From Deltaproteobacteria bacterium (lineage in GTDB: Bacteria > Bdellovibrionota_C > UBA2361 > JAFLCA01), in the NCBI GenBank assembly GCA_017302875.1, contig JAFLCA010000002.1, positions 1,118-65,117 of the forward strand: DNA of 64,000 bases, given 5' to 3'. Positions within the stretch are counted from its first letter, which is position 1; each line of letters opens with the position of its first letter. The position numbers and the translations under genes were made by a program. Below are positions 1-64,000 of the stretch, piece after piece. The notes beneath the pieces are model-generated. The model had not been told where the DNA came from, did no database searches, and was given only the letters and a program-made list of their open reading frames with translations.

Positions 1-376
1 CCAAAGCCGCTTGCACCTTTTGACGCTGTTCCCCAGTGACTGGATAAAAACGTCCGAGCTGGGAATACAGTCCCATCAGAACGAATTCCTGAACGCTGTG
101 AGGAAATTCAATGGTGAATAGCTGCGGCACGTACCCGATACGCTGGGCCAAAACACGGTTGGCGACACTTCGCAGCTCACTGCCCTCGAACATTACCTGC
201 CCCTGATACCCGCTCAGGACTCGAGCGATAATCTTCAGCAGGGTGGACTTTCCCGCCCCATTCGGGCCGACGATGGAGAAATAACTGCCCTTGTCGACCG
301 CGAACGAAACCTGCGTCAGCAAGCTTTTGCTGCCAATTGAGTAGGAAAGATCCCGGACCTGCAATAGTTCAGACAT
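1..376 (-). CDS. ABC transporter ATP-binding protein, N-terminal part (gene continues past window start); probable cobalamin/iron-chelate importer ATPase
   Basis: Not in ORF track because it is truncated. Reverse-strand translation from the ATG at 376 gives MSELLQVRDLSYSIGSKSLLTQVSFAVDKGSYFSIVGPNGAGKSTLL..., with Walker A GPNGAGKST. It starts 4 nt after the stop of the upstream binding-protein gene. Confidence 0.85.
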   Translation of the reverse strand, partial: MSELLQVRDLSYSIGSKSLLTQVSFAVDKGSYFSIVGPNGAGKSTLLKIIARVLSGYQGQVMFEGSELRSVANRVLAQRIGYVPQLFTIEFPHSVQEFVLMGLYSQLGRFYPVTGEQRQKVQAAL

Positions 377-380
377 ATGA

Positions 381-1250
381 CTAGGCGTCGGGGTGCAAAT
401 AACGGGCGAAGTCTTCGAGCACCCGCACAAAACGTGGACCAGGAACGGAAACATAGTCCTGGTCAACGATGAAGATCTTATTATTCTTTACCGCAGCCAC
501 GCTAGGCACGTCGCTCCAGGCCTGACGAATGGTGGCATGATTGAGCTGCTGGCCTCCATTTGCAAGCACAATCTCGATAACCACGTCCGGATTGAGATGC
601 ATAACGCCCTCGGCGCTAATCGTCGAAATACCGAGAGTCTTACTGGTCACCACATTCCTCCCCCCTGCAAGAGAGAGCACCTCATTGTAGAAACCATCCG
701 TGCCGGAAAGAAACAAACTCGTTAGTGTTCCATCTCCTGAGCTCTCACCCACCACCACCATGGTGCGAACCTCTGGCCGCCCCTTGACGCGCGCCTTTAC
801 TACCTCGATGCGCCTAAGAATATCATCCGCCATTACCCCCGCTTGCTGCGGCTGGCCGCACAGCGCACCAATTCGACGGATAGAATCATCGATACCGCGT
901 AAGGTACGATGCTCGAACGTTTCTGTTTTGAGACCGAGTGATTCAAGGTAGGGCAATTTCTCTCGGAATTCACTAAGGCCAAGGACAATGGTGGGCCTCA
1001 AGGCCACTATCGCTTCAAAATTCGGATCGAGTAGTGCACCTACTCGTGGCTTGGCACGCGCTTCGACCGGATAATCCGAATAGCGCGATACTCCGACAAC
1101 TCGATCGCCTAGTCCCAACGCAAAAAGGATTTCCGTGATGCTAGGGGCTAGGGAGATGACCCGTTCACACGAGCCTGAGCTAACTGGCTGTGCGTTTGCC
1201 GAAGCCGCTAGGCACAGGAAAACGACAACGATCGAGAAGACAATTCTCAT
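381..1250 (-). CDS. Periplasmic substrate-binding protein of ABC importer, BtuF/FhuD-like (cobalamin/iron-chelate class)
   Basis: 289-aa ORF with signal peptide MRIVFSIVVVFLCLAASANA. Contains the ISLAPSITEILFALGL..VVGVS pattern typical of class III binding proteins. Overlaps the TonB-receptor gene by 4 nt and sits in a riboswitch-controlled operon. Confidence 0.8.
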   Translation of the reverse strand: MRIVFSIVVVFLCLAASANAQPVSSGSCERVISLAPSITEILFALGLGDRVVGVSRYSDYPVEARAKPRVGALLDPNFEAIVALRPTIVLGLSEFREKLPYLESLGLKTETFEHRTLRGIDDSIRRIGALCGQPQQAGVMADDILRRIEVVKARVKGRPEVRTMVVVGESSGDGTLTSLFLSGTDGFYNEVLSLAGGRNVVTSKTLGISTISAEGVMHLNPDVVIEIVLANGGQQLNHATIRQAWSDVPSVAAVKNNKIFIVDQDYVSVPGPRFVRVLEDFARYLHPDA

Positions 1251-3184
1251 AGTTTCAGCTTTATGCCGCCGTATGCCGCAGCCCCGCGAGTTCCATATCC
1301 ATACACCTCTTCGTAATCGCGATCGAAGAGATTATCCACGCGAGCGAAGAGTTCGACATTCTTATGAATCTCGTAATTGGTCGCTACATTCACTGTGGTA
1401 TAACTGGGCAGATTGATGCGGGAAGCAGGATAGGTTGAAAAATCATTGTCGACGCTCTGACCTACCACCAAGACGCTCAGGATTACATTGCCCTTCGCAG
1501 AAAACTGATAGGTTGTATCAGATGCAAACTTGCTCTTTGGGCGGCGCAACAGCTGCTCACCCGTGTCCAAATCCCTCGCGCGCAAATAGGTATAACTGAG
1601 CTTCGTCGTCACTTGTTTCAGGGGACGAGCGCTCAAAGAAGTTTCCAAACCTTGGGTTCGGGCACGCGCAATATTCTCGGAAATAAAGGTGTTGGGATCG
1701 AAGGTGATCAGATCATCAAAGTCGTTCCAGAAATAAGTTACCCCTGCCGCCAACTTGTCTCCGATAATCTGCTGCTCGATACCGCCGTCTACGCCGAGAC
1801 TCTTTTCCGGCTTCAAGTCAGGATTTCCAAAACTGGAGTACAGCTGGTAGAGCGACGGGGCTTTAAAACCTGTGCCGACCGAGCCGGTCAGACGCGTGCC
1901 GGTCGAGTCAATCTGATAGCCCGGCGCGACTTTCCAAGAAACCTCGGATCCGAATTCAGAATGATCATCCACTCGAATACCGGTCGTGCCGAAAAACTGC
2001 CCGGCGTTAAAGTGTCCCTGCGCAAAATAGCCGTTCGTTCGGGCTGACTGCGGATCAAAGTCACCATTATATGGCCCAAAAGGCCCCTCCGAGTAGTACT
2101 GAGAACTACCGCGCTCACGCTCTGTCTCCGCGCCGAAAATGAAATTGAACCATTCCGTAACGGCGACATTATTCTGCCAATCAAATTTGAGCAGCTTTCC
2201 GTCGTAGCGGCTGCGGAGCATCTCGCTCGACTGGGCATCGACATCGTTATTGTCGGTGAACCATTGATCGGCGTAACCCACTCCAAAAGTCTGCTTAAGC
2301 TTTCCATCAAAGAAGGAGGTGCCAGCTTCGAAACGTGAGAAGGACTCCTCATGCTTCAACATCCGATTAGGATCATCAGCGCCCGGGCCACCGCCATTGT
2401 CGAGCTTTGCGTCGGAATGGTTGTAGCGCGAGGTTAGCTTAAACTGCAGTTGCTCGAGGGGTTGGTATCCAAGACGGCCCGAAAACCCGGTGTTCTTGTA
2501 GCTATCTTTCTCCGTATTCCCGAATTTTTCATCGGCGGCAGAAATACTGTGCGAGTTCTCCTGGGTCATACCGAATGAAAAGTCGACTTGCTTTTCAGAG
2601 CCCGAGAGCCCGGCTTTTTCCGTGTAGGTGTTATATGAACCGGCTTCAGCAGAAGCAAAAGCATGCGGAGTACCATCTCCTTTTTTGGTGATAATATTTA
2701 TCACGCCGCCCATAGCATCAGAGCCGTACAAAGTGCTTTGGGGTCCGCGCAATACTTCGATCTGCTCGATATTCTCGCTATCGAGATCGGCAAAGTTAAA
2801 TGAGCGAGTTGGAGAGATAGGATCATTTGCTTCCACACCGTCAATTAACACCAAGGTGTGTTCGGAATTGGCGCCGCGAATAAAGACCGCCGTATTACCT
2901 CCCACCGGACCGCTGCGAACAACGTCAACACCAGGCAAGTTCCGCAGAGCCTCACTCACGTGTGTAATTTGCTTCTCTTCTATTTCTCGCCCTGGAACGA
3001 CCGACATGGAGCTGGCAACCTGCTCGATTGGCATCTCGGTGCGATTGGCGGTGACAACAACGACACGGGCCGGCCTGTCGGATTCACTTGCTAATTCTGA
3101 GGCGAGATCTTCAGAGATCGCAGGGGCTGGGGCACAGGCAAGACAGACAAGGACGAAACTCAGCGTCGAAATGCGGAAGCTCAT
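1247..3184 (-). CDS. btuB: TonB-dependent outer-membrane receptor, BtuB-like
   Basis: 645-aa ORF with a signal peptide. TonB-box-like VVVVTANR (compare E. coli BtuB DTLVVTANR). Plug motif IEVLRGPQSTLYGSDAMGGVINIITK, followed by a long beta-barrel region. Lies directly downstream of a cobalamin riboswitch. Confidence 0.85.
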   Translation of the reverse strand: MSFRISTLSFVLVCLACAPAPAISEDLASELASESDRPARVVVVTANRTEMPIEQVASSMSVVPGREIEEKQITHVSEALRNLPGVDVVRSGPVGGNTAVFIRGANSEHTLVLIDGVEANDPISPTRSFNFADLDSENIEQIEVLRGPQSTLYGSDAMGGVINIITKKGDGTPHAFASAEAGSYNTYTEKAGLSGSEKQVDFSFGMTQENSHSISAADEKFGNTEKDSYKNTGFSGRLGYQPLEQLQFKLTSRYNHSDAKLDNGGGPGADDPNRMLKHEESFSRFEAGTSFFDGKLKQTFGVGYADQWFTDNNDVDAQSSEMLRSRYDGKLLKFDWQNNVAVTEWFNFIFGAETERERGSSQYYSEGPFGPYNGDFDPQSARTNGYFAQGHFNAGQFFGTTGIRVDDHSEFGSEVSWKVAPGYQIDSTGTRLTGSVGTGFKAPSLYQLYSSFGNPDLKPEKSLGVDGGIEQQIIGDKLAAGVTYFWNDFDDLITFDPNTFISENIARARTQGLETSLSARPLKQVTTKLSYTYLRARDLDTGEQLLRRPKSKFASDTTYQFSAKGNVILSVLVVGQSVDNDFSTYPASRINLPSYTTVNVATNYEIHKNVELFARVDNLFDRDYEEVYGYGTRGAAAYGGIKLKL

Positions 3185-3289
3185 ATCGGGACTCCAATTG
3201 AATATCGCCTGGCAACGAGTGCCTTCCGCTACGAGGTAACGTACTTAGAACCACGACCGGCAATAACAGCTCACCCCACTCCACGAGGG

Positions 3290-3490
3290 CGTTTAAAGTG
3301 TTTGACGCGTAGGTCTTCTGGCTAGCAGACAAAACTCCGATTTCTAGCCTTCCCGGATAAAAACACCCAGTGGCTGAAGTGAAAGCGGCGGTCACAACAT
3401 GCTATGTCTGTTACAGCGGCGGGCCCGCGACGGATTCTCACCGTACTTCCCTTGAACGCATCGGCGCAGTTTTTACCACAAAGCCCCTCG
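3290..3490 (-). promoter_or_regulatory. Cobalamin (B12) riboswitch in the 5' leader of btuB
   Basis: Reverse strand reads ...AAGGGAAGUACGGUGAGAAUCCGUCGCGGGCCCGCCGCUGUAAC... (core, about 3413-3451). It continues ...GCCACUGGGUGUUUUUAUCCGGGAAGGCUAGAAAUCGG...CUAGCCAGAAGACCUACG (B12 box at 3311-3323). About 125 nt of expression platform lie before the btuB ATG at 3184. Confidence 0.8.
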
Positions 3491-3567
3491 TAAAAGTAGT
3501 GCCGCAGGCACTCCCCGAAAAAGAGCTGCTGCCGCAACAGTTCGAATATGAGAAAATTCAGGAAGAT

Positions 3568-5061
3568 ATGTCTGCATCTCTTTTCAGAAGCTTACTCTCC
3601 AGCTGGATCGGCCTCGTCGTCGCGATATTCATCGGGCTTTGCATTTCACCCTTCGTGGTGCACACCCTGGGCACGGAAGACTACGGATACTGGACCTTCG
3701 TTTTAGCCCTGACCAGTCAGTTCATCATTCTAGACCTGGGCGCCCGTGAAGCAATCGTTTCGCTCGTCGCCAAGTATCGCCATGAAGGGAGCCCAGCAAA
3801 AGTTTCGGAGGTTCTCTCAAGCGGGACTTTCTTTTTCGCCTGCAGCGCGCTGTTAGCGTTATTGCTTATGTGTGCCGTACTTCCCTTTCTGGGATCGCTA
3901 ACCCACGTTGAGCCGCACCGCTTACAAATTCTGCAATGCATATTTCTGATCTCGGCTTTGGATACGGCGATAGAAATTGTATTTGGAGTTTTTGATGGCG
4001 CCCTAGCAGGATCGGAACGCTACGACGTTCTAACTAGCCTGAATGTCGTTCGATTGATCGTAAACGCACTGGCGCTCTGGATCGTATTGAGTGCGGGACT
4101 AGGTTTGATCGGGCTTGCCGTCACCATCGTGAGCCTGCGCTTTTTACAACGCTTGGCCAGTTGTGCATTCGCGTTTCACTTTAATCCCCAGGTTAAACTT
4201 CGACGCTCTGGAGTTACACGAAACACCCTGACCACAATCGCAAAATACGGCGTGTGGGCTTCGATTATCCATATCTCGAATCGACTCATCTACCGCGTCG
4301 ACACGGTAATTGCGGGCATTTTTATCGGAGCAAGCGGTGTTACTCTCTACGCGATCCCCCTTATCTTAATCGATCAGTTTCGCATGTTTGCCGAAACCGG
4401 CAATGGAATCCTCACGCCACGCTTCAGCAGACTGGCGGCATCCGGCGACACCGAAACCACCAAACTTATTCTTTTGAAGTGGTCCCGCTACAGCCTAATG
4501 CTGGCGTTGGCTGTAGGTGGACCGCTCATGGTTTTCGGCGGAGATTTCCTGATCTTGTGGATGGGAAAAGGTTTTGCGGCTTCTATCCCGATCTTGCTGC
4601 TGCTGACCCTGCCCTCATTCCTCACGCTTCCGACCATGGTCTTTAACTACTATTTATACGCGACCAACAGGCACAAGCTTAATGCGAGAGTTCTGGCACT
4701 TGAAGCGAGCAGCAACGTGCTTCTTTCGGTTTTATTTGTGCGTCATTTTGGTTTGCCGGGTATTGCGCTCGGAACCCTGATTCCAGCCCTCCTGTGCCGA
4801 GGATTGATTCTCCCGCTCGAAGCTACCAAAAGCTCTCCCATCACTTTGGCCGACTACGTCCGTGGTTCCTTCATTTCCTGCTTACCTCTGGCGGCGGCTC
4901 ACTTTGCGGTGCTCTTCCTGCTGCGCTCAGCCATTGGAGCCCAAAGCTGGCTCGGCTTCCTCAGCTGTAACGCCCTGGGGATCGCGTTCTTTGCATCGCT
5001 ACTATGGATTTTTTACCTGGGTAGCGAGGAGAAAGCCTATCTAGCTCGTCGCCTACGCTAA
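3568..5061 (+). CDS. Polysaccharide/oligosaccharide flippase (MOP/Wzx-type polysaccharide biosynthesis protein)
   Basis: The ORF track starts at 3370, but the first 198 nt overlap the riboswitch region and encode non-hydrophobic sequence. The ATG at 3568 (MSASLFRSLLSSWIGLVVAIF...) begins a highly hydrophobic multi-TM protein with Wzx-like architecture. Confidence 0.65.
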   Translation: MSASLFRSLLSSWIGLVVAIFIGLCISPFVVHTLGTEDYGYWTFVLALTSQFIILDLGAREAIVSLVAKYRHEGSPAKVSEVLSSGTFFFACSALLALLLMCAVLPFLGSLTHVEPHRLQILQCIFLISALDTAIEIVFGVFDGALAGSERYDVLTSLNVVRLIVNALALWIVLSAGLGLIGLAVTIVSLRFLQRLASCAFAFHFNPQVKLRRSGVTRNTLTTIAKYGVWASIIHISNRLIYRVDTVIAGIFIGASGVTLYAIPLILIDQFRMFAETGNGILTPRFSRLAASGDTETTKLILLKWSRYSLMLALAVGGPLMVFGGDFLILWMGKGFAASIPILLLLTLPSFLTLPTMVFNYYLYATNRHKLNARVLALEASSNVLLSVLFVRHFGLPGIALGTLIPALLCRGLILPLEATKSSPITLADYVRGSFISCLPLAAAHFAVLFLLRSAIGAQSWLGFLSCNALGIAFFASLLWIFYLGSEEKAYLARRLR

Positions 5062-5154
5062 GTCCGCGACCTCCCGGCCCACCTCGATAGACGCTTTCGA
5101 GCCTCAGAATTAGGATGTATTAGCCTCACTTTTCCAAGTACTATTCTGAGCACT

Positions 5155-6027
5155 ATGGGGAAGAAACTCGGATTCATCGGTCTTGGGATCATGGGCACGG
5201 CAATGGCGGAAAACCTGCTCAAAAAAGGGTATCCGCTTATCGCTTTCAATCGATCTGCGCATAAGACGGCGGCACTCTCCAAGCTCGGAGCTGAAGTCGC
5301 TCCCTCGGCAGCGGAATGCGCGGCAAGCTGCGACGTTCTACTCATTAATTTACCCGACGGTCCCTCCATCCAGGAACTTTTGTTTGGCCCCAGCGCTACC
5401 GCGCAGTCCCTGCGAAGCGGATCCACGGTAGTCATTTTTTCGACCATCGCACCCCGCGAAGCCGTGCAGATCGCGCGCGCGCTGGGCGAAAAGGGAATCA
5501 ATTGTCTTGATGCCCCGGTCAGTGGCGGAGATATCGGAGCAAAGAATGCCAGCCTCAGCATTATGGTTGGTGGTGAACGACAGATCTTTGACCAGCAATT
5601 GGATGTATTTGAAGCGCTCGGAAAGAAGATTTCCTTTATGGGAAAAAGCGGCTGCGGACAGATGATGAAAGCCGTAAACCAAATCGCAGTTGCGCTTAGC
5701 GTCGCGGCTATGACTGAAAGCTTGGTGTTGGCGAAGAACGCTGGACTTGACCAACAAGCGGCGCTTGAGATCCTTCAATCAGGCGCGGCCGGGTCTTGGT
5801 CGATGAGCAATTACGCTCCGCGTATCCTGAGCGGGGATCTCAAACCCGGGTTCTTCGCTAAACACATGCTCAAGGATTTGCAAATTGTGCTTGAAGAGTC
5901 GCGCGCGCTGGGGCTCTCCCTGCCCGGAGCGAACCTCATGAAGGAGCTCTACCAATCGCTCTGCGAAGGCCCCGGCGCCGAATTAGGCAATCACGCACTC
6001 ATTGAGCTGTATACTCGGCATTGCTAA
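5155..6027 (+). CDS. NAD(P)-dependent oxidoreductase, 3-hydroxyisobutyrate / 2-hydroxy-3-oxopropionate reductase family
   Basis: 290 aa with N-terminal Rossmann motif LGFIGLGIMGTAMAENL. Internal DAPVSGG and GxxGxGQxxKxxNQ patterns are typical of the HIBADH family. Confidence 0.8.
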   Translation: MGKKLGFIGLGIMGTAMAENLLKKGYPLIAFNRSAHKTAALSKLGAEVAPSAAECAASCDVLLINLPDGPSIQELLFGPSATAQSLRSGSTVVIFSTIAPREAVQIARALGEKGINCLDAPVSGGDIGAKNASLSIMVGGERQIFDQQLDVFEALGKKISFMGKSGCGQMMKAVNQIAVALSVAAMTESLVLAKNAGLDQQAALEILQSGAAGSWSMSNYAPRILSGDLKPGFFAKHMLKDLQIVLEESRALGLSLPGANLMKELYQSLCEGPGAELGNHALIELYTRHC

Positions 6028-7031
6028 TGGACGTTTCGATCTTAATTCGATCGCTTAACGCGGAAGCGCTGCTCACGCGATGCCTAACCGCCCTAGCCAA
6101 ACAACAGACTAAGCTGCGCAGCGAGATCGTACTGCTTGACTGCAGCTCCGACGATAGAACACGTGAAATTGCGCGTTCGTTCGGGGTCAACATCTACACC
6201 ATTCCCCGCAACCTATTCACCTTCTCCTCAGCCCTTAATGCCGGGGCGCAGCTTTGCCGCGGAGAATTCATGATTTCGCTTTCCGCCGACGCGGTGCCGG
6301 CCAGGGAAGATTGGCTCGATACACTAATCGCTCCACTGCTTAGCTCCCCAAATGTAACCGCTAGCTTCTCGCGGCAAGTGCCCTGGGAGCAGGACCCTAT
6401 CCCGCAACAGCAGGAAATCGCGACCGAGTTCGGCGAAGCGGCCTGGCTACGCGACAAAGCCAACTTCCAGCAGCTTTTAAATGAGAACTTAGAGCCCTTC
6501 GCCCTTCTCACCTTTTCCAACGTCAGCTCATGTATGCGCCGCGACTTTATCCTGAGCCACCCCTTCTACGAGCTGCCGTACTTCGAAGATCGCGCTTTTG
6601 CGCTTGATGTGTTGAGCGCAGGGACAGCCTTCGCCTACGCTCCCGAAAGTGTCGTGTATCACAGCCACGCCCCCCACCTCCCCGCCGCGCTATCGGTCTC
6701 GGAGCGCGGCGTCGTATCACGAGCCGCGATCAATCGCGAGGCGGCACGGCGCTTCAATAAACCGCTGGAGAACCTCTTCATTTCCACCCCCAGGAGAGCG
6801 CTCCTAGAGGTCCCCGCCACGTTCTCGCGATCTGCGTTGAAGATTCTTAAAACTCTGCTAATTTCAAGATCCGCAAGCCGCCGTAGCGAGATCGCGTACT
6901 ACATTTCGCAAGGAGGAATTGCTCTCGGCACGTTGCGAGCGGTCACGGCTGTTCATCAAGACGGCCCCTTGGCGCTTAAACGGTCCGACCCCACAAAACT
7001 TTTTTTGCAGGCTCGAAAGGATCGCACCTAG
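6027..7031 (+). CDS. Glycosyltransferase family 2
   Basis: ATG at 6027 overlaps the stop of the previous gene (TAATG); the ORF track's TTG at 6021 is an alternative start. N-terminal GT-A pattern SILIRSLNAEALLTRCLTALAKQ...LLDCSSDDRTREIA. Confidence 0.7.
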   Translation: MDVSILIRSLNAEALLTRCLTALAKQQTKLRSEIVLLDCSSDDRTREIARSFGVNIYTIPRNLFTFSSALNAGAQLCRGEFMISLSADAVPAREDWLDTLIAPLLSSPNVTASFSRQVPWEQDPIPQQQEIATEFGEAAWLRDKANFQQLLNENLEPFALLTFSNVSSCMRRDFILSHPFYELPYFEDRAFALDVLSAGTAFAYAPESVVYHSHAPHLPAALSVSERGVVSRAAINREAARRFNKPLENLFISTPRRALLEVPATFSRSALKILKTLLISRSASRRSEIAYYISQGGIALGTLRAVTAVHQDGPLALKRSDPTKLFLQARKDRT

Positions 7032-8204
7032 ATGTCGAATGAACGACAATTTATTTTTTTGATAGACGGCCTTCGCCACGACTACGTAACAGCAGGCGGA
7101 ACTCCGTTCCTGCACCACCTGAAAGAGAAGTCTTTGCACGCAGTGGTCGAAGAACCTCTGTTTGCTGACGCAGAACTCGCCTACAGCGCCGGACCTTCGG
7201 CGAGCAACTGCGGCTCCTGCTTTGCCTTCGACTTCGATCCGCAACATTCGCCATTTTCCTTCCTGAAGCGGCTTGCTCCACTCTGCAAATTTTTCGAGTC
7301 TCTGCGTTGCGATGGATTTTTTCGTGGCAGTATCCGTCGTCACGCTGAAGGCCTCGAGGAGAGCAAGGGCAGCCAACTTGCTAATCCTGCACTAGGAACA
7401 GCCTTTGTGCCCCTGCACCTCTTACCATTCTTTCGCCCGCGCCGAGCAATTCAGAGTAACTCTATCTTCGATGCGCTCACTGCTCACGGAACAACTTGCA
7501 ACACGATTGCCGCTCCGGAGCAATCTGAAAGCACAGAAACCACGCTCCAGCGATATGCGGCAGCACCTGATGCGCAAGTTGCCTTCATTCGTTTTTCTGA
7601 AGTAGGTCAGCTCGGCACACAGCACGGACCAAAGTCAGCACAGGTCGCCAAGTCTCTCCGAAAAATTGATGCGGCTGTTCGCCGACTGCTAGAGCCAGCG
7701 GAGAATGGCATTCGAGCAATCATCTTTGGAACCTACGGACTTGTGGAAGTTACCTCCCGTATCGATCTTCGAGCAGCACTCGGCAAGCTGCCCTTTCAGG
7801 AGGGCAAAGACTATGTCCCATTCATTGAGGACACGCGGGCGCTATTTTGGTTTCCGAATCCGAAATCTCGTAGCGCCGTTGAAGGACTCCTGTCCGGAGT
7901 TACACAAGGTAGGATTCTCTCGGAAGAGGAGCTGCAAAAGAACGGAATTAGAAGGGATGCGGCGCACTGCGGCGAGATTTTCTTCGCTCTAGCCGGGGGC
8001 GCAGCCTTCTCCCCGTCCTTCACGAGCCCGCTTCGCAGCCTGCCGAAAGGCCTGCATGGGAACCTCCGCGAGGTCGCCGACAGCACATTCCAGCTAATAG
8101 CGACGGCCCCGCAACTGCGATCTGAAGACTTGGGTAAGCTCCCAATGACTCAGATCTACAGCATTATTCGCGACAACGTGATCCCGCCCGCCCTGCGAGT
8201 CTAA
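7032..8204 (+). CDS. Alkaline-phosphatase-superfamily protein (nucleotide pyrophosphatase/phosphodiesterase-like)
   Basis: 390 aa. N-terminal FIFLIDGLRHDYV resembles the metal-ligand motif of the PF01663-type family. The ATG immediately follows the GT2 stop codon. Confidence 0.45.
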   Translation: MSNERQFIFLIDGLRHDYVTAGGTPFLHHLKEKSLHAVVEEPLFADAELAYSAGPSASNCGSCFAFDFDPQHSPFSFLKRLAPLCKFFESLRCDGFFRGSIRRHAEGLEESKGSQLANPALGTAFVPLHLLPFFRPRRAIQSNSIFDALTAHGTTCNTIAAPEQSESTETTLQRYAAAPDAQVAFIRFSEVGQLGTQHGPKSAQVAKSLRKIDAAVRRLLEPAENGIRAIIFGTYGLVEVTSRIDLRAALGKLPFQEGKDYVPFIEDTRALFWFPNPKSRSAVEGLLSGVTQGRILSEEELQKNGIRRDAAHCGEIFFALAGGAAFSPSFTSPLRSLPKGLHGNLREVADSTFQLIATAPQLRSEDLGKLPMTQIYSIIRDNVIPPALRV

Positions 8205-8294
8205 AGACCTTGATCTAGCATCAGATTGAAGGCATCATGTAATGAGTGGAGTTTATTGTGTTTTTATGTCCCCAACCTTTTTAGGAGTTAGTAT

Positions 8295-8873
8295 TTGAGC
8301 ACCTTCCAAAATTCCGGTTCCGGTGACCGCGGCCCTCGTTTCAAGCGCCCTCAGCAACCCCCCGACGCACATAGAATTAACGATCGCATAATCGCACGAG
8401 AAGTCCGTTTGATCGGCGATGGCGGGGAGCAACTCGGAATAGTGCAAACTCGCGACGCGCTCCTGCGCGCCGAACAAGAAGGATTGGATCTCGTCGAAGT
8501 TTCCCCCGAAGCTAAGCCGCCCGTCTGTCGTCTCATGGACTACGGCAAGTTCAAGTATCGCGAACAGAAGCGTGAAGCTGAAGCGCGCAAAAAACACCAC
8601 GAGAGTTCTCTTAAGGAATTGCGCATCCGCTATCGCACGGACGTGGGTGACTTGGAAACCAAGCTCAAGCAAGCACGAGATTTTCTCGCCGAAGGCAACA
8701 AAGTTAAGTTTTCAATGAGATTCAAAGGGCGTGAAGCCATGTATCTCAGCCTCGGAATCGAGAAGTTCAACTTAATTGCGCAGCGTCTTGCCGACGTGGC
8801 AACAGTGGACGAGAAGTCCCCTGCCTACGGGAAGCAAATTCATATCGTCTTTGCTCCGGCAAAAACGAAGTAG
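8295..8873 (+). CDS. infC: Translation initiation factor IF-3
   Basis: 192 aa. RINDRIIAREVRLIGDGGEQLGIV...EQEGLDLVEVSPEAKPPVCRLMDYGKFKYREQK matches IF-3 closely. TTG start with an AGGAG Shine-Dalgarno 7 nt upstream. Confidence 0.95.
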   Translation: MSTFQNSGSGDRGPRFKRPQQPPDAHRINDRIIAREVRLIGDGGEQLGIVQTRDALLRAEQEGLDLVEVSPEAKPPVCRLMDYGKFKYREQKREAEARKKHHESSLKELRIRYRTDVGDLETKLKQARDFLAEGNKVKFSMRFKGREAMYLSLGIEKFNLIAQRLADVATVDEKSPAYGKQIHIVFAPAKTK

Positions 8874-8930
8874 CGCGACGCTTCCGCACGCACCGTACCG
8901 CGGCATAGCGCGGAAGATCTGGGATACGCC

Positions 8931-10220
8931 ATGGCAGCCGATGATACCCCTATTGTAAGCCCCAAACGGGGACTCTCAATCGCGAATCTTGCGAAGATGC
9001 TCTTTCGCTCTGACGCTTCGGAAGACTACATTCGCTCGTTACCCGCACAGAGTCTGTATTTGGCGGTAAAACATCTCGGGATTACCTCATCAGCCGACAT
9101 TCTTGAATCGGCCAGCCTCGAGCAGTGCCGTTTGATGTTCGACTTTGACTGCTGGTCGAAGGACAATTTCCTCGAAGAGAACTTCTGGGAGTGGCTCTCG
9201 GTTGCCGATGACGAGCATGGCCTGCGCCTGCTGCAGAAGTTTATCAAATTCGTCGACTTGAAGCTGGTCAGCCTTATGATCTCGCGTCACGTCGACGCCA
9301 AAACATTCGAAGAGAAAACGGACAATCCCCCTGCGCCTGGTTTCTATACGCCGGACGGCGGCTTTACCTGGGTGAACGTAAAAATAGAAGAAAGCACGCG
9401 CAACTTCCTATTTTCACGATTGCTCGCACTTATCTTCGAAACTGACGGCGACCTCTTCTACAAGTTGCTGCAAATTCCCGGCGTGGCAACTGAAAGCGAT
9501 CTCGAGGAGGAGTCGTATCAAGCTAAATCTAAGCGCTTGCAGTCCGAGGGTTTTCCTAGCGACGATTACGCCTTTGAGCTGAACAGCCCGCTCGATGAGG
9601 CGCTATTGCCGAAAGAGCTTTCATCGCGGGCAAAGATGCCGATGAGCAAAGATATTCCGGCCATTGAGCCGATCATTTATGACGGCGTGATGGTTCGACC
9701 GCTCGCCGATCTAATTTCGCAGGCGGGCTCGCGAGACGAACTCGAAAGCGAACTTAGCCTCATTATGAATGCCGCTTTCGTGCGCTGGTCGGTGGATCTC
9801 ATCGACGAAGAGCGCGTACGGCACTGGATAAGCAAGGTGCGCGGAGCTATTAACCTTGGCCTTGAGACGGCCATGAAACGCAGCGGCAAAGATGCGCTGG
9901 AAATTTATAATCTGATTGGCCTACAGAAACTGTACCGCTTAGGCTTATGGAAGCTACATTCCTTATATTTGCGCGCTTCTAAGATTTCGGAAGACTCCAT
10001 TCGCGCGCTCGCGGACGATTCGGCCATCTTTGGCATCGTCGCGGGCGCTCGCGAACGCTTTCCTGAAACCCCCAACTACGTACGAAGTGACGGCACGATA
10101 GATGCTCCTGGAGGCGAGCTACATTCTGGCTTCCGTGCGATTGAGCACCTTGGCGAGCTGGAAAGCATTATGCGGTTGCTATCTGACAAAGTGCCGGCCA
10201 AAGAGACCAAGTCTCCATAA
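8931..10220 (+). CDS. Hypothetical protein (soluble, 429 aa)
   Basis: Long uninterrupted ORF with coding-like composition. No family recognised with confidence. Confidence 0.6.
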   Translation: MAADDTPIVSPKRGLSIANLAKMLFRSDASEDYIRSLPAQSLYLAVKHLGITSSADILESASLEQCRLMFDFDCWSKDNFLEENFWEWLSVADDEHGLRLLQKFIKFVDLKLVSLMISRHVDAKTFEEKTDNPPAPGFYTPDGGFTWVNVKIEESTRNFLFSRLLALIFETDGDLFYKLLQIPGVATESDLEEESYQAKSKRLQSEGFPSDDYAFELNSPLDEALLPKELSSRAKMPMSKDIPAIEPIIYDGVMVRPLADLISQAGSRDELESELSLIMNAAFVRWSVDLIDEERVRHWISKVRGAINLGLETAMKRSGKDALEIYNLIGLQKLYRLGLWKLHSLYLRASKISEDSIRALADDSAIFGIVAGARERFPETPNYVRSDGTIDAPGGELHSGFRAIEHLGELESIMRLLSDKVPAKETKSP

Positions 10221-10238
10221 ACCGGGCAAGCCTGCCGC

Positions 10239-10727
10239 TTACTTCTTCTTCTTGGCGCCCTTCTCTTTTTCTTCCTTGGCAGCGTCCTTTGCGTCAGGTT
10301 TCGCGGCTACGACAATCAGACTGCAAGTTGGCTCGGAGACAACGCTCTCCACGCACTTGCCCTGCTGAGCCTTGCAATCAGAGGCAATCGAGTCTTCCAG
10401 CAATTTGCGGGAGGAGAAAGTCATTGAGTGGAGAGCTGCCGACATTACATTGATCTTCGCCGCAACACAGCCGGCTTGATTTTCGTGATCGTGAGAGCAC
10501 TGCTCGGCAGCCTTGGACTTCAAAGGCTCGACCAATTCCATCAAGGCCGCTTTGGCGGCTGCCTCGTCCGCTCCCTTAGCCTCCACGCGGGTGGTGAATA
10601 CCATGATCTTGGTCATCTCCTTCTCGCGCTGCCAGGCGTAGCTTACGCTGGCGCGGCAAAGATGCTCAGCCCAAACGGCAGAGGGAACCAAGACAGCGAC
10701 GAGAAATAGATTCAATAGGAGTTTCAT
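10239..10727 (-). CDS. Hypothetical secreted protein with Lys-rich C-terminal tail
   Basis: The internal ATG gives MKLLLNLFLVAVLVPSAVWA, a signal peptide. Six Cys in the mature part. C-terminus is KDAAKEEKEKGAKKKK. The ORF track start at 10745 is an alternative. Confidence 0.5.
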   Translation of the reverse strand: MKLLLNLFLVAVLVPSAVWAEHLCRASVSYAWQREKEMTKIMVFTTRVEAKGADEAAAKAALMELVEPLKSKAAEQCSHDHENQAGCVAAKINVMSAALHSMTFSSRKLLEDSIASDCKAQQGKCVESVVSEPTCSLIVVAAKPDAKDAAKEEKEKGAKKKK

Positions 10728-10975
10728 ATACCTGCTTTGTAACATGGCATGCAGCTTCCGAAGAAGGCTGCATCAAAGAGGGAGGTCGCCGCCAAACCGT
10801 GGTTCTACGCACAATGGATTGAGGTAGTTACAGGGTACGAGAATTTTTTATTCCTGACCATGAATATTGGAGCGGCCGTTACGTCTCTCCTGCATGCCCT
10901 GCTGACTAGCTTCGGTGGCCGGACAGGCTGCTTTTGCTGAAAAGACAGTGCTTTTTTGGAGATTAAAGGTTTCCC

Positions 10976-11302
10976 ATGCTTTACCCAGCGATAGACGATG
11001 AAGCGGTTTCTTTGTTCGATATTCCGAACCAGACAGGAACCCCGGAACGTCGCCTTTTGGCGGCGATCCTCGAGCGCGCAATTCTTGATTTTGTCGGAAA
11101 CGATGAGAAAGAAATGCTCGAAGCGGAAGAATGGCTCTTTTCGGAACTTGAGACAGCCGAGCAACATGCCGGAGAATTTACATTCCCGTGGCTGTGCCGC
11201 GAATTAGATTTGGATGTTCAAACGATAGCGAAGAAAATTAAGTCGATGCCCAAACGAGGTTCGCACCGCATCGCGCCTTGGTATTTTGCCAAAGCGAGCT
11301 AA
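10976..11302 (+). CDS. Hypothetical protein (108 aa)
   Basis: ORF followed by a very strong intrinsic terminator. No recognisable family. Confidence 0.45.
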   Translation: MLYPAIDDEAVSLFDIPNQTGTPERRLLAAILERAILDFVGNDEKEMLEAEEWLFSELETAEQHAGEFTFPWLCRELDLDVQTIAKKIKSMPKRGSHRIAPWYFAKAS

Positions 11303-11337
11303 ACAGAGTTCCCCAAACTAAGATAGACATTGCACAC

Positions 11338-11379
11338 CCGCCGTTATGATTGGAAACAATCGTAGCGGCGGTTTTTTTT
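11338..11379 (+). terminator. Rho-independent terminator
   Basis: CCGCCGTTATGATTG-GAAA-CAATCGTAGCGGCGG forms a 15-bp stem (two G-U pairs) with a GAAA loop. It is followed by T8. Confidence 0.85.
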
Positions 11380-11983
11380 AATGGAAGATGGTGAACGCGG
11401 CGCTACGCGCGGAGCCCGGGGACTTCTGAGCAATAAAGTCGGTAAATGCGAACTGCGGATTAGCCGGCTGCCGTGGGCCTTTGTCAGATCCGCGACGTCG
11501 CGAAACTTCATGTGAAACTATCTGCGCAAAGCCAATCCGTCTGGTCACCCCGCCGCGTGGCGCATAGTTCCAGAGAACCGCAAACGGCAAGGCCAATGCC
11601 GCGGTCAGGGCGAAGGAGGCAAACAATGACGCTCCTGTAGACGCCGCATAAAGTCCAAGGCTAGTGGCCCCAGAAAGCCCCAGCAAAGAGACGAACATCC
11701 ACTTTAAGTTCGGAGACTCGCGCTTAATAAAGAGGCGGTCTTCAGAAACATCGAGGTCGAGAAGGTCTTCTAAGTAGGACTCCAGCACCTCGACTGAAAC
11801 GAAGGACACACCTTCACGAAAATGCGAAAAAGCAGAAAACGAACCGCGGCCATAACGCCGCGTACTGGCTTCATACTTTAAAAGCTCAGAACCGATACAA
11901 CTGTACTGGGAAAGCAAACGATTACAGCCGCCAAAAGGATGCGGCTCAAGGGGGATCTGGCTGTTATTCTGCTCGTCGGTCAT
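11378..11983 (-). CDS. Hypothetical membrane protein (201 aa)
   Basis: ORF with two central hydrophobic helices (WMFVSLLGLSGATSLGLYAA, LFASFALTAALALPFAVLW). No family recognised. Confidence 0.45.
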   Translation of the reverse strand: MTDEQNNSQIPLEPHPFGGCNRLLSQYSCIGSELLKYEASTRRYGRGSFSAFSHFREGVSFVSVEVLESYLEDLLDLDVSEDRLFIKRESPNLKWMFVSLLGLSGATSLGLYAASTGASLFASFALTAALALPFAVLWNYAPRGGVTRRIGFAQIVSHEVSRRRGSDKGPRQPANPQFAFTDFIAQKSPGSARSAAFTIFH

Positions 11984-12350
11984 ATGAACACGCTACGAAC
12001 GGTAGCTTGACCGCAAATTTCGAACTAAGCAACTAGCGTCGGCGCGACGTGGCGCGAACCTTCACCGGCACCTTAGGCACAAAGAAGTGAAAGTAAGCAG
12101 CGTTCAAACTTTCGGTCAGGCGGGATAAAATGGCCCGGATTTGTTTCATAGCCTAAGCTTACCAAATAAAGCTCGCATACCAAAAGGCAGCGAAATGACT
12201 CTTCTACTAATTGTGATGTCTCACAGAGACTATCGACGCACAGTTATAGGAGATTGAGCCTTTTTAGATGTATTTTCACCAGGCGTTATTCAACAACACG
12301 AGTAAAATAGCGTGGTTGTACGCAAATGGTGCGCTTTTGGCCTAAGAAAT

Positions 12351-13733
12351 CTAGAGACCCGGCTTGGTCATAGCCATAAGGTCGAGGACCTTATCGAGCT
12401 CCGCTTCAGGCAGCACTTTCATCTCCAATGCCGCCTGCCGCACCGTCTGGTCATCCTGATAAGCCTTCTTAGCTACCTTAGCCGCCAAGTCATACCCAAT
12501 TTTTGGGGCCAAGGAGGTGCAAGTAGCCAAACTTTTTTCAGCGTAATCTGCACACTTTTCAACATCGGCCTCAATTCCGCTCACGCAACGGTCGGCGAAA
12601 TTACTGGCAGCAGCTCCTAAGATTTCAAGGGACTCAAGAACGTTGTGAGCCATCACCGGCATCATTACATTCAGCTCAAAGTTTCCATGCTGTCCGCACA
12701 CTGTCACGCAGGCATCGTTGCCAATAACTTGCGCGGCGACCATCATAACCGACTCGCAGATTACCGGATTCACCTTGGCCGGCATAATGCTGGAACCGGG
12801 CTGAGTCTCGGGAAGCGTAATCTCTGCTAAGCTTGCGCGTGGTCCCGAGGACAACCAACGTAGGTCATTTGCAATCTTCATCATTGAACAGGCTATGGTG
12901 CGAGCCTGACCGCTGAGCTCAACGAGAGCGTCTCGGCCGCCCTGCGCTTCGAAGTGATTACGAGCTTCAATAAAGTTCGCGCCAGTCTGCTTATTGATAT
13001 GCGCGATAGCTCGAGCAGCGAATTCTGGATGCGTATTTAGGCCCGTTCCGACTGCTGTTCCGCCAAGGGCGAGTTCCTGCAATGAGACGAGAGCGCGGTC
13101 CAAACGCTCGATGCCATGCTCGATTTGCGAAGCATACCCGCCAAATTCCTGCCCCAACGTGATGGGCGTTGCATCTTGTAGATGCGTACGGCCCGACTTG
13201 AGTACCTTAGAGAACTCCTTAGCTTTTGCCTGTAAGGCAGTATGCAGCTTCTTTAATCCAGGCTTCAGCACTTCGACCACGGCCTGATAGGCCGAAACAT
13301 GCATGGCAGTTGGAATCACGTCGTTAGAGGACTGGCAGAAATTGACATGATCATTGGGGTGAATGCTCTTGTCGCCTCGCTTGCCGCCGAGCAATTCAAT
13401 CGCTCGATTGGCGATAATTTCATTGGCATTCATGTTCGTCGACGTACCGGAGCCGGTTTGGAAAATATCGACAACGAAGTGCGAATGCAGCTTTCCCTCA
13501 ATCACCTCGTCACAGGCTTTTGAAATCGCGTCTGCCTTATCGGCGGGGACCAGGCCGAGCTCTTTGTTGGCGTGCGCGGCTGCCTTCTTGATGATTCCGA
13601 CGGCACGGGTAAAGCGACGAGAGAATCTAAGATCAGAAACGGGAAAATTCAGCACCGCGCGCTGGGTTGAAGCGCCATACAAAGCGTCTTCAGGAACATG
13701 CATCTCACCCATCGAATCTCGTTCAATACGCAT
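12351..13733 (-). CDS. fumC: Class II fumarate hydratase
   Basis: 460 aa with signature GSSIMPAKVNP. HPNDHVNFCQSSNDVIPTAMH carries SSND as in fumarases, rather than the STND of aspartases. Confidence 0.9.
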   Translation of the reverse strand: MRIERDSMGEMHVPEDALYGASTQRAVLNFPVSDLRFSRRFTRAVGIIKKAAAHANKELGLVPADKADAISKACDEVIEGKLHSHFVVDIFQTGSGTSTNMNANEIIANRAIELLGGKRGDKSIHPNDHVNFCQSSNDVIPTAMHVSAYQAVVEVLKPGLKKLHTALQAKAKEFSKVLKSGRTHLQDATPITLGQEFGGYASQIEHGIERLDRALVSLQELALGGTAVGTGLNTHPEFAARAIAHINKQTGANFIEARNHFEAQGGRDALVELSGQARTIACSMMKIANDLRWLSSGPRASLAEITLPETQPGSSIMPAKVNPVICESVMMVAAQVIGNDACVTVCGQHGNFELNVMMPVMAHNVLESLEILGAAASNFADRCVSGIEADVEKCADYAEKSLATCTSLAPKIGYDLAAKVAKKAYQDDQTVRQAALEMKVLPEAELDKVLDLMAMTKPGL

Positions 13734-13982
13734 ACGAAAATCCTCTAAAAATTTGCTCAGAGCAGTTTATATTGCTGCCCACATTTCCCGACCTCTTCGG
13801 TCAGCGTCGTAATAATAGATCACAGCGGCAGGCTGTCCACCCCCTCGAGGCTGCCTTCATTTAGCTCGAAATCTTCGGGGCTTATGACATTAAGTTCTTC
13901 GCAATTCCGGTCGACTGAAGAAGGTATGTGGAAGCTGCCCCAGGGGCATGAACGTAACTAGTTAGAATCTCACGATCTATTC

Positions 13983-15716
13983 ATGGAAGACCAAAAGCCG
14001 AATGCTACCAATCCCGACGGGACTGCTGCCGAGGCGCAAGCAGAGGGCGGAAAAGTATCAGGCCGGCCCTTCTCGCTGCTCTTGCCGCCGGATATGGCGA
14101 TTTGGCAGGAGGCGCGCCGCCTCGTTACAGATAAAAGCATTCGTGTCGAAGATTTGGCCATCTGCGCTTCGCAGGATCCAGTTATCGTAATCGAGCTTCT
14201 ACGCATTTCAAATGCCATGTTCTTCTCAGGCGGACGCTCGCCGATTACGACGGCAAAAACCGCCATTGTTCGACTGGGCTCCGACGTCGTACTCGATTCT
14301 CTCGAAAAGATGAAAGATCGTCCGCGCCTCGAAAACGAGGACGTGCGGCACTGGTTTGAATCCCATCGTAGCCGTTGCAAACGAGTTTCGATCGTCTCAA
14401 CCATCCTTGCCGAAGCACTTGCTCGCACCATGACTGATGATTGCCAAGCCGCCGCCTTGCTTATGTACGTCGGCGAGATGCTGGCCGTCGCTCACTTGGG
14501 CGAAGCCTACGTGAAGATTGCCGAAGAACTTTCCCGCAGCGGTATCATTTATCGCCTTGCTCAGGATCATAAGTTCGATGTTGAGAAGATGGGCGTTACC
14601 TATCTTCGTCGCCAAGGAATTCCAGAAGCTCTTTTGTTTGTCCTCGACCGCGACGCGCGTACCCGCGCTCCCGATCGTGCGATTATGAAGCCAATTTGCA
14701 TGTGCGCCAGCGAGATGCTTGAAGCATTCGACGCAAATCGTTGGGAAAAGCTTGCTCCCGGCAAAACTCTACCGCCGAAGAGCGCCATTCGCATGCTACA
14801 GATGTCAGACGCTCAGTACCTGCGAGTGTATGAGCGCGTTTCGGAATTCTTGTTCTCCTTGCGCATGCTCGAGGAAAAGAAGAAGCAAGAAGCGCTCCTG
14901 GGAACTCAAGCACAGCAGGCAGCTCCTGTATCGATTCCAAGTGACGAAGAGCAAGTGCTCGACAGTGAAATCCGCAATCTTTTGAATGACTCCAACTCCG
15001 AAGAAGACGAGGAGGAGGAGATCGAGGAGGCGCCGAAGCCAGCGAAGGCTGCTCCGAAGCCAGCAGCCAAGGCGGCTCCGCCGAAAGCGGCGAAGGAAAC
15101 TGTTATCGCGAGCGTCAAGCAGCCGCTTAGCTCCGCAGAAGATCAGTTCAGTCTCAGTAACGCAAAAACAACCTCGCGCACCGTTCCGCGCGTTGAGCCC
15201 GTACGTCGCAACATCGAACCGCCAAAACTACGAACTGCGGGCGGAAATAAAGTTCTCACCTCGATTACATCAATGTTCGACAACGCAAAAAGCAGCGAGG
15301 AATTGCTATCGCAACTGCTGCAGATGCTGGTCGACGGCGGACCGTTTAAAAAATCCGCCCTGATAGTGGTCTCCAAAGATCGTAAGCACGCTATTGTCGT
15401 AGCAGCGCGAGGGCTCAATATCGGAAATGGCCAGAAGCTGCTTTTGGAAGACCCGCTCTCACCTTTGGCGCAATGTTTCTCAAAGGTGCAGTCTTTCGGG
15501 AACAAGGGGCATAGCTCCTCGCCCTTCGGCAGCAAAGCATTTGCACTTTCTCCAATTGATGCCGACCATGACACCCCGGTTGCCCTTTACGCTGATTGCG
15601 GCAACGACGGCTCTCTGACCTTTGAGGCGCGTCGAGTCTTCCGCACGGTCGTCGACATCTTGAACCAAAAATTACCGCAGATTCCCGGTGGCATACCGGT
15701 AGAACTTAATTCCTAG
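13983..15716 (+). CDS. HDOD-domain signalling protein with acidic/Lys-Pro-Ala-rich linker and C-terminal GAF-like region
   Basis: N-terminal LLPPDMAIWQEARRLVTDKSIRVEDLAICASQDPVIVIELLRISNAMFFSGG..ITTAKTAIVRLG matches the HDOD pattern. The linker reads EEDEEEEIEEAPKPAKAAPKPAAKAAPPKAAKE. Confidence 0.6.
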   Translation: MEDQKPNATNPDGTAAEAQAEGGKVSGRPFSLLLPPDMAIWQEARRLVTDKSIRVEDLAICASQDPVIVIELLRISNAMFFSGGRSPITTAKTAIVRLGSDVVLDSLEKMKDRPRLENEDVRHWFESHRSRCKRVSIVSTILAEALARTMTDDCQAAALLMYVGEMLAVAHLGEAYVKIAEELSRSGIIYRLAQDHKFDVEKMGVTYLRRQGIPEALLFVLDRDARTRAPDRAIMKPICMCASEMLEAFDANRWEKLAPGKTLPPKSAIRMLQMSDAQYLRVYERVSEFLFSLRMLEEKKKQEALLGTQAQQAAPVSIPSDEEQVLDSEIRNLLNDSNSEEDEEEEIEEAPKPAKAAPKPAAKAAPPKAAKETVIASVKQPLSSAEDQFSLSNAKTTSRTVPRVEPVRRNIEPPKLRTAGGNKVLTSITSMFDNAKSSEELLSQLLQMLVDGGPFKKSALIVVSKDRKHAIVVAARGLNIGNGQKLLLEDPLSPLAQCFSKVQSFGNKGHSSSPFGSKAFALSPIDADHDTPVALYADCGNDGSLTFEARRVFRTVVDILNQKLPQIPGGIPVELNS

Positions 15717-15827
15717 AAATTCCAGCCCGTTACGGCTAGTGGTTGCGCGCAAGGGGCAGCGTTGCAATGCTGATGCGCTTCGACAATAATCAGCCCTCAG
15801 TCTGAATTTCTCTTTCGAGTGTACATC

Positions 15828-16325
15828 ATGAAGCTAAGCTCTATCCTTGTTACCGGACTTGTTCTCCTTTCATCCGCCGTTGCGCAGGCCGACTATCGTG
15901 TTGCCACGGTCGATGTAAATCGCATTCTCAATGAAACGAAGGAAGCCAAGACGAAGAAGAAGGAGCTTGATGACATCACGCTAAAGGCGAAGGCCAAGAT
16001 CGAAGAGAAGCGCAAAGTACTAAAGGCTACTGAAGATAAACTTAAGGCAGCTTCTGTGTCTCCCGAATCCAAAGAGGCAGAAAAGTTTCGAACTGACGCA
16101 CGCGAGTTTGCGCGCTTCGTTAAAGACACCGATGAAGATATCAAAAAGCAATTCATGGTAACGAACAAAGCCTTGACCGACAAAGCCCTTGATATCGTTA
16201 AGAAATACGCAGAACAACACAACATTGATTTGGTTCTCGATAAAGGCGAGAAAGGCCGTGGCCCGGTCCTGTTCGGAGATGACTCTGCCGATATCACCGA
16301 CGACATCATTAAGTCCCTTAACTAA
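15828..16325 (+). CDS. skp: OmpH/Skp-family periplasmic chaperone
   Basis: Signal peptide MKLSSILVTGLVLLSSAVAQA, then VATVDVNRILNETKEAKTKKKELDD and a Lys/Glu-rich coiled coil, about 165 aa. ATG at 15828 is preferred over the upstream GTG at 15819. Confidence 0.8.
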   Translation: MKLSSILVTGLVLLSSAVAQADYRVATVDVNRILNETKEAKTKKKELDDITLKAKAKIEEKRKVLKATEDKLKAASVSPESKEAEKFRTDAREFARFVKDTDEDIKKQFMVTNKALTDKALDIVKKYAEQHNIDLVLDKGEKGRGPVLFGDDSADITDDIIKSLN

Positions 16326-16355
16326 CAAACACTGCGCCGCTGTTAGTACTTCCGT

Positions 16356-17183
16356 ATGACTGACGCACCGAGCGTTCTTGAAAGATCTCTACTGCCGGCG
16401 CTGGAAGGCGATCGCACCGCAGCGCAGGCCTTTTTTGAAGCATTCCTGCGAGATCCTCTGGTGGTGCCCGAGCGACGTCAGGCTCAAAAGATGAGCGACG
16501 AACCGCGCTATCCAAACGAGTTCCTCAACATCTTAGGCGTTCAAGCAAAAGAGCGCGTGCTCGTTCCCGTCTTTTCCCGACGCGATTTGATTGTCGAATG
16601 GTGCGGCAGTGAACTTGCGACACGGTCGATAAGCGGCGCTGAGTTATTGACGCTTATGCCTGAAGAGTGGTGGATCTGCCTTAACCCCGGCGCGGAAATT
16701 GAGAAGGAAATCTCCCCTTGGGAAATTGAGCAACTCAAAGAAGGGACTGCCGGCATCCCCGCCGTGCTGGATGAAATTTATCAAGACACGATTGTTGAGC
16801 CGCTCGAAGTGCAAGCAGTCAATGCTGAGGAGTATCCCAGTTTACAGCGAGAGTTGCGCATCTTCGCCGAGAAGAACTCTGCAATTTGTAAAATGTATTT
16901 GATCCGACAGAGCGGAAAGGACGCTGAGGAAGCGCTCATCAATAAACTCTTGCTCGGCCTGGAAATTTCCGCGGCTAACGAGGCCGAGGTTGATAGGATA
17001 AAGGCAGAGGCACAGAACGTTTCGGATCGTTGTCAGGTTGGTAATGATAAGGTTTCAGTATTCACCGCGATATCTGGGCAAGGCGATATGTCTTTCGGCC
17101 TCTTTGGCAAGTCCACTCCATTTTATACTAATTCTTCGGCTACTAAGCCTAAGAACCTCCTGGCTAAGCTCTTCGGGCGTTAA
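16356..17183 (+). CDS. Hypothetical protein (possibly SseB-like)
   Basis: 275-aa ORF. The N-terminal FFEAFLRDPLVVP...VPVFS pattern weakly resembles the SseB family. Assignment is uncertain. Confidence 0.4.
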   Translation: MTDAPSVLERSLLPALEGDRTAAQAFFEAFLRDPLVVPERRQAQKMSDEPRYPNEFLNILGVQAKERVLVPVFSRRDLIVEWCGSELATRSISGAELLTLMPEEWWICLNPGAEIEKEISPWEIEQLKEGTAGIPAVLDEIYQDTIVEPLEVQAVNAEEYPSLQRELRIFAEKNSAICKMYLIRQSGKDAEEALINKLLLGLEISAANEAEVDRIKAEAQNVSDRCQVGNDKVSVFTAISGQGDMSFGLFGKSTPFYTNSSATKPKNLLAKLFGR

Positions 17184-17247
17184 AATAGCCCCATTCTACC
17201 CATCTCAAGCAATTGCCGGACTTTGCCGATCCATTAGGTGAGGGTTT

Positions 17248-17511
17248 ATGCAGATTATAACCATAGATGACGTCGACTTTCCGCGCTTACTGAGCGCTTT
17301 CGGTGATGCGAAGTCTGTTGGCCGTTACTGGCGTAACGGACAAGTGCAGGTCGTGCGCATTACCGAGCACTTTGTATTCGTGGTTAGCGAGAACATTCCG
17401 GGGAAAATCGCTATCAAACCGGTGCGCTCAATGAATGACGCCGAAACTCTTGGCCGCCAGCTGCTGACACGGGAAGAGCAACGCGGGAATAGGGTCGAAC
17501 TACAGCGCTAG
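17248..17511 (+). CDS. Hypothetical small protein (87 aa)
   Basis: ORF only; converges on rpiA with a 4-nt overlap. Confidence 0.35.
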   Translation: MQIITIDDVDFPRLLSAFGDAKSVGRYWRNGQVQVVRITEHFVFVVSENIPGKIAIKPVRSMNDAETLGRQLLTREEQRGNRVELQR

Positions 17512-18194
17512 AGCGATTTGCTCTTCAAACTGCGAACCGCCGAGTCGGTTCCTACCAGCACCTCGTGCGCGTATCCTACAAAAAGACCGCTCTCGACGAC
17601 TCCTACGATACTCTTAATTTCTGCTTCCAGGTTCGCTGTGATCTTGGAGAAATGCGCATCAAAAACTAGATTTCCGGCCTCGGTAATGACCGGCCCATGC
17701 TTGCCAGTACCCGCGGCCCGAATCTCAACCGAGGTTGCGCCGATTTTCATTAAAGACTGCTCCACGAAGGCGGAGGCAGTAGGAATCACTTCAACGGGGA
17801 TAGCCGCTGTGCCGCCGAGCTGCTTCACGAGCTTTGATTCGTCGACGATAATGACGAAAGACTTGCAGCGTACGGCCAAGATTTTTTCTTGCAGCATCGC
17901 GCCACCCTTGCCCTTGATGGCCCAAAGATTTTCATCCACCGCGTCAGCGCCATCAAAGCCCCAAGCCAATTCTCCCCGGTAAGCCGGATACATGACTTCC
18001 AAGCCCGCTTGCTGACACTTCCAAGCGCTCTGTAATGACGTAGGCACAACCCGAATGTGCAACTTTTCGCGTTGTAAACGCTGGCGAATCGCATCAAGCG
18101 CTGCTTCTACCGTGGTCCCCGTTCCAACCCCGATTATTTCTCCGTCTTTTATGCGTGAAGCTATTTCTTGGGCTACCTTTTCGCGGGCGCTCAT
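17508..18194 (-). CDS. rpiA: Ribose-5-phosphate isomerase A
   Basis: 228 aa. GVGTGTTV, FDGADAVD and IKGKGGAMLQEKI match RpiA motifs. Confidence 0.9.
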   Translation of the reverse strand: MSAREKVAQEIASRIKDGEIIGVGTGTTVEAALDAIRQRLQREKLHIRVVPTSLQSAWKCQQAGLEVMYPAYRGELAWGFDGADAVDENLWAIKGKGGAMLQEKILAVRCKSFVIIVDESKLVKQLGGTAAIPVEVIPTASAFVEQSLMKIGATSVEIRAAGTGKHGPVITEAGNLVFDAHFSKITANLEAEIKSIVGVVESGLFVGYAHEVLVGTDSAVRSLKSKSL

Positions 18195-18201
18195 ACTGAC
18201 T

Positions 18202-18996
18202 CTATTGTTTTTTACTTTTCAGCGAGGATGCTAGCATTTTTTTGGTGAGCCAAGTACTGATTTCCTTGGGCGTTAACCGACTTCCCCACACCATCAGCTT
18301 TGATCGTAAACCAGTTACGACAAAAGGCTTATTCGCGCGCAGAGCTCGCAGGCTTTCCGAGACGACCGCCTCAACGCTGTCGCGCCGCGCGCCGGTTGGC
18401 TGACCAGGCACTCTAGCCACCCCGGAAAACTCGGTCTCAGTCGGTCCGGGGCAAACCGTCAGTACACGCACGCCGAATTCCTTAAGTTCATGGCGTAATG
18501 CCATCGAATGAAAAAAATTAAAGGCCTTCGTCGCGCAGTAGGTAGCCATGTAAGGAATCGGCTGAAAACCCGCTACCGAGGACAGGCTAATGATGGCCCC
18601 CATGCGGCGCGCCTTCATCTGCGGGATAACGGCGTGCGCCAAGCGCAAGGTGGCTGAAACATTTAGTTCAATCTCACTAATCTCGTCTTCAATATCGAGC
18701 TCTTCGAAATAGCCGAAGGATCCACGACCGGCGTTGTTTACCAAGATGTCAATTCGTTGCCCTCGAATGTACTCAATGACTTTCTGCATGTCCGCACGAG
18801 CAGTCAGATCAGCCCCCACCGCACGAGCGGATCCCACGCGAAGAGCGTTGAACTGGTCGCATTGTGCTTGAATTGCCGCAACTCGCCGCGCGACGAGAGT
18901 GACCGAAGCTCCGGCTTGATGCAGCTGTTTTGCAAACTCAAGTCCGATTCCAGCCGAAGCGCCGGTGATTAAAGCGTGCGCACCTCTGATTTCCAT
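18202..18996 (-). CDS. SDR-family oxidoreductase
   Basis: 264 aa. Cofactor motif ALITGASAGIG, NNAG, and catalytic YxxxK (YCATK). Confidence 0.85.
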   Translation of the reverse strand: MEIRGAHALITGASAGIGLEFAKQLHQAGASVTLVARRVAAIQAQCDQFNALRVGSARAVGADLTARADMQKVIEYIRGQRIDILVNNAGRGSFGYFEELDIEDEISEIELNVSATLRLAHAVIPQMKARRMGAIISLSSVAGFQPIPYMATYCATKAFNFFHSMALRHELKEFGVRVLTVCPGPTETEFSGVARVPGQPTGARRDSVEAVVSESLRALRANKPFVVTGLRSKLMVWGSRLTPKEISTWLTKKMLASSLKSKKQ

Positions 18997-20106
18997 TTAT
19001 GCTTTCTCCGCAAAGGGAACATGCTGAAACCAGCGCCGCAAATTTCCCGCTGACCAGCGCCGGTCGCGCGCCTTATGAAAAACCCTGCGGCGTCTCTCCC
19101 AGGCTCGCCCCGCCAGGGCGAAGGCCTCCGCTAATCCAGAAAGAGAGCTACGTTCGCGAAGCAGCACCCCCAGAATTACCAACAAATTCCGAATCAACAA
19201 CCCCTCGAGCAGGCAACGCAAACCGAGCCCCAGGGTAAAGTTATTAAGCTGTAGCAAGAACCGATTCCGCACCCCCAGCTTGTTCAGCTCGTCAGGAAGC
19301 TCCGAGCGGCGCTCCGGAAGCACTACCCGTTTATGATACGCCACCGCCAGCGGCTCATATATGCATTTCCACCCAAATAGTTCAGCCCGCCATGCCAGAT
19401 CGGCGTCCTCACGGTAGGCGAAAAAGGCTTCGTCGAAGAGAGGCGCGCGCTGGGCTGGAAAATCCCGCAACTGCGGATACAAACTAAAAAGCGCGGAGGC
19501 TCGATCGCCCTCTTCAACCAACAAATCGAGGACACACTCGCGCTTGAGTAGGAGACATGCGCCGGTTCCGCCAAACACATACTCCCGAGTGCGATACTGG
19601 CCGCTATCAACTTCCCCCGAGCCGCGATCAAAGTGGCGCAGGGAGGGCGTCATCACGATTCCAGCAGAATCAAAGACTGCTGGATCAACCGGATTAAGTT
19701 GAGCGTCGCTGCGCATCAGCCGTGCGCACGCCATTCCAGCTCTCGAGTCGGAAGCCAAAGAGGAGGCCAACTTCCGTAGGGAGTCGCGCTCCAATCGAAC
19801 GTCAGGATTTAGAATCAAGAGAAAAGCGGCGCTGGAATCCAAAAAAGCGCGTACGCCCTGGTTGTGCCCACCACAGAATCCGAGATTTGCCGTATTGGGA
19901 TGGATTTCTACCTTGCCCCCGAACTCAGTTTCAAGGACTGCGACGGAATCGTCCCGCGAAGCGTTGTCAGTCACTCGTACAAAGAGGTCCTGGCCAAGCT
20001 GATACGAATCCTGCTCAAGAACCGAGCGTAAACATGGAACGAGATACGGCGCGCTGTTGTACGCAACGATGTGAACAAAAATCGACGGAGCAAACTCGCG
20101 TGTCAC
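18997..20106 (-). CDS. Glycosyltransferase family 2 (rhamnosyltransferase-like)
   Basis: 369 aa. VHIVAYNSAPYLVPCLRSVLEQ, NLGFCGGHNQG and YREDADLAWR patterns. GTG start overlaps the pckG stop by 1 nt, and its stop abuts the SDR start. Confidence 0.75.
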   Translation of the reverse strand: MTREFAPSIFVHIVAYNSAPYLVPCLRSVLEQDSYQLGQDLFVRVTDNASRDDSVAVLETEFGGKVEIHPNTANLGFCGGHNQGVRAFLDSSAAFLLILNPDVRLERDSLRKLASSLASDSRAGMACARLMRSDAQLNPVDPAVFDSAGIVMTPSLRHFDRGSGEVDSGQYRTREYVFGGTGACLLLKRECVLDLLVEEGDRASALFSLYPQLRDFPAQRAPLFDEAFFAYREDADLAWRAELFGWKCIYEPLAVAYHKRVVLPERRSELPDELNKLGVRNRFLLQLNNFTLGLGLRCLLEGLLIRNLLVILGVLLRERSSLSGLAEAFALAGRAWERRRRVFHKARDRRWSAGNLRRWFQHVPFAEKA

Positions 20107-21872
20107 TACAGACCTAGACGCTGCCGCAATGCACGATGCTCAGTCCAAATCTCCTTGGGAAGTTTTGCGCCGATCTTGTTGAAGAACTTCTCTTGGGACT
20201 CGAGCTCTTCTTCCCAATCAGCCTTCTTTACGGCGAGCAATTCTTCGACTGCCGCTGCGCTGAGGGTGGCACCCTGCAAATTCAAATCTTCCGCGCGCGG
20301 CTGGAAGCCAAGGGGAGTTTCAGCCGCCCCCGCCTTACCGGCCACTCGGCCAAGGACCCACTCGAGCACTCGCATGTTATCGCCAAAGCCCGGCCACAAG
20401 AATTTACCAGCGTCATCGGTACGGAACCAATTTACGTGGAAAACTCCAGGCATCTTAGCTCCCGCGCGTTTGCCCATATCGAGCCAATGCTGGAAGTAAT
20501 CGCCGGCGTGATAGCCGATGAAAGGCAGCATCGCCATTGGATCACGGCGCAACTCCCCGACTTTCCCGGTTGCCGCGGCAGTTGTCTCCGAAGCCATCGT
20601 CACACCGACAAAGGTCCCATGTTGCCAATCACGCGCCTGATAGACGAGTGGAGTTGTGTGCGCTCGACGACCGCCGAATATGATAGCGGAAATAGGAACG
20701 CCACCAGGCGACTCCCAATTTGCATCGATACTTGGACACTGCCGAGCAGGTGCGGTGAATCTGGAGTTTGGATGAGCCGCTTTCGTCTTGGAGGCCGGCG
20801 TCCAGTCGTGCTTCATCCAGTCGCGAACCCGTTTGGGCGGTTCCCCCAAACCTTCCCACCACGGAACCATCTCATCTAGATCGAGGGCCGTGTTGGTGAA
20901 TATCGTGTTGGATTTGATGGTATCCATGGCATTGGGATTCGTCTTGTACGAGGTGCCCGGTGCAACACCAAAGAACCCTGCTTCTGGATTAATGGCATAA
21001 AGACGCCCATCTGAACCGAAATTGAGCCAAGCGATATCATCACCGACTGTTTCAACCTTCCAACCCTGCTCCAAATAGGACTGCGGTGGAATCAACATCG
21101 CGAGATTGGTCTTGCCGCAGGCTGAAGGAAAAGCTGCGCAAACATAGTGCTTCTCGCCCTTCGGGTTAGTAATTCCGAGGATCAGCATGTGCTCCGCCAA
21201 CCAGCCCTGCCGTCGAGCCAGGGTTGAGGCGATACGCAAGGCAAAGCATTTCTTGCCCTGCAAGGCATTGCCGCCGTAATTCGAATTGAAGCTGGCGATG
21301 ATATTCTGTTCTGGGAAATGGCAGATGTATCGATGTTCCGGATCCAAATCACCAATCGAGTGAACACCGCGCACGAAATCGTTACTGTCGTCTTTCAAAT
21401 TCCGCAGTGCGGTATCGCCAATACGCGCCATGATGCGCATATTCGCAACAACGTACAGAGAATCCGTCAGCTCAAAACCAACGCGAGAGAAAGGAGATCC
21501 GTCGGGCCCCATCAAGTACGGCACCACATACATGGTGCGGCCTTGCATACACCCTTCCATGAGGGAATTAAGGGTCTTGAACATTTCGCGCGGGTCAGCC
21601 CAGTTATTGGTCGGCCCGGCATCGTCCTGCGAACGAGTGCAAATAAAGGTGCGATCTTCGACACGCGCGACATCAGAGGGATCAGAAACCGCCCAATAAC
21701 TATTCGGGAATTTTTTCGGATTGAGAGGAGTAAAGGTGCCGTCCGAGACGAGCTGATCGCAAATGGAACGGTACTCCTCATCCGAACCATTCACCCAGAC
21801 TACATTAGTTGGTTTCAGTCGGGCCGCTGTCTCTTCGACCCATTTAACAACGAAAGGATTTGAACAGGTCAT
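20106..21872 (-). CDS. pckG: Phosphoenolpyruvate carboxykinase (GTP)
   Basis: P-loop FPSACGKTN and overall GTP-PEPCK pattern. The internal ATG at 21872 (MTCSNPFVVKWVEE) is preferred over the ORF-track start at 21926. Confidence 0.92.
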   Translation of the reverse strand: MTCSNPFVVKWVEETAARLKPTNVVWVNGSDEEYRSICDQLVSDGTFTPLNPKKFPNSYWAVSDPSDVARVEDRTFICTRSQDDAGPTNNWADPREMFKTLNSLMEGCMQGRTMYVVPYLMGPDGSPFSRVGFELTDSLYVVANMRIMARIGDTALRNLKDDSNDFVRGVHSIGDLDPEHRYICHFPEQNIIASFNSNYGGNALQGKKCFALRIASTLARRQGWLAEHMLILGITNPKGEKHYVCAAFPSACGKTNLAMLIPPQSYLEQGWKVETVGDDIAWLNFGSDGRLYAINPEAGFFGVAPGTSYKTNPNAMDTIKSNTIFTNTALDLDEMVPWWEGLGEPPKRVRDWMKHDWTPASKTKAAHPNSRFTAPARQCPSIDANWESPGGVPISAIIFGGRRAHTTPLVYQARDWQHGTFVGVTMASETTAAATGKVGELRRDPMAMLPFIGYHAGDYFQHWLDMGKRAGAKMPGVFHVNWFRTDDAGKFLWPGFGDNMRVLEWVLGRVAGKAGAAETPLGFQPRAEDLNLQGATLSAAAVEELLAVKKADWEEELESQEKFFNKIGAKLPKEIWTEHRALRQRLGL

Positions 21873-22192
21873 TCTCAGCGAGCTCCTATGCAAAAATCGA
21901 ATGAGAGGCCAACGCTCTCCTGGCAAAGCGGCGTAACGTACTGTAATAACTAACTTTAAAAGTGTCTTTCGGTTTGGCTACTATACTCCAAGGCGCTCAT
22001 TTTGCAAACGAATCCTGCGTAAATCCCGGGCCCTGTAATTTCCGCTTAAGTTTTAGATCGTCATGGACGACTTCTAGGATTGAGTAGAGATCCTTTTGGA
22101 GCTCCGCTCAAAGATGCAACGGAATGCGTCTACCAAAACAGTAACGCCCCTTTTTGGTAGGCAAAGTTAATCTCCAAGGAATGGAGTGCTGT

Positions 22193-22537
22193 ATGGAAGT
22201 AATAATACCTTTAGGGGTTCCTCGTTCGTTCAACTTCGACTCTGCAGTGAGCCTTGCACGGGCAAAGCTCAGCGCCCCCAGCGTTCAAAAGTCAGTGCAC
22301 AGTAGCGGTCGCGATTTTCCCGATCCGCGCCTCTTTGACTTTGATCAGAACGGCACAGTCGATGCCAGCGACATAATCCAAGAACGTCAGATTCGGCGCC
22401 TCACGCAGGCGGCCGTGGAAGCTAAAACTCCGCTCTCCAAGTACGCGGCGCAAGCCGGCGAACAAGGAAGCGAAGAGGCTTCTCCTCCGACTGCCAGCTC
22501 GAAAGAGGAGCAAAGCGGAATTTCGATCTTGGTATAA
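22193..22537 (+). CDS. Hypothetical protein with EF-hand/dockerin-like Ca-binding loop
   Basis: ATG at 22193 has a GGAG 6 nt upstream; the ORF track start at 22154 is a TTG. Contains DFDQNGTVDASDII. Confidence 0.35.
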   Translation: MEVIIPLGVPRSFNFDSAVSLARAKLSAPSVQKSVHSSGRDFPDPRLFDFDQNGTVDASDIIQERQIRRLTQAAVEAKTPLSKYAAQAGEQGSEEASPPTASSKEEQSGISILV

Positions 22538-22547
22538 ACCCGAGTAG

Positions 22548-23855
22548 CTACTTTTTATCGATCGGCGCAGAGGCGAGAATCTTATCGAACATCTCCTTGA
22601 GGATGGCGCCATGTGCCACTTTAACCTTGCGGCCATTGAGCCACACCGACGGCGTGCCGGCCACTCCTAGACGCTCGCCCTCCGCAATGTCTTGCTGAAT
22701 CCGAGTAAGCTGACGTCCAGATTGCAAACACTCCTGTATCGCCTGTTCATCCAAGTTCAATACTTGGGTAGTGCGCAAAATCGCCGCGTCCACTTCCTCC
22801 TTGCTCTTCTGCTCATCTATCTCAGGTAATTGGAAGAGATAGTCGATGGCCGGCCAGAACTTGCCCTGCTCCCCGGCACAACGAGCGTACACGGCGGCAG
22901 AACAGGCGTTGCGATGCATCTCCATATCCATGGCCGGGTTACACGCGCGATCGAGCGGGAAGTTTCTAAATACGAAGTGAACCTTGTCTCCGTACTCCTT
23001 CAATAGTTCTTCGATTGCCAAATACAAATGGCGGCAGTGCGGGCACTCGAAGTCGGAAAATTCGACCAATTGCAGCGGGGCAAACTCCGGACCACGCGTG
23101 TAGTCTCTGTTTACTCCCTCTGAGTTGAGAGTGATATCGACCGGGACCTGCTTACTCCAGTCAGCAATCGCCGCTTTGACGACTTCCTCGAACTGCGCGC
23201 GGTTTGTTCCCGAGTTTGCAATCATCATTGCAACGAGCGGCGGAGACGCAAGAATCACATACGAGAGCACAGCAATCAGAAAACTCAGGGACCAACGCTT
23301 AAGGCGAAGACCGGCTGGGGCAAACACGACGAACTTCGGTGTCAGTGCAAGCGTTGCTACTCCGCGCGAAATCCGCGTGAAGAATCCGCCTGAAGGCCCA
23401 AAGGCGAGAGCGAGCATCAAGAGACTGAAATTAGCTATGTGCATCCCAAGGCACAGGATGCAGAGCGCTCCGACCAAAAACTCAGAGATGTAGAGAAGCA
23501 CCACAGAGAGAGCGCTGGATAATGCACTGAGAACCAGCAACACATCCCAAAAGGTGCGCCTCGGCAGCAAGCGATCCTTTAAGCTGACAAGCGCAAGAAT
23601 GAAAACACCGACGTAGAACGCCAAACCGAAAGCATCAAGCGGAATGCCAAAAGGAGTGGAGTATTTGCTGGCACTAACCGCATCGCAATTGACTCGATCG
23701 CTAATGTTACAGAACGAGGGGCCGCTTTTTAGGCCGTACATCAACTCGATATGGTTAAGGAGCGAGGCTGTCGCAAAACCCACTCCAACGAGACATACCA
23801 GAGGGACGCCGAAACGAGAGAGTTTTGAAAACTTATGTGAAAGCTCATCAGACAT
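22548..23855 (-). CDS. VKOR (vitamin K epoxide reductase family) - DsbA/thioredoxin fusion protein
   Basis: The N-terminal polytopic part has CNISDRVNCDAV and CILC motifs (VKOR type). The C-terminal thioredoxin fold has FSDFECPHCRHL. Start at the internal ATG 23855, 4 nt after the stop of the upstream membrane-protein gene. Confidence 0.8.
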   Translation of the reverse strand: MSDELSHKFSKLSRFGVPLVCLVGVGFATASLLNHIELMYGLKSGPSFCNISDRVNCDAVSASKYSTPFGIPLDAFGLAFYVGVFILALVSLKDRLLPRRTFWDVLLVLSALSSALSVVLLYISEFLVGALCILCLGMHIANFSLLMLALAFGPSGGFFTRISRGVATLALTPKFVVFAPAGLRLKRWSLSFLIAVLSYVILASPPLVAMMIANSGTNRAQFEEVVKAAIADWSKQVPVDITLNSEGVNRDYTRGPEFAPLQLVEFSDFECPHCRHLYLAIEELLKEYGDKVHFVFRNFPLDRACNPAMDMEMHRNACSAAVYARCAGEQGKFWPAIDYLFQLPEIDEQKSKEEVDAAILRTTQVLNLDEQAIQECLQSGRQLTRIQQDIAEGERLGVAGTPSVWLNGRKVKVAHGAILKEMFDKILASAPIDKK

Positions 23856-23859
23856 CGAG

Positions 23860-25443
23860 TTACCGCTGAGAAGGAAGTTCAAATAGAATCGAGTGGGAAT
23901 CTTCGAAAAGAGGGAGAGCTTCCCCGGTTTGCTTGATAAAAATCGCAAGAGGATCGTTTGCGGGAAGCAGCAAACGATTCGCCCCACGCTCACTTAAGTA
24001 TGTCATCCAATCACTTCCCACCTTAAGAGCATCATAATAGGCGTTGTAAAAATCGTCGCCAATCATGGTTCCGCGATCATCGATGATTGCCTTCATCGAC
24101 CCCTCACCATACAGCGTAATGAAGCCGCCCCATGCTAGAGGTGCGGCAATCACAATCTGCCCCTCCGACAGAGAAGTTTCCTTTACAACGTCAAGCGCCG
24201 CATAGGGAAACCTATCAAAGCTCGGTCCAAACGGGCCTTCGTATAATAGAAGCTTACGGTTAGCAGTGCAATCGACCAGCAAAAGCAACAAAACCGCACT
24301 CAAGACCGCATATCCATGTAGCGAGCGTTTCTCGCGACTTTCAAGCAGGGAGAGCTTCTCCAAATACCACTCCGCTCTGGGGATGCGAGCGAGCAGCTCA
24401 CTGCTGCCGAGCGTTTGGAACGCATAAACCAAGGGAAGACTGACTACAATTCCGAAATACGGGACACAGCGCAGAACCGACGCGCCAAGGTGTCCAAAAA
24501 CTAGAATTGATAAAATCCCGAACCACCCAATGCGCGCACGCAGCGAAGACTCCAAGAAGAAACCAAGCAGAACCATTGCGATAGAAAATTGGAATAACTG
24601 ACCTTCCAGGCGACGGAAATCTACGGGCGCCCACTCTTCGAAATGGGTAGCTGCGAAATTTCCGAACTGTAGGAAAACCTCCTCGTGCAATCGGTATCCA
24701 TAGGGATTGCATAGGGTGGCAAGCACACAAACGCCGAGCAATAAAAACAGCGCACGGATAGAAACTTCTGTAGACAGCGACTTTCGAAGGCCACTAAAGC
24801 GATCAAGCCACACTCCCACCGGAAGCAAAGCCACAAGGAGTAAGCCTAAGGGGAAGGTCGGGTGAAGGTTTGCCCAGGCCACGAACAATAGCGGCAGAAG
24901 AAAAAACATGCGGCGAAGGGAGGCGGAAGTCTCCTCTCCACTCTGGGTCGACCGATACATCTTTGCGACATAGCCGAACACGAGCACAAAGAAGAAAAAA
25001 CCGAAAACCACCGGTCTCAGGATAAAGTGAACCTGCGCAATTTTAAATGCAACGATGAGTGCCAATGAAGATAGGAGATAACTGCCGCTCACCTGCGTCA
25101 GCGTTCTATAGAGCAGCCCAAGGAAGGTGAACGCAAACACGATCGTAAAGAAGCTATACAAGAGCGGCCACGACCCTAGATTGTACAAGGACCACAGCAG
25201 TACGTCGCTTAACCACTGAGTGGAAATCCAGGGTCGTGCAGTCTCCAAAGCTAAGAAGGGATCGCTAGTTGGAACGCTCGCATGCGAAATGCTCCAGTGT
25301 CCGGCAGCGAGGTGCCATCCCAGCCCGGGATCATCCGCAAACCCAACAAGCTGGACGGCGACAAGACTATGCAAAGCAAGCAGAACCAGGATATCTTGAA
25401 ATCCGACCGGGGACAGAAATTTATTCGGCGCTTGCGTGGTCAT
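23860..25443 (-). CDS. Large polytopic membrane protein with C-terminal periplasmic domain; putative GT-C-type glycosyltransferase
   Basis: About 527 aa from the ATG at 25443 (ORF track 25530). More than 10 hydrophobic helices with an acidic first loop (FADDPGLGWHL). Sits within the array of GT-C-like genes. Confidence 0.45.
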   Translation of the reverse strand: MTTQAPNKFLSPVGFQDILVLLALHSLVAVQLVGFADDPGLGWHLAAGHWSISHASVPTSDPFLALETARPWISTQWLSDVLLWSLYNLGSWPLLYSFFTIVFAFTFLGLLYRTLTQVSGSYLLSSLALIVAFKIAQVHFILRPVVFGFFFFVLVFGYVAKMYRSTQSGEETSASLRRMFFLLPLLFVAWANLHPTFPLGLLLVALLPVGVWLDRFSGLRKSLSTEVSIRALFLLLGVCVLATLCNPYGYRLHEEVFLQFGNFAATHFEEWAPVDFRRLEGQLFQFSIAMVLLGFFLESSLRARIGWFGILSILVFGHLGASVLRCVPYFGIVVSLPLVYAFQTLGSSELLARIPRAEWYLEKLSLLESREKRSLHGYAVLSAVLLLLLVDCTANRKLLLYEGPFGPSFDRFPYAALDVVKETSLSEGQIVIAAPLAWGGFITLYGEGSMKAIIDDRGTMIGDDFYNAYYDALKVGSDWMTYLSERGANRLLLPANDPLAIFIKQTGEALPLFEDSHSILFELPSQR

Positions 25444-25514
25444 GTCAGTGTTGTTCAGGAGAATAACAATATTTTCGCCCACGGGAAGAGTTTTCGACAG
25501 AGCATTTAAACCGC

Positions 25515-27698
25515 ATGGCGCAAGAACCATCAGCCTGTCCGCAGCCCTGCACCATTAAGCAGTTCGCCTTGCTCATAGCTGGGCTTAGTATTCTGGTCGC
25601 TTTTACCCTCGGCGCCGCCTGGATTTGCGCAGAGGATGCCGCAGCCGGTCGCATTTCGCTCAGCGTTTTACAACCCGCCGTCGATTTAATTTCGAGACAC
25701 GGCGAGCCCTGGGTGGCTCAGGCTTCCCTCGTTTTCCCTCGCATCGGGTTCGGGCTTTCCGCTGTGCTCATCCTATTAGCTTTCATTTGTCTCATTCAAC
25801 GCACCTCGCGCGCGGCGACGCTCCCGCTGATCTGCTTAAGTCTTGCAATCAGCATTCAAGTGCCTGCGCTCATGAACGAGCTACAATGGTGCATTCCCCT
25901 ACTCACGCTCCTCGGGATCCTAGTTCTGACGTCGCTTCACTTCACCACAGAGGCGCAGGAAGCATCATCTCAGGATTCACGAAGCGGCATTTTTGAAATT
26001 ACAGTCCTCTCGCTGATCGTTTTTGCAGGCGCCCTCCTGCGTCTCTACGCCCTCAATCAAGTGCCTGATAATTTCGAAGGAGAGCTCACCCCATTTTCAA
26101 TAGGGGCGACCTCAATTCCTGGAATGGTGGCGGCCAATGCCGGTGTTGGCGGACCATGGGCTCCTCTCGGGTTACTCTACTATGTGCCGATTTGGCTGAG
26201 TGCCCATCTTTACGGCACCACTATTGTTTCCTTACGTATTTCGTCCGCAATCGTCGGAATTGTCAGCATTCCTCTGCTTTATATTTTTATGCGCAGCGCA
26301 TTCAACAAGAGCGCGGCGTTGTGGGGCGCATTCTTTTTTGCGATGGATTCACTGCATGTCGGATGGAGTCGCACTGACGTACACCCACATGATGTAACGA
26401 CGTGGCCAACCATACTGCTGTGCCTTTGCACGGTGAAAGCTTTCCAGACGGGGAAAAATCTCTATTTTGCGGCGACTGCGCTGCTGATGGGGTTGACGTG
26501 GCATCAGTACCCCTCCGGACAATCGGCTTTTCTAATTCCCGTGCTTGCGCTCGTCCTTTCTCTATTCGCAGAGCCAAAGATATTTAGTCGACTTAACTGG
26601 CGACTAGGCTGGCTTGCCTTGGGCGTTACCTTGTGGGCAGTTGGACTTCCCGTCAGTTATTACGCGGCGACGGGTGAATGGCACTGGAGCAATCCTTTCA
26701 CACTGACGGGCGAACGCGCGCTCTGGGCGAATCAGCAAAGCAATCTAGAAGTTGCAGTGCAAATCGCTGAAGCGACTCTGCTGCATAGCGCCCAGTACAT
26801 CCAAGGACTATTTTATCGAGCCCCCTTCCTCTTTCACCAGGACATCCTTCCGGTTGTCCCGCCTTTCCATCCAAGAACTTTTCCCTGGATGCTGTCCGCC
26901 TGTCTTATTCCAGCTAGCTTGCTCTTACTCTCACGCCTCAATCGACGCCACGCCGGATATGCTGTGCTGGCAGCTTGGATAGTAATTGCGATTCTTCCCG
27001 GTGCGCTTTCCAAGGAACCATTTCCGAAGAGATCGGCCACATTCTATGTCGCCTTGGATTGCCTGGTTGCCGTCTACGTGGCGTGGATGCTCGCGATTTT
27101 AAAGAGACATGCCAGCAAATTCATTGTCATTCCGGTGCAGGTTGGATTGGCATCTCTGTGCGTCGCATATTTCTGCTTCTGCTCAATTCTTTGGTTTAGC
27201 GAACGTCAATGGAAGTTCGGAACCCCCGGTGAGCAGATTGTCGCAGACAGAGCTGCTCCGTTTATTCATTCCGGCACCGTGGTAATAACAGATCTCTGGG
27301 AAGACTACTCCGAGGGCAAGATCCTGTGGCTGATGCTGGATACCTTAGCCAACCCACACAATCGACCGAACGCTTGGATATTTGCGAGCCCCCCGGATAC
27401 CGAAATGTGGAAGCGCTACGCCTGCTCGCCGCGCAGTGCGGTGGAGAACCTCAACTTCAGCGCCTGGCCATATCGTTGGAGTAAACTGCGGGAGCAGGTC
27501 CCCGAGATTCAAGCCACCACAACCTGGAGCAATTCCGTCTATATTTTCAAGGATCGACGCCGCGAACGCTCGGGAGACCCTCCGCCTGCGCTCGCCGAGC
27601 TAATCGGCTGCTGCCCGCAGGCTGCTGTCACCAAGATCCCGCGCCAAGCATCTCTAACAACAGACTATTATATAGTAGAGTGCCAACGCGCATTTTAG
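25515..27698 (+). CDS. GT39/PMT_2-like (ArnT / protein O-mannosyltransferase-like) membrane glycosyltransferase
   Basis: 727 aa, polytopic. LLRLYALNQVPDNFEGE...SLRISSAIVGIVSIPLLYIFMRSAFNKSAALWGAFFFAMDSLHVGWSR matches the typical PMT_2 N-terminal pattern. Confidence 0.65.
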   Translation: MAQEPSACPQPCTIKQFALLIAGLSILVAFTLGAAWICAEDAAAGRISLSVLQPAVDLISRHGEPWVAQASLVFPRIGFGLSAVLILLAFICLIQRTSRAATLPLICLSLAISIQVPALMNELQWCIPLLTLLGILVLTSLHFTTEAQEASSQDSRSGIFEITVLSLIVFAGALLRLYALNQVPDNFEGELTPFSIGATSIPGMVAANAGVGGPWAPLGLLYYVPIWLSAHLYGTTIVSLRISSAIVGIVSIPLLYIFMRSAFNKSAALWGAFFFAMDSLHVGWSRTDVHPHDVTTWPTILLCLCTVKAFQTGKNLYFAATALLMGLTWHQYPSGQSAFLIPVLALVLSLFAEPKIFSRLNWRLGWLALGVTLWAVGLPVSYYAATGEWHWSNPFTLTGERALWANQQSNLEVAVQIAEATLLHSAQYIQGLFYRAPFLFHQDILPVVPPFHPRTFPWMLSACLIPASLLLLSRLNRRHAGYAVLAAWIVIAILPGALSKEPFPKRSATFYVALDCLVAVYVAWMLAILKRHASKFIVIPVQVGLASLCVAYFCFCSILWFSERQWKFGTPGEQIVADRAAPFIHSGTVVITDLWEDYSEGKILWLMLDTLANPHNRPNAWIFASPPDTEMWKRYACSPRSAVENLNFSAWPYRWSKLREQVPEIQATTTWSNSVYIFKDRRRERSGDPPPALAELIGCCPQAAVTKIPRQASLTTDYYIVECQRAF

Positions 27699-27716
27699 TC
27701 GCTATATCTGAGATAA

Positions 27717-29486
27717 ATGGCCGCAAACACTTCTTATAATCCAACGGCGCGAGGATCGAACCTCGCTCTTGAACTACTCCTCAACCTCCTGTTGGTGGCC
27801 GTGGTGTCGGTGGATCTTATCTCGCCCTGGTCAGTTGAAGTGTCATGGCACGCGAGCTGGATCTGGATCGCAGTTCACATCGTTCTTTTCATCGCCGCGC
27901 TCGGATCACTACTGAAGTCTCTGCTAAGACCCGTAAAATTCCTCTCCGTCATCGGCCTGGGAATCGCGCTGGCATACCTGTACCTCGCGATGGTGGATGC
28001 GAGAAACATCAGCCACGAGGCTACTCAGCAGGTTGCTTGCGTTCTAAAGAAGTGGGCGGTCCCCGATCACGCTTTTGGAGACTGGTGTTTTTTGGGATAT
28101 CCGGCTCGCTCGTACTATCTGAATGCTTTCCCCACCCTACTATTCGGTCCGAGTCAGCTGGCGTTAAATTTTGGCTTCGCGAGCTACTTCATCATTGGCT
28201 TGCTTGCCTTCGTTGGCGGAATCCTCTCGCTTTTTAAGGATAGACGCGCCGACTTGGTTGCTCTGCTCGCCGTGGCTTTACTCCTGCACTCGAATCACTT
28301 CGACGTACTCCTACTAAACTTCGAACAATCTTTCGTGCCGACAAGCTATGCGCTTATGGTGGCGGGATTCTTTCTGCATTTCGTTTCAAGCGGCCGCTCG
28401 CGATATCTAACTTTAACTGCGCTGGCATTGTATTTAAGTATTTATGCATACACGCCGGCTCTGGCTTTAAGCGTTCTCGCTCTAATTCTGTTACCGCTCT
28501 TCCTACTAAGTCCGCTCAGTATAGGGAATCGTCGCCTGGCATCGCTGCTTGGCCTAGGACTCATCGCGGGAATTATTCGCTCACTGTGGGCACGCGAAGA
28601 CTTAAAGCTAAACCCTGAGGGAGGAGTAGGCGAAGCTCTGTGGCACAAACTGGGAGAGCTGGGCTCCGCCCTCACCACGTTCACTCCGCCTGATGGGGTT
28701 ATCTCTCTGGCCTTGGCGGCCGTTCTCGGCGCTTTCACCCTACTTACCTTTGGCATATTTTTGCTGCGCCTCTATCAACTTCTGTCGCGCCGAGGCGCTG
28801 CGTCAAGCGAAGGCACATCGCTACTCATAGCAGATCCAATTTTTGCCGTTTCTGGTCTATATCTCCTGCTCTGTGTATGGGCAGCGGCAGTCGCGATTGC
28901 CTCGATCCTCTCGCCGGGATACGCAAAACCACCTCCTGCCTTTGCCATACATCGAGCCACTTTCGTGCTACCGCTTTTAATCGCCTGCGGCGCAGTCTTC
29001 GAAAGCAAGTGTCGCCGTTTTCTGACTTTGCACTACCTCGCACTCTTGGCTGCTTGCATCTATTTTGGATGGTTGGGCTGCCAGTATCTCGCTCTCCATC
29101 AGTCGCGCAAAGCGGCCGATCCAAAGATTGCCTTCTTCAAAGAACTGCGTCGGCAGTTTCCCCACAAAGAACCCGGAGATTCGATCACCATCCTGATGTC
29201 GGGCAATCTGCGCTGGCTGCTCGGGAATACCTCCGACTATGCAGAATACCTTTGGCCGCAGCTCGAATACTACTTCTATGAAACGTGCCGAGAGTTTGCG
29301 GACTTGCCCCAACGTGCGAAGGCGTCCCTCCTGATCACAGAAGCGCCTTTTCCTGATTGCGCTGCCGAGCTTGGCTGTGAAGTGGAGGCATGCGAGAATT
29401 TCTCTACGTTGCAACACACGCTCCAGGCATGCAAACTCTCAGCCTGTCGCGCTGAAACGACAGATCACCTAGAGCCCGTGAATTAG
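27717..29486 (+). CDS. Polytopic membrane protein, putative GT-C-type glycosyltransferase
   Basis: 589 aa with more than 10 hydrophobic helices and a Cys-containing soluble C-terminal domain. No diagnostic motif recognised; the call rests on context. Confidence 0.4.
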   Translation: MAANTSYNPTARGSNLALELLLNLLLVAVVSVDLISPWSVEVSWHASWIWIAVHIVLFIAALGSLLKSLLRPVKFLSVIGLGIALAYLYLAMVDARNISHEATQQVACVLKKWAVPDHAFGDWCFLGYPARSYYLNAFPTLLFGPSQLALNFGFASYFIIGLLAFVGGILSLFKDRRADLVALLAVALLLHSNHFDVLLLNFEQSFVPTSYALMVAGFFLHFVSSGRSRYLTLTALALYLSIYAYTPALALSVLALILLPLFLLSPLSIGNRRLASLLGLGLIAGIIRSLWAREDLKLNPEGGVGEALWHKLGELGSALTTFTPPDGVISLALAAVLGAFTLLTFGIFLLRLYQLLSRRGAASSEGTSLLIADPIFAVSGLYLLLCVWAAAVAIASILSPGYAKPPPAFAIHRATFVLPLLIACGAVFESKCRRFLTLHYLALLAACIYFGWLGCQYLALHQSRKAADPKIAFFKELRRQFPHKEPGDSITILMSGNLRWLLGNTSDYAEYLWPQLEYYFYETCREFADLPQRAKASLLITEAPFPDCAAELGCEVEACENFSTLQHTLQACKLSACRAETTDHLEPVN

Positions 29487-29498
29487 CATCAGACGCTT

Positions 29499-31142
29499 AT
29501 GCACCGCATCACTCTCCTTCTGTCTCTTCTCAGCCGCGCGCTTCCGGTACTCGCGCTCATTTTTCTGCTTGTCGTCGCTTGGAACCTTTCCGATTTTATC
29601 CCGATTTGGGATGGAGGTTGGTTTTTGGGCTGTGCGATGGATGCCAGCCTCAACCTAGGCGACATCTCCAAGTTCAATTGCGGCGTGCATGAACCTGCGA
29701 TTTTCTATATGGGACTGCTCGCCCTCGTGCACTACGTGAGCGGCGGCAGCTTGTCCGTGCTGCACTTCTTCAACCTTGCCCTTCTCTTCGTGGCGATGTG
29801 GGCGAGCTTCCGATTGTTGCGCAGCCTATTCCCCGCTGAAGAGAATCAACGTGAGTTGGCGCTCGTCGCGGCGATTTCGGGAACCTTCCCCATTCTGGTT
29901 GCAATTGTGTTTAACACCAGCTTGGACTTTTCTGTTGCCGTATTCCTAGTGCTGTATGCGCTGGCTATAGCAAAACGCAGCGTGCTGGGGGCTCTTCTTG
30001 CGGCGTCAGCCTTGGCCTTCTCGAAAGAGACCGGCTTGCTGATGTATGCCTTAAGTCTGCCCTTTGTGGCGCTCTTTGCAACTGAAGGTCCGCTCTTTTC
30101 AAAGCAACGTTTCCGCTCCGCGCTGCGCTACGCACCCCTGCTGCTTCCCGGAATATTTCACTTCGTCTACTTTCTCATGCGCCCCGACGGATACTCGCTG
30201 CAGGGAAAAGTGGCGACTCAATTATGTTGGACTGAAGCAAAGGAGTGGTACCAGCTGTTTCTACAACTAAACTTCAGCAGTAAGACCATTCAAAATTATC
30301 TCTTCAATATCTTCGCCCTCAACTTCAATTGGATTTTGACGGCGATTATCGCGGTAGCTTTGTTCAAAATACTGGCTGCTTTCGCGCGCGCCAAGTTCTC
30401 ACGGGCTTTTTTTGCGGTGCCAACTCAGCAAACGAGAGCACAACTGTTCGTGTTGGCACTATTCATCGTTTCAATTTACGCATCGACGCGCTGCCCCTTT
30501 TACAACAATCCAAAGTACATCGCTCCGTCACTGATGCTTTTGGCAATTGTTTCTTACGGCGCCCTGCTGCGAGTCGTGGCTTCCGCCCCCCTGCGGCAAG
30601 CCTTCCTGAGCGGCTTTTTGATTCTCAATTGCTTTTCTCTCTTTCGAACATTGGATCCAATTTCACGTTCCTACTACGGCACGATTCCCTTCGGGCAGCA
30701 CAGAATTTTACATATGACGAGCCGCACCAACGAGTGCTGCGGATACGGACAGGATCAGCTCGTATACAATCTAGAATTCACCAATTTGCACTATCTAGTC
30801 GGCGAGGCTTTTAAAGAACTCCGCATCAAGGCTTCCGATCCCTTGGTGGTCCCAACCCGAGCTTGGATGTTGCGGTTCTTCGATTCTGAATCTTGGGATC
30901 GTGGCCTGAATCCCAAGAACCCCGTCTCCTACTGGGAATTATCGGCTGACGAGGCCATACACAATGAAGACATCGGCTACGTGTATTATATCGACTACGC
31001 CTTCCACGATACTCGCGAGGACTTGGAGAAACTTCGCGGCTGCTTCCGGCAGGAGTGGCGCAAGGAATTCTTCCGGGATGGATATAGTCTACCTATATAC
31101 CGCTTTGTTCGAACGGGTAGCTGCCCCGCCAAGACACCCTAG
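29499..31142 (+). CDS. Polytopic membrane protein, putative GT-C-type glycosyltransferase
   Basis: 547 aa, polytopic N-terminal two-thirds (...LALVAAISGTFPILVAIVFNTSLDF...AFSKETGLLMY) plus a soluble C-terminal domain. The call rests on context. Confidence 0.45.
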   Translation: MHRITLLLSLLSRALPVLALIFLLVVAWNLSDFIPIWDGGWFLGCAMDASLNLGDISKFNCGVHEPAIFYMGLLALVHYVSGGSLSVLHFFNLALLFVAMWASFRLLRSLFPAEENQRELALVAAISGTFPILVAIVFNTSLDFSVAVFLVLYALAIAKRSVLGALLAASALAFSKETGLLMYALSLPFVALFATEGPLFSKQRFRSALRYAPLLLPGIFHFVYFLMRPDGYSLQGKVATQLCWTEAKEWYQLFLQLNFSSKTIQNYLFNIFALNFNWILTAIIAVALFKILAAFARAKFSRAFFAVPTQQTRAQLFVLALFIVSIYASTRCPFYNNPKYIAPSLMLLAIVSYGALLRVVASAPLRQAFLSGFLILNCFSLFRTLDPISRSYYGTIPFGQHRILHMTSRTNECCGYGQDQLVYNLEFTNLHYLVGEAFKELRIKASDPLVVPTRAWMLRFFDSESWDRGLNPKNPVSYWELSADEAIHNEDIGYVYYIDYAFHDTREDLEKLRGCFRQEWRKEFFRDGYSLPIYRFVRTGSCPAKTP

Positions 31143-31233
31143 GAATCCACCCCCAAGTTTCGATCAGGACATAAAGCAAGCCGCCCGGGGCTCCAGATAG
31201 TTCTTTTTTCCGAGAAAAAGAGTTAATCTTTCC

Positions 31234-34200
31234 GTGCACCTATCAAGACTTCCTGCTACGCTCACAACGATGGAACGATTGCGATTCTTAAGCTTCAGAG
31301 GCCTGTCCCGTTCGACCTACTGCCTGCTTGGCGTCCTACTCCTCGGCATATTCTTTCGTCTGTACGCGATCACGCATGGCGTGACGTTTCACCCAGACGA
31401 GCGACATATCGTCGATGTGACTACCAAGCTGAGTCGTGCGGACATGAACCCGCACTCGTTCGCCTACGGCAGCTTCCCGTTCTACTTCTCATGGGCAGTC
31501 GCCCAATTGCTGGGACTACTTTGGCCGAGCTTGATGCGCTACGACGGAATGTTCATCGTCGGACGTTGCGTGGCAGCCTTCTTCGGGGTCGCTTCAATTC
31601 TGCTGACCTACCTGCTTGCTCAACGCGTCTATGCTTCGCGTTCTGTATCAATCTTGGCAGCTGCCCTTGTTGCGCTGAACGTATTTCACATTCAACTGTC
31701 TCGCTTCTTTGCGGTCGATATTTTTCTGACCGCTTGGTGCATCGCGGCTCTGGTCGCCTGCGTCCGCCTGTCTCAACAAAATCGCGCGCGTGACTATCTG
31801 CTGGCTGGCGTCTCACTTGGATTTGCATTCGCCACGAAGATAAGCGCGATGACCCTTTTGGCGCCGCTTTTTGTCGCCATCGCCCTGCATGGCATCGCTT
31901 CGAATCAGCTCTTTTCCTGGCGGCGCATTGCTTGGACTGTTGCCACCCTGCTTCTAGCCGGCCTTGTTTTCTTGGCCGTCGAGCCCTATGCGGTGCTCGA
32001 CTCGGTAACATTCCTGAAGAACACCAAAGAACAAACCGACATGGTGCAGGGTTTGTGGCGTCCGCCCTATACAATTCAGTACGCCGACACGACCCCGTAC
32101 CTGTACGTACTTTCGCAGATGACCTTCTACACGATGGGCATCCCCTTGGCGCTCGCCGTATTTTTGGGCTTTGGCTACTCCTTCTTTAGACAGTTCTCCA
32201 AGATTCGCCCGGCAGAACTCGTACTGCTGGCCTGGGTCATCCCGCTGTTTCTCTCTTTCGGTGGTCTTCAAGTTAAGTTTCCCCGTTACTTCCTGCCCAT
32301 ATATCCCGTGCTATTCGTCTTCGCAGCACACTTCCTTATCGAAATAGGCAGCGCTCTTGCTCGAACGAGAGTCCGCTTCTTGCGCAACGTTCCGACCGCG
32401 ATCGTCGTGACTTGGTGTTTTGTATATGCCGTGGCGTTTTCGCGAATTTACTCAGTCGATCATGGCTACGAAATTGCCAGTCGCTGGATTTTTCAGAATG
32501 TTCCGGCTGGCTCCACCATTTTGGGCGTGGACTGGGATGATAAATTGCCGCTCTTCCTGCCCGGCCTTGATCCACGCCGCTTTAGAGCAGAAGGGCGCGC
32601 GTGGGAACTCCCCCTCTATGGAAATGAAACCCCTGAAAAGTTAGCCGAAGTTTCCGAAAAGCTCGCACGCGGTGACTATATTATTTTCCCAACCGCACGT
32701 ACCTATGGGTCGATCCCACGAATCCCCGAAGAGTACGTATTCACGACCAACATGCTGCGATTACTGTTTGCCGAAAAGCTCGGGTACAAGCTTGAGCAAA
32801 CTATAAAAATTCGCCCGCACTTCGGCCCGATAGAATTTAATGATGATTTAGCCGATGAAAGCTTGTCGGTCTACGATCATCCAAAAATTTCAATATTCAA
32901 GAAAACCGAGGCCCTCTCAGCGCTCGACATTCGCCAGCGCATTCTCGACGCCTATCAGTATAGGCCCCTTCCTACGCTTCAAGATATGTTGTTGGCTGAT
33001 AGCGGCTCGGGTGAGTTAGCCACGACTACTGTGCGACCGACACTCCTTCCAACCTTCTTGTGGTTGCTGATCTTGGAGCTACTAGGACTCATTGCATTGC
33101 CATTTGCGATGAGTCTATTCCCGACTGCTCCGGACAAGGGTTATGGAATCGCAAAAACGGGCGGCCTTCTCCTCGTAGGGGCCAGCGTGTGGATCCTCGG
33201 TAGTTTGCATTGGATTCCCACGAATGCGCGATGCACCTGGATCATTCTCGGCATGCTGGCCGCAACGGCAATGTTTCTGTTTTCCCGGCAACATCCTTCA
33301 TTGCGGCAAATCCTCAAGCAGAATCACAAGCCGTTTTTAGTTGGCGAACTTCTCTTCCTCGTGGGATTTTTCGGATTTGTTATTTTGCGCGCTTTTCAGC
33401 CAGAGATTTTTTGGGGCGAAAAGCCGATGGACTTTACCTTCCTCAACTACTTCATTCGGCTTGAGAGCCTACCGCCCCAAGATCCCTGGGCCGCAGGGCA
33501 AGTCATGCGCTACTACTATTTCGGATCGTTCTTGATGGCGCTGTTGCATAAGCTGAGCGGTATTGATTCCGCAATCGGCTATAACCTTTCTATCGCAACA
33601 ATCGCCGGACTTTCTTTGTCAGGCGCCTACACCTTTATCCTTATCTGTTGCAGAAAAATTTGGCCCGCGGTGATTGGCGCCTTGGCGGTGCTTCTGATGA
33701 GCAATTTGGAAGTACTACGCTTGGTCTTCTTCAGCGAGAAGAAAGGTTTCGATCTTTTTTGGGCAAGCTCGCGCTTGTACCGCGAGCCCGGCATCACCGA
33801 GTATCCGCTGTGGGCATTACTATTCGCGGACCTCCACGCGCACCTGATTGTCTACCCGCTCATTTTCTTGTTGCTCGCTCTGGCGACCCGTTTCCTTCAT
33901 CACGAGCGGGACTCGCTCACCCTCTCCTTAGTCGCTCATCGCTTCGCCTGCGGCGTAGTTCTGAGCAGCTTGGTCGCCACTAATTCTTGGGATGCAATTT
34001 CTTACGGCTTTCTTTTCGGCGTCCTCATGCTCTACCGCTCCTTGCTTGTGGTGGTTGGTAGACGGGGTCGCTTTAAGCGCTTCTGTTCTGCGCTCCTCGA
34101 TTTGCTTCGTGACATTCCGCTGGTCAGCCTCGGAATACTGCCAATTTTTGTTCTCTTCATGCTGTCGTCCGGATCACAGGTGGCGTTGGGGTTCGGCTTT

Positions 34201-35295
34201 AATCAAAAGATCGAGTTCGACACTCTCGATCAAGTCCTTCGCCACCTGGGACAGTGGTTGCTGCCTATCTTTTTAGCCTTCCTCCTACTCTCCTTTAAGA
34301 ATTTACGGAGAACTCCGATCCGAGAAATCGTAGGAAGGCTACTGCTTGGACTGTTCTTCGGCGCCTTCCCGTTGGGGATTTGTTTTCTTACGCTGCTCCC
34401 CGCGTTCGAAGGCCGCGTACCAGCTCTTCAAGATTTACCGTGGTCCATTCCGGCGCTGTGCTCCGGGATTTCCTTCTTGGCGGTGTTTGTCGGGATGGGC
34501 AAACGCTACTCCCACGCCGTCCGCATGGCTTCCGTGTTCTGCTACTGCGCCATGTTGCTCATTTCGGGTGCCGAGCTGTGTTTCCTGATGGATCACATGA
34601 ACACGATCTTCAAGTTCTACAACGCCGTGTGGATGCTGTGCGGCTTGTCGGTGGCCTGCCTCCTGCCAACCTTGGTGTTGGAGCTATGGAATTTGCGACC
34701 ACGACTGCTTGCCTACACCGTTGGAAGGCCTCTGTGCTTGGCCGTCACGTCTGTATTTGCAATTGCGTGCGCCGGCTCACTGATGAACATGCATACCATG
34801 GTGACTTTCCAACGTGTGGCCGGGCCACGCCCGACGCTCGATGGCATGGCATATCAGCACTGGATGTATCCGCAGGAGGGCGAAGCCATTCGCTGGATTC
34901 GCAAGAATATTCGCGGCACTCCAACCCTTCTTGAAGCGCACGGGGACTCCTATCAGAACTTCACGCGCATAAGCATGAACACTGGTTTGCCAACGGTCTT
35001 GGGCTGGAGCTATCACGTACAGCAGCGTGGCACAGCCGACATTTCCATCGCCGAACGTCGCCGGCTTATAAACGAAATCTACTCGGCGCCCGACCCTGAA
35101 TCCGCAGTGGCGAACCTACAGATGCTGGGAGTCGATCTTATTTACGTCGGACCTCTGGAACGCGAACTTTACGAACGCGGCACGTACAATAGAGCGGGTC
35201 TACGCAAATGGGACGAACACCCAGACGTGTTCCAGCCGCTTTTCCGCTCCGGCACGAGCGTTGTTTACAAAACAACCTGGGCAAGGCTACCGTAG
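31234..35295 (+). CDS. Fusion protein: N-terminal GT39/PMT_2-like glycosyltransferase + C-terminal DUF2298 / 'YYY' membrane domain
   Basis: 1353 aa (GTG at 31234; alternative ATG at 31270). The N-terminus has FRLYAITHGVTFHPDERH...VGRCVAAFFGVASILLTYLLAQRVY...HIQLSRFFAVD. The C-terminal half has GQVMRYYYFG, ITEYPLWALLFADLHAHL and MNTIFKFYNAVW, and is paralogous to the next gene. Confidence 0.7.
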   Translation: MHLSRLPATLTTMERLRFLSFRGLSRSTYCLLGVLLLGIFFRLYAITHGVTFHPDERHIVDVTTKLSRADMNPHSFAYGSFPFYFSWAVAQLLGLLWPSLMRYDGMFIVGRCVAAFFGVASILLTYLLAQRVYASRSVSILAAALVALNVFHIQLSRFFAVDIFLTAWCIAALVACVRLSQQNRARDYLLAGVSLGFAFATKISAMTLLAPLFVAIALHGIASNQLFSWRRIAWTVATLLLAGLVFLAVEPYAVLDSVTFLKNTKEQTDMVQGLWRPPYTIQYADTTPYLYVLSQMTFYTMGIPLALAVFLGFGYSFFRQFSKIRPAELVLLAWVIPLFLSFGGLQVKFPRYFLPIYPVLFVFAAHFLIEIGSALARTRVRFLRNVPTAIVVTWCFVYAVAFSRIYSVDHGYEIASRWIFQNVPAGSTILGVDWDDKLPLFLPGLDPRRFRAEGRAWELPLYGNETPEKLAEVSEKLARGDYIIFPTARTYGSIPRIPEEYVFTTNMLRLLFAEKLGYKLEQTIKIRPHFGPIEFNDDLADESLSVYDHPKISIFKKTEALSALDIRQRILDAYQYRPLPTLQDMLLADSGSGELATTTVRPTLLPTFLWLLILELLGLIALPFAMSLFPTAPDKGYGIAKTGGLLLVGASVWILGSLHWIPTNARCTWIILGMLAATAMFLFSRQHPSLRQILKQNHKPFLVGELLFLVGFFGFVILRAFQPEIFWGEKPMDFTFLNYFIRLESLPPQDPWAAGQVMRYYYFGSFLMALLHKLSGIDSAIGYNLSIATIAGLSLSGAYTFILICCRKIWPAVIGALAVLLMSNLEVLRLVFFSEKKGFDLFWASSRLYREPGITEYPLWALLFADLHAHLIVYPLIFLLLALATRFLHHERDSLTLSLVAHRFACGVVLSSLVATNSWDAISYGFLFGVLMLYRSLLVVVGRRGRFKRFCSALLDLLRDIPLVSLGILPIFVLFMLSSGSQVALGFGFNQKIEFDTLDQVLRHLGQWLLPIFLAFLLLSFKNLRRTPIREIVGRLLLGLFFGAFPLGICFLTLLPAFEGRVPALQDLPWSIPALCSGISFLAVFVGMGKRYSHAVRMASVFCYCAMLLISGAELCFLMDHMNTIFKFYNAVWMLCGLSVACLLPTLVLELWNLRPRLLAYTVGRPLCLAVTSVFAIACAGSLMNMHTMVTFQRVAGPRPTLDGMAYQHWMYPQEGEAIRWIRKNIRGTPTLLEAHGDSYQNFTRISMNTGLPTVLGWSYHVQQRGTADISIAERRRLINEIYSAPDPESAVANLQMLGVDLIYVGPLERELYERGTYNRAGLRKWDEHPDVFQPLFRSGTSVVYKTTWARLP

Positions 35296-35301
35296 AAGGC
35301 A

Positions 35302-37350
35302 ATGGAAATTTGCCTGACTGTCGCTCTCATCGCTCTCGCACTTTGCGCCGTAGGAATAGCTCCTTTTGAAGGAACGCTTGCCCTTCTATTGCTGACTCCT
35401 ATTTGCGCCTACCCTTTGGGTCTGCTTTTACCGGCGGGGAAACCACTCTACGTTATCTCCTTCGCCTTCCTTCTGACCTTGTTGATGGTTCTTAGCAAAG
35501 GCCGCTCGCTATATAGCCGCGATGAAGCCCTACAAGCACTTCTTCCCGTCGGCTATTTTGTAGTTTGCTTCTCAGTTTTTTCCTATCTCTGCCACTCGTG
35601 GCCGGACTTCTATCAACTAGGCGAACGTCTGCGTGATTTTGCCGTGCTGAGCGCGGTTATCAAATCTCCAATTGAAGCGCGTGAACCCTGGCTTTCGGGG
35701 TTTCCGCTAAATTACTACCTATATTGGTATCGCTTTGGGCATATGCTCAGCAGCGTGCTGAAGCTTCCAATCTGGGAAGTCTATCATCAGCTGCAAGCCT
35801 TCACCTTCGCGCTCTTTAGCACCTCGATTTTCGTGCTCTTTAGAAAGTATGCGAAGTTTCCAGTCTGGGGGGCGCTATTCACCGCCGCGATTATTACGCT
35901 TGGCTCAAACGCCGAGGGAATTTTGTACTTTATCAAGAACGACCCCAATTGGTGGGGGCCGTCACGAGTCATTCCGGGCGCAATCAACGAGTTCCCGGCT
36001 TGGTCGTTCCTTCTGGGCGACGTACACCCACACTATTTAAATCTGGGGCTAATTCCTTTTCTCTTGGGTATTTTCCTGTGCGTCTCACGCTCCACGCTGC
36101 AAATCGGCGCAAAATTATACTCTATTGTGGGCATACTGGCAGTTGGCACGTTGTGGTCGTACAACGCGAACGCTTGGGAACTTCCCGTATGGCTGGGTTT
36201 AAGCGCCGCGATCTTTACGAGCTCGCTTGCCGTTCTGCCTGTCGCTGAACTCAGAAAGATAGAGCGCCGAGACTTCCTGTCACTCCCGGCAGCTCTTATT
36301 GTCGCGCTCGTTGTCTACCTTGCTTACTCGCTGGCCCTTTCCTCTCTCAACATCGTTCCGGCGCACATGCCGTTAAAACTCGTCGAGATGCCGGTACCTC
36401 GTACCAGCGCCTTAGATTTGCTGCGACATTGGGGAATCCCGCTGGCAATCATCATTTTGAGCAGCATTCTTTCTTTACGAAAAATCGAATGGATGGTGAT
36501 TGCCGCGCTGGCATTTGGATTAGCTTTCGCCACTCGCAGCGCCATCGTTGTTCTGACTCTTACCTTCGTACTTGCCGCGTTGATAGCTTGGAATTCTCGC
36601 AAGGAGCCCGGCAGCGCAAGCTTAAGCAACTGCGTCTTCACGTCGATGGGGCTCCTCGCGCTCTTGCTCATTATATTTCCCGAATTGGCGTTCCTCGACG
36701 ACTCCTACGGCGGAGAAAACGAGCGAATGAACACCATTTTCAAAGCCTATAGCGCAGCTTGGTTTCTGCTGCACGGCTTTGCATTTTATTTGCTGGCGAA
36801 ATTGCCGAGAGCTTGGCTCAATCGCTTCCCGGACTTTCCGTTATTGCCCTTGGTGTTGGTGGTAGGAATTTTATGGATTGGATTTTTCTTCCGCACTATC
36901 AAACTCAGAAAGTCGAGCGAATTTGGCGTACAGCCTGCGGCACAAGGTCTTAGCGACATTGAAAGACGCTTCCCAGGTTCTGCAACCACGATACAGATTC
37001 TCACGAGAAGCCGTCCGGGAATTGTGCTGGAAGCGCAGGGCCCCGCCTATGACTTCACCTCACACATCGCGACTCTTTCGAGCCAGACTGCATACCTAGG
37101 CTGGGCAAACCACATCAATTTGCTTTTACAGGTATACCCGGAAGTTTCTCGCCGCGAGAAAATTACAGAAGATATGTACCGTGAAGCTGATTGCGCCAAG
37201 AAAAAGACTCTGGCGACTCAGGAACGCATCAACTACATAGTGCTGGGCCCGCTTGAAAAGCGCGCCTTCCCAGAAGCAAATGCAGAGCAATTTTCCTGCT
37301 TCAAGGAACTGATCAGGTCTAAAGAGTATCTGGTCTTCGAGAACCAATAG
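35302..37350 (+). CDS. DUF2298 / 'YYY'-domain polytopic membrane protein
   Basis: 682 aa. GFPLNYYLYWYRFGH, INEFPAWSFLLGDVHPHY, MNTIFKAYSAAW and YLGWANH align with the C-terminal half of 31234-35295. Confidence 0.65.
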   Translation: MEICLTVALIALALCAVGIAPFEGTLALLLLTPICAYPLGLLLPAGKPLYVISFAFLLTLLMVLSKGRSLYSRDEALQALLPVGYFVVCFSVFSYLCHSWPDFYQLGERLRDFAVLSAVIKSPIEAREPWLSGFPLNYYLYWYRFGHMLSSVLKLPIWEVYHQLQAFTFALFSTSIFVLFRKYAKFPVWGALFTAAIITLGSNAEGILYFIKNDPNWWGPSRVIPGAINEFPAWSFLLGDVHPHYLNLGLIPFLLGIFLCVSRSTLQIGAKLYSIVGILAVGTLWSYNANAWELPVWLGLSAAIFTSSLAVLPVAELRKIERRDFLSLPAALIVALVVYLAYSLALSSLNIVPAHMPLKLVEMPVPRTSALDLLRHWGIPLAIIILSSILSLRKIEWMVIAALAFGLAFATRSAIVVLTLTFVLAALIAWNSRKEPGSASLSNCVFTSMGLLALLLIIFPELAFLDDSYGGENERMNTIFKAYSAAWFLLHGFAFYLLAKLPRAWLNRFPDFPLLPLVLVVGILWIGFFFRTIKLRKSSEFGVQPAAQGLSDIERRFPGSATTIQILTRSRPGIVLEAQGPAYDFTSHIATLSSQTAYLGWANHINLLLQVYPEVSRREKITEDMYREADCAKKKTLATQERINYIVLGPLEKRAFPEANAEQFSCFKELIRSKEYLVFENQ

Positions 37351-37380
37351 TCCGCTAACGTTCCCGCATACGCGAAGAAC

Positions 37381-39366
37381 TTACTGCGGCTTCTGCGCCT
37401 CAGGATTTGCGTTCGCCTTGGGATTCACGAGGAACCATGCGTACGAATATCCGACCGGGCTCCACGGAGTATGATTCAAGGAATAGCCAAGAAATCGCTT
37501 CAGGGTCATCAGTCGCAAATCTGGAACCCACCAACCTCGTAAATTAATGCGCTGCGCGCGGAACTGCTCAGGCGCTGGCGGTTCATTGTCTTTCCAGTCA
37601 CGAATAATGTAGTCGAACTTCGCATACTCTTCGGCAGGAGCCTGGAATTTGTATTGCGGGATATCTCGCATATACCATGTCATTGGCCAGGTTGATTCTC
37701 CCATCACCAGGAGCTGAGGTTTGTACCCTTTTGTCTCCGTGGCAATCTCTTCCTTGATGGTGTTGGCGATGCCGTGAATTTCTTGAGTGGTATGAACCTG
37801 GCTTATGTACTCACGTGCTTCACCGGCATAGACATAGTTCGTCAAAATGGCCGCACGGGTCGTATAGATACAGAACAGCGCCAGCAAGAACCACTTCAAG
37901 TTCACGGTTCCGAGCATTCCAGCCGCGCGAAAGCTCATCCCCAACACGATCAGAAAAACTCCGCTCGCCACCCAGAAGAGATTCTCAGGGCTGCCTTCAT
38001 CAGCTGTGAAAAGAACGCCCAAGACAAGGACAATGATGCCCGTGCTGCGAATCAGTCGGGCCACCGAAAAATGCTGCCAATCGCTCACAGGAAAACGGCG
38101 GAAATAATCATCAAAATAGAGCGCTAGGTAGATCAAACCTGCAATGAAGGGGTACGTGGTCAGCCACGGAACCTTCTCCCCGAGATAACTGTACGTGCAA
38201 AAGTTTGCTAAGAACAAATAGCCAAAAAAGGCTAAGCGTCGATTGCGTTCAAGCAGGTGCACGACCGTCGTTAACACCGCCTGCGGCACTAAAATTAAAA
38301 AGCCGCACACGTCGTAGGCGTCCTTGAGCTTCAACAATCCGAGATACTTGTAGTCAGCGATCGTCTTGTCACTGAGGTATAGAGAAACGACCAAAGCCAT
38401 GACGAAAATAACAACGCCGCATACCTGCACCCAGCGCGCAGCGCTTCGGTAGAATGTCCAAAGGTACAAGCCAAAGGCGACAATGAAGGCCAATTCGTAC
38501 CAGGACAGCATATAGAAATGAAAAAGCCAGGGCCCGGTAATGCGATCGATATTGTGCTGATGCATCCAGTAGCCCAGGCTCTCGCGGTACAAACCGTCCA
38601 AGATACCCTGCATGTAACGGAATCCTGCACTGTAAAGATAGCAGTAAATGAAAACTCCCAAGCAGACAGCATTTAGCACCGCAAATGAGTGCGTCTTTAT
38701 GTGTCGAGCCATCTGCGCAAAGAGTGGGTTCTTATCTCCAAGCGCCTGAGCAGCGAAGCAATATTCAAACACCAAATAGCCGAACAAGATCGCGACCGTC
38801 ACATAGGCATTCTCTTTAATGCAGAACTGTAAGGTCAGTGCGACAAAAAAGATCAGCGCCTTACGACCGGGAGCGGCCAAGGTCGCGCCGTACAGCATTG
38901 CGACCATGCAGGCGATGATAAGCGTGTCCTCGCGTAAGAATCGGGACCAGTAAATTAGGGTCGGAGACAAAGCAACAGCCGCCGTAAGTGCCAATACTGC
39001 AAATCGCGAAAAGTAGTGCCGAAACAGGAAAGGAACAAAGATCAGACAAGAGCCAACGAAGTTAATCGGAACTCGCGAAGCCCAGTCTCCCTGACCAAGC
39101 GTGTTGTACACGATGCGATACAAATTATAGAGAAAGGGCCCGTGGAGGAGCGCTTGATAGCGATAGTAGTTCTGATCCGGGAAATCAAAAAAATATTTCC
39201 CATACATGCCATGCAAGGACTCATCGTGATGAAAGGGACGCATGTCCAGGGCGAACCAGCGCAGCAGCAAGCCCCCGGCAATCAGAAGGACAAACACGCC
39301 CCATTCCAGTGGGGAGAAGAAATCACGCGCACGCGACTCAGGGGGAGCGGTCTGCTCTAGACTCAT
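37381..39366 (-). CDS. TIGR03663-like / GT39-like polytopic membrane glycosyltransferase
   Basis: 661 aa. LLLRWFALDMRPFHHDESLHGMYGKYFF...LLHGPFLY...ALSPTLIYWSRFLRED pattern. Confidence 0.6.
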   Translation of the reverse strand: MSLEQTAPPESRARDFFSPLEWGVFVLLIAGGLLLRWFALDMRPFHHDESLHGMYGKYFFDFPDQNYYRYQALLHGPFLYNLYRIVYNTLGQGDWASRVPINFVGSCLIFVPFLFRHYFSRFAVLALTAAVALSPTLIYWSRFLREDTLIIACMVAMLYGATLAAPGRKALIFFVALTLQFCIKENAYVTVAILFGYLVFEYCFAAQALGDKNPLFAQMARHIKTHSFAVLNAVCLGVFIYCYLYSAGFRYMQGILDGLYRESLGYWMHQHNIDRITGPWLFHFYMLSWYELAFIVAFGLYLWTFYRSAARWVQVCGVVIFVMALVVSLYLSDKTIADYKYLGLLKLKDAYDVCGFLILVPQAVLTTVVHLLERNRRLAFFGYLFLANFCTYSYLGEKVPWLTTYPFIAGLIYLALYFDDYFRRFPVSDWQHFSVARLIRSTGIIVLVLGVLFTADEGSPENLFWVASGVFLIVLGMSFRAAGMLGTVNLKWFLLALFCIYTTRAAILTNYVYAGEAREYISQVHTTQEIHGIANTIKEEIATETKGYKPQLLVMGESTWPMTWYMRDIPQYKFQAPAEEYAKFDYIIRDWKDNEPPAPEQFRAQRINLRGWWVPDLRLMTLKRFLGYSLNHTPWSPVGYSYAWFLVNPKANANPEAQKPQ

Positions 39367-39414
39367 GGCTTTCTTTAAGAGTTCAGGTAAACGCTATAGA
39401 CTATGAGGTATAGG

Positions 39415-40776
39415 CTATACTTTGAAGGTGCTCTCCTCAACACCCTTCAGCATATAGTCAGCCCATTCCACGCCCTGCATAAAGGAGTGATCCTGATTGG
39501 CGACCTCGTATTTCCAGCCACCGAATCGGCCTCGCGAGTAAACGCCCAGCTTTTGAAGGGCCGGCATCACGTCCTTAATAATGGCATCACGCTCCAATGA
39601 CGGGGTCGGATACCCGTATGGAGCATGGAAGGTCCACGTCGATACGATCTGATCTTTGTCGGAAATGAGCTTGGTATTACGCAACCCGGAAATGGTCTCC
39701 TCCAGAAGCGTTTTGTGGTTCACTGGTTTTGCCGGAGACTCGCTGGTTTCAGTCATCAGAGAAAACTGCGTCTTTATATCAGGAACATTGAGAGGACTGT
39801 ATTTGGAAAACAAAGTGACGCGGTAGAAGGGACAGTCGCTTTCCGGAAAGTACATCCAGCATTTGCTTTCAAGTTCAGGCTTGGGCTGTCCGCGTAGTCC
39901 CACGCCAACAATATTTGTTGAAGAATACTTCAGACCACCTGCGCGTTGCTTTAGGGCATCCGGTATTTCACTAACCAGCCCTGCGCAAATATCAAGCGGC
40001 ATGGTTGAGAGCAGATGCTCATACTGCACGCTGCTTCCATCCGAGAGCAGCACCGAGCGCTCTTGAGCATTAATTCTAGTGACGGTGCAGTTCGTGCGGG
40101 TCTTATCAGCTCCTACCATCTTGCCGACGGCATGCCAGATTGCACCAGTTCCTCCCTGCTTGGGAAAACGAAATTTGTTGTTCGGCCCCCAGGAAACATC
40201 ATCGCGCTCAAGTATTACATTCTCGAGCACTCGGTTCAGATCAACAACTGAAACTCGCTCCCCGATCCAATGATAGGCCAGCTCAGTAAGCGGATAGGCC
40301 CATACCTTGAAGTTATAGGGGTTCATGAACTCTTCGCCGATTCCGGCACCAAAGATCGACTGCGTCCATTCCGCAAAGTTCGCGGGCTTACGGGCAAGTG
40401 GATTCTTGGTGATTTCAATGATGCCCTTGAGGCACTTCCACACGGATTCTTTAGGCAGATAGCGAATGTTATTTTGGAAGGGATAGGGCACGAAGCGATT
40501 CTTTATCCATACCCAAGACTCTCGTTCATGCTCGAGCCAGCCGTCCTTGCCGAGCGATAAATCCATGACGTCATCGAAATACTTGTAGTGCGAGAACTGC
40601 ACGTGCCCGCCGATATCCCACCAAAATCCGGCATCATCTTTAAAGCTCGTGGCTAGCCCACCAACCCAAGGGTTTTTCTCCAGCAGTAAATAGTCCTGCT
40701 CGCCGAGATCTTTGAGACGATAGGCAGCACCAAGCCCTGTCGGGCCGGCACCAAGGATGAGGTATTTTACTTTCAT
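39415..40776 (-). CDS. glf: UDP-galactopyranose mutase, eukaryote-type (long form)
   Basis: 453 aa with FAD motif ILGAGPTGLGAAYRL. Shared blocks include GGHVQFSHYKYFDD, VPYPFQNNI, PYNFKVWAYP, WIGERV and WGPNNKFRFPKQGGTGAIW. Further blocks are CWMYFPESDCPFYRVTLFSKYSP, YGYPTPSLERD and SRGRFGGWKYEVANQDHSFMQGVE. These match my recollection of fungal/protozoan UGM sequences. Confidence 0.7.
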   Translation of the reverse strand: MKVKYLILGAGPTGLGAAYRLKDLGEQDYLLLEKNPWVGGLATSFKDDAGFWWDIGGHVQFSHYKYFDDVMDLSLGKDGWLEHERESWVWIKNRFVPYPFQNNIRYLPKESVWKCLKGIIEITKNPLARKPANFAEWTQSIFGAGIGEEFMNPYNFKVWAYPLTELAYHWIGERVSVVDLNRVLENVILERDDVSWGPNNKFRFPKQGGTGAIWHAVGKMVGADKTRTNCTVTRINAQERSVLLSDGSSVQYEHLLSTMPLDICAGLVSEIPDALKQRAGGLKYSSTNIVGVGLRGQPKPELESKCWMYFPESDCPFYRVTLFSKYSPLNVPDIKTQFSLMTETSESPAKPVNHKTLLEETISGLRNTKLISDKDQIVSTWTFHAPYGYPTPSLERDAIIKDVMPALQKLGVYSRGRFGGWKYEVANQDHSFMQGVEWADYMLKGVEESTFKV

Positions 40777-40789
40777 AAGCGCGTTCTTA

Positions 40790-41566
40790 TTAGCGTCCGC
40801 GCAAATTTAGAGCAGCACGCTGGGCTTTAATATCCTTGAGTGCGGAGGGAAGCGCCAATCGAAAATCGATTAATTCTCGCACGCAGCGTAAGCAGGCTTT
40901 TATAAGTCGCCAGCGAACAATAGAGACAGTTCCCGTTTCGCGTTCGCGATGCGTTATTGGAATAGCCATCAAGTCTTGACCGTCGCGCGCGGCCAGAACT
41001 GCCAAGAAAATGTTCGGTGCAAAAACTGTTGGGTTAATATGCCCAAGCAAAATCTTTAAGTAGTCACCCTGAATGAGCCTGAATGGAATATTGGAGTCCC
41101 GCAGCCAGGAGCCAAAGAGCACAAAATTTAAAACGCGCAGAATGCGAGTGATAACGAGTCGATGGAAAGCATCGTGGCGGTCACGACGAAACCCTAAGAT
41201 AAAATTTGACTGCGAGCGCTTATTCCAAAGTATCGCGAGCTCTGCACTATCGAACTGATCGTCGCTGTCGACATGGAAAACCCATTGCGCACCAAGCTCA
41301 ACAGCCTTGTCGTAGGCTGTCCGTAAGGCCTTACCATGCCCGCCGTTAGTCTGATGCACCACCACAAGTTTCGGGTAGGTTTTAGCCGCCTCATCAAGCA
41401 TGGCGCCCGTACGATCTTTTGAACCGTCGTTGACGACGATTAACAGTCCCGATTCGAGACCAAGGCCGTCGATGGCGCTGATCCATTTTTTGACTACGTC
41501 TTTAATGCAGCCCTCTTCGTTGTAGGCCGGCATAACGATGCAAAGTTCAGGGCGCGAAGTCGGCAT
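40790..41566 (-). CDS. Glycosyltransferase family 2, Dpm1/Ppm1-like (candidate polyprenyl-phosphate hexosyltransferase)
   Basis: 258 aa. CIVMPAYNEEGCI...VVNDGSKDRT...GGHGKALRTAY...HVDSDDQ GT-A motifs. The polyprenyl-phosphate acceptor is inferred from its position next to the GT-C genes. Confidence 0.6.
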   Translation of the reverse strand: MPTSRPELCIVMPAYNEEGCIKDVVKKWISAIDGLGLESGLLIVVNDGSKDRTGAMLDEAAKTYPKLVVVHQTNGGHGKALRTAYDKAVELGAQWVFHVDSDDQFDSAELAILWNKRSQSNFILGFRRDRHDAFHRLVITRILRVLNFVLFGSWLRDSNIPFRLIQGDYLKILLGHINPTVFAPNIFLAVLAARDGQDLMAIPITHRERETGTVSIVRWRLIKACLRCVRELIDFRLALPSALKDIKAQRAALNLRGR

Positions 41567-41812
41567 GAGGTACCTGGAATTTAAGGAACTGTATTAACAG
41601 CGGTTTTTTCTAAAGCTAGCCGGTTTAGGCAGTAACTTCAATAAGTTAAATAACTTAGTCGTCAGCTTTTAGATGCGGCTAAACGACAAACTCCAGACTC
41701 AAATTAACGCAATAATATTAGTGGGTTAAAGATTATTTGAAGCATTGTTATATTTCCTGCTGATAGATAAGTGGGGGACAGGGTGTGAAGTGTGCAATCG
41801 CGAGAGATTCGT

Positions 41813-42358
41813 ATGCGTGTGTCATCAAAATCCCCCCTTCGAGAACGCGGCGGCGTTATCACCGAGTGCGTGCTGGTAATCCCCGTCATGCTGGTTCTCT
41901 TTACCGGCCTTACTGAGCTGGGTCGAACCTTCTCCCAGATAAACTGGGTCGCCAATATTTCCTACGAAGTTGCTATGGTCGGCGCCAGCGTATCCGAGAC
42001 TGCCGGTGGCGCGCTTGCAATGGACGGGCGCTATGCTCAGCTTAGTGCGATTCCGTACTACAAAGTCACCTTGCCGAGCGATCCAACCTCCAAGGTCTAC
42101 AATCAGACTGACCTACACGTCAGCGGGCAACCACCTCGAAGCGTTGAAGTTGCTATCCATGCGACACTACCCACGTTGCTGTCACATGTATCACCCACCT
42201 TTGACGTACGCGCGACCGCGCCGATTTTGGTGCTTTCGAATGTGCTCCCGGGGGGACTCAGCACCTTTAGCAATCCAAATCCGCTTTATGACTGCTGCGG
42301 CCGCGAGTATTCGGGCGCGCCCATTGATACGTGCTTGAATCCCCCGCCCGCTTGCTAG
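41813..42358 (+). CDS. TadE-like pseudopilin-type protein (cassette A, gene 1)
   Basis: MRVSSKSPLRERG|GVITECVLVIPVMLVLFTGLTELGR is a TadE-type N-terminus with Glu at +5 after the Gly. The upstream GTG at 41792 is an alternative start. The C-terminus is Cys/Pro-rich. Confidence 0.65.
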   Translation: MRVSSKSPLRERGGVITECVLVIPVMLVLFTGLTELGRTFSQINWVANISYEVAMVGASVSETAGGALAMDGRYAQLSAIPYYKVTLPSDPTSKVYNQTDLHVSGQPPRSVEVAIHATLPTLLSHVSPTFDVRATAPILVLSNVLPGGLSTFSNPNPLYDCCGREYSGAPIDTCLNPPPAC

Positions 42359-42502
42359 TTGAACGCTAAGATACTCCATTGAGGAAAGGCGACACGCGCA
42401 ATAGAATCAATGGATTAAGCGGCCCGCGATCTTTTTAAGCCCTTTTTGATAGAACTGTGTCGTACGCTGGTGCGGCGCTTTGGACTTTAAACAAGTCGGT
42501 AC

Positions 42503-43900
42503 ATGCGTTTGTTTTCTCGTAGAATTTTCAGCAGCAAGCTTCCCGCCCAAGACGGTGCCTCATTTATTGAAGCGGCGCTGACGTTGCCAATATTTTTGAT
42601 GGTGCTTCTCTTCACTATCGACATGGCGCGCTTCTTCTTTATTTGGGCAGTGATTAATTTTGCCGCCCACCACGCGGTCGATTACGCTGCGAAGATCGAA
42701 GTCGAGGCGCGAACAGATGAGGCAAGCTGCTTCTCGCAACCGGCAAGCTGCACCGATTATCGAAATCGAATTTTATCTCCAACCGGCGTACTCGCCAAAG
42801 CCGAGAGGTACGCGAAATATGCCGCAACCGAAGGCCCCAGTGCTTCCCAACTTGTCCCTTTTAATCACTATTGGAACCCGGACTACACGCAAGCACCGCC
42901 TGCTGGCCACTATGGATCAGGCCTTGTTGCGAGCGGCAACATTCGATTGGCAGGATTTTTACGCCCTGGCGAGTACATTCGCCGAGAAGACGGGAGCGGG
43001 CAGTTTATAGAGCATCCGACCCGTAAGCCTTTAACGGATCACTTGTATTGGCCTGGAATCAGCGAGAACTGGGCGACTATTTTAGAGAACAATCCGCTGC
43101 TCGTGCACATCGAAGTGCGCTTCAAGGCAGTAACACCGTTCATCCCTGAGTTGCGCATCGTTGCCAATCAGATTGCGTATCGCCGCAGCCGTACGCCGGG
43201 AATCGGCGGGCCGATTACTCCAATTCCATCGAACACCCCAACAGCGACAGCAACGGCGACGGCATCCAACACGTTCACGCCGCGACCTTCAGAGACAGCA
43301 ACCGCGACCGCTTCTCCGACGGAGACGACCACTCCGACGCAGACGGCAACCATGACACCAACGGGCACCGAGACCCCAACGGCAACTCAAACTCCCACGG
43401 GAACCGCTACTCCAACTTTTAGCCCGACTGGAACGGTAACCCCAACGCCATCGCTATCACCAACGCCGACGCAGACGCCAACATTTACGGCAACGCCAAC
43501 AGCTACCCCAACTCCGACACCGACGGGTACGCCAACGCCGACACCAACGTATACGACTAGCCCCACACCAAGCATCACTCCGACCGAATCGCCAACGGGA
43601 ACCGTAACTCCAACGGCCACTCAATCTCCCACGGCCACACAGTCGCCAACTCCATCGTTAACGCCGAGTGAAACACCGACAGCCACGGCAACACCGACTC
43701 ACACGGCCACACGCACGCCTACAGCAACCCCAACTCCGAGCCTCACGGCGACTGCAACGCCCACGCATACGGCAACTATAACACCAACTCCTACTCATAC
43801 ACCGACGGTTCATTGTGGTGATTGCGTAACGAATGGCTGCCAGCAGGACTGTCGTGAATACTGTTGTTCAAGTGGCTGCGGCGATTTGTGCGGAGGATAA
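42503..43900 (+). CDS. TadE-like N-terminus + globular domain + Thr/Pro-rich stalk + Cys-rich C-terminal tail (cassette A, gene 2)
   Basis: 465 aa. ...PAQDG|[28 protein letters not shown] at the N-terminus. Residues about 231-436 are almost entirely T/P/A/S. The last 28 aa are [28 protein letters not shown]. Confidence 0.75.
43193..43810 (+). repeat. Degenerate in-frame ACN/CCN repeat region encoding the Thr/Pro stalk
   Basis: Runs of TPTATxTPTxT peptide units, seen in the nucleotide sequence as repeated acg/aca/acc-cca/ccg/ccc codons. The mirror V/G-rich ORFs on the opposite strand are artefacts. Confidence 0.85.
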
Positions 43901-43958
43901 GTTGATGCAGACTTTTGACCTGCCTCACATTGCGAATAGTCTCTAAGAGGTTTTAGCT

Positions 43959-46184
43959 ATGCGCCAAGAAAAAGGTCTCTATATCGTATTCTTCGCTCTC
44001 CTGCTTTTCGTGCTGCTCGGATTAGTGGCGCTGGCGCTCGGCCTCGGCTACATCGGCACTAATAAGACTCGCCTGCAAAATGGCGTCAACTTAGCCGCTC
44101 TCGCGGCGCTTGAGAAATTCGCCGGTTTACCTCAGAGCGATTCGTACCTAGTGCGCGCCGACAAAGCCCGCGATCGGGCGAGTGAGATTTTTGCAGCAAA
44201 TATTTTACCCGGTGTAGAGCACCCCTTGGGAGAACTTGGCCACCATGGCGCAGCCGGGCCCGGTGGAACAATTACCCTTGGCAACTGGTATCAGAAGAAA
44301 CCAAATCCCGTCGACGATCCCTGCACGGGAAGCTACCCCTGCTTCGTCGCGAACCCCGATCCAAGCGGTTCCGTGCCTAACAACCAACCAATGAATGCAG
44401 TGCGTATTGAAGCCCACAATCAAAGCAACAATCCGCTGCTTTTCAGACTTGGAAGATTTTTAGGAAAAGATAGCTTCATCCTGTCGTCGAGCGCCACAGC
44501 GACGGTCGTTCCACGCTGTACCGCGTACTTGATGGACGTTAGCGATTCATCTTACTTCGAAACTCATCCAACGTTGCCGATTGGATCAAGCCAGGTAAAT
44601 TCCTGCATTACTCCTGGCAGTGTTCCCCCGGCCTGCCCGGACCCTAGCTGCCTTCCCGGATGTTTAGCCGGAGAACCTGCATGTTATGGCGGCTGTAATC
44701 CTTACAAAACAGCGAATTTAAGCGTCACACCGATTAATTTTGGTCTTGGCGCATATCGGTATAGCCCTCAGTACACGCCAACTCATTTGGAATGCGCAGC
44801 TTCGACGAACTACGATCTGGGCAACCAACTTTCCCGTCAGACAGTGTATTGGTGTAACTCGCCTCATATTGGCGCCCCTGATGGAGCACGTCCCGGCGTT
44901 CCACCTTCCTCAGGCATCTTCCGTCACTATCAGTCAGACTATGAACTAGAAGATTCACCGCTTCCAGGAGGCGGCGTTGGTCAAATCTGGGTTGATAAAC
45001 TGTATGTCGCAGGGGCAACGGCGGCAGACCCAGTGTACGATGGTCCGCAACCCTTCACTCGGAATTTTTTGGCCTTCAACGCCGGGCTGCGACAAGTTCA
45101 GTCCACGACAGTTGGCGGAGATCTTTCCTATATCATGGCTTTCACCGGACAGCCGCGCAGTTCAGTTCCAGCCACGGGATTAACTTCGGATTTGGGATTC
45201 CTGATTCAATTAACCAATCTCGACAACCGTGGAAAAAGAGATTGGCAAGGCGTTCCTGTAACTACAGAAATCCACCCCAATTTTATTGATTTCGGCTGGG
45301 CACCGTTTCCGGGCGAAGGATTCGACTCAACCAGCGCGATTGGAAATGCTGTGTATTTCGCAGCCGAGCGCCTTCACTCCAGCTGCCCGTCGCAGTCGCG
45401 CAAAACTATTTTGCTGGCATCTGACGGACAAGCCAACACTCACTTCGGCGCGATTCCGGAACCGCAGGGCCTAAACGGATACAACAACTATGTCGCAGCC
45501 GTAAATCAACTTCTTAATACTTCGATCCCGGTACTCGGCGGCGGCCCCAATAAACCGCCGATTCTACAGATGCTCAAAGAGTATGAAATTTCATTCTCGA
45601 TGATTATGGACGGGTTCCATATTGCACCGAACTTTCTCAACATAGCGAGCGGTGAGTGCGGAGCGGCGTCGACTTGGACACCGGGTTCCGGCTTCGGAAA
45701 TGACGACCCGAAGTGCTATTTTTCCTTTCAGGAAGGTTACGCGCACGGCTTTGGCGGCAAACGTTCCCCTTCGCCCCTGTTTGACTGGGAAAGCTACGAC
45801 CCCTCTGGAACACCGACCGATCCAGCGACCGCGTACGACAACGCCGGAAGAATTCCTGGCTGGTCATTCGGAGATCCGATTGGGGTATGGAGCGACGTTG
45901 CGCTGGAGACCGGCGGGTATTTCTGCCCACTTCTGGCAGTTGCGCCAGTCGGGCAGTATGTCGACTTTTATGGCGATCGCGGCGGAGCTGCTTGTGATGC
46001 TCCCTGTCCAGGCGGGGTAAATTGCAGCCCCTGTGTACTACGCAGCGCGGCACGAAATCCCAATCCAGGTCAAAACATTCAGAAGTTTGCACCGCAGTAC
46101 ACTAGGAAAAGCGAGCAGGCAGCGCAGTGCGCGCGTCAGGCAGTTGGACTCAATCCATTTACCCTGGTCGAGAAAGACAATTAA
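43959..46184 (+). CDS. TadG-like protein with N-terminal hydrophobic helix and vWA domain (cassette A, gene 3)
   Basis: 741 aa. MRQEKGLYIVFFALLLFVLLGLVALALGLGYIG matches the Tad/TadG N-terminal pattern. MIDAS DVSDS at 44535-44549, later LLASDGQAN. Good AAGAGG Shine-Dalgarno. Confidence 0.7.
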   Translation: MRQEKGLYIVFFALLLFVLLGLVALALGLGYIGTNKTRLQNGVNLAALAALEKFAGLPQSDSYLVRADKARDRASEIFAANILPGVEHPLGELGHHGAAGPGGTITLGNWYQKKPNPVDDPCTGSYPCFVANPDPSGSVPNNQPMNAVRIEAHNQSNNPLLFRLGRFLGKDSFILSSSATATVVPRCTAYLMDVSDSSYFETHPTLPIGSSQVNSCITPGSVPPACPDPSCLPGCLAGEPACYGGCNPYKTANLSVTPINFGLGAYRYSPQYTPTHLECAASTNYDLGNQLSRQTVYWCNSPHIGAPDGARPGVPPSSGIFRHYQSDYELEDSPLPGGGVGQIWVDKLYVAGATAADPVYDGPQPFTRNFLAFNAGLRQVQSTTVGGDLSYIMAFTGQPRSSVPATGLTSDLGFLIQLTNLDNRGKRDWQGVPVTTEIHPNFIDFGWAPFPGEGFDSTSAIGNAVYFAAERLHSSCPSQSRKTILLASDGQANTHFGAIPEPQGLNGYNNYVAAVNQLLNTSIPVLGGGPNKPPILQMLKEYEISFSMIMDGFHIAPNFLNIASGECGAASTWTPGSGFGNDDPKCYFSFQEGYAHGFGGKRSPSPLFDWESYDPSGTPTDPATAYDNAGRIPGWSFGDPIGVWSDVALETGGYFCPLLAVAPVGQYVDFYGDRGGAACDAPCPGGVNCSPCVLRSAARNPNPGQNIQKFAPQYTRKSEQAAQCARQAVGLNPFTLVEKDN

Positions 46185-46414
46185 ATCGGGCGTTCCCTAG
46201 CGTGCGTTTACGCATCAAAACCTCTTACCGAGGGAGCTGAACGGCTCTGCGCAGGGTGAAAATCTACGAGTTTTTCCTAGTATGGCTACGATGTACTTGG
46301 ATTTCTCGCCAGTTACCGCACTTCACCTGAAGCAAAAGTAAACTACCCCCTCTAAAGAGCCGATAGGTGACATAGGAGCTTCATGCTGGGGCTTCTTAAA
46401 CATATTGTGAAATC

Positions 46415-47230
46415 ATGCGTGACTACACTTCATTGAGTCCTCGTTCCCTCAAGCGAGCTAACATGAAAGGTTCAGTCCTGCTGGAGTTCGCTATCGTCGT
46501 GCCCCTTCTGGTGGTCTTTTTTCTGGGCATCTCCGGAATTGGACAGCTACTTGGGCATGTAACTTGGATCTCACAAACGACCTACGCTGCGGCTCTCTTC
46601 GCAGCCGACGTGCCGCAGCCTGACGGGCCAGCTAAAGTTCAGCAAGCTACCGAGCGTTTAAGCGAAGCTCAAAATCGAGGTCAAGTCAGCGGTGATTGGA
46701 ATGCGCCAGTCTACACCGTAGGACAGATCACAGGCAAACCCATTGTAAGCGTAAGCGTCCCTGCGAATGTTTCGCCTCTCGTAAGCGCCATGTTTTCATC
46801 CAGTATCGGTGTGAGCGTAGCAGCTCCCTACCTTGTACCGAGCCAAGCAGCCTTCGCTGGGTTTAACGATTTTGCCAATCCCTCTGGCATCGTTACCTGC
46901 TATGCAGCCTCTTGTAACCCGATCGCACCGTATAATCCCGGGATTAGGAAAATAACCACCTTACCGGGTGAGACGAATTACGCTTACTATAATCCCACGA
47001 ACGAAGAGTCCACGAGAGCTTTTGAAACCTTTATGTCCACCATGGGCGGCCTGGATCGAAGTAGTCCGACTTACATAGAGGATGCTGCTGCTACGTACGA
47101 GAAGCTTATGTCAGCTTTTGAGGGTGCTATTTCCAACGATCCCTCGCTAGCCAAAGCGCTGACTCGATTGGACCCGATGACGACTGAATCGAAAAAAAGC
47201 ACCCGTACAGAGTATACGATTCTAGATTAG
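46415..47230 (+). CDS. TadE-like pseudopilin-type protein (cassette B, gene 1)
   Basis: 271 aa. ...SLKRANMKG|SVLLEFAIVVPLLVVFFLGISGIGQ TadE-type N-terminus with Glu at +5. Confidence 0.65.
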   Translation: MRDYTSLSPRSLKRANMKGSVLLEFAIVVPLLVVFFLGISGIGQLLGHVTWISQTTYAAALFAADVPQPDGPAKVQQATERLSEAQNRGQVSGDWNAPVYTVGQITGKPIVSVSVPANVSPLVSAMFSSSIGVSVAAPYLVPSQAAFAGFNDFANPSGIVTCYAASCNPIAPYNPGIRKITTLPGETNYAYYNPTNEESTRAFETFMSTMGGLDRSSPTYIEDAAATYEKLMSAFEGAISNDPSLAKALTRLDPMTTESKKSTRTEYTILD

Positions 47231-47339
47231 AACCTAAGGGCTTGGCCGCACTGACATTTACCGGGGTGATAGGGGCGTGCTAAGGTAAGTATTCTGTATA
47301 AGAATGCGTGCTGATTAAAAGACTTACCCTGGGGAAAGT

Positions 47340-48818
47340 TTGAGCTTCCCGTTTCGTAAAATTTTCCGATTGCCGCCTGCCTTGGCCCGCTGGGGTTCCC
47401 AGCGCTCAGAGCTTGGCGCCTCCATTCTGGAAGCGGCTATCTCCCTGCCGATCTTCTTCTTATTTATTTTCTTCTTGATCGATCTCGCCCGGTACTTTTT
47501 CATCTACGCGATTCTGAACTATGCGGCGTACAGCGGAGTGGATCTCGCTTCAAAACTCGAAGTTGAAGCCAATACAACTGTCACCGGCTGTGCCGCAGAA
47601 TCGACCCCCTGTGCTCGTTATGGAAATTCAGTCGCCTCCATTTTAGATCGCACTACACGCCTCGCGTATTTAGTTGCGAGCCCCTCAACCGTCGCAAGCG
47701 GAGCTCGACTACAGTCATTCGCTCACTACGTTCCTTCGATGTACGACAGTGGGCAGAACAATTCGGGCCTTAGTCCGTTTTTAACGGTACCCTTTTCAAA
47801 AGATGCTGCTTTTCTTCGTCCGGGAGAAGTCGTTTGTCGTAATGGAACCTGCGATTCGCCTAACCAGGTTCAGCACAACTTTCGAGAGTACGGAACCGGA
47901 ATTGGAAAAGGCTGGCCTTCAGACAATGAAAACTGGGCGTCGATTCTAGAAAGCTCCCCCTTAGAGATGCGACTTGAAGCAGAGTTTACGCCGGTTACTC
48001 CATTCTTCCCACACCTTAGAATTCACGCCGTGCAGTACGCCTACCGCAGCGTGAAGAAGGCGGGCCGCCCCTATAGCTTCGTCTCGGCACCCACAAATGC
48101 GCCTTCAGCAACTTCGACGATGACACCGACCTCCACCCCGGTGCCGCCTTCACCGACACCGCCCGTCACGCCTACGGCGACCCTCTCTCCGACGACGACG
48201 GTAACTCCGACAGCCACCAGCAGTCCGACGGCAACAACGAGTCCGACCGCGACCATTACGCCGACTAATAGCCCAACAGCCACGCAGACCCCGACTGCAA
48301 CGAATTCGCCGACGGCCACAAACAGCCCGACGGCGACGAGCACTCCGACTTTGAGCCCAACTGCGACTAGAAGCCCGACGCCAACTCAGACCCCCACGGC
48401 GACGAACAGTCCAACACCAACTGCGACACCTTCAAATTCGCCAACATTTACGTACTCGCCAACTGCAACACACACGCCAACGGCGACTAGTACGGCAACG
48501 CCAACCGTCACTCCGACTTTCACCCCGACGGCTACGTCGTCGCCAACAGCAACACAGAGCCCGACGCCAACGTTATCGCCAACCCCAACAGCTACGGGAA
48601 CTGTTACTCCGACAGCGACACTCTCGCCGACGGCTACCATTACCCCAACGGCAACTTCAACGCCGACAGCGACACAGCGTCCTGAGTGCGCCAACTGCGC
48701 TTGCGGAAACACCGGGTCATGCTGCAGCCAGGCGGGGATGATGTATGTGTGTAACGTACTTTGTGGTGGCATTCCGCTGTGCGGTCAAGCGAATTGCTGC
48801 CCAGGAACGGGCGGATAG
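47340..48818 (+). CDS. TadE-like N-terminus + globular domain + Thr/Pro-rich stalk + Cys-rich tail (cassette B, gene 2); paralog of 42503-43900
   Basis: 492 aa with TTG start. ...SELG|[28 protein letters not shown] at the N-terminus. Residues about 250-447 are T/P/S/A-rich. The tail is [43 protein letters not shown]. Confidence 0.75.
48087..48680 (+). repeat. Degenerate in-frame ACN/CCN repeat region encoding the Thr/Pro stalk
   Basis: SPTATxSPTAT / [11 protein letters not shown] peptide units. Opposite-strand V/G-rich ORFs are artefacts. Confidence 0.85.
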
Positions 48819-48866
48819 TGCGCAAATTGCTTGGCATAGGATAGGATTTTTATAGTAAGAATTTTT

Positions 48867-51113
48867 ATGAAAATCTCGGCGAATCACTCCAAGAATGAGA
48901 AAGAACGGGGACTATATCTAATCCTCGTGGCTTTTTTCATTTTCGTTCTTGTTGCCCTGTGCGGCCTGGTGATTGGTCTTGGGTTTCTCTCTACCAATCG
49001 CTCTCGCCTTCAGAACATTGCTAATGTCAGCTCTATAGCGGCACTCGACGGCTTCATCCAAGCTCGCAATCCTTCTACAGGGGATCCCTTGGCGTACGAT
49101 GTTCGAAAGACTGTCGCGATGAACCGCGCCAATGAACTAATTGTGGCGAATAAGAAACTACCGGGAGTCCGGTTTGATCTTGGGGAAGTTGGACTGGCCC
49201 CTGCAGGAGGCAATGGCGGTAAACTAACAGTCGGAATGTGGTATCCGGAAATACCCGCTACCGGAACACCGTGCGGAGCCAATGCCTCCGACTACCCTTG
49301 CTTCCGGGAGAATCCGGTCGTGCCCACAGGAACGCCGATAGCCAATGCGGTGAGACTCGAAGTATTCAGTCAACCGACAAATCCTCTAATTGCTCCCTTC
49401 GCATCCTTTTTTGGTCAACATGGAATTACTCTTAACACGACCAGCATTGCCCGCGTCGTTCAACGTTGCGTAGTGTTCCTGCTAGACGTTTCACTATCCA
49501 CAGTTCAGGAGACTCATTTATACGGCAGAAATGCGCCTGCCCCGCTGCCTCCCGATCCGGCATGCATTCCTCCGGAGCTCGGTGGAGCCTGCACGCCGTT
49601 GATGCAGGTGACGCTCGCTCCGACGCCGGCACTGGTTATCAGCGAACCGCAGCCGCCATCGCTTTTTGCCTATCGCGTAAGTGCGCTTGGCCCGCTTGCA
49701 TCGCGCACTCCGCCGCTGACTCCGCCACCATTTCCAACGCCGAACCCGTGTCAGAATCTGACGAGCTATTGGGCGGCCAATTCCGGGGAAGATCTGCTCT
49801 ATTTTTGTAATATGAAGACTTCGCGTACGGGATTTATGTCCCCGCCGTATGTTCAGCATTATCGCTCAGATTACCGGATCCACCCCTCGATATTTGGCGA
49901 CGTCTTCATTGATAAATACGAGGAGAATATCAACACGTACGTTGGTCCAGAACCGCTTAGCCGATTCTTCCTTTCCTTTAACGCGGGGCTGCGTGCGGTT
50001 AATCAGGTGCGATCGCCTGGCGACAAGGCGCTGCTATACGTGTTTACGGGCAAAGCAGTCGGCACAGAGCCGCAATCCACGCCTCCAACCTACGAACTGA
50101 CCGAGAACCTAAATTCGCTTATTCAACTGACAAATATTTACAACCGTGGAACCATCGATCGAAACGGAGCCATCGTACACCCAGTCGTAACTCCGAACTT
50201 CGTATCACGCGGATTTTTCCCGATTCTTGCTTCGAGCGCTGACACCATTAGCACCACTACGAACTTAGGCCTGGCACTTTGGGACGCGATTGGAGCCCTC
50301 AGCAGCTGCCCGGACTCTGCTCGACGTTCCATCATCGTAGCCACAGACGGGATTCCGAGTTGTGGTTGGAATACACAAGGCAGCCTTAACGGCACCCCGC
50401 GTCCCGATCCCATTTTTGACTGCCCTCCACCGACGAACGGCGATTACTACACCAATTACCTTCAGGCAGAACAATCCATTCTTGGCCCCATCAAGGATGA
50501 ACTGGTCCGACGCGGCATTTCAGTGACTGCGCTGCTCGACGCTGAAAACATTCAACCAAATTTTATAAATGCAACGATTCCTCCCGGAGCCGGCACACCG
50601 ACAGGAGACTTTGTGGACCCTGAAGATGCCGCTCAGAACGGATTCTGCGCCGGAGTTCCAACTCCGATTGGAGGCGGCGCCGCACCTTGCGATAAACCAT
50701 TCTTCCTCTCTAGCCCTGTAATTCCTGACGAGGCACTGGGCCCGTACAATGCCTGGGTGGCAGGCGGACCCTCAGCCCCCGTGGACTACGATCATTTCGC
50801 ATTCAAGTACAGCGACACCCCAAATTTAGGAGTCAAATTCCGCCGTCCCAACGCACTATGGGGACAGCTTGCACTCGACACCCAAGGCGTCATTTGCCCG
50901 TTATTGCCAGAGTGTCCTCCACAGGCGTACGCTCCGGGAATTCCTCCAAATCCGCCGCAGATATTGCCGACCTGGAGACAAGGTATGTCCGTTATGGACT
51001 GCTCTCCAGCCAAACAGAGTAAGGCGCAACAAGCGGTGAACTGCGTGCTTGCAGCGATTGGCGTGAACCCATATCAGAACGTCGAAGAAATTCCTCCAAC
51101 CGTTGCTCCATAA
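48867..51113 (+). CDS. TadG-like protein with vWA domain (cassette B, gene 3); paralog of 43959-46184
   Basis: 748 aa. KERGLYLILVAFFIFVLVALCGLVIGLGFLS at the N-terminus. MIDAS DVSLS at 49485-49499, later IVATDGIPS. Colinear with 43959-46184 over the whole length. Confidence 0.7.
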   Translation: MKISANHSKNEKERGLYLILVAFFIFVLVALCGLVIGLGFLSTNRSRLQNIANVSSIAALDGFIQARNPSTGDPLAYDVRKTVAMNRANELIVANKKLPGVRFDLGEVGLAPAGGNGGKLTVGMWYPEIPATGTPCGANASDYPCFRENPVVPTGTPIANAVRLEVFSQPTNPLIAPFASFFGQHGITLNTTSIARVVQRCVVFLLDVSLSTVQETHLYGRNAPAPLPPDPACIPPELGGACTPLMQVTLAPTPALVISEPQPPSLFAYRVSALGPLASRTPPLTPPPFPTPNPCQNLTSYWAANSGEDLLYFCNMKTSRTGFMSPPYVQHYRSDYRIHPSIFGDVFIDKYEENINTYVGPEPLSRFFLSFNAGLRAVNQVRSPGDKALLYVFTGKAVGTEPQSTPPTYELTENLNSLIQLTNIYNRGTIDRNGAIVHPVVTPNFVSRGFFPILASSADTISTTTNLGLALWDAIGALSSCPDSARRSIIVATDGIPSCGWNTQGSLNGTPRPDPIFDCPPPTNGDYYTNYLQAEQSILGPIKDELVRRGISVTALLDAENIQPNFINATIPPGAGTPTGDFVDPEDAAQNGFCAGVPTPIGGGAAPCDKPFFLSSPVIPDEALGPYNAWVAGGPSAPVDYDHFAFKYSDTPNLGVKFRRPNALWGQLALDTQGVICPLLPECPPQAYAPGIPPNPPQILPTWRQGMSVMDCSPAKQSKAQQAVNCVLAAIGVNPYQNVEEIPPTVAP

Positions 51114-51114
51114 A

Positions 51115-51146
51115 GAAAGGGCTGACCAGTATTGGTCAGCCCTTTC
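51115..51146. terminator. Hairpin between convergent genes (probable bidirectional terminator)
   Basis: GAAAGGGCTGACCA-GTAT-TGGTCAGCCCTTTC forms a 14-bp perfect stem. It is flanked by short T-rich/A-rich runs and lies between the stop codons at 51113 (+) and 51177 (-). Confidence 0.65.
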
Positions 51147-51176
51147 TTGTAGAAGCCAGTTCCCGATCCGAGCGGA

Positions 51177-53168
51177 TTACTTCAGCCAGCCAGCAATCTT
51201 TGTAGCTACCGCAGCCGGAGTGAACCCGAACTTCTCGGCCACCACTTCGCCCGGTGCGGAGGCTCCGTAGTGATCGAGCCCGATTAACAAACCGTCGGCA
51301 CCAACCATGCGCTCCCAACCCAAGGTAATACCGGCCTCAAGTGAAACCTTTTTGGCTTGCGGTGGAATCACGCTGTCGCGATAAGATTTATCCTGCGCAC
51401 CGAAAAGCTCCCATGACGGCAGTGACACCACTCTCACCTTGGTTCCCTTCTGTTCAAGAATTTTTGCAGCTTCACAGGCCAGCCCCACTTCAGATCCCGT
51501 CGCGACAATCACCAGACTCTGGCACTCCGCACCGTACGCGACATAGCCGCCCTTCAGAATGTCGTCCGGCTTGAATGACTTCGGCCTCTCGAACGGCATA
51601 ATGTTCTGACGCGTGAAGAGCAAGGCACTTGGTCCATTCTTCTTGGTAATTGCTGCGTAGTAGCACATGCCTACCTCAAGCCCATCGGCTGGGCGGAAGA
51701 CATTTAGCTTGGGAATGGCTCGCAGCGCCATATAATGCTCAATCGGTTCGTGAGTCGGACCATCTTCACCAACCCAGAAACTGTCATGCGTAAACAAGAA
51801 CAGACTCTGTAAGTGTGAGATCGCGGCCAAGCGCATCGGCGGTCGCATGTAATCAGAGAACACCAAAAACGTGGCCGTGTATGGTAGCCAAGCCTGGCAG
51901 TATGCCAGGCCGTTCGCGATCGAACCCATGGCGTGTTCCCGTACACCGAAATGAATGTTACGGCCGGCGAAGCTTCCGGTCTTTACATCACCGCAGTCCT
52001 TCAGATAGGTCTTGGTCGATGGATCGAGGTCAGCAGAACCACCAACCAGGAAAGGCACTTCCTTGGCAATAACTTGCAAAGCCTTTCCCGACAGATTTCG
52101 CGTCGCATCCTTCTTATTGTCCGAAAAAGCAGCGATCAGATTATCTTTCAACGTGACAGGAATCTCGCGCGAGAGCTGATTGCAGTAGTGCTTGCCTTTC
52201 TCCGGATTTGCCTTCGACCAGCTCTCAAAGTCAGACTGCCATTTCGAGTACACTTTCGTTTTCTCGGCAACAAGCGATCCAAGAAAGTCCTTCACATCAT
52301 CTGGAACCAAGAACGGAGGTTGTTCCGGCCAGCCTAAATTCTTCTTAGTCGCTTTGACTTCATCCGCGCCAAGCGGCGAACCATGCGCCTCATGCGTATT
52401 GGCCTTATGCGGACTTCCAAATCCAAGCGTCGTGCGGCAGCAAATAATGCTCGGGCGCGAAGGCTCGGCAATGGCTTTTTCCAAACAAGCTTGGAAGGCC
52501 GTCATGTCGTGACCATCAACGCTCTGCGCAAACCAGCCGTAGGATTCGAAACGCTTCGGGACAGACTCGGTGAAACATACGTCAGTGCCACCAGCGAGCG
52601 AGATATGGTTATCGTCGTACAGATAGACAAGATTGTTGAGGCCCAGATGCCCCGCTAACGAAGCGGCCTCAGCGGCGACACCTTCCATCAAGTCACCATC
52701 GCTGACGAGTCCGTACACACGATAGTTGAAAAGCTCCTTCGAATAGCGTTCACCGAACATCTTTCCGGATAGAGCGATACCCACACCATTGGCGAAGCCT
52801 TGGCCAAGCGGCCCGGTGGTGGTCTCCACTCCTGGGGTCATTCCAAACTCAGGGTGACCAGGCGTAATACTCTCCCATTGGCGGAAGCTCTGCAGAGCAG
52901 ACATAGGAACGTCGTAGCCAAAGAGGTTTAGAAGCGAGTACCACAACATGCAGCCATGGCCGGCTGAGAGGACAAATCTGTCGCGATTAGCCCAGCTCGG
53001 GTCCTTGGGGTTAAAGCGCAAATAGTTCGCCCACAGCACGGTGGCGTAGTCAGCGGCACCCATCGGCAGCCCGGGATGGCCAGAATTCGCCTTTTCAATG
53101 GCGTCCACCGAAAGCATTCTAACCGTCGTGGCTAAACGCTTAAGCTGCTCAAGTTGAAGCTTCTGCAT
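51177..53168 (-). CDS. tkt: Transketolase
   Basis: 663 aa. [18 protein letters not shown] and [19 protein letters not shown] motifs. Confidence 0.95.
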
Positions 53169-53386
53169 GGGCTCTCTCCTAATCTAACAAATTCAAGTAG
53201 TTAATTTACCTAGTTCGCCTACAGCTGTTTTTTATGTAAGAGCCCGGAAGGCAGCGGGATCAGTAACAGGTGCAGTAACACAGAAAATCCTGTGTCCTAA
53301 CCAGGTTGGCACGTTTTTGGCTAATTAGCCTGGTAACCCTTTAGTTCGTCGCCTCAAAAGCGGCGAATTCATAATGCCTGACTCCT

Positions 53387-53423
53387 GGTTAAGTGGGTTC
53401 CCCCACCCACTTAACCTTTTTTT
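53387..53423 (+). terminator. Rho-independent-terminator-like hairpin oriented on the + strand
   Basis: GGTTAAGTGGGT-TCCCCC-ACCCACTTAACC forms a 12-bp perfect stem followed by T7. Both flanking genes are on the - strand. Confidence 0.55.
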
Positions 53424-53482
53424 CTTTCAGGCCGCAATTTCTGATTACATCAAAGACCGCAAGCGCACTAAGCGCCGCTACC

Positions 53483-54037
53483 CTACAGTCGCCACTTAAT
53501 CGAGCAGCCTAAAGCATGAGTATAGGCCGGGCTTGGGTTTTGTCCCTGTAGGGTTTGGGCAATAGCCGTAGAGAGGTAGTCCTTGGTGACTTTGGCCGGA
53601 TCTCGAGGGCTGTCGTTGATTGTTCCGTGATACACCAAGGTCTGCGAAGCATTAAAAAGATAGAACTCCGGAGTGCAAGCAGCGTCGAAAAGCTTAGCTA
53701 CCGCTTGAGACTCATCATAAAGGTACGGATAAGGTAACTGCATGGCGCGAGCCTTAGCCTGCATATGGGGAAAGCTGTCGTCCGGATACTGCACAGCATC
53801 GTTCGAGCTAATAGCAATCGTCTTTAGTCCCTGCCCCTCAAATTTCTTCACAATAGAAATCAGCATCTCTTCGCTGCCCTTAACGTACGGACAGTGATTG
53901 CAGGTAAAAGTGACGAGACAAGCCTTAGCGCCCTCAAAATAGCGCGACGAAACATTCTTTCCGTCAACGTTCGGAAGATCGAATTGAGGGAGCTTTGATC
54001 CAAGAGGAAACTTCTGACTAGCTGATTCGCGCTGCAT
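53483..54037 (-). CDS. Thioredoxin-fold redoxin family protein (AhpC/TSA/TlpA-like)
   Basis: 184 aa with CxxC in TFTCNHCPYVKG. Confidence 0.7.
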   Translation of the reverse strand: MQRESASQKFPLGSKLPQFDLPNVDGKNVSSRYFEGAKACLVTFTCNHCPYVKGSEEMLISIVKKFEGQGLKTIAISSNDAVQYPDDSFPHMQAKARAMQLPYPYLYDESQAVAKLFDAACTPEFYLFNASQTLVYHGTINDSPRDPAKVTKDYLSTAIAQTLQGQNPSPAYTHALGCSIKWRL

Positions 54038-54057
54038 GCCCGACTCCGCTTACGTAA

Positions 54058-54909
54058 TTAGGCTTTTTTGTAGTACCGAGAGTGTTTTGCCAAGAAATTC
54101 TTGGTCTGCTCTGCAAACCACTCCGGATGTTCAATCATCGGAGCGTGGCCGCACTTCTTGATGGTTATCAAGGTCGAATTAGGAATATTGGCATGAAACT
54201 GCTCGGCAACATCCATGGTGGTGACCAGATCATCCTCGCCCCACAGCAACAGCGTCGGCACTCGAATCTGCTTTAACAAATGCAGAAGATTATCGCGCTT
54301 GGCGCTGCGTGCCGCATGGATAATATTCAGCACGTTCATGCGATTGGAAAGAATCTGATAAATTTCTTCAACAGCTTTATCCGTCACGAGTTTCGGATCG
54401 CAGAACACGCGCCCCATGTGCTCGCGAATATAATTACGATCCGGACGCACCGGAAGCGCGTCTACCGAGTGTTCGTAGAGACCAGAAGTGCCGGTAAGAA
54501 TCAAACAATCCACCAGCTCAGGCGCGGCCAAGCAGAGCCGCATAGCGACATGCCCGCCCAATGAGTTGCCGCAAATCGCAGCCGGCTGCAAATTACGCTG
54601 ACGAATAAAAAACTCAGTATAAGAAGCGAGCGACTTAACCTTCACTTCAGAGCGGTGCGCCGTGAGTATCGGAAGATGCAAAGCGAGCGGACGGCAGAAA
54701 TGCGTCAAATGCGGGAAAACGGAATCCCAATTAGAAAGCGCTCCAAGCAGACCATGCAACAAAACCAGTTCAGGCCCCTTGTTGCCCGCACTGGAGGGAT
54801 CTGCTTCTACGACTTGAAACTGCGGAGTTTCTTCAGCCTTTAGCCAATGCGGGTCCGAGCCTGAACGAGCAGCAGTATTTTTTACTTCTTGGAAGATCTT
54901 GCTGAGCAT
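54058..54909 (-). CDS. Alpha/beta-fold hydrolase
   Basis: 283 aa. HGLLG oxyanion region, nucleophile elbow GNSLGGH, C-terminal CGHAPMIEHP. Confidence 0.8.
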   Translation of the reverse strand: MLSKIFQEVKNTAARSGSDPHWLKAEETPQFQVVEADPSSAGNKGPELVLLHGLLGALSNWDSVFPHLTHFCRPLALHLPILTAHRSEVKVKSLASYTEFFIRQRNLQPAAICGNSLGGHVAMRLCLAAPELVDCLILTGTSGLYEHSVDALPVRPDRNYIREHMGRVFCDPKLVTDKAVEEIYQILSNRMNVLNIIHAARSAKRDNLLHLLKQIRVPTLLLWGEDDLVTTMDVAEQFHANIPNSTLITIKKCGHAPMIEHPEWFAEQTKNFLAKHSRYYKKA

Positions 54910-55073
54910 TACATCATCTTTCTTGCTGAACCCGCAGTGATGGTAGCGACAGTTGGAGTTCCACCTTCATGGCCGGCCTCTGCAGTGAGGAGGGCGTCGC
55001 GTGTTGATTGAGAGTTCTAATTCCTAGCCTTTTGCGGATAACCAGTAATATTCAGTGGTTATACATAAACTTT

Positions 55074-57008
55074 TTAGACATCCAGTTCAAGTCTATGGGC
55101 GTTTTCCTGGATAAGCCTATAGCGGTCACCGGTATCTTTCCCTAATAAACTCTCGAACATAGAGGCCGCTTCAGCCGCATCATCTATCCGTATTCTCAAG
55201 ATATTTCTGGTGCGGGGGTTCAATGTCGTCTCCCAGAGCGTCGAGGGGTTCATTTCACCAAGACCTTTGAAGCGGGTGATGTGAACCTTAGCTTTTGCTC
55301 CAAGCGTCTTGAGCATCTTCTCTTTCTCTTCATCAGAATAGACCCAATGATCTTCTTCCTTGGCACCCGAACCAACCCGAATACGATAGAGCGGTGAAAG
55401 ACCAATATACAAATGTCCGGCATCGATAAGCGGACGCATGAACTTAAAGAAGAAGGCCATCAGAAGAGAGGAGATGTGCATTCCGTCTGCATCAGCATCA
55501 GTCAGTATGATGACTTTGCCGTAGCGCAATTTAGCCAGCTTCAACGACTCACCTAAACCACAGCCCAGCGCGGAAACTAGATCTAACAACTCTTTATTAT
55601 CTTTAAGTTTGCCTTCGCCAGCCGAAATCGAATTCAGGATTTTACCGCGTAACGGTAAAACAGCCTGAGTTTCGCGATCGCGCCCTTGCTTAGCACTGCC
55701 GCCGGCGGAATCACCCTCTACGATAAAAACTTCGCATTTGTCCTGACGATTCGATGAGCAATCAGCTAATTTTCCGGGCAGGTTCAAGCGGTGACTGATG
55801 CCGACCTTGCGAGAAACTCCTTCGGCGGCACTACGGGCCGCCGCGCGCGCCTTCGCCGCCAGCAATACGCGTTCGACGATCTGAGAAGCCACATTAGGCT
55901 TAGAATTCAGCGAATTCTCAAAACTGCGCAGCAACGCTTCAACCGGCGGCTCAACTTCGGGATTATTCAGCTTGTCTTTGGTCTGACCTTGGAATTGAAG
56001 TTGAGCAACAGCTCCCGGCACGTTCACGGAGAGTACCGCGAACAGTCCTTCACGCAGATCCTCTCCTCCCAGCTTCACGCCTTTGGGAATTAGATCGTGT
56101 ACGGACATGTAATTTCGCAGCGCCTTGGAGAGCCCCGAACGGAACCCGTCTTCGTGGCTTCCGCCCTGCGCCGTATGAATGCCGTTGACGTACGAGAGCA
56201 CTTTCTCTGCCGTCGACTCAGTCCAGCAAAAGGCAACTTCGATTTTAATCCCATCGGCGCGTTCGAGATAAAAGCTTTCATCAGCCACGGGTTTTAGCGA
56301 CTGTTTCTCGAGCATCGCGCCGAGGAAGGATTTCAGTCCATCTTCAAAACAAAAAGTCTTCTCGGTCTTGGCAACTTCATTCAGAAACTCAAGTTTAAGA
56401 CCCTTATTCAGGAAGGCTTTTTCTTCCAGCAACTTTTCCAGACGTTCCGCGCTGAACTTTATATTGCGGAATATCTCAGCATCCGGCTTGAAATAAATCC
56501 GCGTGCCGTGCGCCTTAGTCTTCTCCCCACGAATCAGCTTCGAGGTAGGCTTGCCACGGGAGAAAGTCTGCTCCCAGGTATAACCGTCACGCTGAATGCA
56601 GGCTTCAAAATCCTCGGAAAGAGCATTTACCACCGAAGCGCCCACACCGTGTAATCCGCCGGCTGACACATAGTTGTGATCAGAAAACTTTCCGCCTGAA
56701 TGCAGCGTTGTCAAAATAATCTCGAGCGCCGACTTTTTGAATTTCGGATGAATGTCGACCGGAATGCCGCGACCATTATCCTGCACGGAGATGCTTTCCG
56801 AGTCTTCATGCAAGGTCAGCGTAATCTTATCGGCGTGCCCGTTCATGGCTTCGTCGATGGAGTTGTCCAGAATTTCCTTCGCCAAGTGATGCAATCCGGC
56901 AGGCCCTTCAGTTCCGCCGATATACATGCCGGGTCTACGCCGGACAGGCTCCAAGCCCTCCAACACTTCGATGTCTGCTGCACTATAATTTGAAGCTGGC
57001 TTTGCCAT
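55074..57008 (-). CDS. parE: DNA topoisomerase IV subunit B (type IIA topoisomerase B subunit)
   Basis: 644 aa. HHLAKEILDNSIDEA, GLHGVGASVVNALS, EGDSAGGSAKQGRDR, PLRGKILN. Paired with an A subunit that lacks a GyrA box. Confidence 0.8.
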   Translation of the reverse strand: MAKPASNYSAADIEVLEGLEPVRRRPGMYIGGTEGPAGLHHLAKEILDNSIDEAMNGHADKITLTLHEDSESISVQDNGRGIPVDIHPKFKKSALEIILTTLHSGGKFSDHNYVSAGGLHGVGASVVNALSEDFEACIQRDGYTWEQTFSRGKPTSKLIRGEKTKAHGTRIYFKPDAEIFRNIKFSAERLEKLLEEKAFLNKGLKLEFLNEVAKTEKTFCFEDGLKSFLGAMLEKQSLKPVADESFYLERADGIKIEVAFCWTESTAEKVLSYVNGIHTAQGGSHEDGFRSGLSKALRNYMSVHDLIPKGVKLGGEDLREGLFAVLSVNVPGAVAQLQFQGQTKDKLNNPEVEPPVEALLRSFENSLNSKPNVASQIVERVLLAAKARAAARSAAEGVSRKVGISHRLNLPGKLADCSSNRQDKCEVFIVEGDSAGGSAKQGRDRETQAVLPLRGKILNSISAGEGKLKDNKELLDLVSALGCGLGESLKLAKLRYGKVIILTDADADGMHISSLLMAFFFKFMRPLIDAGHLYIGLSPLYRIRVGSGAKEEDHWVYSDEEKEKMLKTLGAKAKVHITRFKGLGEMNPSTLWETTLNPRTRNILRIRIDDAAEAASMFESLLGKDTGDRYRLIQENAHRLELDV

Positions 57009-57010
57009 TA

Positions 57011-59278
57011 CTACGCCCTTTGAACCATTTTTATCTCACCGCGCGAGATCACCTTGTTACCCTTGAGGGCTCGATGCCCTGCCAACACTTCCGACGAAGC
57101 CAAGTCGCTGGTCTTTCCGGAGTCAAAGGTTAAAAGCAATTTTGCCGAGGTGTTGAAGGAGATTGCGGAAACGAGACGATCCTCATCGCGCACGCCAATA
57201 AGGGAAACACCAATCGCGGCGCTGTCACGAACGGGAATCTCCTTTCCGTCAATAACCAAGCCCGAACCGCGCTGCGTGAACAGCGCCAGTTTCTTATCGT
57301 GCGGAGCCACTGCCGCCAAGAAATCTCCATCACGAAGCTTCAGAGCGCGTTTTCCGTTGCGCTTTACCGCTTCGAGTCCGGTAACCTTGAGGGCAAACCC
57401 AACGCCGTTCTTCGAAACGAGCGTCATGACGTCATTCTCTTTGATGAGATCCGAGCCGGGAACGGCCAGCTCTCCCTGCTTGCCTTCGGAAGCCTTCATG
57501 CCGAAGCAGGCTACTATTGTTTCACCGTCCTTGAACTTCAGAATCTTCTGCACTGGATCGCCGTACCCGCTCGAGGACGGGAAATCGGCGACTCGTAACG
57601 CAAAGAGCGAGCCTAAGTTGGTAAAGAATACGACCGAATCGAGGGTTGAGAGCGGCAGCGCCTTTAAGATCTGATCGCCTTCGCGCAAACGGGTCGAGGC
57701 AAGCTCGTTGGTCTGACGTACACGCTTGAGCCAACCGTCGGAGGTGATAATGGCATAGACATCCTCCTGCACGACGTAGTCTTCTTCGCGGAACTCGATC
57801 TCCGCACTCTCCTTGACCATCTTGCAGCGTCGATTGTCACCATAGGTTTCGCTGACAAGCTCCAAATCCTTACGAACGATCTCGAGCATCTTCGCTTTGC
57901 TCTTGAGAATCTTTACGATCTCATCGATGCGCTTGAGCTTCGCTTCCAACTCCGCGCGAATCTCGTCGATGTTCGTTTTGGAGAGCTGATAAATACGCAT
58001 GTCTACGACGGCGAAGGCCTGAATGTCGGTCAGCTTGAAACGCGCTTTCAGTTTCTCAGCTGCGTCGGTTCTGCCTTCGCTCTTGCGAACAATCTTCAAC
58101 GCTTCATCAAGTGCGTCGTAGATTTTTACCAGTCCTTCCAGAATATGAATTCTGGCTTCAAGCGTACGCTTCTCGAACTCCAAGCGGCGCTGCACGACGG
58201 TCTGCCGGAAGGTAAGAAATTCGCGTAAACAGTCCTTCAAGGTGAGAAGCTGCGGAACGCAAGCTCCAGTCGAACCAGGAATGAGTGCAGTTAAATTGAC
58301 CGGGAAACCGCTTTCAACCGGAGTATGTTTATAGAGATACGCCATCGCGACTTCGGCTTCAGCGCCACTGGCAAGCTCTATGACCACACGCACTTTGTCA
58401 GTCGATTCATCGCGAATGTCGACAAGCTGCGGAACTTTCTTGTCCACGATCAAGCCGGCAATCTTCTCGACAAGCTGTGATTTATTCACGGCGTAAGGAA
58501 TGGACGTGATGATAATGTTTTTCTTGCCACGCGCCTCTTCCTCGACTTCCCAATCCCCGCGCATGCGAATCATGCCGCGACCCGTGGCATAGATATCGTC
58601 AAGTTCCTTGCGCGAATTCAGAATCTGGCAACCAGTTGGGAAATCCGGGCCCTTAATAATCGTGGTCAGCTTTGAATTGCTCATCTCAGGATCCTGAGAC
58701 AATTCGATCAAAGCTTTGCAAACGTCGCGCAAGTTATGCGGCGGTATGCTGGTGGCCATGCCGACGGCGATACCAGTCGCCCCATTCACCAACAAGTTTG
58801 GGATTCTGCTAGGGAGAACGATAGGCTCAGTGACGGTCCCATCGAAGTTATCGCGATAATCAACCGTTTCTTGGTCAATCTCTCCGATCACTTCAATCGC
58901 TAAGGGGAGCAGTCGGGCCTCGGTGTATCGATAGGCAGCTGCATTATCGCCGTCGAGTGATCCGAAGTTTCCCTGTCCATCGACCAGCGGATAGCGCAGC
59001 GAAAAATCCTGCGCCATGCGCACCATTGCTTCGTAACAGGCCGTGTCGCCGTGCGGATGGAAGCGTGCCAACACCTCACCGACAACAGCGGCCGACTTAC
59101 GGTGGCTGTGCGAGGGCGTCAAATTTAAATTGTTGAACATTGCAAACAAGATGCGGCGCTGTACGGGCTTCAAACCGTCACGCACATCAGGCAAGGCTCG
59201 ACCGGAGACTACGCTCAAGGCGTACGTAAGATAACGATCGCGTGATTCTTGGGGGAGTTGTCGGTCTATTACAGCCAT
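57011..59278 (-). CDS. parC: DNA topoisomerase IV subunit A
   Basis: 755 aa. [13 protein letters not shown], active-site [11 protein letters not shown] could not find a QRRGGKG-type GyrA box, and the length fits ParC. Confidence 0.8.
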
Positions 59279-59363
59279 GGATGAGCGCTCTGGGATGAAA
59301 CTACATGAAAATAAGCACGAAGCAGCGTACTAAAGCCTCTGCACGACGTAAAGATGGGCCTTT

Positions 59364-59813
59364 CTAACTACCTGCAGAATCGTGGTTAATTCGACTTTGC
59401 AAATGAATGATACCTAGGATGAAAGTCCACACGATGGAAAGGGCTCCCTCACTCGCAGGCTCCGCACGAAGTAGTTTATTGAAGCGATCACGAAACACAA
59501 GTGACAATCCCAAGAACAGCGCGAAGTATGCCAATTCAGTACCTATATCTTTAAGGACACCGAAGGCCATGTCCCGGACTAACAGGTCCGTATCAAGCGC
59601 AAGCGACAAATCGGGGACACTCAGATCGAAGGAGCTCAAACTGCTATAGGCGCTCCATAGAGCGAAGAAGGCGAATCCAGCCACGACAGTCATTGAGACC
59701 GGCGGGACGTCCGGCCGAGCAGTTCGAACAATACGATTCAGGATTCTGGCGCTACGAAAGAACCAATACGGTGCATACAGACCGAGCGTGCACAGCAATA
59801 AGATTGAGAGCAC
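59364..59813 (-). CDS. Hypothetical small membrane protein (DUF4234-like YxPYW motif)
   Basis: 149 aa with about 4 hydrophobic segments. GLYAPYWFFRSARI lies near the N-terminus. No GDVK-type prepilin peptidase motif. Confidence 0.45.
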   Translation of the reverse strand: MLSILLLCTLGLYAPYWFFRSARILNRIVRTARPDVPPVSMTVVAGFAFFALWSAYSSLSSFDLSVPDLSLALDTDLLVRDMAFGVLKDIGTELAYFALFLGLSLVFRDRFNKLLRAEPASEGALSIVWTFILGIIHLQSRINHDSAGS

Positions 59814-59924
59814 GAGTAAGTTCTCATAGGGGAATTCTTGAAGATTCTTTTCGATGGCGCAAACCTCCGCGTACCCTAGTTTGACGCACTCCCTGGCAGG
59901 GGAACACCCCGCAAAAACGCATCT

Positions 59925-60806
59925 TTACTGGGGCCGGGCAGCCGTGTCGGGACGCCACTTTTTCAGAAATTTAGCGCCGCCGCGCTGCTTTGGTTCATAG
60001 CGGAAATACATTAGTTCTGAAGCAATTCCGCGCAGCCGATCCTGAACAGAAGCTTCGGCACAGTCATAGAAGGAACGTCCGGGGCTACCCCACTCCCGCC
60101 CGCGCTCTGAGAAAGGAACGACGAAGAGAGTCGCATTTGCCGGGAGAAATCCCGCGCGTTTTACCTCGCTTTGAATGTCTTGGGGGGAAATAAGGCGTCC
60201 CGTATAGCCATTCAATAGAATTGACCAACGAGAGAAGTCAAACTCTGACGGCTCATCAGACTCGCGCTTTAAACGTTGCAGGACTTCAAGTGAGCGATCT
60301 ACCGAAACCGGATCGTCGTCGGTTACGAGCACTACGTGCTGACAAAGAGGCAAGGCCGCAAAGGTCGCCAGGCCCCAAGACCGACCGAGATCCAGAACGA
60401 CTACGTCGAACTGAGCAGAAAGCTGCCCTACTAAAGAGTGAATGAACTCACTGGCGCTGGCGGCCCCTTCGATTACCTTAGCCTTGAAGTGAAAACTTTC
60501 GTGATAGGAGTTGGGCTGGCCGACTGCGAAGAGCTTGCCGTTGTATCCCTCGACTGCAAACAGAATTTCCGTCAACCGCTGGGCCGGCACCTCGCCCATT
60601 TGCAAAAATTCAGAGGTAACCTTGCGGCAGGATGTATCAACGCGAGCCCAATCGCTGAGCTGAGGATTTACGTCATCCAGATCAACGAGCGCCACCGACA
60701 ACCCATGACGGGCCCAGCAGGAAGCGAGCGCAGCAGCCATCGTCGAGGCACCAACGCCTCCCTTGAGCTGACAGATGCCGATAACGCCTTTTGCAAAATC
60801 CAACAT
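59925..60806 (-). CDS. TadZ/CpaE-like ParA/MinD-superfamily protein (no receiver domain)
   Basis: 293 aa. N-terminal GICQLKGGVGASTMAAALA...VALVDLDD is a deviant Walker A KGGVGAST. Located downstream of the flp and CpaB-like genes. Confidence 0.6.
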   Translation of the reverse strand: MLDFAKGVIGICQLKGGVGASTMAAALASCWARHGLSVALVDLDDVNPQLSDWARVDTSCRKVTSEFLQMGEVPAQRLTEILFAVEGYNGKLFAVGQPNSYHESFHFKAKVIEGAASASEFIHSLVGQLSAQFDVVVLDLGRSWGLATFAALPLCQHVVLVTDDDPVSVDRSLEVLQRLKRESDEPSEFDFSRWSILLNGYTGRLISPQDIQSEVKRAGFLPANATLFVVPFSERGREWGSPGRSFYDCAEASVQDRLRGIASELMYFRYEPKQRGGAKFLKKWRPDTAARPQ

Positions 60807-60897
60807 GATAGAAAGGAGATCGGCTTATGCAGCGGAATTCTAAAAGGCAAAGCTGAAGCCCAATAAGACTAGCGCATTTAGGCGGTTAGGCCCGTTT

Positions 60898-61524
60898 TTA
60901 CTGATTACCGATTGGTTTGATTGTGCCGGAATCGGCAATGCCGAACCCGCGGCTCTCGCCTGGAATCCAGGCATAGCCCTGTTGCTTTCCTCGCGAGGCG
61001 GGCCGCAGCGAAGATTGCGCAGAGAGAGGTGTCATGAGGCGCGCCAATTGATCACTGTCACGCACCCCCTTTCCGATATAGGGACTAGCGCCCTGGCTGG
61101 GAATCTCAATGAAATGGAAAGATCCGTATGAGCGCGCCGACTGCAAAACCAACGCCTGCTCCGGATGAAGGCGAAGCACGACTTCGCGCCCAACTGATTT
61201 TGAAACCCAAGCATCCTCAATTACGACTACCGTATCACCGCGTGCATCGTTGAGAGTTAAAGCAATACGCGCTCCACGTCCCGGTGCTAACGTTTCAAAG
61301 GTCAACGGCACCGCAACAGTTTGCTGCTCCACTTCACGCAGGGCCGAATCGACCTGCGCTTCCAACTTGAGTTCACTGGGAGAAGTTCTAGATTGAACTG
61401 CGTTCACAACCTGGCTTGGTCCGCGCACGACCGTAAAACCAAGCAAAACAAGGAGAATCGCTACGTACGCAGGAAAGCGCCAGGCTGGTGTTTTCGGTGT
61501 TAGAAAATCAGGATGAACTCGCAT
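60898..61524 (-). CDS. CpaB/RcpC-like Flp pilus assembly protein (short form)
   Basis: 208 aa with an N-terminal TM helix (FPAYVAILLVLLGFTVV). REVVLRLHPEQALVLQSARSYGSFHFIEIP resembles the RcpC/CpaB C-terminal motif. The call also rests on context. Confidence 0.4.
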   Translation of the reverse strand: MRVHPDFLTPKTPAWRFPAYVAILLVLLGFTVVRGPSQVVNAVQSRTSPSELKLEAQVDSALREVEQQTVAVPLTFETLAPGRGARIALTLNDARGDTVVVIEDAWVSKSVGREVVLRLHPEQALVLQSARSYGSFHFIEIPSQGASPYIGKGVRDSDQLARLMTPLSAQSSLRPASRGKQQGYAWIPGESRGFGIADSGTIKPIGNQ

Positions 61525-61615
61525 CTCTATTCGCGTGCCTCAAGTTGCAACATGTCTACGCGTTCAGGCACCGGCTACGTCATCGAGCACACTCGCGACG
61601 CGGCACAGAGACTTC

Positions 61616-61777
61616 CTAAGGGTGAGCTGCGCCGTGCTGTTCAACCGCGGCATTGGTGGCCTGCTTTTCCACCTGCGGTCCAACATCACCTAAGAGAGGG
61701 ATCGCCAACACCACAATAAGTGCGGCCAACAATCCGAGGACGACGAGCTCAGTTGATCCTTGTTGATACTCTTTCAT
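61616..61777 (-). CDS. flp: Flp-family type IVb pilin precursor (53 aa)
   Basis: Below the ORF-track size cut-off. Manual translation gives MKEYQQGSTELVVLGLLAALIVVLAIPLLGDVGPQVEKQATNAAVEQHGAAHP*. Short polar leader, then Gly, Glu and a 20-aa hydrophobic helix as in Flp pilins. Lies upstream of the CpaB-like and TadZ-like genes. Confidence 0.65.
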   Translation of the reverse strand: MKEYQQGSTELVVLGLLAALIVVLAIPLLGDVGPQVEKQATNAAVEQHGAAHP

Positions 61778-61974
61778 GCTAGTTCCCAAAATAAACGACG
61801 CACCCGTGTGTTAGTCGCCAAGCCTCCCCGAAGGCCTCGGCCCCAGCTGCGTAACAAGCTGCTTTAGAGCCAATCGACGTAATACCCTCAACTCTTTAGA
61901 TTATGAGGCGAACTAAATGATGCTCGCGTCGCTAAAACAGCGTCACGGATAAGTGCTCGATTTAACTAAGGGCA

Positions 61975-63069
61975 CTAGGGGCCAAGCAAAATATATCTTT
62001 GCTCTTCCACGCTCATGGGCTTTTCGCGGGGTGGAGTTTGCTGTCCCGCGTAGACGATTCCGAGTGCCACCACCCCTGCCAGCACTCCCATTCCGGCAAT
62101 CAGAATGCGCCGCTGTAAGGTACGATTCTTGGGCCTCAGCAAGTGCGCCTGAGGAGGAAGCCGCATCGTCTCGATCAATGGATCGGGCGCTGACAATCGT
62201 GCCGCTTTGGGAGCCTCAAACTCCGCTTCATCGAATAAAAGTTGATGTTGCAGGCGTTCCAGGTCTGCGCGCATCTCAGTCGCACTCTGGTATCGCTCGG
62301 CTATTCGTATCGACATCGCTTTCTCGACGATACGCGCTAATTCAGGGGGACAATGGGCCAATAGCTCACGCAGCGCCGGTGGACGATTATTAAATCGCTC
62401 CAACATTGCTGTCACCGTCGACTGCGATTTAAAGGGGGAAGTCCCCGAGAGCATCTCATAACCAATAACCCCAAGCGCATAAATATCGCCGCGATGATCA
62501 CATTCACCGGTTTCGATATACTCAGGCGCCACATATTGCGCAGTCCCAACCAGGGCACCGACATGCGTAACAGCCTGCGCTCCTTGTAAACGGGCCACTC
62601 CGAAGTCGCTGATTTTCACGACTCCCTTTTTGCTCATCAGCAGATTTTCCGGCTTCAGATCGCGATGCACGATGCTCTTGGCATGCACCGCCTCAAGGCC
62701 GGCACTTACCTGCAACAAAATATTGGTGGTGAAAGTTGGATCTAAGGGACCCGATTGCAAGAAATTCTTGAGCGTTCCGCCATCAACATATTCCATGGCG
62801 TAAGCTTGAAAATCAGCCTGATCGAAATACTCATAAGCGCGAACGATATTGGGATGATCCACTCCGTATGTTGCAACAATCTCATTGCGAAAGCGCGTCA
62901 GAGCTTCCTTCGAATTCAACATCGAGGCATCCAGGACCTTCAGGGCGACCAAGAAGTCACGCTTGCGCGGATTGCAGGCAAGGTACACAGCACCCATGCC
63001 CCCGGCACCGATTGGTGCAAGGATCTCATAGCGCTCCGCGAACACTGAACCCGATTGGAGACCGATCAT
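61975..63069 (-). CDS. Hanks-type Ser/Thr protein kinase, C-terminally membrane-anchored
   Basis: 364 aa. GAGGMGAVY, VALK, HRDLKPEN, DFG, YVAPE. C-terminal TM helix ILIAGMGVLAGVVALGIVYAG. Confidence 0.9.
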   Translation of the reverse strand: MIGLQSGSVFAERYEILAPIGAGGMGAVYLACNPRKRDFLVALKVLDASMLNSKEALTRFRNEIVATYGVDHPNIVRAYEYFDQADFQAYAMEYVDGGTLKNFLQSGPLDPTFTTNILLQVSAGLEAVHAKSIVHRDLKPENLLMSKKGVVKISDFGVARLQGAQAVTHVGALVGTAQYVAPEYIETGECDHRGDIYALGVIGYEMLSGTSPFKSQSTVTAMLERFNNRPPALRELLAHCPPELARIVEKAMSIRIAERYQSATEMRADLERLQHQLLFDEAEFEAPKAARLSAPDPLIETMRLPPQAHLLRPKNRTLQRRILIAGMGVLAGVVALGIVYAGQQTPPREKPMSVEEQRYILLGP

Positions 63070-63274
63070 ATATCCCTCGCCCCTTGGATCGGCCTAAACC
63101 GGGAAGATCTTGAATATTCAAACGACGTTGGCGCGATAAACCCGTAAAAAGTGCTCGCTCTTGGAGGAATTTCGGCCTCCTAGGCCAAAACGAGAGCTCA
63201 CTACCGCTTATTCAAATCTTCACATAACGTGGATACATCGAAATACAGAGCTAGCATTTCAGCCGGTTAGAGCC

Positions 63275-63715
63275 ATGAGCGTTTGCCAAATTTCCACGAA
63301 ACCCAAATACGAGGTCTTAAACCGCTTCCTCTTGGACGAGTACGTGCTCATTCACCTCGATCCTTCGCGAGCCGGCGTCGTGGTGCCAAACCATCTAACC
63401 AAAAGTCAGGTGCTGACCTTGAAGCTCAGTAAACTGTTCCGCGGAGCAATGGAGCTAACGAAGGAAAAGGTGACAGCCGATCTTCTGTTTGAGCAGGATT
63501 ACTTTAGCTGCACGGTCCCCCTGGATGCAGTTTGGGGAGCGACTAATGAAAAAGGCGATACCGTCGTATGGCCTGAAAGTGCCCCACCGAATGTTTTAAA
63601 GGGTATGCCGGCACCTCAAGCTGCGCCCAGCGAACCCGAAAGCGCCGCAGCACCGGAACCTCAGGTCGCCGAAACCGTTCTGAAGAAAAAAGGGCACCTT
63701 ACTCGCGTTAAGTAA
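63275..63715 (+). CDS. sspB: SspB-like ClpXP adaptor (stringent starvation protein B family)
   Basis: ATG at 63275 is preferred over the ORF-track start at 63161. KPKYEVLNRFLLDEYVLIHLDPSRAGVVVPNHL...LKLS...TVPLDAVWG follows the SspB pattern. The tail is disordered and ends in a basic C-terminus. Confidence 0.55.
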   Translation: MSVCQISTKPKYEVLNRFLLDEYVLIHLDPSRAGVVVPNHLTKSQVLTLKLSKLFRGAMELTKEKVTADLLFEQDYFSCTVPLDAVWGATNEKGDTVVWPESAPPNVLKGMPAPQAAPSEPESAAAPEPQVAETVLKKKGHLTRVK

Positions 63716-63730
63716 CGCTGAGTTCGTGAA

Positions 63731-64000
63731 CTAGCGTCTTTTCTTTAGGAACTTTGAAAAAACATTTAGCGTCTCTTTGCTAACGTGGTGCTCGATGCCC
63801 TCAGAGTCGGATTCCGCAATTGCGGGCGGCACCCCCAAGGCTACCAAGAAAGTACGCACTATTTCATGGCGCGCGCGTGACTCTTCAGCTAAAGATCTGC
63901 CCGCTTCCGTAAGAAAGATGGAGCGATAAGGCTGCGCAACTACCAATCCCAAACGCTGCAGACGACGCACGGTGCGGCCCACCGTTACATGCGAAACGTG
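63731..64000 (-). CDS. DtxR/MntR-family metal-dependent transcriptional repressor, C-terminal part (gene continues past window end)
   Basis: GRTVRRLQRLGLVVAQPYRSIFLTEAGRSLAEESRARHEIVRTFLVALGV...EGIEHHVS matches the DtxR-family HTH end plus dimerisation/metal-binding region. The reading frame is open to 64000. Confidence 0.75.
   Translation of the reverse strand, partial: HVSHVTVGRTVRRLQRLGLVVAQPYRSIFLTEAGRSLAEESRARHEIVRTFLVALGVPPAIAESDSEGIEHHVSKETLNVFSKFLKKRR

Follow-up and report, generated by a model that had tools for sequence, protein, structure and literature searches.

A tandemly duplicated three-gene cassette of Tad-like minor pilins as a candidate source of alternative pilus tips in Bdellovibrionota

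Myxococcus carries four paralogous three-gene TadE/F/G-like "Tip" clusters, and three of these are not part of the clusters that encode the kil machinery (Herrou et al. 2025, PMC12075869). These KilLMN Tips are interchangeable and partly redundant, any single one being enough to prime the pilus, and Tip-like complexes are also predicted in Bdellovibrio (PMC12075869); the concept of interchangeable pilus tips has been in print since 2025. In Caulobacter crescentus, the TadG ortholog CpaL and two small minor pilins, CpaJ and CpaK, are predicted to form a tripartite tip complex (mBio 2025, PMC12607857). In B. bacteriovorus, the tad genes are dispersed and include a lone tadG tip gene, the tad loci lack TadV, Flp is processed by PilD, and TadG depletion impairs prey invasion (bioRxiv 10.64898/2026.07.08.737194).

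We analysed a 64-kb stretch of DNA (the window) from an uncultured Bdellovibrionota genome. A trio of TadE-like, stalked TadE-like and TadG-like genes occurs there twice on the + strand (six genes, 41813-51113), and the two copies are colinear and diverged. All six open reading frames proposed in an earlier note on this DNA were present:

g1, 41813..42358, + strand: small TadE-like minor pilin, 181 aa from ATG 41813
g2, 42503..43900, + strand: stalked TadE/TadF-like minor pilin, 465 aa
g3, 43959..46184, + strand: TadG/CpaL-like large minor pilin, 741 aa
Gap between the two cassettes, 46185..46414, + strand: 230 bp
g4, 46415..47230, + strand: small TadE-like minor pilin, 271 aa, paralog of g1
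g5, 47340..48818, + strand: stalked TadE/TadF-like minor pilin, 492 aa, TTG start, paralog of g2
g6, 48867..51113, + strand: TadG/CpaL-like large minor pilin, 748 aa, paralog of g3
Terminator-like hairpin, 51113..51148, bidirectional: 16-bp perfect stem, 4-nt loop

Pairwise BLASTP revealed that all three paralog pairs are colinear end to end, as had been proposed, with identities of 27% for g1/g4 (E 1e-14), 42% for g2/g5 (E 8e-42; 43% over the N-terminal domains alone) and 31% for g3/g6 (E 7e-84); the g2/g5 score is inflated because the stalk is of low complexity. The proposed old age of the duplication also held, as g3 and g6 fall into different orthologous clades common to other genomes, and the duplication is older than the species splits. 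The cassette is kept at the same chromosomal site in related Bdellovibrionota/Oligoflexia MAGs, in one, two or three copies, and every g2-type gene in the loci L001-L003, L005 and L007-L011 is followed by a g3-family gene. The family defined by the N-terminal domain of the middle protein comprises at least 416 sequence clusters, counted as cluster representatives.

HMM analysis with Pfam gathering thresholds as cut-offs (TadE PF07811, Tad PF13400, Tad_C PF09977) bore out the identification of Tad-type pseudopilins and a TadG-like protein. TadE was found above its cut-off in g1 (E 1.3e-5, 25.6 bits, cut-off 22.9), g2 (E 3.2e-8), g4 (E 3e-5) and g5 (E 1.7e-10). In the TadG-like pair, g3 exceeded the Tad cut-off (E 1.5e-8, 35.3 bits, cut-off 22.3), whereas g6 remained below it (19.2 bits); the Tad_C match of g3 was borderline (E 3.6e-4, 21.9 bits vs a cut-off of 22.1). 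The g6 protein matched the A1 profile with E 1e-228 and showed 56% identity to P0017 of L001. The four predicted G|xxxxE sites proved to be class-III signal peptides (G|GVITE in g1, G|ASFIE in g2, G|SVLLE in g4 and G|ASILE in g5), and no other convincing example occurs in the window; three further motif matches were discounted because they lie inside unrelated ORFs. Across seven loci, G|xxxxE followed by a hydrophobic helix was present in all g1-type and 10 of 11 g2-type proteins, the exception being L002a, with Ala at -1.

For g1, ATG 41813 is the more plausible start, with GTG 41792 as an alternative; its leader ends in ...RERG|GVITE, the C-terminus of its pilin-like core contains Cys, and its orthologs from L001, L003 and L005 can be aligned over their full length. 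The g4 protein has an extra C-terminal extension of ~100 aa, which alignment showed to be common to the L001 cassette-3 ortholog.

The Thr/Pro stalk of about 200 aa and the Cys-rich tail described for the middle gene were recovered in both copies. The g2 protein has an 18-aa leader and a globular domain to about residue 238, followed by the stalk (residues 239-437, nt 43217-43813; T 42%, P 21%), which contains imperfect DNA repeats of 18 and 24 nt in its coding sequence, and a 28-aa tail with 8 Cys (residues 438-465, nt 43814-43897). In g5, a 26-aa leader precedes a stalk at residues 240-449 (nt 48057-48686; T 37%, P 21%) and a 43-aa tail with 10 Cys (residues 450-492, nt 48687-48815). Across the middle proteins the stalk ranges from 166 to 317 aa and ends in a 6-, 8- or 10-Cys knot.

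The g3 protein begins with the N-terminal helix G|LYIVF, with no Glu at +5, and continues with a pilin-like head (57-185), vWA strand beta-1 with the MIDAS residues D193-x-S195-x-S197, a variable Cys-rich insert (201-325), the vWA core (363-550, with T419 and D489) and a C-terminal region. Its counterpart g6 has the N-terminus G|LYLIL, the MIDAS D207-V-S-L-S and IIVATDG at residue 489. The vWA domain claimed for the third gene was not detected in g3 or g6 by Pfam or NCBIfam; its support comes from the AlphaFold (AF2) model of g3 (pLDDT 84, pTM 0.83), from Foldseek, in which the best matches were vWA pilus-tip adhesins including SpaC, RrgA, Mfa5, PitA and GBS104, and from MIDAS conservation, with D/S/S/T/D kept in 26/22/24/26/26 of 26 g3-type sequences. 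In the same 26 sequences, the insert beside the MIDAS is the most variable part (83-170 aa), Gly is at -1 in 24, and +5 is hydrophobic, with Glu in none. Each g3-type protein contains 13-24 Cys. The model suggests a large subunit with a metal-binding vWA adhesion domain, which would bind a ligand.

As likened by description, the cassette resembles M. xanthus KilL/KilM/KilN Tip1-4 in being a three-gene minor-pilin cluster with one short, one C-terminally extended and one large protein. Further likenesses are several paralogous clusters per genome, mostly away from pilus machinery genes, many predicted disulfides, variable distal domains and occurrence in predatory lineages. Unlike the M. xanthus Tips, the copies here are in tandem at one locus, their vWA domain has a recognisable MIDAS, whereas the KilN4 distal domain was reported without a PDB homolog, and the middle protein has a ~200-aa Thr/Pro stalk and a Cys knot ("threonine" and "glycosyl" have 0 occurrences in PMC12075869). 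The novelty claimed for a free-standing duplicated cassette was thus anticipated by the Myxococcus Tips; what survives of it is the middle pilin with Thr/Pro stalk and Cys knot, which appears undescribed, and the tandem arrangement in one to three copies, which is apparently new.

The g3 and g6 proteins share the pilin, split-vWA and MIDAS architecture of CpaL, the g3-type processing site fits G/A-X4-F/E, and SpaC, RrgA and Mfa5 are among the structural analogs of g3 and CpaL alike (PMC12607857). However, cpaJKL is a single set in a canonical cpa/tad system, neither a stalk nor a Cys knot has been reported for CpaK, and the CpaL insert consists of two tandem beta-rich domains, whereas that of g3-type proteins is Cys-rich and poorly predicted. 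[quoted passage not shown] Type IVa minor-pilin and PilY1 sets (three paralogous clusters in M. xanthus; fimU-pilVWXY1E in P. aeruginosa) are likewise detached, sometimes multi-copy, priming/tip complexes with a vWA adhesin or mechanosensor. They combine the non-pilin PilY1 with four or five T4a minor pilins, from other Pfam families and for another machine, and the likeness is one of analogy, not membership. The Gram-positive sortase-pilus tips RrgA, SpaC, GBS104 and PitA, best structural matches to the g3 model, share with g3 a MIDAS vWA domain with inserted elements and display at the pilus tip, which for g3 is a presumed position. Unlike g3, they are covalently assembled by sortases and lack a class-III signal peptide, and the likeness does not extend beyond structure (Foldseek E about 1e-3, TM to target up to 0.5).

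No cpaF/tadA, tadB/C, rcpA/cpaC, tadV or flp gene was found anywhere in the window, and in nine independent related loci the 10 kb on either side of the cassette held no Tad machinery, some of these flanks being shortened by contig ends, in agreement with the earlier note that none is adjacent. The hairpin after g6 is real, lying between convergent genes, the one beyond it being a transketolase gene, and folding at -36 kcal/mol for a 76-nt stretch. The reported lack of a strong internal terminator was likewise confirmed, a consensus scan giving 7 sites vs 10.7 in shuffled sequence, i.e. no excess. Neither a consensus terminator nor a Flp-sized ORF lies in the gap at 46185..46414, which may hold a second promoter. 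On the other side, a divergent GT2 polyprenyl-P-sugar-synthase-like gene adjoins g1 and is followed by an Agl23-like gene (TIGR03663, 219 bits vs a cut-off of 126) and PMT_2/DUF2298 GT-C genes.

We think it fairly probable that the two cassettes encode alternative priming/tip complexes of a type IVc pilus encoded elsewhere. This reading draws on the TadE/Tad Pfam matches, the class-III sites, the confident g3 vWA fold and the conserved MIDAS, together with the conserved g2-g3 module, its one to three copies at the same site and a duplication older than speciation. The high Cys content of g3-type proteins is consistent with the predicted disulfides of the Myxococcus Tips, and precedent is provided by the interchangeable KilLMN Tips and, in Bdellovibrio, by tad genes that are dispersed and a PilD that is shared. 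Against it count that the tip HMMs of Herrou et al. 2025 match only Myxococcota (Nat Commun 16:4425, PMC12075869), that the window and the flanks examined yielded neither Tad machinery nor an Flp pilin or a prepilin peptidase, that the secretion ATPases near cassettes (L011, L012) are of PilB/GspE and not CpaF type, that the g2 N-terminal domain, modelled at pLDDT 43, has a merely presumptive pilin fold beyond the helix, and that no precedent has been described for a disordered ~200-aa stalk on a subunit at the pilus tip.

An unlikely alternative is that no filament is involved and that the proteins form an envelope complex anchored in the inner membrane through their N-terminal helices, whether these are cleaved or not, with the stalk as a periplasm-spanning spacer and the vWA domain binding an envelope or matrix ligand. 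The lack of Glu+5 in g3 would fit, as would the location of the cassettes, always amid housekeeping or cell-envelope genes and never beside machinery (GT-C genes here; transpeptidase-domain PBP with MreBC in L008; PBP1a and Mur ligase in L009), but g1 and g2 strictly conserve the class-III signal G|xxxxE, a filament-subunit hallmark, the trio parallels TadE/F/G, CpaJ/K/L and KilM/L/N, and paralogous cassettes whose MIDAS-adjacent insert is hypervariable fit a role as specificity determinants exposed to the outside. It is distinctly unlikely that the same kind of priming/tip complex serves a PilB/GspE-powered filament (type IVa pilus or T2SS-like pseudopilus) instead of a Tad/CpaF machine, the stalked and vWA proteins being displayed or secreted by that system. 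The T4aP peptidase PilD does process the Tad pilin in B. bacteriovorus, so the systems share parts (bioRxiv 10.64898/2026.07.08.737194), and T4aP systems too have vWA tip proteins (PilY1, S. sanguinis PilB) (PMC12075869, PMC12607857). Secretion ATPase genes near cassettes, of PilB/GspE and not CpaF type, occur only in L011 (4 kb) and L012 (2 kb), but each is a lone gene with unrelated genes between it and the cassette, and they occur in 2 of 10 independent loci examined; moreover, Pfam places the N-termini in the TadE and Tad families specifically, and the g3 architecture matches TadG/CpaL. Several PilB/GspE-type ATPase paralogs are carried by Bdellovibrionota, which also counts against this proposal.

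It is quite improbable that the cassette proteins are chiefly glycoprotein substrates coupled in function to the adjacent polyprenyl-phosphate-sugar/GT-C glycosylation cluster, for example in a glycosylated surface layer or matrix, with the Tad-like N-termini needed only for export and anchoring. O-glycosylation classically targets Thr/Pro-rich linkers, and the adjacency of GT2, Agl23-like and PMT_2/DUF2298 genes recurs in L001, L003 and probably L005 (ORF sizes only). However, this adjacency is seen only within the closely related "transketolase-locus" lineage and may simply reflect inherited synteny; L002 gives no evident sign of it and L007-L012 lack it, yet the g2-type proteins of L007-L012 are mostly stalked. 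Glycosylation of this kind is compatible with a tip complex and does not replace it.

If the cassettes do encode pilus tips, each would supply three subunits of a Tad (type IVc) priming/tip complex: a small TadE/CpaJ/KilM-like pilin (g1, g4), a TadF/CpaK/KilL-like pilin with a C-terminal extension (g2, g5) and a large TadG/CpaL/KilN-like pilin (g3, g6). The g1 and g2 leaders would be cut at G|xxxxE by a prepilin peptidase encoded elsewhere, either a TadV-type enzyme or, as in B. bacteriovorus, a shared PilD. By analogy, g1, g2 and g3 would form a trimer. Its three N-terminal helices would come together as a bundle in the inner membrane and serve as the nucleus from which a Tad/Kil-like machine, encoded at another genomic site, polymerises a Flp-type major pilin. 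The trimer would finish at the distal pilus tip, with g3, whose lack of Glu+5 would suit this position, as the putative apical subunit. The tip would expose the MIDAS-containing vWA domain with the hypervariable insert beside its metal site, and g2 would add a small disulfide knot at the end of a flexible, ~200-aa Thr/Pro tether. Both cassettes, and the one to three in relatives, would then be alternative tips with different binding specificities.

Analysis of the plus strand confirmed the six genes, which the earlier note had read as two copies of one unit, as cassettes A (g1 to g3) and B (g4 to g6):

41813-42358, plus strand: g1, small TadE-like protein, cassette A
42503-43900, plus strand: g2, stalked TadE/TadF-like protein, cassette A
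43959-46184, plus strand: g3, large TadG/CpaL-like protein, cassette A
46415-47230, plus strand: g4, paralog of g1, cassette B
47340-48818, plus strand: g5, paralog of g2, cassette B
48867-51113, plus strand: g6, paralog of g3, cassette B

Pairwise alignment revealed that all three paralog pairs are colinear from end to end, as had been claimed, with identities of 27% for g1/g4 (E 1e-14), 42% for g2/g5 (E 8e-42), and 31% for g3/g6 (E 7e-84). The N-termini of g1, g2, g4, and g5 scored above the gathering threshold of the Pfam TadE family PF07811 (25.6, 34.0, 24.5, and 41.3 bits, respectively; cut-off 22.9), which bears out their TadE-like assignment, while none of the six has an NCBIfam model. 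The same four carry the prepilin-like G|xxxxE site expected in four of the six (G|GVITE, G|ASFIE, G|SVLLE, and G|ASILE), with a short polar leader, Gly at -1, Glu at +5, and then a helix of about 20 hydrophobic residues. This class-III signature is kept in orthologs from seven loci, and the only convincing matches to it in the whole window were these four proteins.

The small pilins vary at their C-termini. g4 has an extension of about 100 aa (residues ~170-271) that appears helical by eye and is conserved with the cassette-3 ortholog of the related locus L001 (L001 21197-21985), whereas the cassette-A small pilins lack it and finish in a short tail rich in Cys, so that the small subunit, too, is modular. 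At another related locus, L002 on the JGI contig Ga0172278_1390, the g1-type small pilins (1004-2470 and 7508-8545) carry C-terminal Hint or bacterial-intein-like domains, two copies in the former and one in the latter, each starting with Cys-Phe; g1 and g4 have no such domain. These domains suggest that a pilus-tip subunit undergoes autoproteolytic processing or ligation.

Both large proteins have the N-terminal Tad/Tad_C pilin-like module of TadG and its Caulobacter ortholog CpaL. g3 matched PF13400 (Tad) with 35.3 bits (cut-off 22.3) and PF09977 (Tad_C) at the borderline (21.9 vs. 22.1); g6 fell below the PF13400 cut-off (19.2 bits), yet it is homologous to g3 over its full length. The g3 family profile also reached two TadG-annotated database proteins, P0185 (E 3e-7) and P0186 (E 2e-6). 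The vWA domain proposed for the TadG-like protein drew no VWA match from Pfam or NCBIfam, and a PDB sequence search with g3 gave no meaningful match, but the domain is supported by structure prediction and a conserved MIDAS. A confident AlphaFold2 model of g3 (pLDDT 84, pTM 0.83), for which 26 family sequences were aligned, has a long helix at the N-terminus, followed by a beta-rich head and an alternating alpha/beta domain, consistent with a C-terminal, MIDAS-containing vWA domain interrupted by an insert. Its top Foldseek matches in the PDB were vWA domains, including those of the pilus-tip adhesins PitA, SpaC, RrgA, GBS104, and Mfa5 and those of BatB, TFIIH p44, and CMG2; probabilities reached 1.0, but E values were just 1e-3 to 3e-2 and TM-scores to the target were at most 0.5. 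The MIDAS residues are conserved in the family alignment (D193, T419, and D489 in 26/26 sequences, S197 in 24/26, and S195 in 22/26). Directly past the MIDAS loop, residues 201-325 form the least conserved and most length-variable part of the protein (83-170 aa), which is Cys-rich and poorly predicted. Gly at -1 is present in 24 of the 26 g3-type sequences, and position +5 is hydrophobic in all of them and Glu in none. At the related locus L009, a gene 1.3 kb downstream of the single cassette (14946-17285) encodes a further protein of 779 aa, which has canonical VWA/VWA_2 domains by Pfam and an N-terminus like a signal peptide; this protein did not match the g3 family profile.

The middle proteins share one layout, in which a TadE N-terminus leads into a globular domain (about 215 aa), then a Thr/Pro stalk of 166-317 aa, and last a C-terminal Cys knot. 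The number of Cys residues in the knot was even (6, 8, or 10) in each of the 11 orthologs inspected. In the window, the stalks and tails are as follows:

g2: stalk at residues 239-437, Thr 42%, Pro 21%; Cys tail of 28 aa with 8 Cys
g5: stalk at residues 240-449, Thr 37%, Pro 21%; Cys tail of 43 aa with 10 Cys

An AlphaFold model of the g2 N-terminal domain, made from a two-sequence alignment, was poor (pLDDT 43). Exhaustive HMMER searching of 1.84 billion cluster representatives with the g2/g5 N-terminal domain gave 416 matches at E ≤ 1e-3 and 62 at E ≤ 1e-30, so that the family comprises at least 416 sequence clusters. Among the best 150 of the 416 matches, 52 contain a run of 60 aa or more that is rich in Thr/Pro/Ser, and most end with 6-10 Cys in the last 45 residues. 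When the same domain was used to query a word-indexed database, no match was returned, not even g2 itself, and g2-type proteins seem to be missing from that database. The stalk DNA also contains long opposite-strand ORFs encoding 'VGVGV...' repeats, at these positions:

Window: 43217-43813 and 48057-48686
L001: 14834-15421 and 19671-20264
L002: 3304-3891

We rejected these ORFs as spurious, since the plus frame runs into the conserved Cys tail in 11/11 orthologs; gene callers sometimes annotate them instead of, or over, the real g2-type gene. Together with the database gaps, they indicate that the g2-type family is systematically under-annotated. A variant layout was seen at L007, in the complete genome CP129486.1, where the stalk of the g2-type protein (8473-9900) is interrupted by a second, internal Cys-rich segment (...CNINNCAGPVNEANCSLCVSTGCGCAGG...CDKCVDAFEMVGCYTC...) besides the terminal knot. 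The window also encodes a VKOR-thioredoxin/DsbA fusion, a disulfide-bond-forming system (22548-23993, minus strand), which is in keeping with an organism that exports many Cys-rich proteins.

No Tad machinery adjoins the cassettes, in agreement with the earlier note. Pfam searches of every other sizeable ORF in the 64-kb window, which covers 64,000 of the 65,509 bases of the contig, found no TadA/CpaF, TadB/C, RcpA/CpaC, TadV, or Flp; no overlooked Flp pilin gene turned up in the intergenic gaps or elsewhere in the window; and no Tad machinery was found in the ±10 kb flanks of ten related loci, of which nine are independent of the window. In the window and these flanks, the cassette therefore lies outside any tad/cpa operon with tadA/cpaF, tadB/C, rcpA/cpaC, and tadV. 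Such embedding is typical of canonical Tad systems but already fails for the Myxococcus Tips (PMC12075869) and for Bdellovibrio (bioRxiv 10.64898/2026.07.08.737194). Isolated PilB/GspE-type secretion ATPase genes were found 2-4 kb from the cassette at two distant loci, L011 (4267-5928, followed by genes for a response regulator and a GAF histidine kinase) and L012 (8466-10016, minus strand); being of the PilB/GspE type, they were rejected as Tad machinery. The suggested lack of a strong terminator before about 51115 was also borne out, as internal consensus sites were no commoner than in shuffled sequence; the hairpin itself (51113-51148) has a perfect 16-bp stem and lies between g6 and the convergent transketolase gene.

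Directly upstream of the cassettes (25515-41566) lies a block of large membrane glycosyltransferase-like genes, which includes the following:

25515-27698: PMT_2 gene
31234-35295: PMT/PMT_2 and DUF2298 gene
35302-37350: DUF2298 / TIGR03662 chlor_Arch_YYY gene
37381-39366, minus strand: Agl23-like gene (TIGR03663, 219 bits vs. cut-off 126)
39415-40776, minus strand: amine-oxidase-like flavoprotein gene
40790-41566, minus strand, divergent from g1: GT2 gene resembling polyprenyl-phosphate-sugar synthases

The block looks archaeal- or Chloroflexi-like and could glycosylate the Thr/Pro stalks, a link that rests on adjacency within one closely related lineage: the arrangement is limited to the closest relatives, L001, L003, and probably L005 (the last from ORF sizes only).

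The g3 family was seen only in metagenomic or MAG sequences, and those with a named source are few and belong to Bdellovibrionota, Oligoflexia, or Bdellovibrionales; this taxonomic attribution depends on synteny and a small number of named MAG records. Counts of 29-31 g3-family proteins are lower bounds and no measure of rarity, because the word-indexed search missed g6 and all g2-type proteins. A profile search with the g3 alignment added just two matches, both N-terminal and to TadG, and missed known members, g6 of the window among them. In the closest relatives, the cassette occupies the same chromosomal site as in the window, with a GT2 gene and a GT-C gene upstream and transketolase, AhpC, alpha/beta hydrolase, parE, and parC genes downstream. 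Cassette number at these loci varies:

L005: one cassette
Window, L002, and L003: two cassettes each
L001: three cassettes, two of them inverted

In a neighbour-joining tree, g3 clustered with the first-cassette proteins of L001 and L003, and g6 clustered with P0017 of L001 (56% identity). Since g3 and g6 fall into separate ortholog groups, the duplication is older than these species splits and has been maintained. The paralog identities of 27-42%, together with the closer orthologs that each paralog has in other genomes, confirm the old duplication that had been proposed and rule out an assembly artefact or a recent duplication. At L002, a MarR-GNAT fusion gene lies between the two cassettes (6287-7243) and may be a local regulator; the 230-bp inter-cassette gap of the window has no equivalent. 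In five more distant members (L007-L011), a full-length g3-family gene lies directly 3' of a g2-type gene in each (local hmmsearch E 1e-52 to 1e-191), and DxSxS is kept at the equivalent position in nearly all. L009 has one complete trio, among PBP1a, PPIase, and Mur ligase genes. The L007 cassette lies in a different neighbourhood, with a g1-like TadE gene 5 kb upstream (1244-2005).

This organization resembles published Tad tips. Herrou et al. (PMC12075869) used genetics to show that the products of four paralogous kilL/kilM/kilN clusters of M. xanthus, homologous to tadE/F/G, serve the Kil Tad pilus as interchangeable and partly redundant 'Tips'; three of these clusters are located away from the kil machinery clusters, and one Tip is enough for pilus priming. 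AlphaFold depicts the Kil Tip as a helix-bundle heterotrimer with the large subunit distal, and the study also predicts Tip-like complexes for B. bacteriovorus and canonical TadEFG systems (PMC12075869). Compared by description, the cassettes likewise comprise a small, an extended, and a large minor pilin in several paralogous clusters apart from any machinery, two in the window and one to three in relatives. Because tip1-4 matches are confined to Myxococcota (PMC12075869), the cassette proteins probably do not belong to the tip1-4/kilLMN HMM families. CpaL combines a pilin-like module with a vWA domain split by an insert and has the MIDAS D160/T162/S164/T470/D515 and the processing site G/A-X4-F/E. 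Its structural analogs include SpaC, RrgA, and Mfa5, and it is predicted to form a pilus cap with CpaJ and CpaK (PMC12607857); g3 and g6 fit this layout point for point. In B. bacteriovorus, the tad loci are without TadV, and Flp is processed by PilD (bioRxiv 10.64898/2026.07.08.737194).

As the composition of the trio matches the Tad tip/priming complexes published in 2025, we favour, on balance, reading each cassette as one tip complex and the two cassettes as alternative tips for a machine and a peptidase encoded elsewhere. The three proteins would then form a trimer at the tip of a filament built by that partner machine, with g3 as the putative apical subunit. In type II secretion, the apical subunit GspK lacks Glu+5, and by this precedent the missing Glu+5 of g3 fits an apical position. 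Service to a PilB/GspE-type filament instead, for which the support consists of the two nearby ATPases and PilD sharing, seems quite unlikely. It is also unlikely that the cassette forms a membrane-anchored, non-filament envelope complex, a role that fits the housekeeping neighbourhoods but is at odds with the conserved class-III signals. That the cassette is chiefly a substrate module of the adjacent glycosylation cluster we consider improbable; such a role is compatible with a tip complex and does not replace it.

Within the tip-complex reading, a more specific proposal is doubtful as a whole. The g2-type proteins might represent an undescribed class of 'tethered' type-IV-filament tip subunit, a minor pilin that would project a heavily O-glycosylated Thr/Pro tether (on the order of tens of nm if extended) with a knot of 3-5 disulfides at its end, serving as a grappling line next to the MIDAS adhesin. 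Glycosylation of the tether would fall, in this lineage, to the archaeal-like polyprenyl-P-sugar/Agl23/GT-C system encoded divergently next to the cassettes, and copy number (1-3), stalk length (166-317 aa), and small-pilin add-ons (the L002 Hint domains and the g4 helical extension) would diversify prey or surface specificity in uncultured Bdellovibrionota.

The earlier view that a free-standing, duplicated cassette had not been described is contradicted by the 2025-2026 literature, which already contains detached, multi-copy TadEFG-like cassettes; the pilin-vWA TadG is likewise described already. Its extension to stalked members fails for the detached, multi-copy cassette and seems to stand for the architecture of the middle subunit, as our literature search for stalked or glycosylated Tad pseudopilins returned nothing relevant. 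In the literature searched, three features appear new: this architecture (TadE N-terminus, globular domain, Thr/Pro stalk, and knot), the size of the essentially unannotated g2-type family, and tandem cassettes in one to three copies at a fixed chromosomal site.

These results expose an annotation blind spot, in that gene-calling software, and at least one large index of proteins, treat the low-complexity g2-type genes incorrectly, which leaves the family largely invisible in current databases. They also raise the biophysical question of how a pilus tip carries, or is threaded with, a long, disordered, and possibly glycosylated tail. If the cassettes are interchangeable tips, the 'adaptable tip' principle established in Myxococcus in 2025 would reach a second, largely uncultured phylum with predatory members, and the family (at least 416 sequence clusters) would offer natural variants for studying target recognition by Tad pili, among them MIDAS adhesins with hypervariable inserts and stalks of differing length with cysteine knots.

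Follow-up and report, generated by a model that had tools for sequence, protein, structure and literature searches.

The window analysed here, a 64-kb stretch of Bdellovibrionota DNA, carries on its forward strand two copies of a three-gene cassette, in each of which a small TadE-like protein is followed by a TadE-like protein with a long low-complexity stalk and then by a ~745-aa TadG-like protein with a DxSxS motif. In cassette 1 the first gene (41792..42358, +) encodes a predicted small minor pilin of 188 aa with a prepilin-peptidase-type site (G|GVITE) and a Cys-rich C-terminus (LYDCCGREYSGAPIDTCLNPPPAC), scoring 25.6 bits against Pfam TadE (PF07811; gathering cutoff 22.9 bits). The stalked protein, hereafter protein A, follows at 42503..43900 (+, 465 aa). 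The third gene (43959..46184, +) specifies a predicted TadG-like large minor pilin of 741 aa that has an N-terminal TM segment, 20 Cys and the MIDAS-like DxSxS motif at residue 193 (Pfam Tad PF13400, 35.3 bits; Tad_C, 21.9 bits). Cassette 2 repeats this order with a 271-aa small TadE-like minor pilin (46415..47230, +; site G|SVLLE; Pfam TadE 24.5 bits), the stalked protein B (47340..48818, +; 492 aa, TTG start as listed) and a 748-aa TadG-like large minor pilin (48867..51113, +) with DxSxS at residue 207, whose Pfam Tad score of 19.2 bits falls under the cutoff of 22.3. All three cassette proteins are Cys-rich, and the DxSxS motif was present in 8 of 8 TadG-like partners examined.

The cassette duplication appears to have occurred long ago, since the three paralog pairs are just 27–42% identical: 27% for the small TadE-like proteins, 42% overall for A and B (BLASTP E = 8e-42) and 31% for the TadG-like proteins (BLASTP E = 7e-84). 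Stalk and tail were nonetheless kept in both copies. No core tad genes (T2SSE ATPase, secretin, platform, Flp) were found within the 64-kb window, nor was a tad locus containing tadA/B/C, rcpA and flp. None of the six cassette proteins is covered by an NCBIfam model. A promoter and terminator scan of 41.4–51.4 kb returned fewer sites than were found in shuffles, and we therefore claim no operon boundaries.

Proteins A and B share one layout, consisting of a TadE-type prepilin N-terminus, a globular head of ~215 residues, a stalk of ~200 residues and a Cys-rich C-terminal tail. Both exceed the Pfam TadE gathering score (34.0 bits for A, 41.3 bits for B), which points to TadE-like type IVc (Tad) minor pilins and not to the type IVb minor-pilin N-terminus proposed in an earlier sequence-only reading of this DNA. 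Each has a predicted prepilin-peptidase-type site, with Gly and a Glu at +5, ahead of a hydrophobic alpha1 helix: G18|ASFIE in A, following a leader of residues 1–18, and G26|ASILE (ELG|ASILE) in B. Protein A has a single TM-like segment, and its head extends from residue 19 to about 236. In a single-chain AF2 model of A the head was predicted with pLDDT >90, as a long alpha1 helix (residues 16–64) plus an alpha/beta domain, while the stalk had no secondary structure and a pLDDT of 38–53. These low stalk values fit an extended or disordered spacer. Neither of two AF2 models had a Foldseek match in the PDB at E<0.1, and we accordingly give neither head nor tail a structural family. Because no solved pilin resembles the head, the pilin assignment is drawn from the TadE N-terminal domain, the cleavage motif and the gene neighbourhood.

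Stalk A (residues 237–437; 43211..43813, +) comprises 201 aa, by count 84 T, 43 P, 21 A and 15 S, so that T and P make up 63% and T, P, A and S together 81%. Stalk B (residues 246–449; 48075..48686, +) comprises 204 aa with 78 T, 43 P, 27 S and 24 A (84% for the four). In both, Ser and Thr account for 49–51% and Pro for 21%, with 3–7 charged residues per ~200 (7 in stalk A); these are long, Ser/Thr/Pro-rich, low-charge, non-globular segments of the mucin-like linker kind. Across all six frames of the 64 kb they were the sole stretches with at least 60% T/P/S over 30 residues. The stalks had been placed at nt 43193–43810 (residues 231–436 of ORF 42503–43900) and nt 48087–48680 (residues 250–447 of ORF 47340–48818) and described as dominated by T, P, A and S in a pilin-like protein and its paralog; coordinates and residue numbers correspond exactly, and the compositions above bear the description out. 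The pilin topology would put the stalk in the periplasm or outside the cell.

The repeat units, previously called irregular, instead follow a strict (S/T-X)n alternation. Stalk A is an alternating copolymer of ~100 dipeptide units, with Pro as X in 43 of them; 97 of its 99 Ser/Thr lie in one dipeptide register across the 201 residues with zero register slips, and another Ser or Thr stands at +2 of 95% of them and at +1 of 4%. In stalk B, also (S/T-X)n with 43 Pro, 90 of 105 Ser/Thr share a single register. Pro-Pro spacings in the stalks are nearly all even, with maxima at 6 and 12. A strict (S/T-X)n register over 200–300 residues is an unusually clean natural positional rule within what is termed low-complexity sequence. 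Two V/G-rich antisense ORFs opposite stalk B (48071–48343, − and 48386–48772, −) were discarded as shadows of ACN/CCN codons.

The stalk does not end either protein. The Cys-rich terminal module, which like the three-gene tip-cassette context had gone unremarked in the sequence-only reading, spans 28 aa with 8 Cys in A (43814..43897, +) and 43 aa with 10 Cys in B (48687..48815, +). The C-x2-C...CC...C pattern of A is kept in its orthologs L001_1 and L002_1, and the C-x2-C-x-C...CC...CC pattern of B is shared with L003_1 and L003_2. In a 36-sequence alignment Cys438 and Cys450 of A were invariant and C441, C454 and C463 at least 90% conserved. Pfam contained no family matching the module, and AF2 did not fold it confidently (pLDDT 38–59), a homolog with a short linker included. 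We rejected the idea that the tail is a metallothionein or a Zn site, as the common Cys counts of 6, 10 and 14 are not multiples of 4 and the count is even in 124 of 126 Cys-bearing members.

The family extends well beyond the window. When the head of A was used as query, a word-indexed homology search returned no match, and an exact-sequence look-up of A and its TadG-like neighbour returned no record; the family surfaced instead through an exhaustive HMMER search, with 420 matches, 116 of them at E<1e-10. Bdellovibrionota/Oligoflexia MAGs and ~120 metagenomic protein clusters show this architecture too. A scan of metagenome contigs added one partial match only (L018). Named members, from Bdellovibrionales and Oligoflexia MAGs, are annotated merely as "pilus assembly protein". 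Among 141 members with a complete head, the number of Cys after the head was even in 124, odd in 2 and zero in 15, with 6 and 8 the commonest counts. Linkers of at least 20 aa were present in 103 of the 117 Cys-tailed members, and 65 of those 103 were at least 50% T+P. A stalk of this kind had been judged unusual in such a protein; that judgement holds relative to the literature searched, but within the family a low-complexity linker is the rule. The three-gene cassette was kept in every context examined (both copies in the window, L001–L004, L009, L010, L012–L017 and L019–L024).

Low-complexity DNA is prone to mis-assembly and the stalk differs in length across lineages, so we considered whether it is an assembly artefact or the neutral product of recent slippage. 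Tandem Repeats Finder detected weak periodicities of 12–24 nt in the stalk DNA (61–85% matches, scores 38–73). The longest exact DNA repeat was 13 nt in stalk A and 14 nt in stalk B, no longer than expected from a protein-preserving shuffle of synonymous codons (mean longest repeat 13.7 nt and 14.2 nt, respectively). Synonymous sites in the stalks are thus randomised, without recent DNA slippage, as the earlier description of degenerate codons and no long perfect repeats had suggested. Mis-assembly appears unlikely because independent assemblies (L001–L004, L009–L023) likewise have the N-domain, stalk and Cys tail together in a single frame. The frame is held into the conserved Cys tail, the architecture is seen in over 15 independent assemblies as well as in the two ancient paralogs, and the Ser/Thr register is conserved position by position, which together leave an artefact or neutral junk barely credible. 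The proposal of selection on composition understated the case, as alternate stalk residues show position-specific conservation as Ser/Thr.

Linker length ranges from 30 to 327 aa in eight close homologs and from 5 to 327 aa family-wide, in agreement with the length variation that had been anticipated from a comparison of related genomes. Stalk length thus seems free to vary among lineages, while purifying selection appears to act on the register of the Ser/Thr residues and on the Cys-rich terminal module. This range bears on two other readings of the protein. In the first, stalk and Cys tail would be wound around the two other subunits, TadG-like and small TadE-like, and locked in place there, with the Cys module as an intra-complex docking piece. 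The KilL extensions modelled as wrapping KilN and KilM, the many disulfides in such Tips (Herrou et al., PMC12075869), and the Cys richness and strictly conserved gene order and partners of the trio speak for a clamp of this kind. A fixed docking geometry would not, however, tolerate linkers of 5–327 aa while the TadG-like partner stays constant at ~700–810 aa; the partner measures 765 aa in L004, where the linker has 43 aa, and 713 aa in L002_2, where the linker has 327 aa. The even Cys count favours self-contained pairing, and the single-chain AF2 models do not pack the tail against the head. We consider such a clamp unlikely.

TadE and TadF were historically named pseudopilins because they were undetected in fibres. 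Under the second reading, which draws on that label, the protein would be a periplasmic alignment or measuring element, anchored in the inner membrane, with its stalk crossing periplasm and peptidoglycan and its Cys module touching the secretin or the outer membrane. PT/EP-type rods do cross the periplasm in TonB-like proteins. The linker range corresponds to a contour length of ~1.5–100 nm, however, a mismatch to a fixed periplasmic width, and current models and genetics put TadE/F/G homologs at pilus tips (PMC12075869; bioRxiv 10.64898/2026.07.08.737194). A purely periplasmic role is therefore very improbable.

Upstream of cassette 1, and divergent from it across a 225-bp intergenic region, lies a 258-aa GT2 glycosyltransferase (40790..41566, −; Pfam Glycos_transf_2, 62.9 bits) that is a candidate partner of the stalk. 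Its nearest solved relatives are the Und-P-sugar synthases ArnC and GtrB (PDB ArnC, E = 1.9e-11 over residues 8–232), and orthologs 62–64% identical occupy the same position in L001 and L002. A second candidate partner is a 661-aa TIGR03663 (Agl23-like) GT-C-type membrane protein with ~9 TM-like segments (37381..39366, −; NCBIfam 219.3 bits, cutoff 126.25), which has syntenic orthologs in L001 and L002 (54–56% identical). Pfam, NCBIfam and TM predictions outline a wider cluster of large polytopic membrane proteins (25515..37350, +), made up of a PMT_2 protein (25515–27698), 7-TM and 11-TM proteins without family assignment (27717–29486 and 29499–31142), a PMT+DUF2298 fusion (31234–35295) and a DUF2298 protein conserved in L001 and L002 (35302–37350). 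This cluster may belong to the same glycosylation system. No GT39 Pmt equivalog was found in the window, where the best NF058602 score was 25.4 bits (31234–35295) against a cutoff of 800, and phmmer searches of the PDB with the TIGR03663 protein and the PMT+DUF2298 fusion were empty.

A GT-C gene stood directly upstream of a cassette in 3 of ~10 independent contexts (window/L001/L002, L012 and L020/L021), each with a different GT-C subfamily; the window, L001 and L002 were scored as one event because these loci share wider synteny. A rough binomial estimate gave P ~1e-5 for this adjacency, with a background of at most 0.4% that was assumed, not measured. Gene context of this kind makes O-glycosylation of the stalk plausible. 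The alternative is that the (S/T-X)n stalk is a bare rod or brush, like TonB X-Pro repeats, and that the nearby glycosyltransferases serve unrelated envelope glycans. This would suit the roughly 7 in 10 contexts that have no GT-C neighbour (e.g. L009, L014, L019 and L022), the size of the window GT-C cluster, which could act on lipid or polysaccharide acceptors, and the L012 enzyme, which is nearest, weakly, to the lipid A-modifying ArnT. It sits less well with GT-C genes directly upstream of cassettes when such genes are rare in genomes, and with a near-absolute hydroxyl at alternate positions while X varies freely. Stiffness alone is hard to accept as the explanation because Pro makes up just 43% of X. 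We hold an unglycosylated spacer to be a minority prospect, and prefer a glycosylated one.

Among known systems the closest likeness is to the Tips of Kil machineries, which in Myxococcus xanthus are encoded by stand-alone, paralogous clusters of the disulfide-rich KilL/M/N proteins and have been predicted in Bdellovibrio bacteriovorus (Bd0114/Bd0115/Bd0148) and Bradymonas (Herrou et al. 2025, PMC12075869). The tip1-4 HMMs of that study are restricted to Myxococcota, and the Bdellovibrio Tips were recognised by structure only (PMC12075869); the tad genes of B. bacteriovorus are themselves dispersed (bioRxiv 10.64898/2026.07.08.737194). The window holds two adjacent TadE-/TadF-/TadG-like trios, stand-alone and paralogous, and this arrangement appears to match that of stand-alone Kil/Tad Tip clusters. 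Features in common are a TadE/TadF/TadG-homologous trio, paralogous clusters away from core machinery, a C-terminal extension on one subunit, a large TadG-like subunit, Cys richness and a predatory lineage, the likeness being one of gene arrangement and not of sequence comparison. The extension itself differs, as it is a folded wrap in Kil Tips and a 200-residue (S/T-X)n stalk plus a 28–43-aa Cys module in the window. The text of PMC12075869 makes no mention of a Thr/Pro-rich, linker, disordered or glycosylated segment.

The window proteins share the TadE domain, the G|xxxxE site and a Tad/TadG-type partner with canonical TadE/TadF/TadG of Aggregatibacter, Pseudomonas and Caulobacter. Canonical TadE and TadF are ~150–200 aa long and encoded within the tad operon, and they are not known to carry low-complexity stalks. 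In the window, by contrast, the head alone measures ~215 aa and has no structural relative among solved proteins, a stalk and knob follow at the C-terminus, and no core tad genes lie within 64 kb.

Actinobacterial secreted proteins have O-mannosylated Pro/Thr linkers, made by PMT/GT39 with Ppm1, and in fungal cellulases Ser/Thr/Pro linkers lead to the small disulfide-bonded CBM1 (see PMC5939190, PMC11727336). As there, a Thr/Pro-rich extended linker stands between a larger domain and a small terminal module with Cys bonds and, as in the actinobacterial system, the genome has a polyprenyl-P-sugar synthase-type GT2 and a GT-C, here adjacent to the cassette. The window differs in its diderm Bdellovibrionota host, its type IV pilin carrier and its TIGR03663/DUF2298-type GT-C in place of GT39, and glycosylation here is putative. 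Precedent for the proposed chemistry comes from TfpW of Pseudomonas aeruginosa, which is responsible for GT-C-type D-arabinofuranosylation of group IV type IVa pilins (bioRxiv 10.1101/2020.04.19.049825). There too a GT-C gene lies beside a pilin gene, and pilin Ser/Thr are modified in the periplasm from a polyprenyl-phosphate-linked sugar. The TfpW target is, however, a folded major type IVa pilin with few sites, whereas the putative target here is ~100 Ser/Thr in the disordered stalk of a Tad minor pilin.

The Cys module and the tip-cassette context both alter the functional reading: what had looked like an internal stalk of a pseudopilin becomes a tether that links a pilin head to a terminal knob. 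On balance we favour, with modest confidence, a stalk that belongs to the middle subunit of a three-gene tip cassette and is a probably O-glycosylated extended spacer, holding out a module knotted by disulfides at the tip of a Tad pilus. The G|xxxxE motif suggests that the prepilin is cut behind Gly18 in A and behind Gly26 in B. The KilL/M/N Tips suggest, by analogy, a bundle at the pilus tip in which the hydrophobic alpha1 helix would pack with the other two subunits, one small and TadE-like, the other large and TadG-like (MIDAS-motif). The (Ser/Thr-X)n segment of ~200 residues would adopt a non-globular, extended conformation with a contour length of 40–62 nm. Its every-second-residue hydroxyls would probably be O-glycosylated in the periplasm by the adjacent polyprenyl-phosphate-sugar-dependent GT-C enzymes, as gene context suggests, which would make the stalk stiffer and shield it from proteases. 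At its end the spacer would display the C-terminal module, whose even Cys counts are consistent with a knot of 4 or 5 disulfides. Speculatively, the knob might serve, at the end of its tether, to contact or bind a surface or a prey cell.

A bolder version can be offered only tentatively, and we think it rather less probable than the spacer itself. Bdellovibrionota Tad/Kil-type pili would bear a bottle-brush "fishing line" at the tip, a densely O-glycosylated (Ser/Thr-X)~100 tether of tens of nm built by a dedicated polyprenyl-P-sugar/GT-C pathway. The tether would end in a mini-domain with 4 or 5 disulfides, which would be what first and specifically touches prey or a surface, or would itself be membrane-active. 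If true, Tad minor pilins would gain their first glycosylated example and pilus tips a new kind of architecture; no description of a stalk plus knob on a Tad pilus tip was found in the literature searched. On target recognition by Tad pili, recent work on predatory bacteria centres prey recognition and killing on interchangeable minor-pilin Tips, described with folded domains only. A family in which a TadF/KilL-like subunit bears a long conserved Ser/Thr tether and a disulfide-rich end adds a structural element to pilus tips. The stalk is also a concrete candidate substrate for the poorly understood bacterial TIGR03663/DUF2298/PMT_2 GT-C enzymes. In the bolder version the paralogous cassettes, which number 1–3 per relative, would provide alternative tethers and knobs. 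From such a family it seems that stalk length, which would set tip reach, and knob sequence, which would set tip specificity, could evolve independently.

Two paralogous ORFs on the forward strand, A (42503-43900, 465 aa) and B (47340-48818, 492 aa), encode stalked TadE-like proteins; they are present as claimed in the sequence-only reading, and their nucleotide coordinates and residue numbering are mutually consistent. The Thr/Pro stalks reported there were confirmed, with 84 T, 43 P, 21 A and 15 S in residues 237-437 of A (201 aa) and 78 T, 43 P, 27 S and 24 A in residues 246-449 of B (204 aa). No other 30-residue stretch in six frames of the whole 64 kb reached at least 60% T/P/S. A Cys-rich tail follows each stalk directly; that of A has 8 Cys in 28 residues and that of B 10 in 43.

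The stalk units had been called irregular, and instead they form strict alternating copolymers, (Ser/Thr-X)n. In stalk A, 97 of the 99 Ser/Thr occupy a single dipeptide register over 201 residues with no register slips; the neighbour at +2 is Ser/Thr in 95% of cases and that at +1 in only 4%. The same alternation was found in stalk B and in every ortholog. Position X is Pro in ~43% of units and otherwise A, V, I, L, Q, N, G or R, and Pro-Pro spacing peaks at 6 and 12 residues. In the stalk DNA, TRF detected weak 12-24-nt periodicities only. The longest exact repeats (13 nt in A, 14 nt in B) matched the means for synonymous-codon shuffles encoding the same protein (13.7 and 14.2, respectively), and thus the earlier argument from degenerate codons against recent slippage was borne out. 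Selection on composition had also been proposed; selection stands, but mere composition does not, because synonymous sites are randomised and the hydroxyl positions are almost invariant, which argues for selection on position. Opposite every stalk, the minus strand has long ORFs of repeats rich in Val and Gly (VAVGV...) (window 48071-48343 and 48386-48772; in the relative loci, L002 7363-7863, and L003 9219-9812 and 14062-14649). We rejected these as genes: they arise simply from reading ACN/CCN codons in reverse complement, and an annotation could easily mis-call them.

A and B are each the middle gene of their own three-gene cassette. All genes are on the plus strand, with a small TadE-like protein (41792-42358 in cassette 1, 46415-47230 in cassette 2) and a TadG-like protein with a Pfam Tad (TadE/G-like) N-terminus (43959-46184, 741 aa, and 48867-51113, 748 aa, respectively). 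Judged by sequence, the cassettes are old paralogs (identities of 27% for the small TadE-like, 42% for the stalked and 31% for the TadG-like proteins), and stalk and tail are kept in both copies despite 27-42% identity. All four TadE-like proteins carry Gly, then Glu at +5, then a hydrophobic helix. Gly with Glu at +5 is the Tad prepilin-peptidase site type found in TadV substrates. The N-terminus is TadE-like, type IVc, and not type IVb as first read; the cassette and the Cys module had been overlooked. A DxSxS motif at ~residues 193-215 is conserved in all TadG-like partners examined (in the window MDVSDSS at residue 193, 44535-44549, and LDVSLST at residue 207, 49485-49499), and all have an SDG motif further downstream. 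The two motifs suggest a split vWA/MIDAS-type domain that goes undetected by Pfam, which assigns none of these partners a VWA domain. The small protein of cassette 1 also has a short Cys-rich C-terminal tail, LYDCCGREYSGAPIDTCLNPPPAC (42280-42358), conserved in its orthologs as CLYDCNGTLISVGGACCTDSSCTPSTCP and CLYDCSGVLITPCCASSACAPSTC (L001 9740-9821 and L002 6235-6309), and that of cassette 2 has an acidic C-terminal extension without a Cys-rich tail. A 481-aa VKOR-thioredoxin/DsbA fusion with 5 TM-like segments, a disulfide-forming system, is encoded 18 kb from the cassettes (22548-23993, minus strand), whose products hold 8-20 Cys each.

A scan of GTDB species genomes for full-length relatives gave four loci, L001-L004, all in Bdellovibrionota/Oligoflexia MAGs. 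Each has the same cassette, its middle gene encoding a TadE N-terminus, a head of ~230-270 aa, a linker (30 aa in L004, 204 and 228 in L003, 235 and 309 in L002, 243 in L001) and a tail, always of 8 Cys (27-32 aa) or 10 Cys (40-44 aa). L001 and L002 are syntenic with the window (DUF2298, TIGR03663, GT2, cassette, transketolase, AhpC-like, hydrolase, gyrB), which places the window in a related Bdellovibrionota genome. Because the stalk is conserved in separate assemblies and in both paralogs, an artefact is ruled out. The two heads were also used as queries in an exhaustive HMMER search of 1.84 billion representatives, which matched 420 at E<1e-3, of which 116 passed E<1e-10. Named members come from Bdellovibrionales and Oligoflexia MAGs, annotated solely as "pilus assembly protein", and the stalked family is sizeable and apparently specific to Bdellovibrionota. 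In the 141 members whose head is complete, linkers span 5-327 aa (median 52), and of the 103 that are 20 aa or longer, 65 consist of at least 50% T+P. Family-wide, long linkers alternate too (S/T at +2 in 0.85-0.93 of cases). The linker might have served as a fixed wrap-around clamp or as a periplasm-spanning ruler; both are disfavoured, since linker length varies and partner size is near-constant.

Of the 141 members, 124 have an even post-head Cys count, 2 an odd one and 15 no Cys there; 6 (35 members) and 8 (32 members) are the commonest counts. These near-universally even counts, including 6, 10 and 14, point to Cys pairing in disulfides within the molecule and away from tetra-Cys metal sites. 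With a 36-sequence alignment, AF2 predicted the A head mostly at pLDDT >90, as a helix (16-64) and an alpha/beta domain to ~residue 230; Foldseek found no solved relative for this model or for that of the short-linker L004 protein, which has the same predicted head and a low-confidence tail. Stalk and tail of A were predicted unstructured (pLDDT 38-53), in keeping with the extended-spacer reading.

Divergently upstream of cassette 1 is a 258-aa GT2 (40790-41566, minus strand), whose best solved relatives are the undecaprenyl-phosphate sugar synthases ArnC (E = 1.9e-11, residues 8-232) and GtrB. An FAD oxidoreductase (39415-40776; weak UDP-galactopyranose-mutase similarity, 18 bits) separates it from an Agl23-like polytopic TIGR03663 protein (219 bits vs cutoff 126). 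The latter ends a cluster (25515-39366) in which six large polytopic membrane proteins, GT-C type or unassigned, are packed unusually densely. The other five are a DUF2298 protein, a 1353-aa PMT+DUF2298 fusion with ~25 TM-like segments, a PMT_2 protein and two proteins with 7 and 11 TM-like segments and no family assignment. Descriptions of the TIGR03662/TIGR03663 families come mainly from Chloroflexi and Archaea. In glycosylation at the periplasmic face from polyprenyl-P-monosaccharides, the pairing of a GT2 with a GT-C is standard (cf. PMC11127046). In further contexts without this synteny, the gene directly upstream of the cassette likewise encodes a GT-C-type protein: a PMT/PMT_2 protein, nearest, weakly, to ArnT, in L012, and a 10-TM PMT_2-like protein (25.0 bits vs cutoff 26.1) in L020/L021, with a Wzy_C protein 4 kb off in L020. 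Seven other contexts lack a GT-C-type neighbour. Co-localisation in 3 independent contexts of ~10, though circumstantial, is by a rough estimate far above expectation for a few-copies-per-genome class (P ~1e-5, background frequency assumed). A precedent is TfpW of P. aeruginosa, a GT-C encoded beside the pilin gene that modifies pilin Ser/Thr (bioRxiv 10.1101/2020.04.19.049825). From this circumstantial gene context, stalk O-glycosylation is plausible but unproven.

No core tad genes lie within the 64-kb window. The cassettes match the concept of the stand-alone paralogous TadE/TadF/TadG-like "Tip" clusters of the Myxococcus Kil pilus, also predicted in Bdellovibrio, a literature without mention of Thr/Pro, linker, disordered or glycosylated segments (PMC12075869). 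They also fit B. bacteriovorus, in which tad genes are dispersed and the tip protein TadG is required for prey invasion (bioRxiv 10.64898/2026.07.08.737194). Most likely, the stalked protein would be a TadF/KilL-like subunit of a tip complex, its (S/T-X)n segment an extended spacer of 40-62 nm contour length with regularly spaced, probably O-glycosylated hydroxyls, presenting a disulfide-knotted terminal module; that this module takes part in contact or binding is speculation. The stalked cassette would be a variant of the Tad/Kil tip minor-pilin cassette, and no description of its architecture was found in the literature searched.

Cassette copy number varies between genomes from 1 to at least 3, as some relatives have a third cassette or an extra one in divergent orientation (L003 17191-19107 and L013 2-1325, both minus strand). 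A T2SSE-type ATPase lies 4 kb upstream of the cassette in L014, and MotA/MotB genes adjoin it in L012 and L022. A few members (~220 aa) have no extension, and P0006, P0024, P0019, P0030 and P0057 are family proteins with deviating post-head regions. In some members the Thr/Pro linker gives way to a low-complexity one that is poly-Thr/Ser (76-88% S/T), rich in Gly or acidic, and others have far larger Cys-rich C-terminal regions with up to 92 Cys; the post-head module is evidently highly evolvable.

Follow-up and report, generated by a model that had tools for sequence, protein, structure and literature searches.

Two proteins encoded in the window, by which we mean the whole 64-kb (64,000-nucleotide) stretch of DNA that was analysed, are best read as modular minor pilins of the TadE class from a Tad (type IVc) pilus. 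Each would carry, at the end of a long stalk, a small disulfide knot that acts as the recognition or adhesion module of the pilus tip. We give this reading as a whole a probability of about 0.55. The parts of the two proteins, A and B, are as follows.

42503..43900, + strand: stalked TadE-family minor pilin A, 465 aa (Pfam TadE PF07811, E 3.2e-8, 34.0 bits)
42503..42556, + strand: prepilin-type leader of A, 18 aa, with Gly before ASFIE and Glu at +5
42557..43198, + strand: pilin module of A, aa 19-232, a long alpha-1 helix and an alpha/beta globular domain
43199..43813, + strand: Thr/Pro-rich stalk of A, ~205 aa, 41% Thr and 21% Pro
43814..43897, + strand: Cys tail of A, 28 aa with 8 Cys, translated to the stop at 43900
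47340..48818, + strand: stalked TadE-family minor pilin B, 492 aa, TTG start (Pfam TadE, E 1.7e-10, 41.3 bits)
48075..48686, + strand: Thr/Pro/Ser-rich stalk of B, ~204 aa, 38% Thr and 21% Pro
48687..48815, + strand: Cys tail of B, 43 aa with 10 Cys, translated to the stop at 48818

How unusual are the tails? The first-pass annotation of this DNA had picked out Cys-dense tails ending in Gly-Gly on both stalked proteins, and translation bears it out: 8 Cys in 28 residues and 10 in 43, at the extreme C-termini of the long ORFs 42503-43900 (465 aa) and 47340-48818 (492 aa). The framework of tail A is C-x2-C-x4-C-x3-C-x3-CC-x3-C-x3-C, followed by GG and the stop; that of tail B is CxxCxC-x5-CC-x8-C-x3-C-x5-C-x4-CC, followed by PGTGG and the stop. 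Both proteins end 2-5 residues past the last Cys. Against a Cys background of 1.4% in the other ORFs of the window, the binomial probability is 4e-9 for at least 8 Cys in 28 residues and 4e-10 for at least 10 in 43. This density is far beyond chance, even when corrected for the ~19,000 possible positions.

The two tails are alike in composition but not in Cys pattern, and a profile of either type does not pick up the other. They are, as far as the sequences allow detection, not homologous to each other, despite the 43% identity of the N-terminal domains that precede them. Nor do they resemble a known domain family: hmmscan of the two window tails and eight family tails against Pfam, up to E=10, gave no relevant match and phmmer against the PDB sequences, up to E=10, gave nothing, although very weak matches could be lost to the HMMER filters. 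Among known Cys-rich mini-domains, neither hevein/CBM18, CBM1, knottins, metallothioneins, EGF-like domains nor others were matched in Pfam and the PDB. Profile searches, which the first-pass annotation had proposed, were run for each tail type against every fetched protein and every ORF of 12 loci; they found their own training sequences only, with no other carriers seen. It had proposed structure prediction too; an AF2 model of tail B from a three-sequence alignment was unreliable (pLDDT 52) and gave no usable fold or disulfide map and was not fold-searched. A blastn-short comparison of both tail DNAs with the window returned self matches and chance matches of 10-15 nt only. The tails were considered as targets of a diversity-generating retroelement, and this was rejected, there being no near-identical template copy in the window.

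Are the proteins that bear these tails pilins? Both exceed the Pfam TadE cut-off of 22.9 bits and, judged by sequence, both are TadE-family Tad minor pilins. In each, a G/xxxxE site (the slash marks the cut) is followed by a hydrophobic alpha-1 helix, as expected of a substrate of prepilin peptidase; in A the cut site reads DG/, and in B the leader has 26 aa and precedes ASILE, with the cut site LG/. Across a 26-sequence family alignment Glu23 is invariant, within the consensus GASxxEAALxLPxFLL. A prepilin peptidase presumably removes the leader by cutting behind the conserved Gly. The pilin module of A also contains a conserved pair, Cys76/Cys83; in the family alignment C83 does not vary and C76 varies hardly at all. 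The AF2 model of the N-domain, built from the 26-sequence alignment, has a pLDDT of 89.1 and a pTM of 0.84; it predicts a helix at residues 17-64 (48 residues) and then mixed alpha/beta structure, the lollipop arrangement of a long N-terminal helix on a globular domain. Foldseek of this model against the PDB found no meaningful match (best E 0.96), so that ‘pilin-like’ here describes the helix-plus-globule topology only. The architecture of A is modular: a pilin module (aa 19-232), a stalk (aa 233-437) and a Cys module (aa 438-465). It thus pairs a pilin module with an extra module that is not pilus-specific, the linker between them being long, not short.

The stalked genes do not stand alone. 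Each is the middle gene of a three-gene cassette in the order small TadE, stalked TadE, TadG-like, and the window holds two such cassettes, a paralogous pair in the manner of Tip cassettes (two small genes and one large TadG/KilN-like gene). The remaining members are these.

41792..42358, + strand: small TadE-family minor pilin A, starting at GTG 41792 (188 aa) or ATG 41813 (Pfam TadE, E 1.3e-5)
43959..46184, + strand: TadG-like large minor pilin A, 741 aa with 20 Cys (Pfam Tad PF13400, E 1.5e-8; Tad_C 21.9 bits, just under the 22.1 cut-off)
46415..47230, + strand: small TadE-family minor pilin B, 271 aa, with a G/SVLLEF site (Pfam TadE, E 3e-5)
48867..51113, + strand: TadG-like large minor pilin B, 748 aa (Pfam Tad, E 1.5e-3, under the cut-off)

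The small TadE proteins are 27% identical and score 25.6 and 24.5 bits against the Pfam cut-off of 22.9. The TadG-like proteins are 31% identical (homology E 7e-84); A has a MIDAS-like DVSDS motif at 44535-44549 and B a DVSLS motif at 49485-49499. A regular-expression scan of the window for a Flp-type pilin or further prepilins returned the known small TadE B only. The order TadE/TadE/TadG recurs at the related loci L001-L004, beside the distant family members P0001 and P0005, and at L009, L010 and L011; relatives have between one and three cassettes.

What is conserved in the tails? In orthologs from four Bdellovibrionota/Oligoflexia MAGs each Cys framework is kept, but the terminal GG is not. 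The framework of tail A is found also in the orthologs from L001 and L002a, and a profile of these three scores these three only; that of tail B is common to L003a, L003b, P0004 and P0061. Loss of the Cys pattern in orthologs, which the first-pass annotation had named as fatal to its proposal, is thus not what the orthologs show. Outside the Cys residues, tail identity between orthologs is 11-39%, whereas in these pairs the pilin modules are 44-58% identical; between species, the loop residues diverge faster than the pilin module. Within the species the picture is one of constancy. Compared with the 95.6%-identical X3 strain, tail B has five synonymous differences and no non-synonymous one, and tail A is likewise identical. 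Within the species tail B is thus under purifying selection, and the comparison between strains points to conservation of the tails, not to diversifying selection. The neighbouring part of stalk B (48400-48686) differs between the strains at 22 nucleotides, with two amino-acid changes; stalk A, whose DNA has weak 18-24 nt tandem repeats only, has the same length in both.

The same architecture extends well beyond these orthologs. Searched exhaustively with HMMER, the family comes to 419 representatives at E<=1e-3, of which 116 reach <=1e-10, and stalk plus Cys tail recurs in more than 100 family clusters. In most representatives there is a P/T/S-rich linker as well as a terminal Cys cluster, the clusters having a median length of 38.5 aa. 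Family membership was drawn from this search and not from a word-indexed protein search, which gave no matches for the N-domain of protein A, two for the 26-sequence alignment and none for the type-B tail alignment. The window protein, looked up by exact match among public assemblies, was on record in none. Among the 114 long members with a terminal Cys cluster, the number of Cys is even in 105 and odd in nine (binomial P of the excess, 3.4e-22). The extracytoplasmic Cys counts are even in all six cassette proteins as well. Such parity indicates disulfides rather than metal sites.

If the Cys residues form disulfides, with what do they pair? The tail might be a structural staple and not a ligand binder, joined by intermolecular disulfides to the TadG-like or small TadE partner, or to an envelope protein, so as to lock or tether the tip complex. 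All three proteins of cassette A are indeed Cys-rich at or near their C-termini. The first-pass annotation had noted a Cys/Pro-rich end on the small protein of this cassette, correctly: the C-terminal 23 aa (42287-42355) include four Cys and end ...YDCCGREYSGAPIDTCLNPPPAC, and the orthologs in L001 and L002 retain the tail with its CLYDC...CC...C...C end. The Tips of Myxococcus are also predicted to be disulfide-rich, and the extensions of KilL wrap round its partners (PMC12075869). But the even number of Cys per tail (105 of 114) suggests self-contained pairing, a flexible stalk of ~200 residues is an odd means of reaching a neighbouring subunit, and the small TadE of cassette B has two Cys only. 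We consider a staple unlikely.

Alternatively, the tail could be an effector built on a cystine framework, a warhead delivered to the envelope of prey or competitor in the manner of a tethered defensin or knottin-type toxin. The family displays many different Cys frameworks with hypervariable loops, its named members are all Oligoflexia or Bdellovibrionales MAGs, hence all Bdellovibrionota, and in the literature cited here Tad/Kil pili serve Myxococcus in contact-dependent killing and Bdellovibrio in invading its prey. The tails, however, show no likeness to toxin, defensin or knottin families in Pfam or the PDB, and no release mechanism is apparent. A warhead is accordingly an improbable function for the tail.

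Might the stalked proteins not be pilus subunits at all? Their TadE-like N-terminus could stay uncleaved and do no more than anchor, in the membrane, a stalk protein of the periplasm or cell surface that has nothing to do with Tad pili. Tad core genes (ATPase, platform, secretin, Flp, prepilin peptidase) were not found in the 64-kb window, and TadA/CpaF, TadB/C, RcpA, Flp and TadV were not found beside the P0001 and P0005 cassettes either; since the window lacks these genes, the link to a pilus is drawn from family membership and analogy. The failure to find a solved pilin structure that resembles the N-domain points the same way. Yet the G/xxxxE prepilin site is invariant, and the genes are constantly linked to another TadE-like and a TadG-like gene. 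Minor-pilin clusters detached from the core genes are, moreover, normal in Myxococcus and Bdellovibrio (PMC12075869; bioRxiv 10.64898/2026.07.08.737194), so that missing core neighbours weaken, but do not exclude, membership among the Tad minor pilins. The stalked proteins are, in our estimate, improbable as mere membrane-anchored stalks.

The first-pass annotation had left the choice between a disulfide knot and a metal-binding cluster. A metallothionein-like cluster, or a Zn, Cu or Fe-S site, has in its favour a Cys density of 23-29%, CxxC, CxC and CC motifs that resemble those of metallothioneins, and a His directly ahead of tail A. Against it stand the strong even-number parity across the family, the aromatic and bulky residues common in the loops, and the want of any metallothionein or zinc-ribbon Pfam match even at E<=10. 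Once exported by Sec and processed as a prepilin, the tail is predicted to lie in extracytoplasmic, oxidising surroundings, and the window includes the following gene:

22548..23993, - strand: VKOR-thioredoxin/DsbA fusion (Pfam VKOR E 7e-27, Thioredoxin_4 E 7e-24, DSBA E 9e-13)

From these domains the fusion is a predicted disulfide-forming oxidoreductase. The parity and this gene favour the disulfide half of that earlier proposal; parity speaks against the metal half, and we regard a metal site as very unlikely.

What, then, of the terminal Gly-Gly? A Gly-rich end is a statistical tendency of the wider family: Gly accounts for 32% of the last five residues versus 7.5% overall, an exact GG ends 15 of 104 members, and some Cys-less members end Gly-rich as well. 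The weight that the first-pass annotation had laid on Gly-Gly does not hold for the nearest orthologs, which end TGV, SGT, GGM and GEN. It was right that the tails are not known sorting signals: the six cassette proteins had no match at E<=0.1 in NCBIfam, which includes models of the GlyGly-CTERM and MYXO-CTERM types, and no TM helix follows the tails. That the Gly-rich, Cys-rich end is instead a new C-terminal sorting or processing signal for some protease or transpeptidase is highly improbable, for all the Gly enrichment and the Gly-rich Cys-less members, since it has no TM helix, basic tail or NCBIfam sorting-signal match, the nearest orthologs lack GG, the window annotation contains no sortase, exosortase or rhombosortase-like gene, and such a signal would need neither 3-6 disulfides nor dozens of frameworks. 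The best reading of Gly-Gly is a flexible, Gly-rich end of a kind common in the family.

The stalk had been called glycosylatable by the first-pass annotation, and this fits the adjoining genes:

25515..41566: glycosylation-type gene block, given as context

The block comprises PMT_2 GT-C genes, DUF2298/Chlor_Arch_YYY, an Agl23-like gene, an FAD oxidoreductase and a GT2 polyprenyl-phosphate-sugar-synthase-like gene, and it is syntenic with the cassettes in two relatives, L001 and L002. Glycosylation genes do not adjoin the cassettes of the more distant members P0001 and P0005. The GT-C/Agl23/GT2 block is candidate machinery for O-glycosylation of the stalks, which are probably so modified.

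How might these parts work together in a modular TadE-class minor pilin? The stalked protein would be made as a prepilin with a short leader, and its hydrophobic alpha-1 helix would hold the mature form. With the other two products of its cassette, the small TadE-like and the large TadG-like protein, it may form the tip or priming complex of a Tad pilus; here the analogy is with TadE/F/G and with the ‘Tip’ trimers that KilL/M/N form in Myxococcus. [quoted passage not shown] The stalk would end in a mini-domain of 28 or 43 residues in which, if parity is a guide, all 8 or 10 Cys are engaged in intramolecular disulfides. The knot would then be a small, stable module that projects tens of nanometres past the tip of the pilus. 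Since the framework is fixed within each orthologous group while the loops vary, and since there are many frameworks, the knot is most likely a module for ligand recognition or adhesion; we infer a ligand-binding, adhesin-like role. By analogy, the tip of an adhesive (Tad) pilus is the most likely place for it. Two cassettes could provide the cell with two alternative tips.

How Tad pili recognize their targets is poorly understood. In recent work, swappable minor-pilin tip complexes have been proposed to set the target range of predatory bacteria. The present locus and the more than 100 related clusters suggest a second route to tip specificity, one invisible to domain databases: a minimal disulfide knot on a long stalk on a TadE-class pilin. 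If confirmed, this would add a new class of module to the modular pilins and open a way to study how uncultured Bdellovibrionota, common inhabitants of activated sludge and freshwater, recognize prey or surfaces. It would also furnish a natural collection of stable binding scaffolds of very small size and would point, in this phylum, to a protein O-glycosylation system of the archaeal/Chloroflexi type (GT-C, Agl23-like).

With which known systems should the cassettes be compared? By gene organisation the closest reference is the KilL/KilM/KilN ‘Tip’ of the Kil (Tad-like) pilus of Myxococcus xanthus, with TadE/TadF/TadG (Herrou et al. 2025, PMC12075869). There, Tad minor pilins form interchangeable, disulfide-rich Tip complexes encoded by detached paralogous clusters, and Tip-like complexes are predicted in Bdellovibrio (PMC12075869). 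Lasting attachment of B. bacteriovorus to its prey needs the Tad machine and TadG (bioRxiv 10.64898/2026.07.08.737194). Like the Kil Tips, the window cassettes each combine two smaller TadE/F-like pilins with one large TadG-like pilin, occur as several paralogous copies per genome detached from the core tad genes, and encode many predicted disulfides; the variable parts, proposed in the Kil Tips to be exposed at the pilus tip, would be so here too. Matches to the tip1-4 HMMs are confined to Myxococcota (PMC12075869), and the window cassettes are therefore at best a distinct Tip type. Unlike the Kil Tips, their TadE-class pilin bears a Thr/Pro stalk of ~200 residues and a Cys knot of 28-43 residues. 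The text of PMC12075869 contains neither ‘linker’, ‘proline’ nor ‘threonine’, mentions disulfides in generic terms only, and does not describe stalk and knot. Stalk and Cys knot on TadE pilins are an add-on not previously described.

Modular pilins offer a second comparison: PilB (vWA) and PilC (lectin) of Streptococcus sanguinis, and CofB/TcpB of type IVb pili (Raynaud et al. 2021, PMC8179133), which show effector modules grafted at pilus tips. The layout is shared, an N-terminal pilin module serving as carrier for a grafted C-terminal module with tip localisation expected, and CofB also uses a flexible linker. With PMC12075869, this places the stalked proteins within an existing framework of modular pilins and ‘Tips’ as TadE minor pilins, and not in a wholly new class of adhesin; the first-pass annotation had envisaged a novel adhesin or tip module. 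In those pilins, however, short linkers carry large folded domains (vWA, lectin, beta-sandwich), and the pili are T4a/T4b or from monoderms, whereas in the window proteins, which belong to the TadE family of Tad (T4c) pili, the module is a tiny peptide rich in cystine, borne on a low-complexity stalk of great length. Surveys based on InterPro would miss such a module, because neither stalk nor knot has a signature.

Three further resemblances lie outside the pili. The GlyGly-CTERM (rhombosortase) and MYXO-CTERM signals need a TM helix and basic residues after the motif. Like the tails, they are motifs with Gly or Cys that lie close to the C-terminal end of secreted proteins in related bacterial groups; unlike them, the tails are followed directly by the stop codon, with no hydrophobic segment, TM helix or basic cluster beyond. 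Secreted glycoside hydrolases, for example a fungal cellulase, join a catalytic domain through an O-glycosylated linker to a CBM1 of ~36 aa. Here too a Pro/Thr/Ser linker open to O-glycosylation leads to a C-terminal domain that is very small and stabilised by disulfides, but in the window the carrier is a pilin and not an enzyme, the linker is ~5x longer, and the knot matches neither CBM1, CBM18 nor any other Pfam family.

Conotoxins, knottins and defensins are free, secreted eukaryotic peptides. The tails differ from them in being the C-terminus of a bacterial pilin and in having no sequence similarity to them; what they have in common is a Cys spacing fixed per lineage, hypervariable loops, many frameworks and an even number of Cys. 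It is conceivable, though rather unlikely, that uncultured Bdellovibrionota display on their Tad tips a large unannotated repertoire of cystine frameworks, whether as interchangeable ligands for prey and surfaces or as envelope-active warheads, that sets host or prey range. Such a repertoire would run to dozens of frameworks of 6-12 Cys with hypervariable loops, on long glycosylated stalks. If true, it would be a bacterial, pilus-borne analogue of the diversification of conotoxins and knottins.

Two proteins in the window end in a Cys-dense tail:

42503-43900, + strand, stalked protein A, 465 aa, ending in Cys tail A
47340-48818, + strand, stalked protein B, 492 aa, ending in Cys tail B

Translation places both tails exactly where the first-pass annotation had them. 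At the Cys frequency of the remaining window ORFs, 1.4%, the binomial probability of such Cys density is 4e-9 for tail A and 4e-10 for tail B. The small protein preceding stalked protein A (41792/41813-42358) had also been called Cys/Pro-rich at its end, and on translation its C-terminus indeed reads YDCCGREYSGAPIDTCLNPPPAC.

Do the tails resemble anything known? In both stalked proteins the stop codon follows Gly-Gly immediately, so no hydrophobic segment lies beyond the tail; nor did any NCBIfam model match. The absence of a known sorting signal, as originally proposed, is thereby upheld. Neither Pfam (at E<=10) nor the PDB sequences gave a match to either tail. When a profile was built from each tail, it recovered only that tail's own small orthologous group, neither detecting the other, and a word-indexed search using the tail B profile found nothing. 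The AF2 model of tail B (pLDDT 52) is unreliable. No DGR-like template for the tails was found.

To what, then, are the tails attached? Both stalked and both small proteins match Pfam TadE (PF07811) above threshold, and the two ~745-aa proteins downstream match the Tad/TadG N-terminal family. Since the paralogs are pairwise similar (43% identity across the first ~235 residues of the stalked proteins, 31% for the TadG-like and 27% for the small TadE proteins), the region, judged by sequence, consists of a three-gene cassette (small TadE, stalked TadE, TadG-like) duplicated in tandem. In all four TadE-like proteins a short leader ends in Gly, position +5 is Glu, and there is a hydrophobic helix (G|ASFIE, G|ASILE, G|GVITE, G|SVLLE), so that they would be processed as prepilins; the Glu is invariant in a 26-sequence family alignment. 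The AlphaFold2 model of the N-domain is confident (pLDDT 89, pTM 0.84) and has the ‘lollipop’ topology of pilins, in which a globule of alpha/beta type comes after a 48-residue N-terminal helix. No similar solved structure was found for this model; no TadE/TadF structure is known to us to have been solved, and that would explain it. Between pilin module and Cys tail extends a stalk of ~203 residues, 41% (A) or 38% (B) Thr and 21% Pro. Long Gly/Val-rich ORFs on the reverse strand (43387-43620, 48071-48343 and 48386-48772) were rejected as genes, since they are artefacts that mirror the ACN/CCN-rich coding strand over the stalks.

The C-terminus of small TadE A (42287-42355, 4 Cys) is likewise conserved and Cys/Pro-rich; its orthologs in two related genomes (L001 9156-9821; L002 5722-6309) end CLYDC...CC...C...C, with 6 Cys each. 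Small TadE B differs, with 2 Cys and an extension of ~100 aa that lacks Cys. A MIDAS-like DxSxS motif (DVSDS, 44535-44549; DVSLS, 49485-49499) is present in each TadG-like protein, with an S/TDG motif further on, which suggests a divergent vWA domain that escapes Pfam detection.

Which neighbouring genes might serve these cassettes? The relevant features are:

22548-23993, - strand, VKOR-thioredoxin/DsbA fusion, a disulfide-bond-forming system
25515-27698, PMT_2 GT-C
31234-35295, PMT + DUF2298/Chlor_Arch_YYY
35302-37350, DUF2298
37381-39366, - strand, Agl23-like gene
39415-40776, - strand, FAD amine-oxidase-like (FAD oxidoreductase) gene
40790-41566, - strand, GT2 polyprenyl-P-sugar-synthase-like gene
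59925-60806, - strand, ParA/MinD-like ATPase (AAA_31, CbiA)

The VKOR fusion is near genes that encode exported proteins very rich in Cys. The glycosylation-type block (25515-41566) lies directly upstream of cassette A; its DUF2298 protein matches TIGR03662 at 439 bits and its Agl23-like protein TIGR03663 at 219 bits (cut-off 126). No family match was found for the large ORFs 23860-25530, 27717-29486 and 29499-31142. Because this block adjoins cassette A and the stalk is Thr/Pro-rich, periplasmic O-glycosylation of the predicted stalk substrate is plausible. The block looks archaeal/Chloroflexi-like, though the genome is that of a Bdellovibrionota. No Tad core genes were found within the window; the ParA/MinD-like ATPase may be an ordinary partition protein or one that positions pili, of the TadZ/CpaE type.

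Is the Cys pattern conserved? In a scan of GTDB species genomes the true orthologs numbered four, every one from a Bdellovibrionota/Oligoflexia MAG, with synteny extending to the flanking transketolase, AhpC, hydrolase and ParE/GyrB genes and, in L001 and L002, to the upstream DUF2298, Agl23-like and GT2 genes. The syntenic locus holds one cassette in L001, two in L002 and three in L003, one of the last inverted. Every orthologous stalked protein has stalk and Cys tail. The A-type framework, CxxC-x4-7-C-x3-C-x3-5-CC-x3-C-x1-3-C, is shared by stalked protein A, L001 and L002a (one of the stalked proteins of L002); the B-type, CxxCxC-x5-14-CC-x8-10-C-x3-C-x4-5-C-x3-4-CC, by stalked protein B, L003a and L003b (both of L003) and the family representatives P0004 and P0061. 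In L002 the second stalked protein has a 600-aa form, in which the stalk is ~300 aa long and the framework is a different one of 10 Cys. The terminal Gly-Gly is not retained, the orthologs ending TGV, SGT, GGM and GEN.

Searched exhaustively with HMMER, the N-domain profile yielded 419 representatives after clustering at 50%, 116 with E<=1e-10. Among the representatives listed, 130 are 260 aa or longer; a terminal Cys cluster (median length 38.5 aa) is present in 114 of these, and the 60 residues preceding it are, in the 114, a median 50% Pro/Thr/Ser. Cys number is even in 105 clusters and odd in nine (binomial P 3.4e-22), most commonly 6 (37 members), 8 (32), 10 (9) or 12 (5). Dozens of distinct frameworks are represented. 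Some members have several Cys modules split by PT linkers, or long Cys-repeat arrays. Variant architectures occur among P0011, P0013, P0027, P0049, P0057 and P0029; arrays may comprise 300-550 aa of Cys-rich repeats (e.g. CGDG...C in the Bdellovibrionales protein MCB0332526.1), and elsewhere Asp-rich calcium-binding-like repeats replace the simple stalk and knot. The last five residues are 32% Gly, compared with 7.5% overall, and the terminus is exactly GG in 15 of 104 members; Cys-less members may also have a Gly-rich C-terminus (P0012 ends ...TGGGG). All five source-named representatives come from Oligoflexia or Bdellovibrionales MAGs, labelled ‘pilus assembly protein’ or ‘hypothetical protein’. 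The cassette order is repeated beside the distant members P0001 and P0005, near which no glycosylation or tad core genes were found.

The first-pass interpretation stands in part. A disulfide knot on a stalk holds as a reading, given the even Cys parity, as do its non-sorting character and the conservation in orthologs on which it had been staked; the emphasis on Gly-Gly falls with the ortholog termini, and the strong parity does not bear out a metal-binding cluster.

How do the tails evolve? Between orthologs their non-Cys positions are 11-39% identical, the pilin modules of the same pairs 44-58%; by this comparison the scaffold of the tail stays fixed while its loops evolve fast. Within the species the opposite is observed. 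A strain from a biofilm metagenome (X3), 95.6% identical over 41700-51200, has an identical tail A, five differences in tail B, all synonymous, and no indels in either low-complexity stalk. In gene B the final 419 coding bases show 27 differences, which change only two amino acids, both in the stalk. As stalk codon changes are almost only synonymous, purifying selection appears to act on the precise sequence and length of the stalk. In runs X1 and X2 a minor variant has Ala in place of Asp at one loop position of tail A, the adjacent Cys being retained via a synonymous change. Short contigs from a mud run labelled metagenomic RNA-Seq match both stalked genes, tail B included, at 98% or more, which hints at transcription; DNA carry-over is also a possible source. 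Among runs X1-X14, metagenomes of activated sludge and biofilm contain near-identical sequence, and samples of mud, freshwater, pond and wastewater give weaker matches. The organism is a Bdellovibrionota of wastewater or freshwater that is not in culture, its closest genome here being JAYRHW010000235 (L003).

The best-supported reading, an identity absent from the first-pass annotation, is that the stalked proteins belong to Tip-like complexes as modular minor pilins of the TadE class. As effector module each would carry a disulfide-locked mini-domain, presumably ligand-binding, held at the pilus tip on a long, probably glycosylated tether, and two cassettes would provide alternative tips. No earlier description of a Cys-tail module on a Tad minor pilin was found in the literature searched, which is absence of evidence only. 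‘Modular pilins’, in which an effector module is grafted on a pilin and displayed at the tip, are widespread (PMC8179133). To attach stably to prey and invade it, B. bacteriovorus depends on its Tad machine and on TadG (bioRxiv 10.64898/2026.07.08.737194). The Kil/Tad pilus of Myxococcus has four paralogous, detached KilL/M/N (TadE/F/G-like) ‘Tip’ cassettes, which have many predicted disulfides and set prey range, and Tip-like complexes are predicted in Bdellovibrio (PMC12075869).
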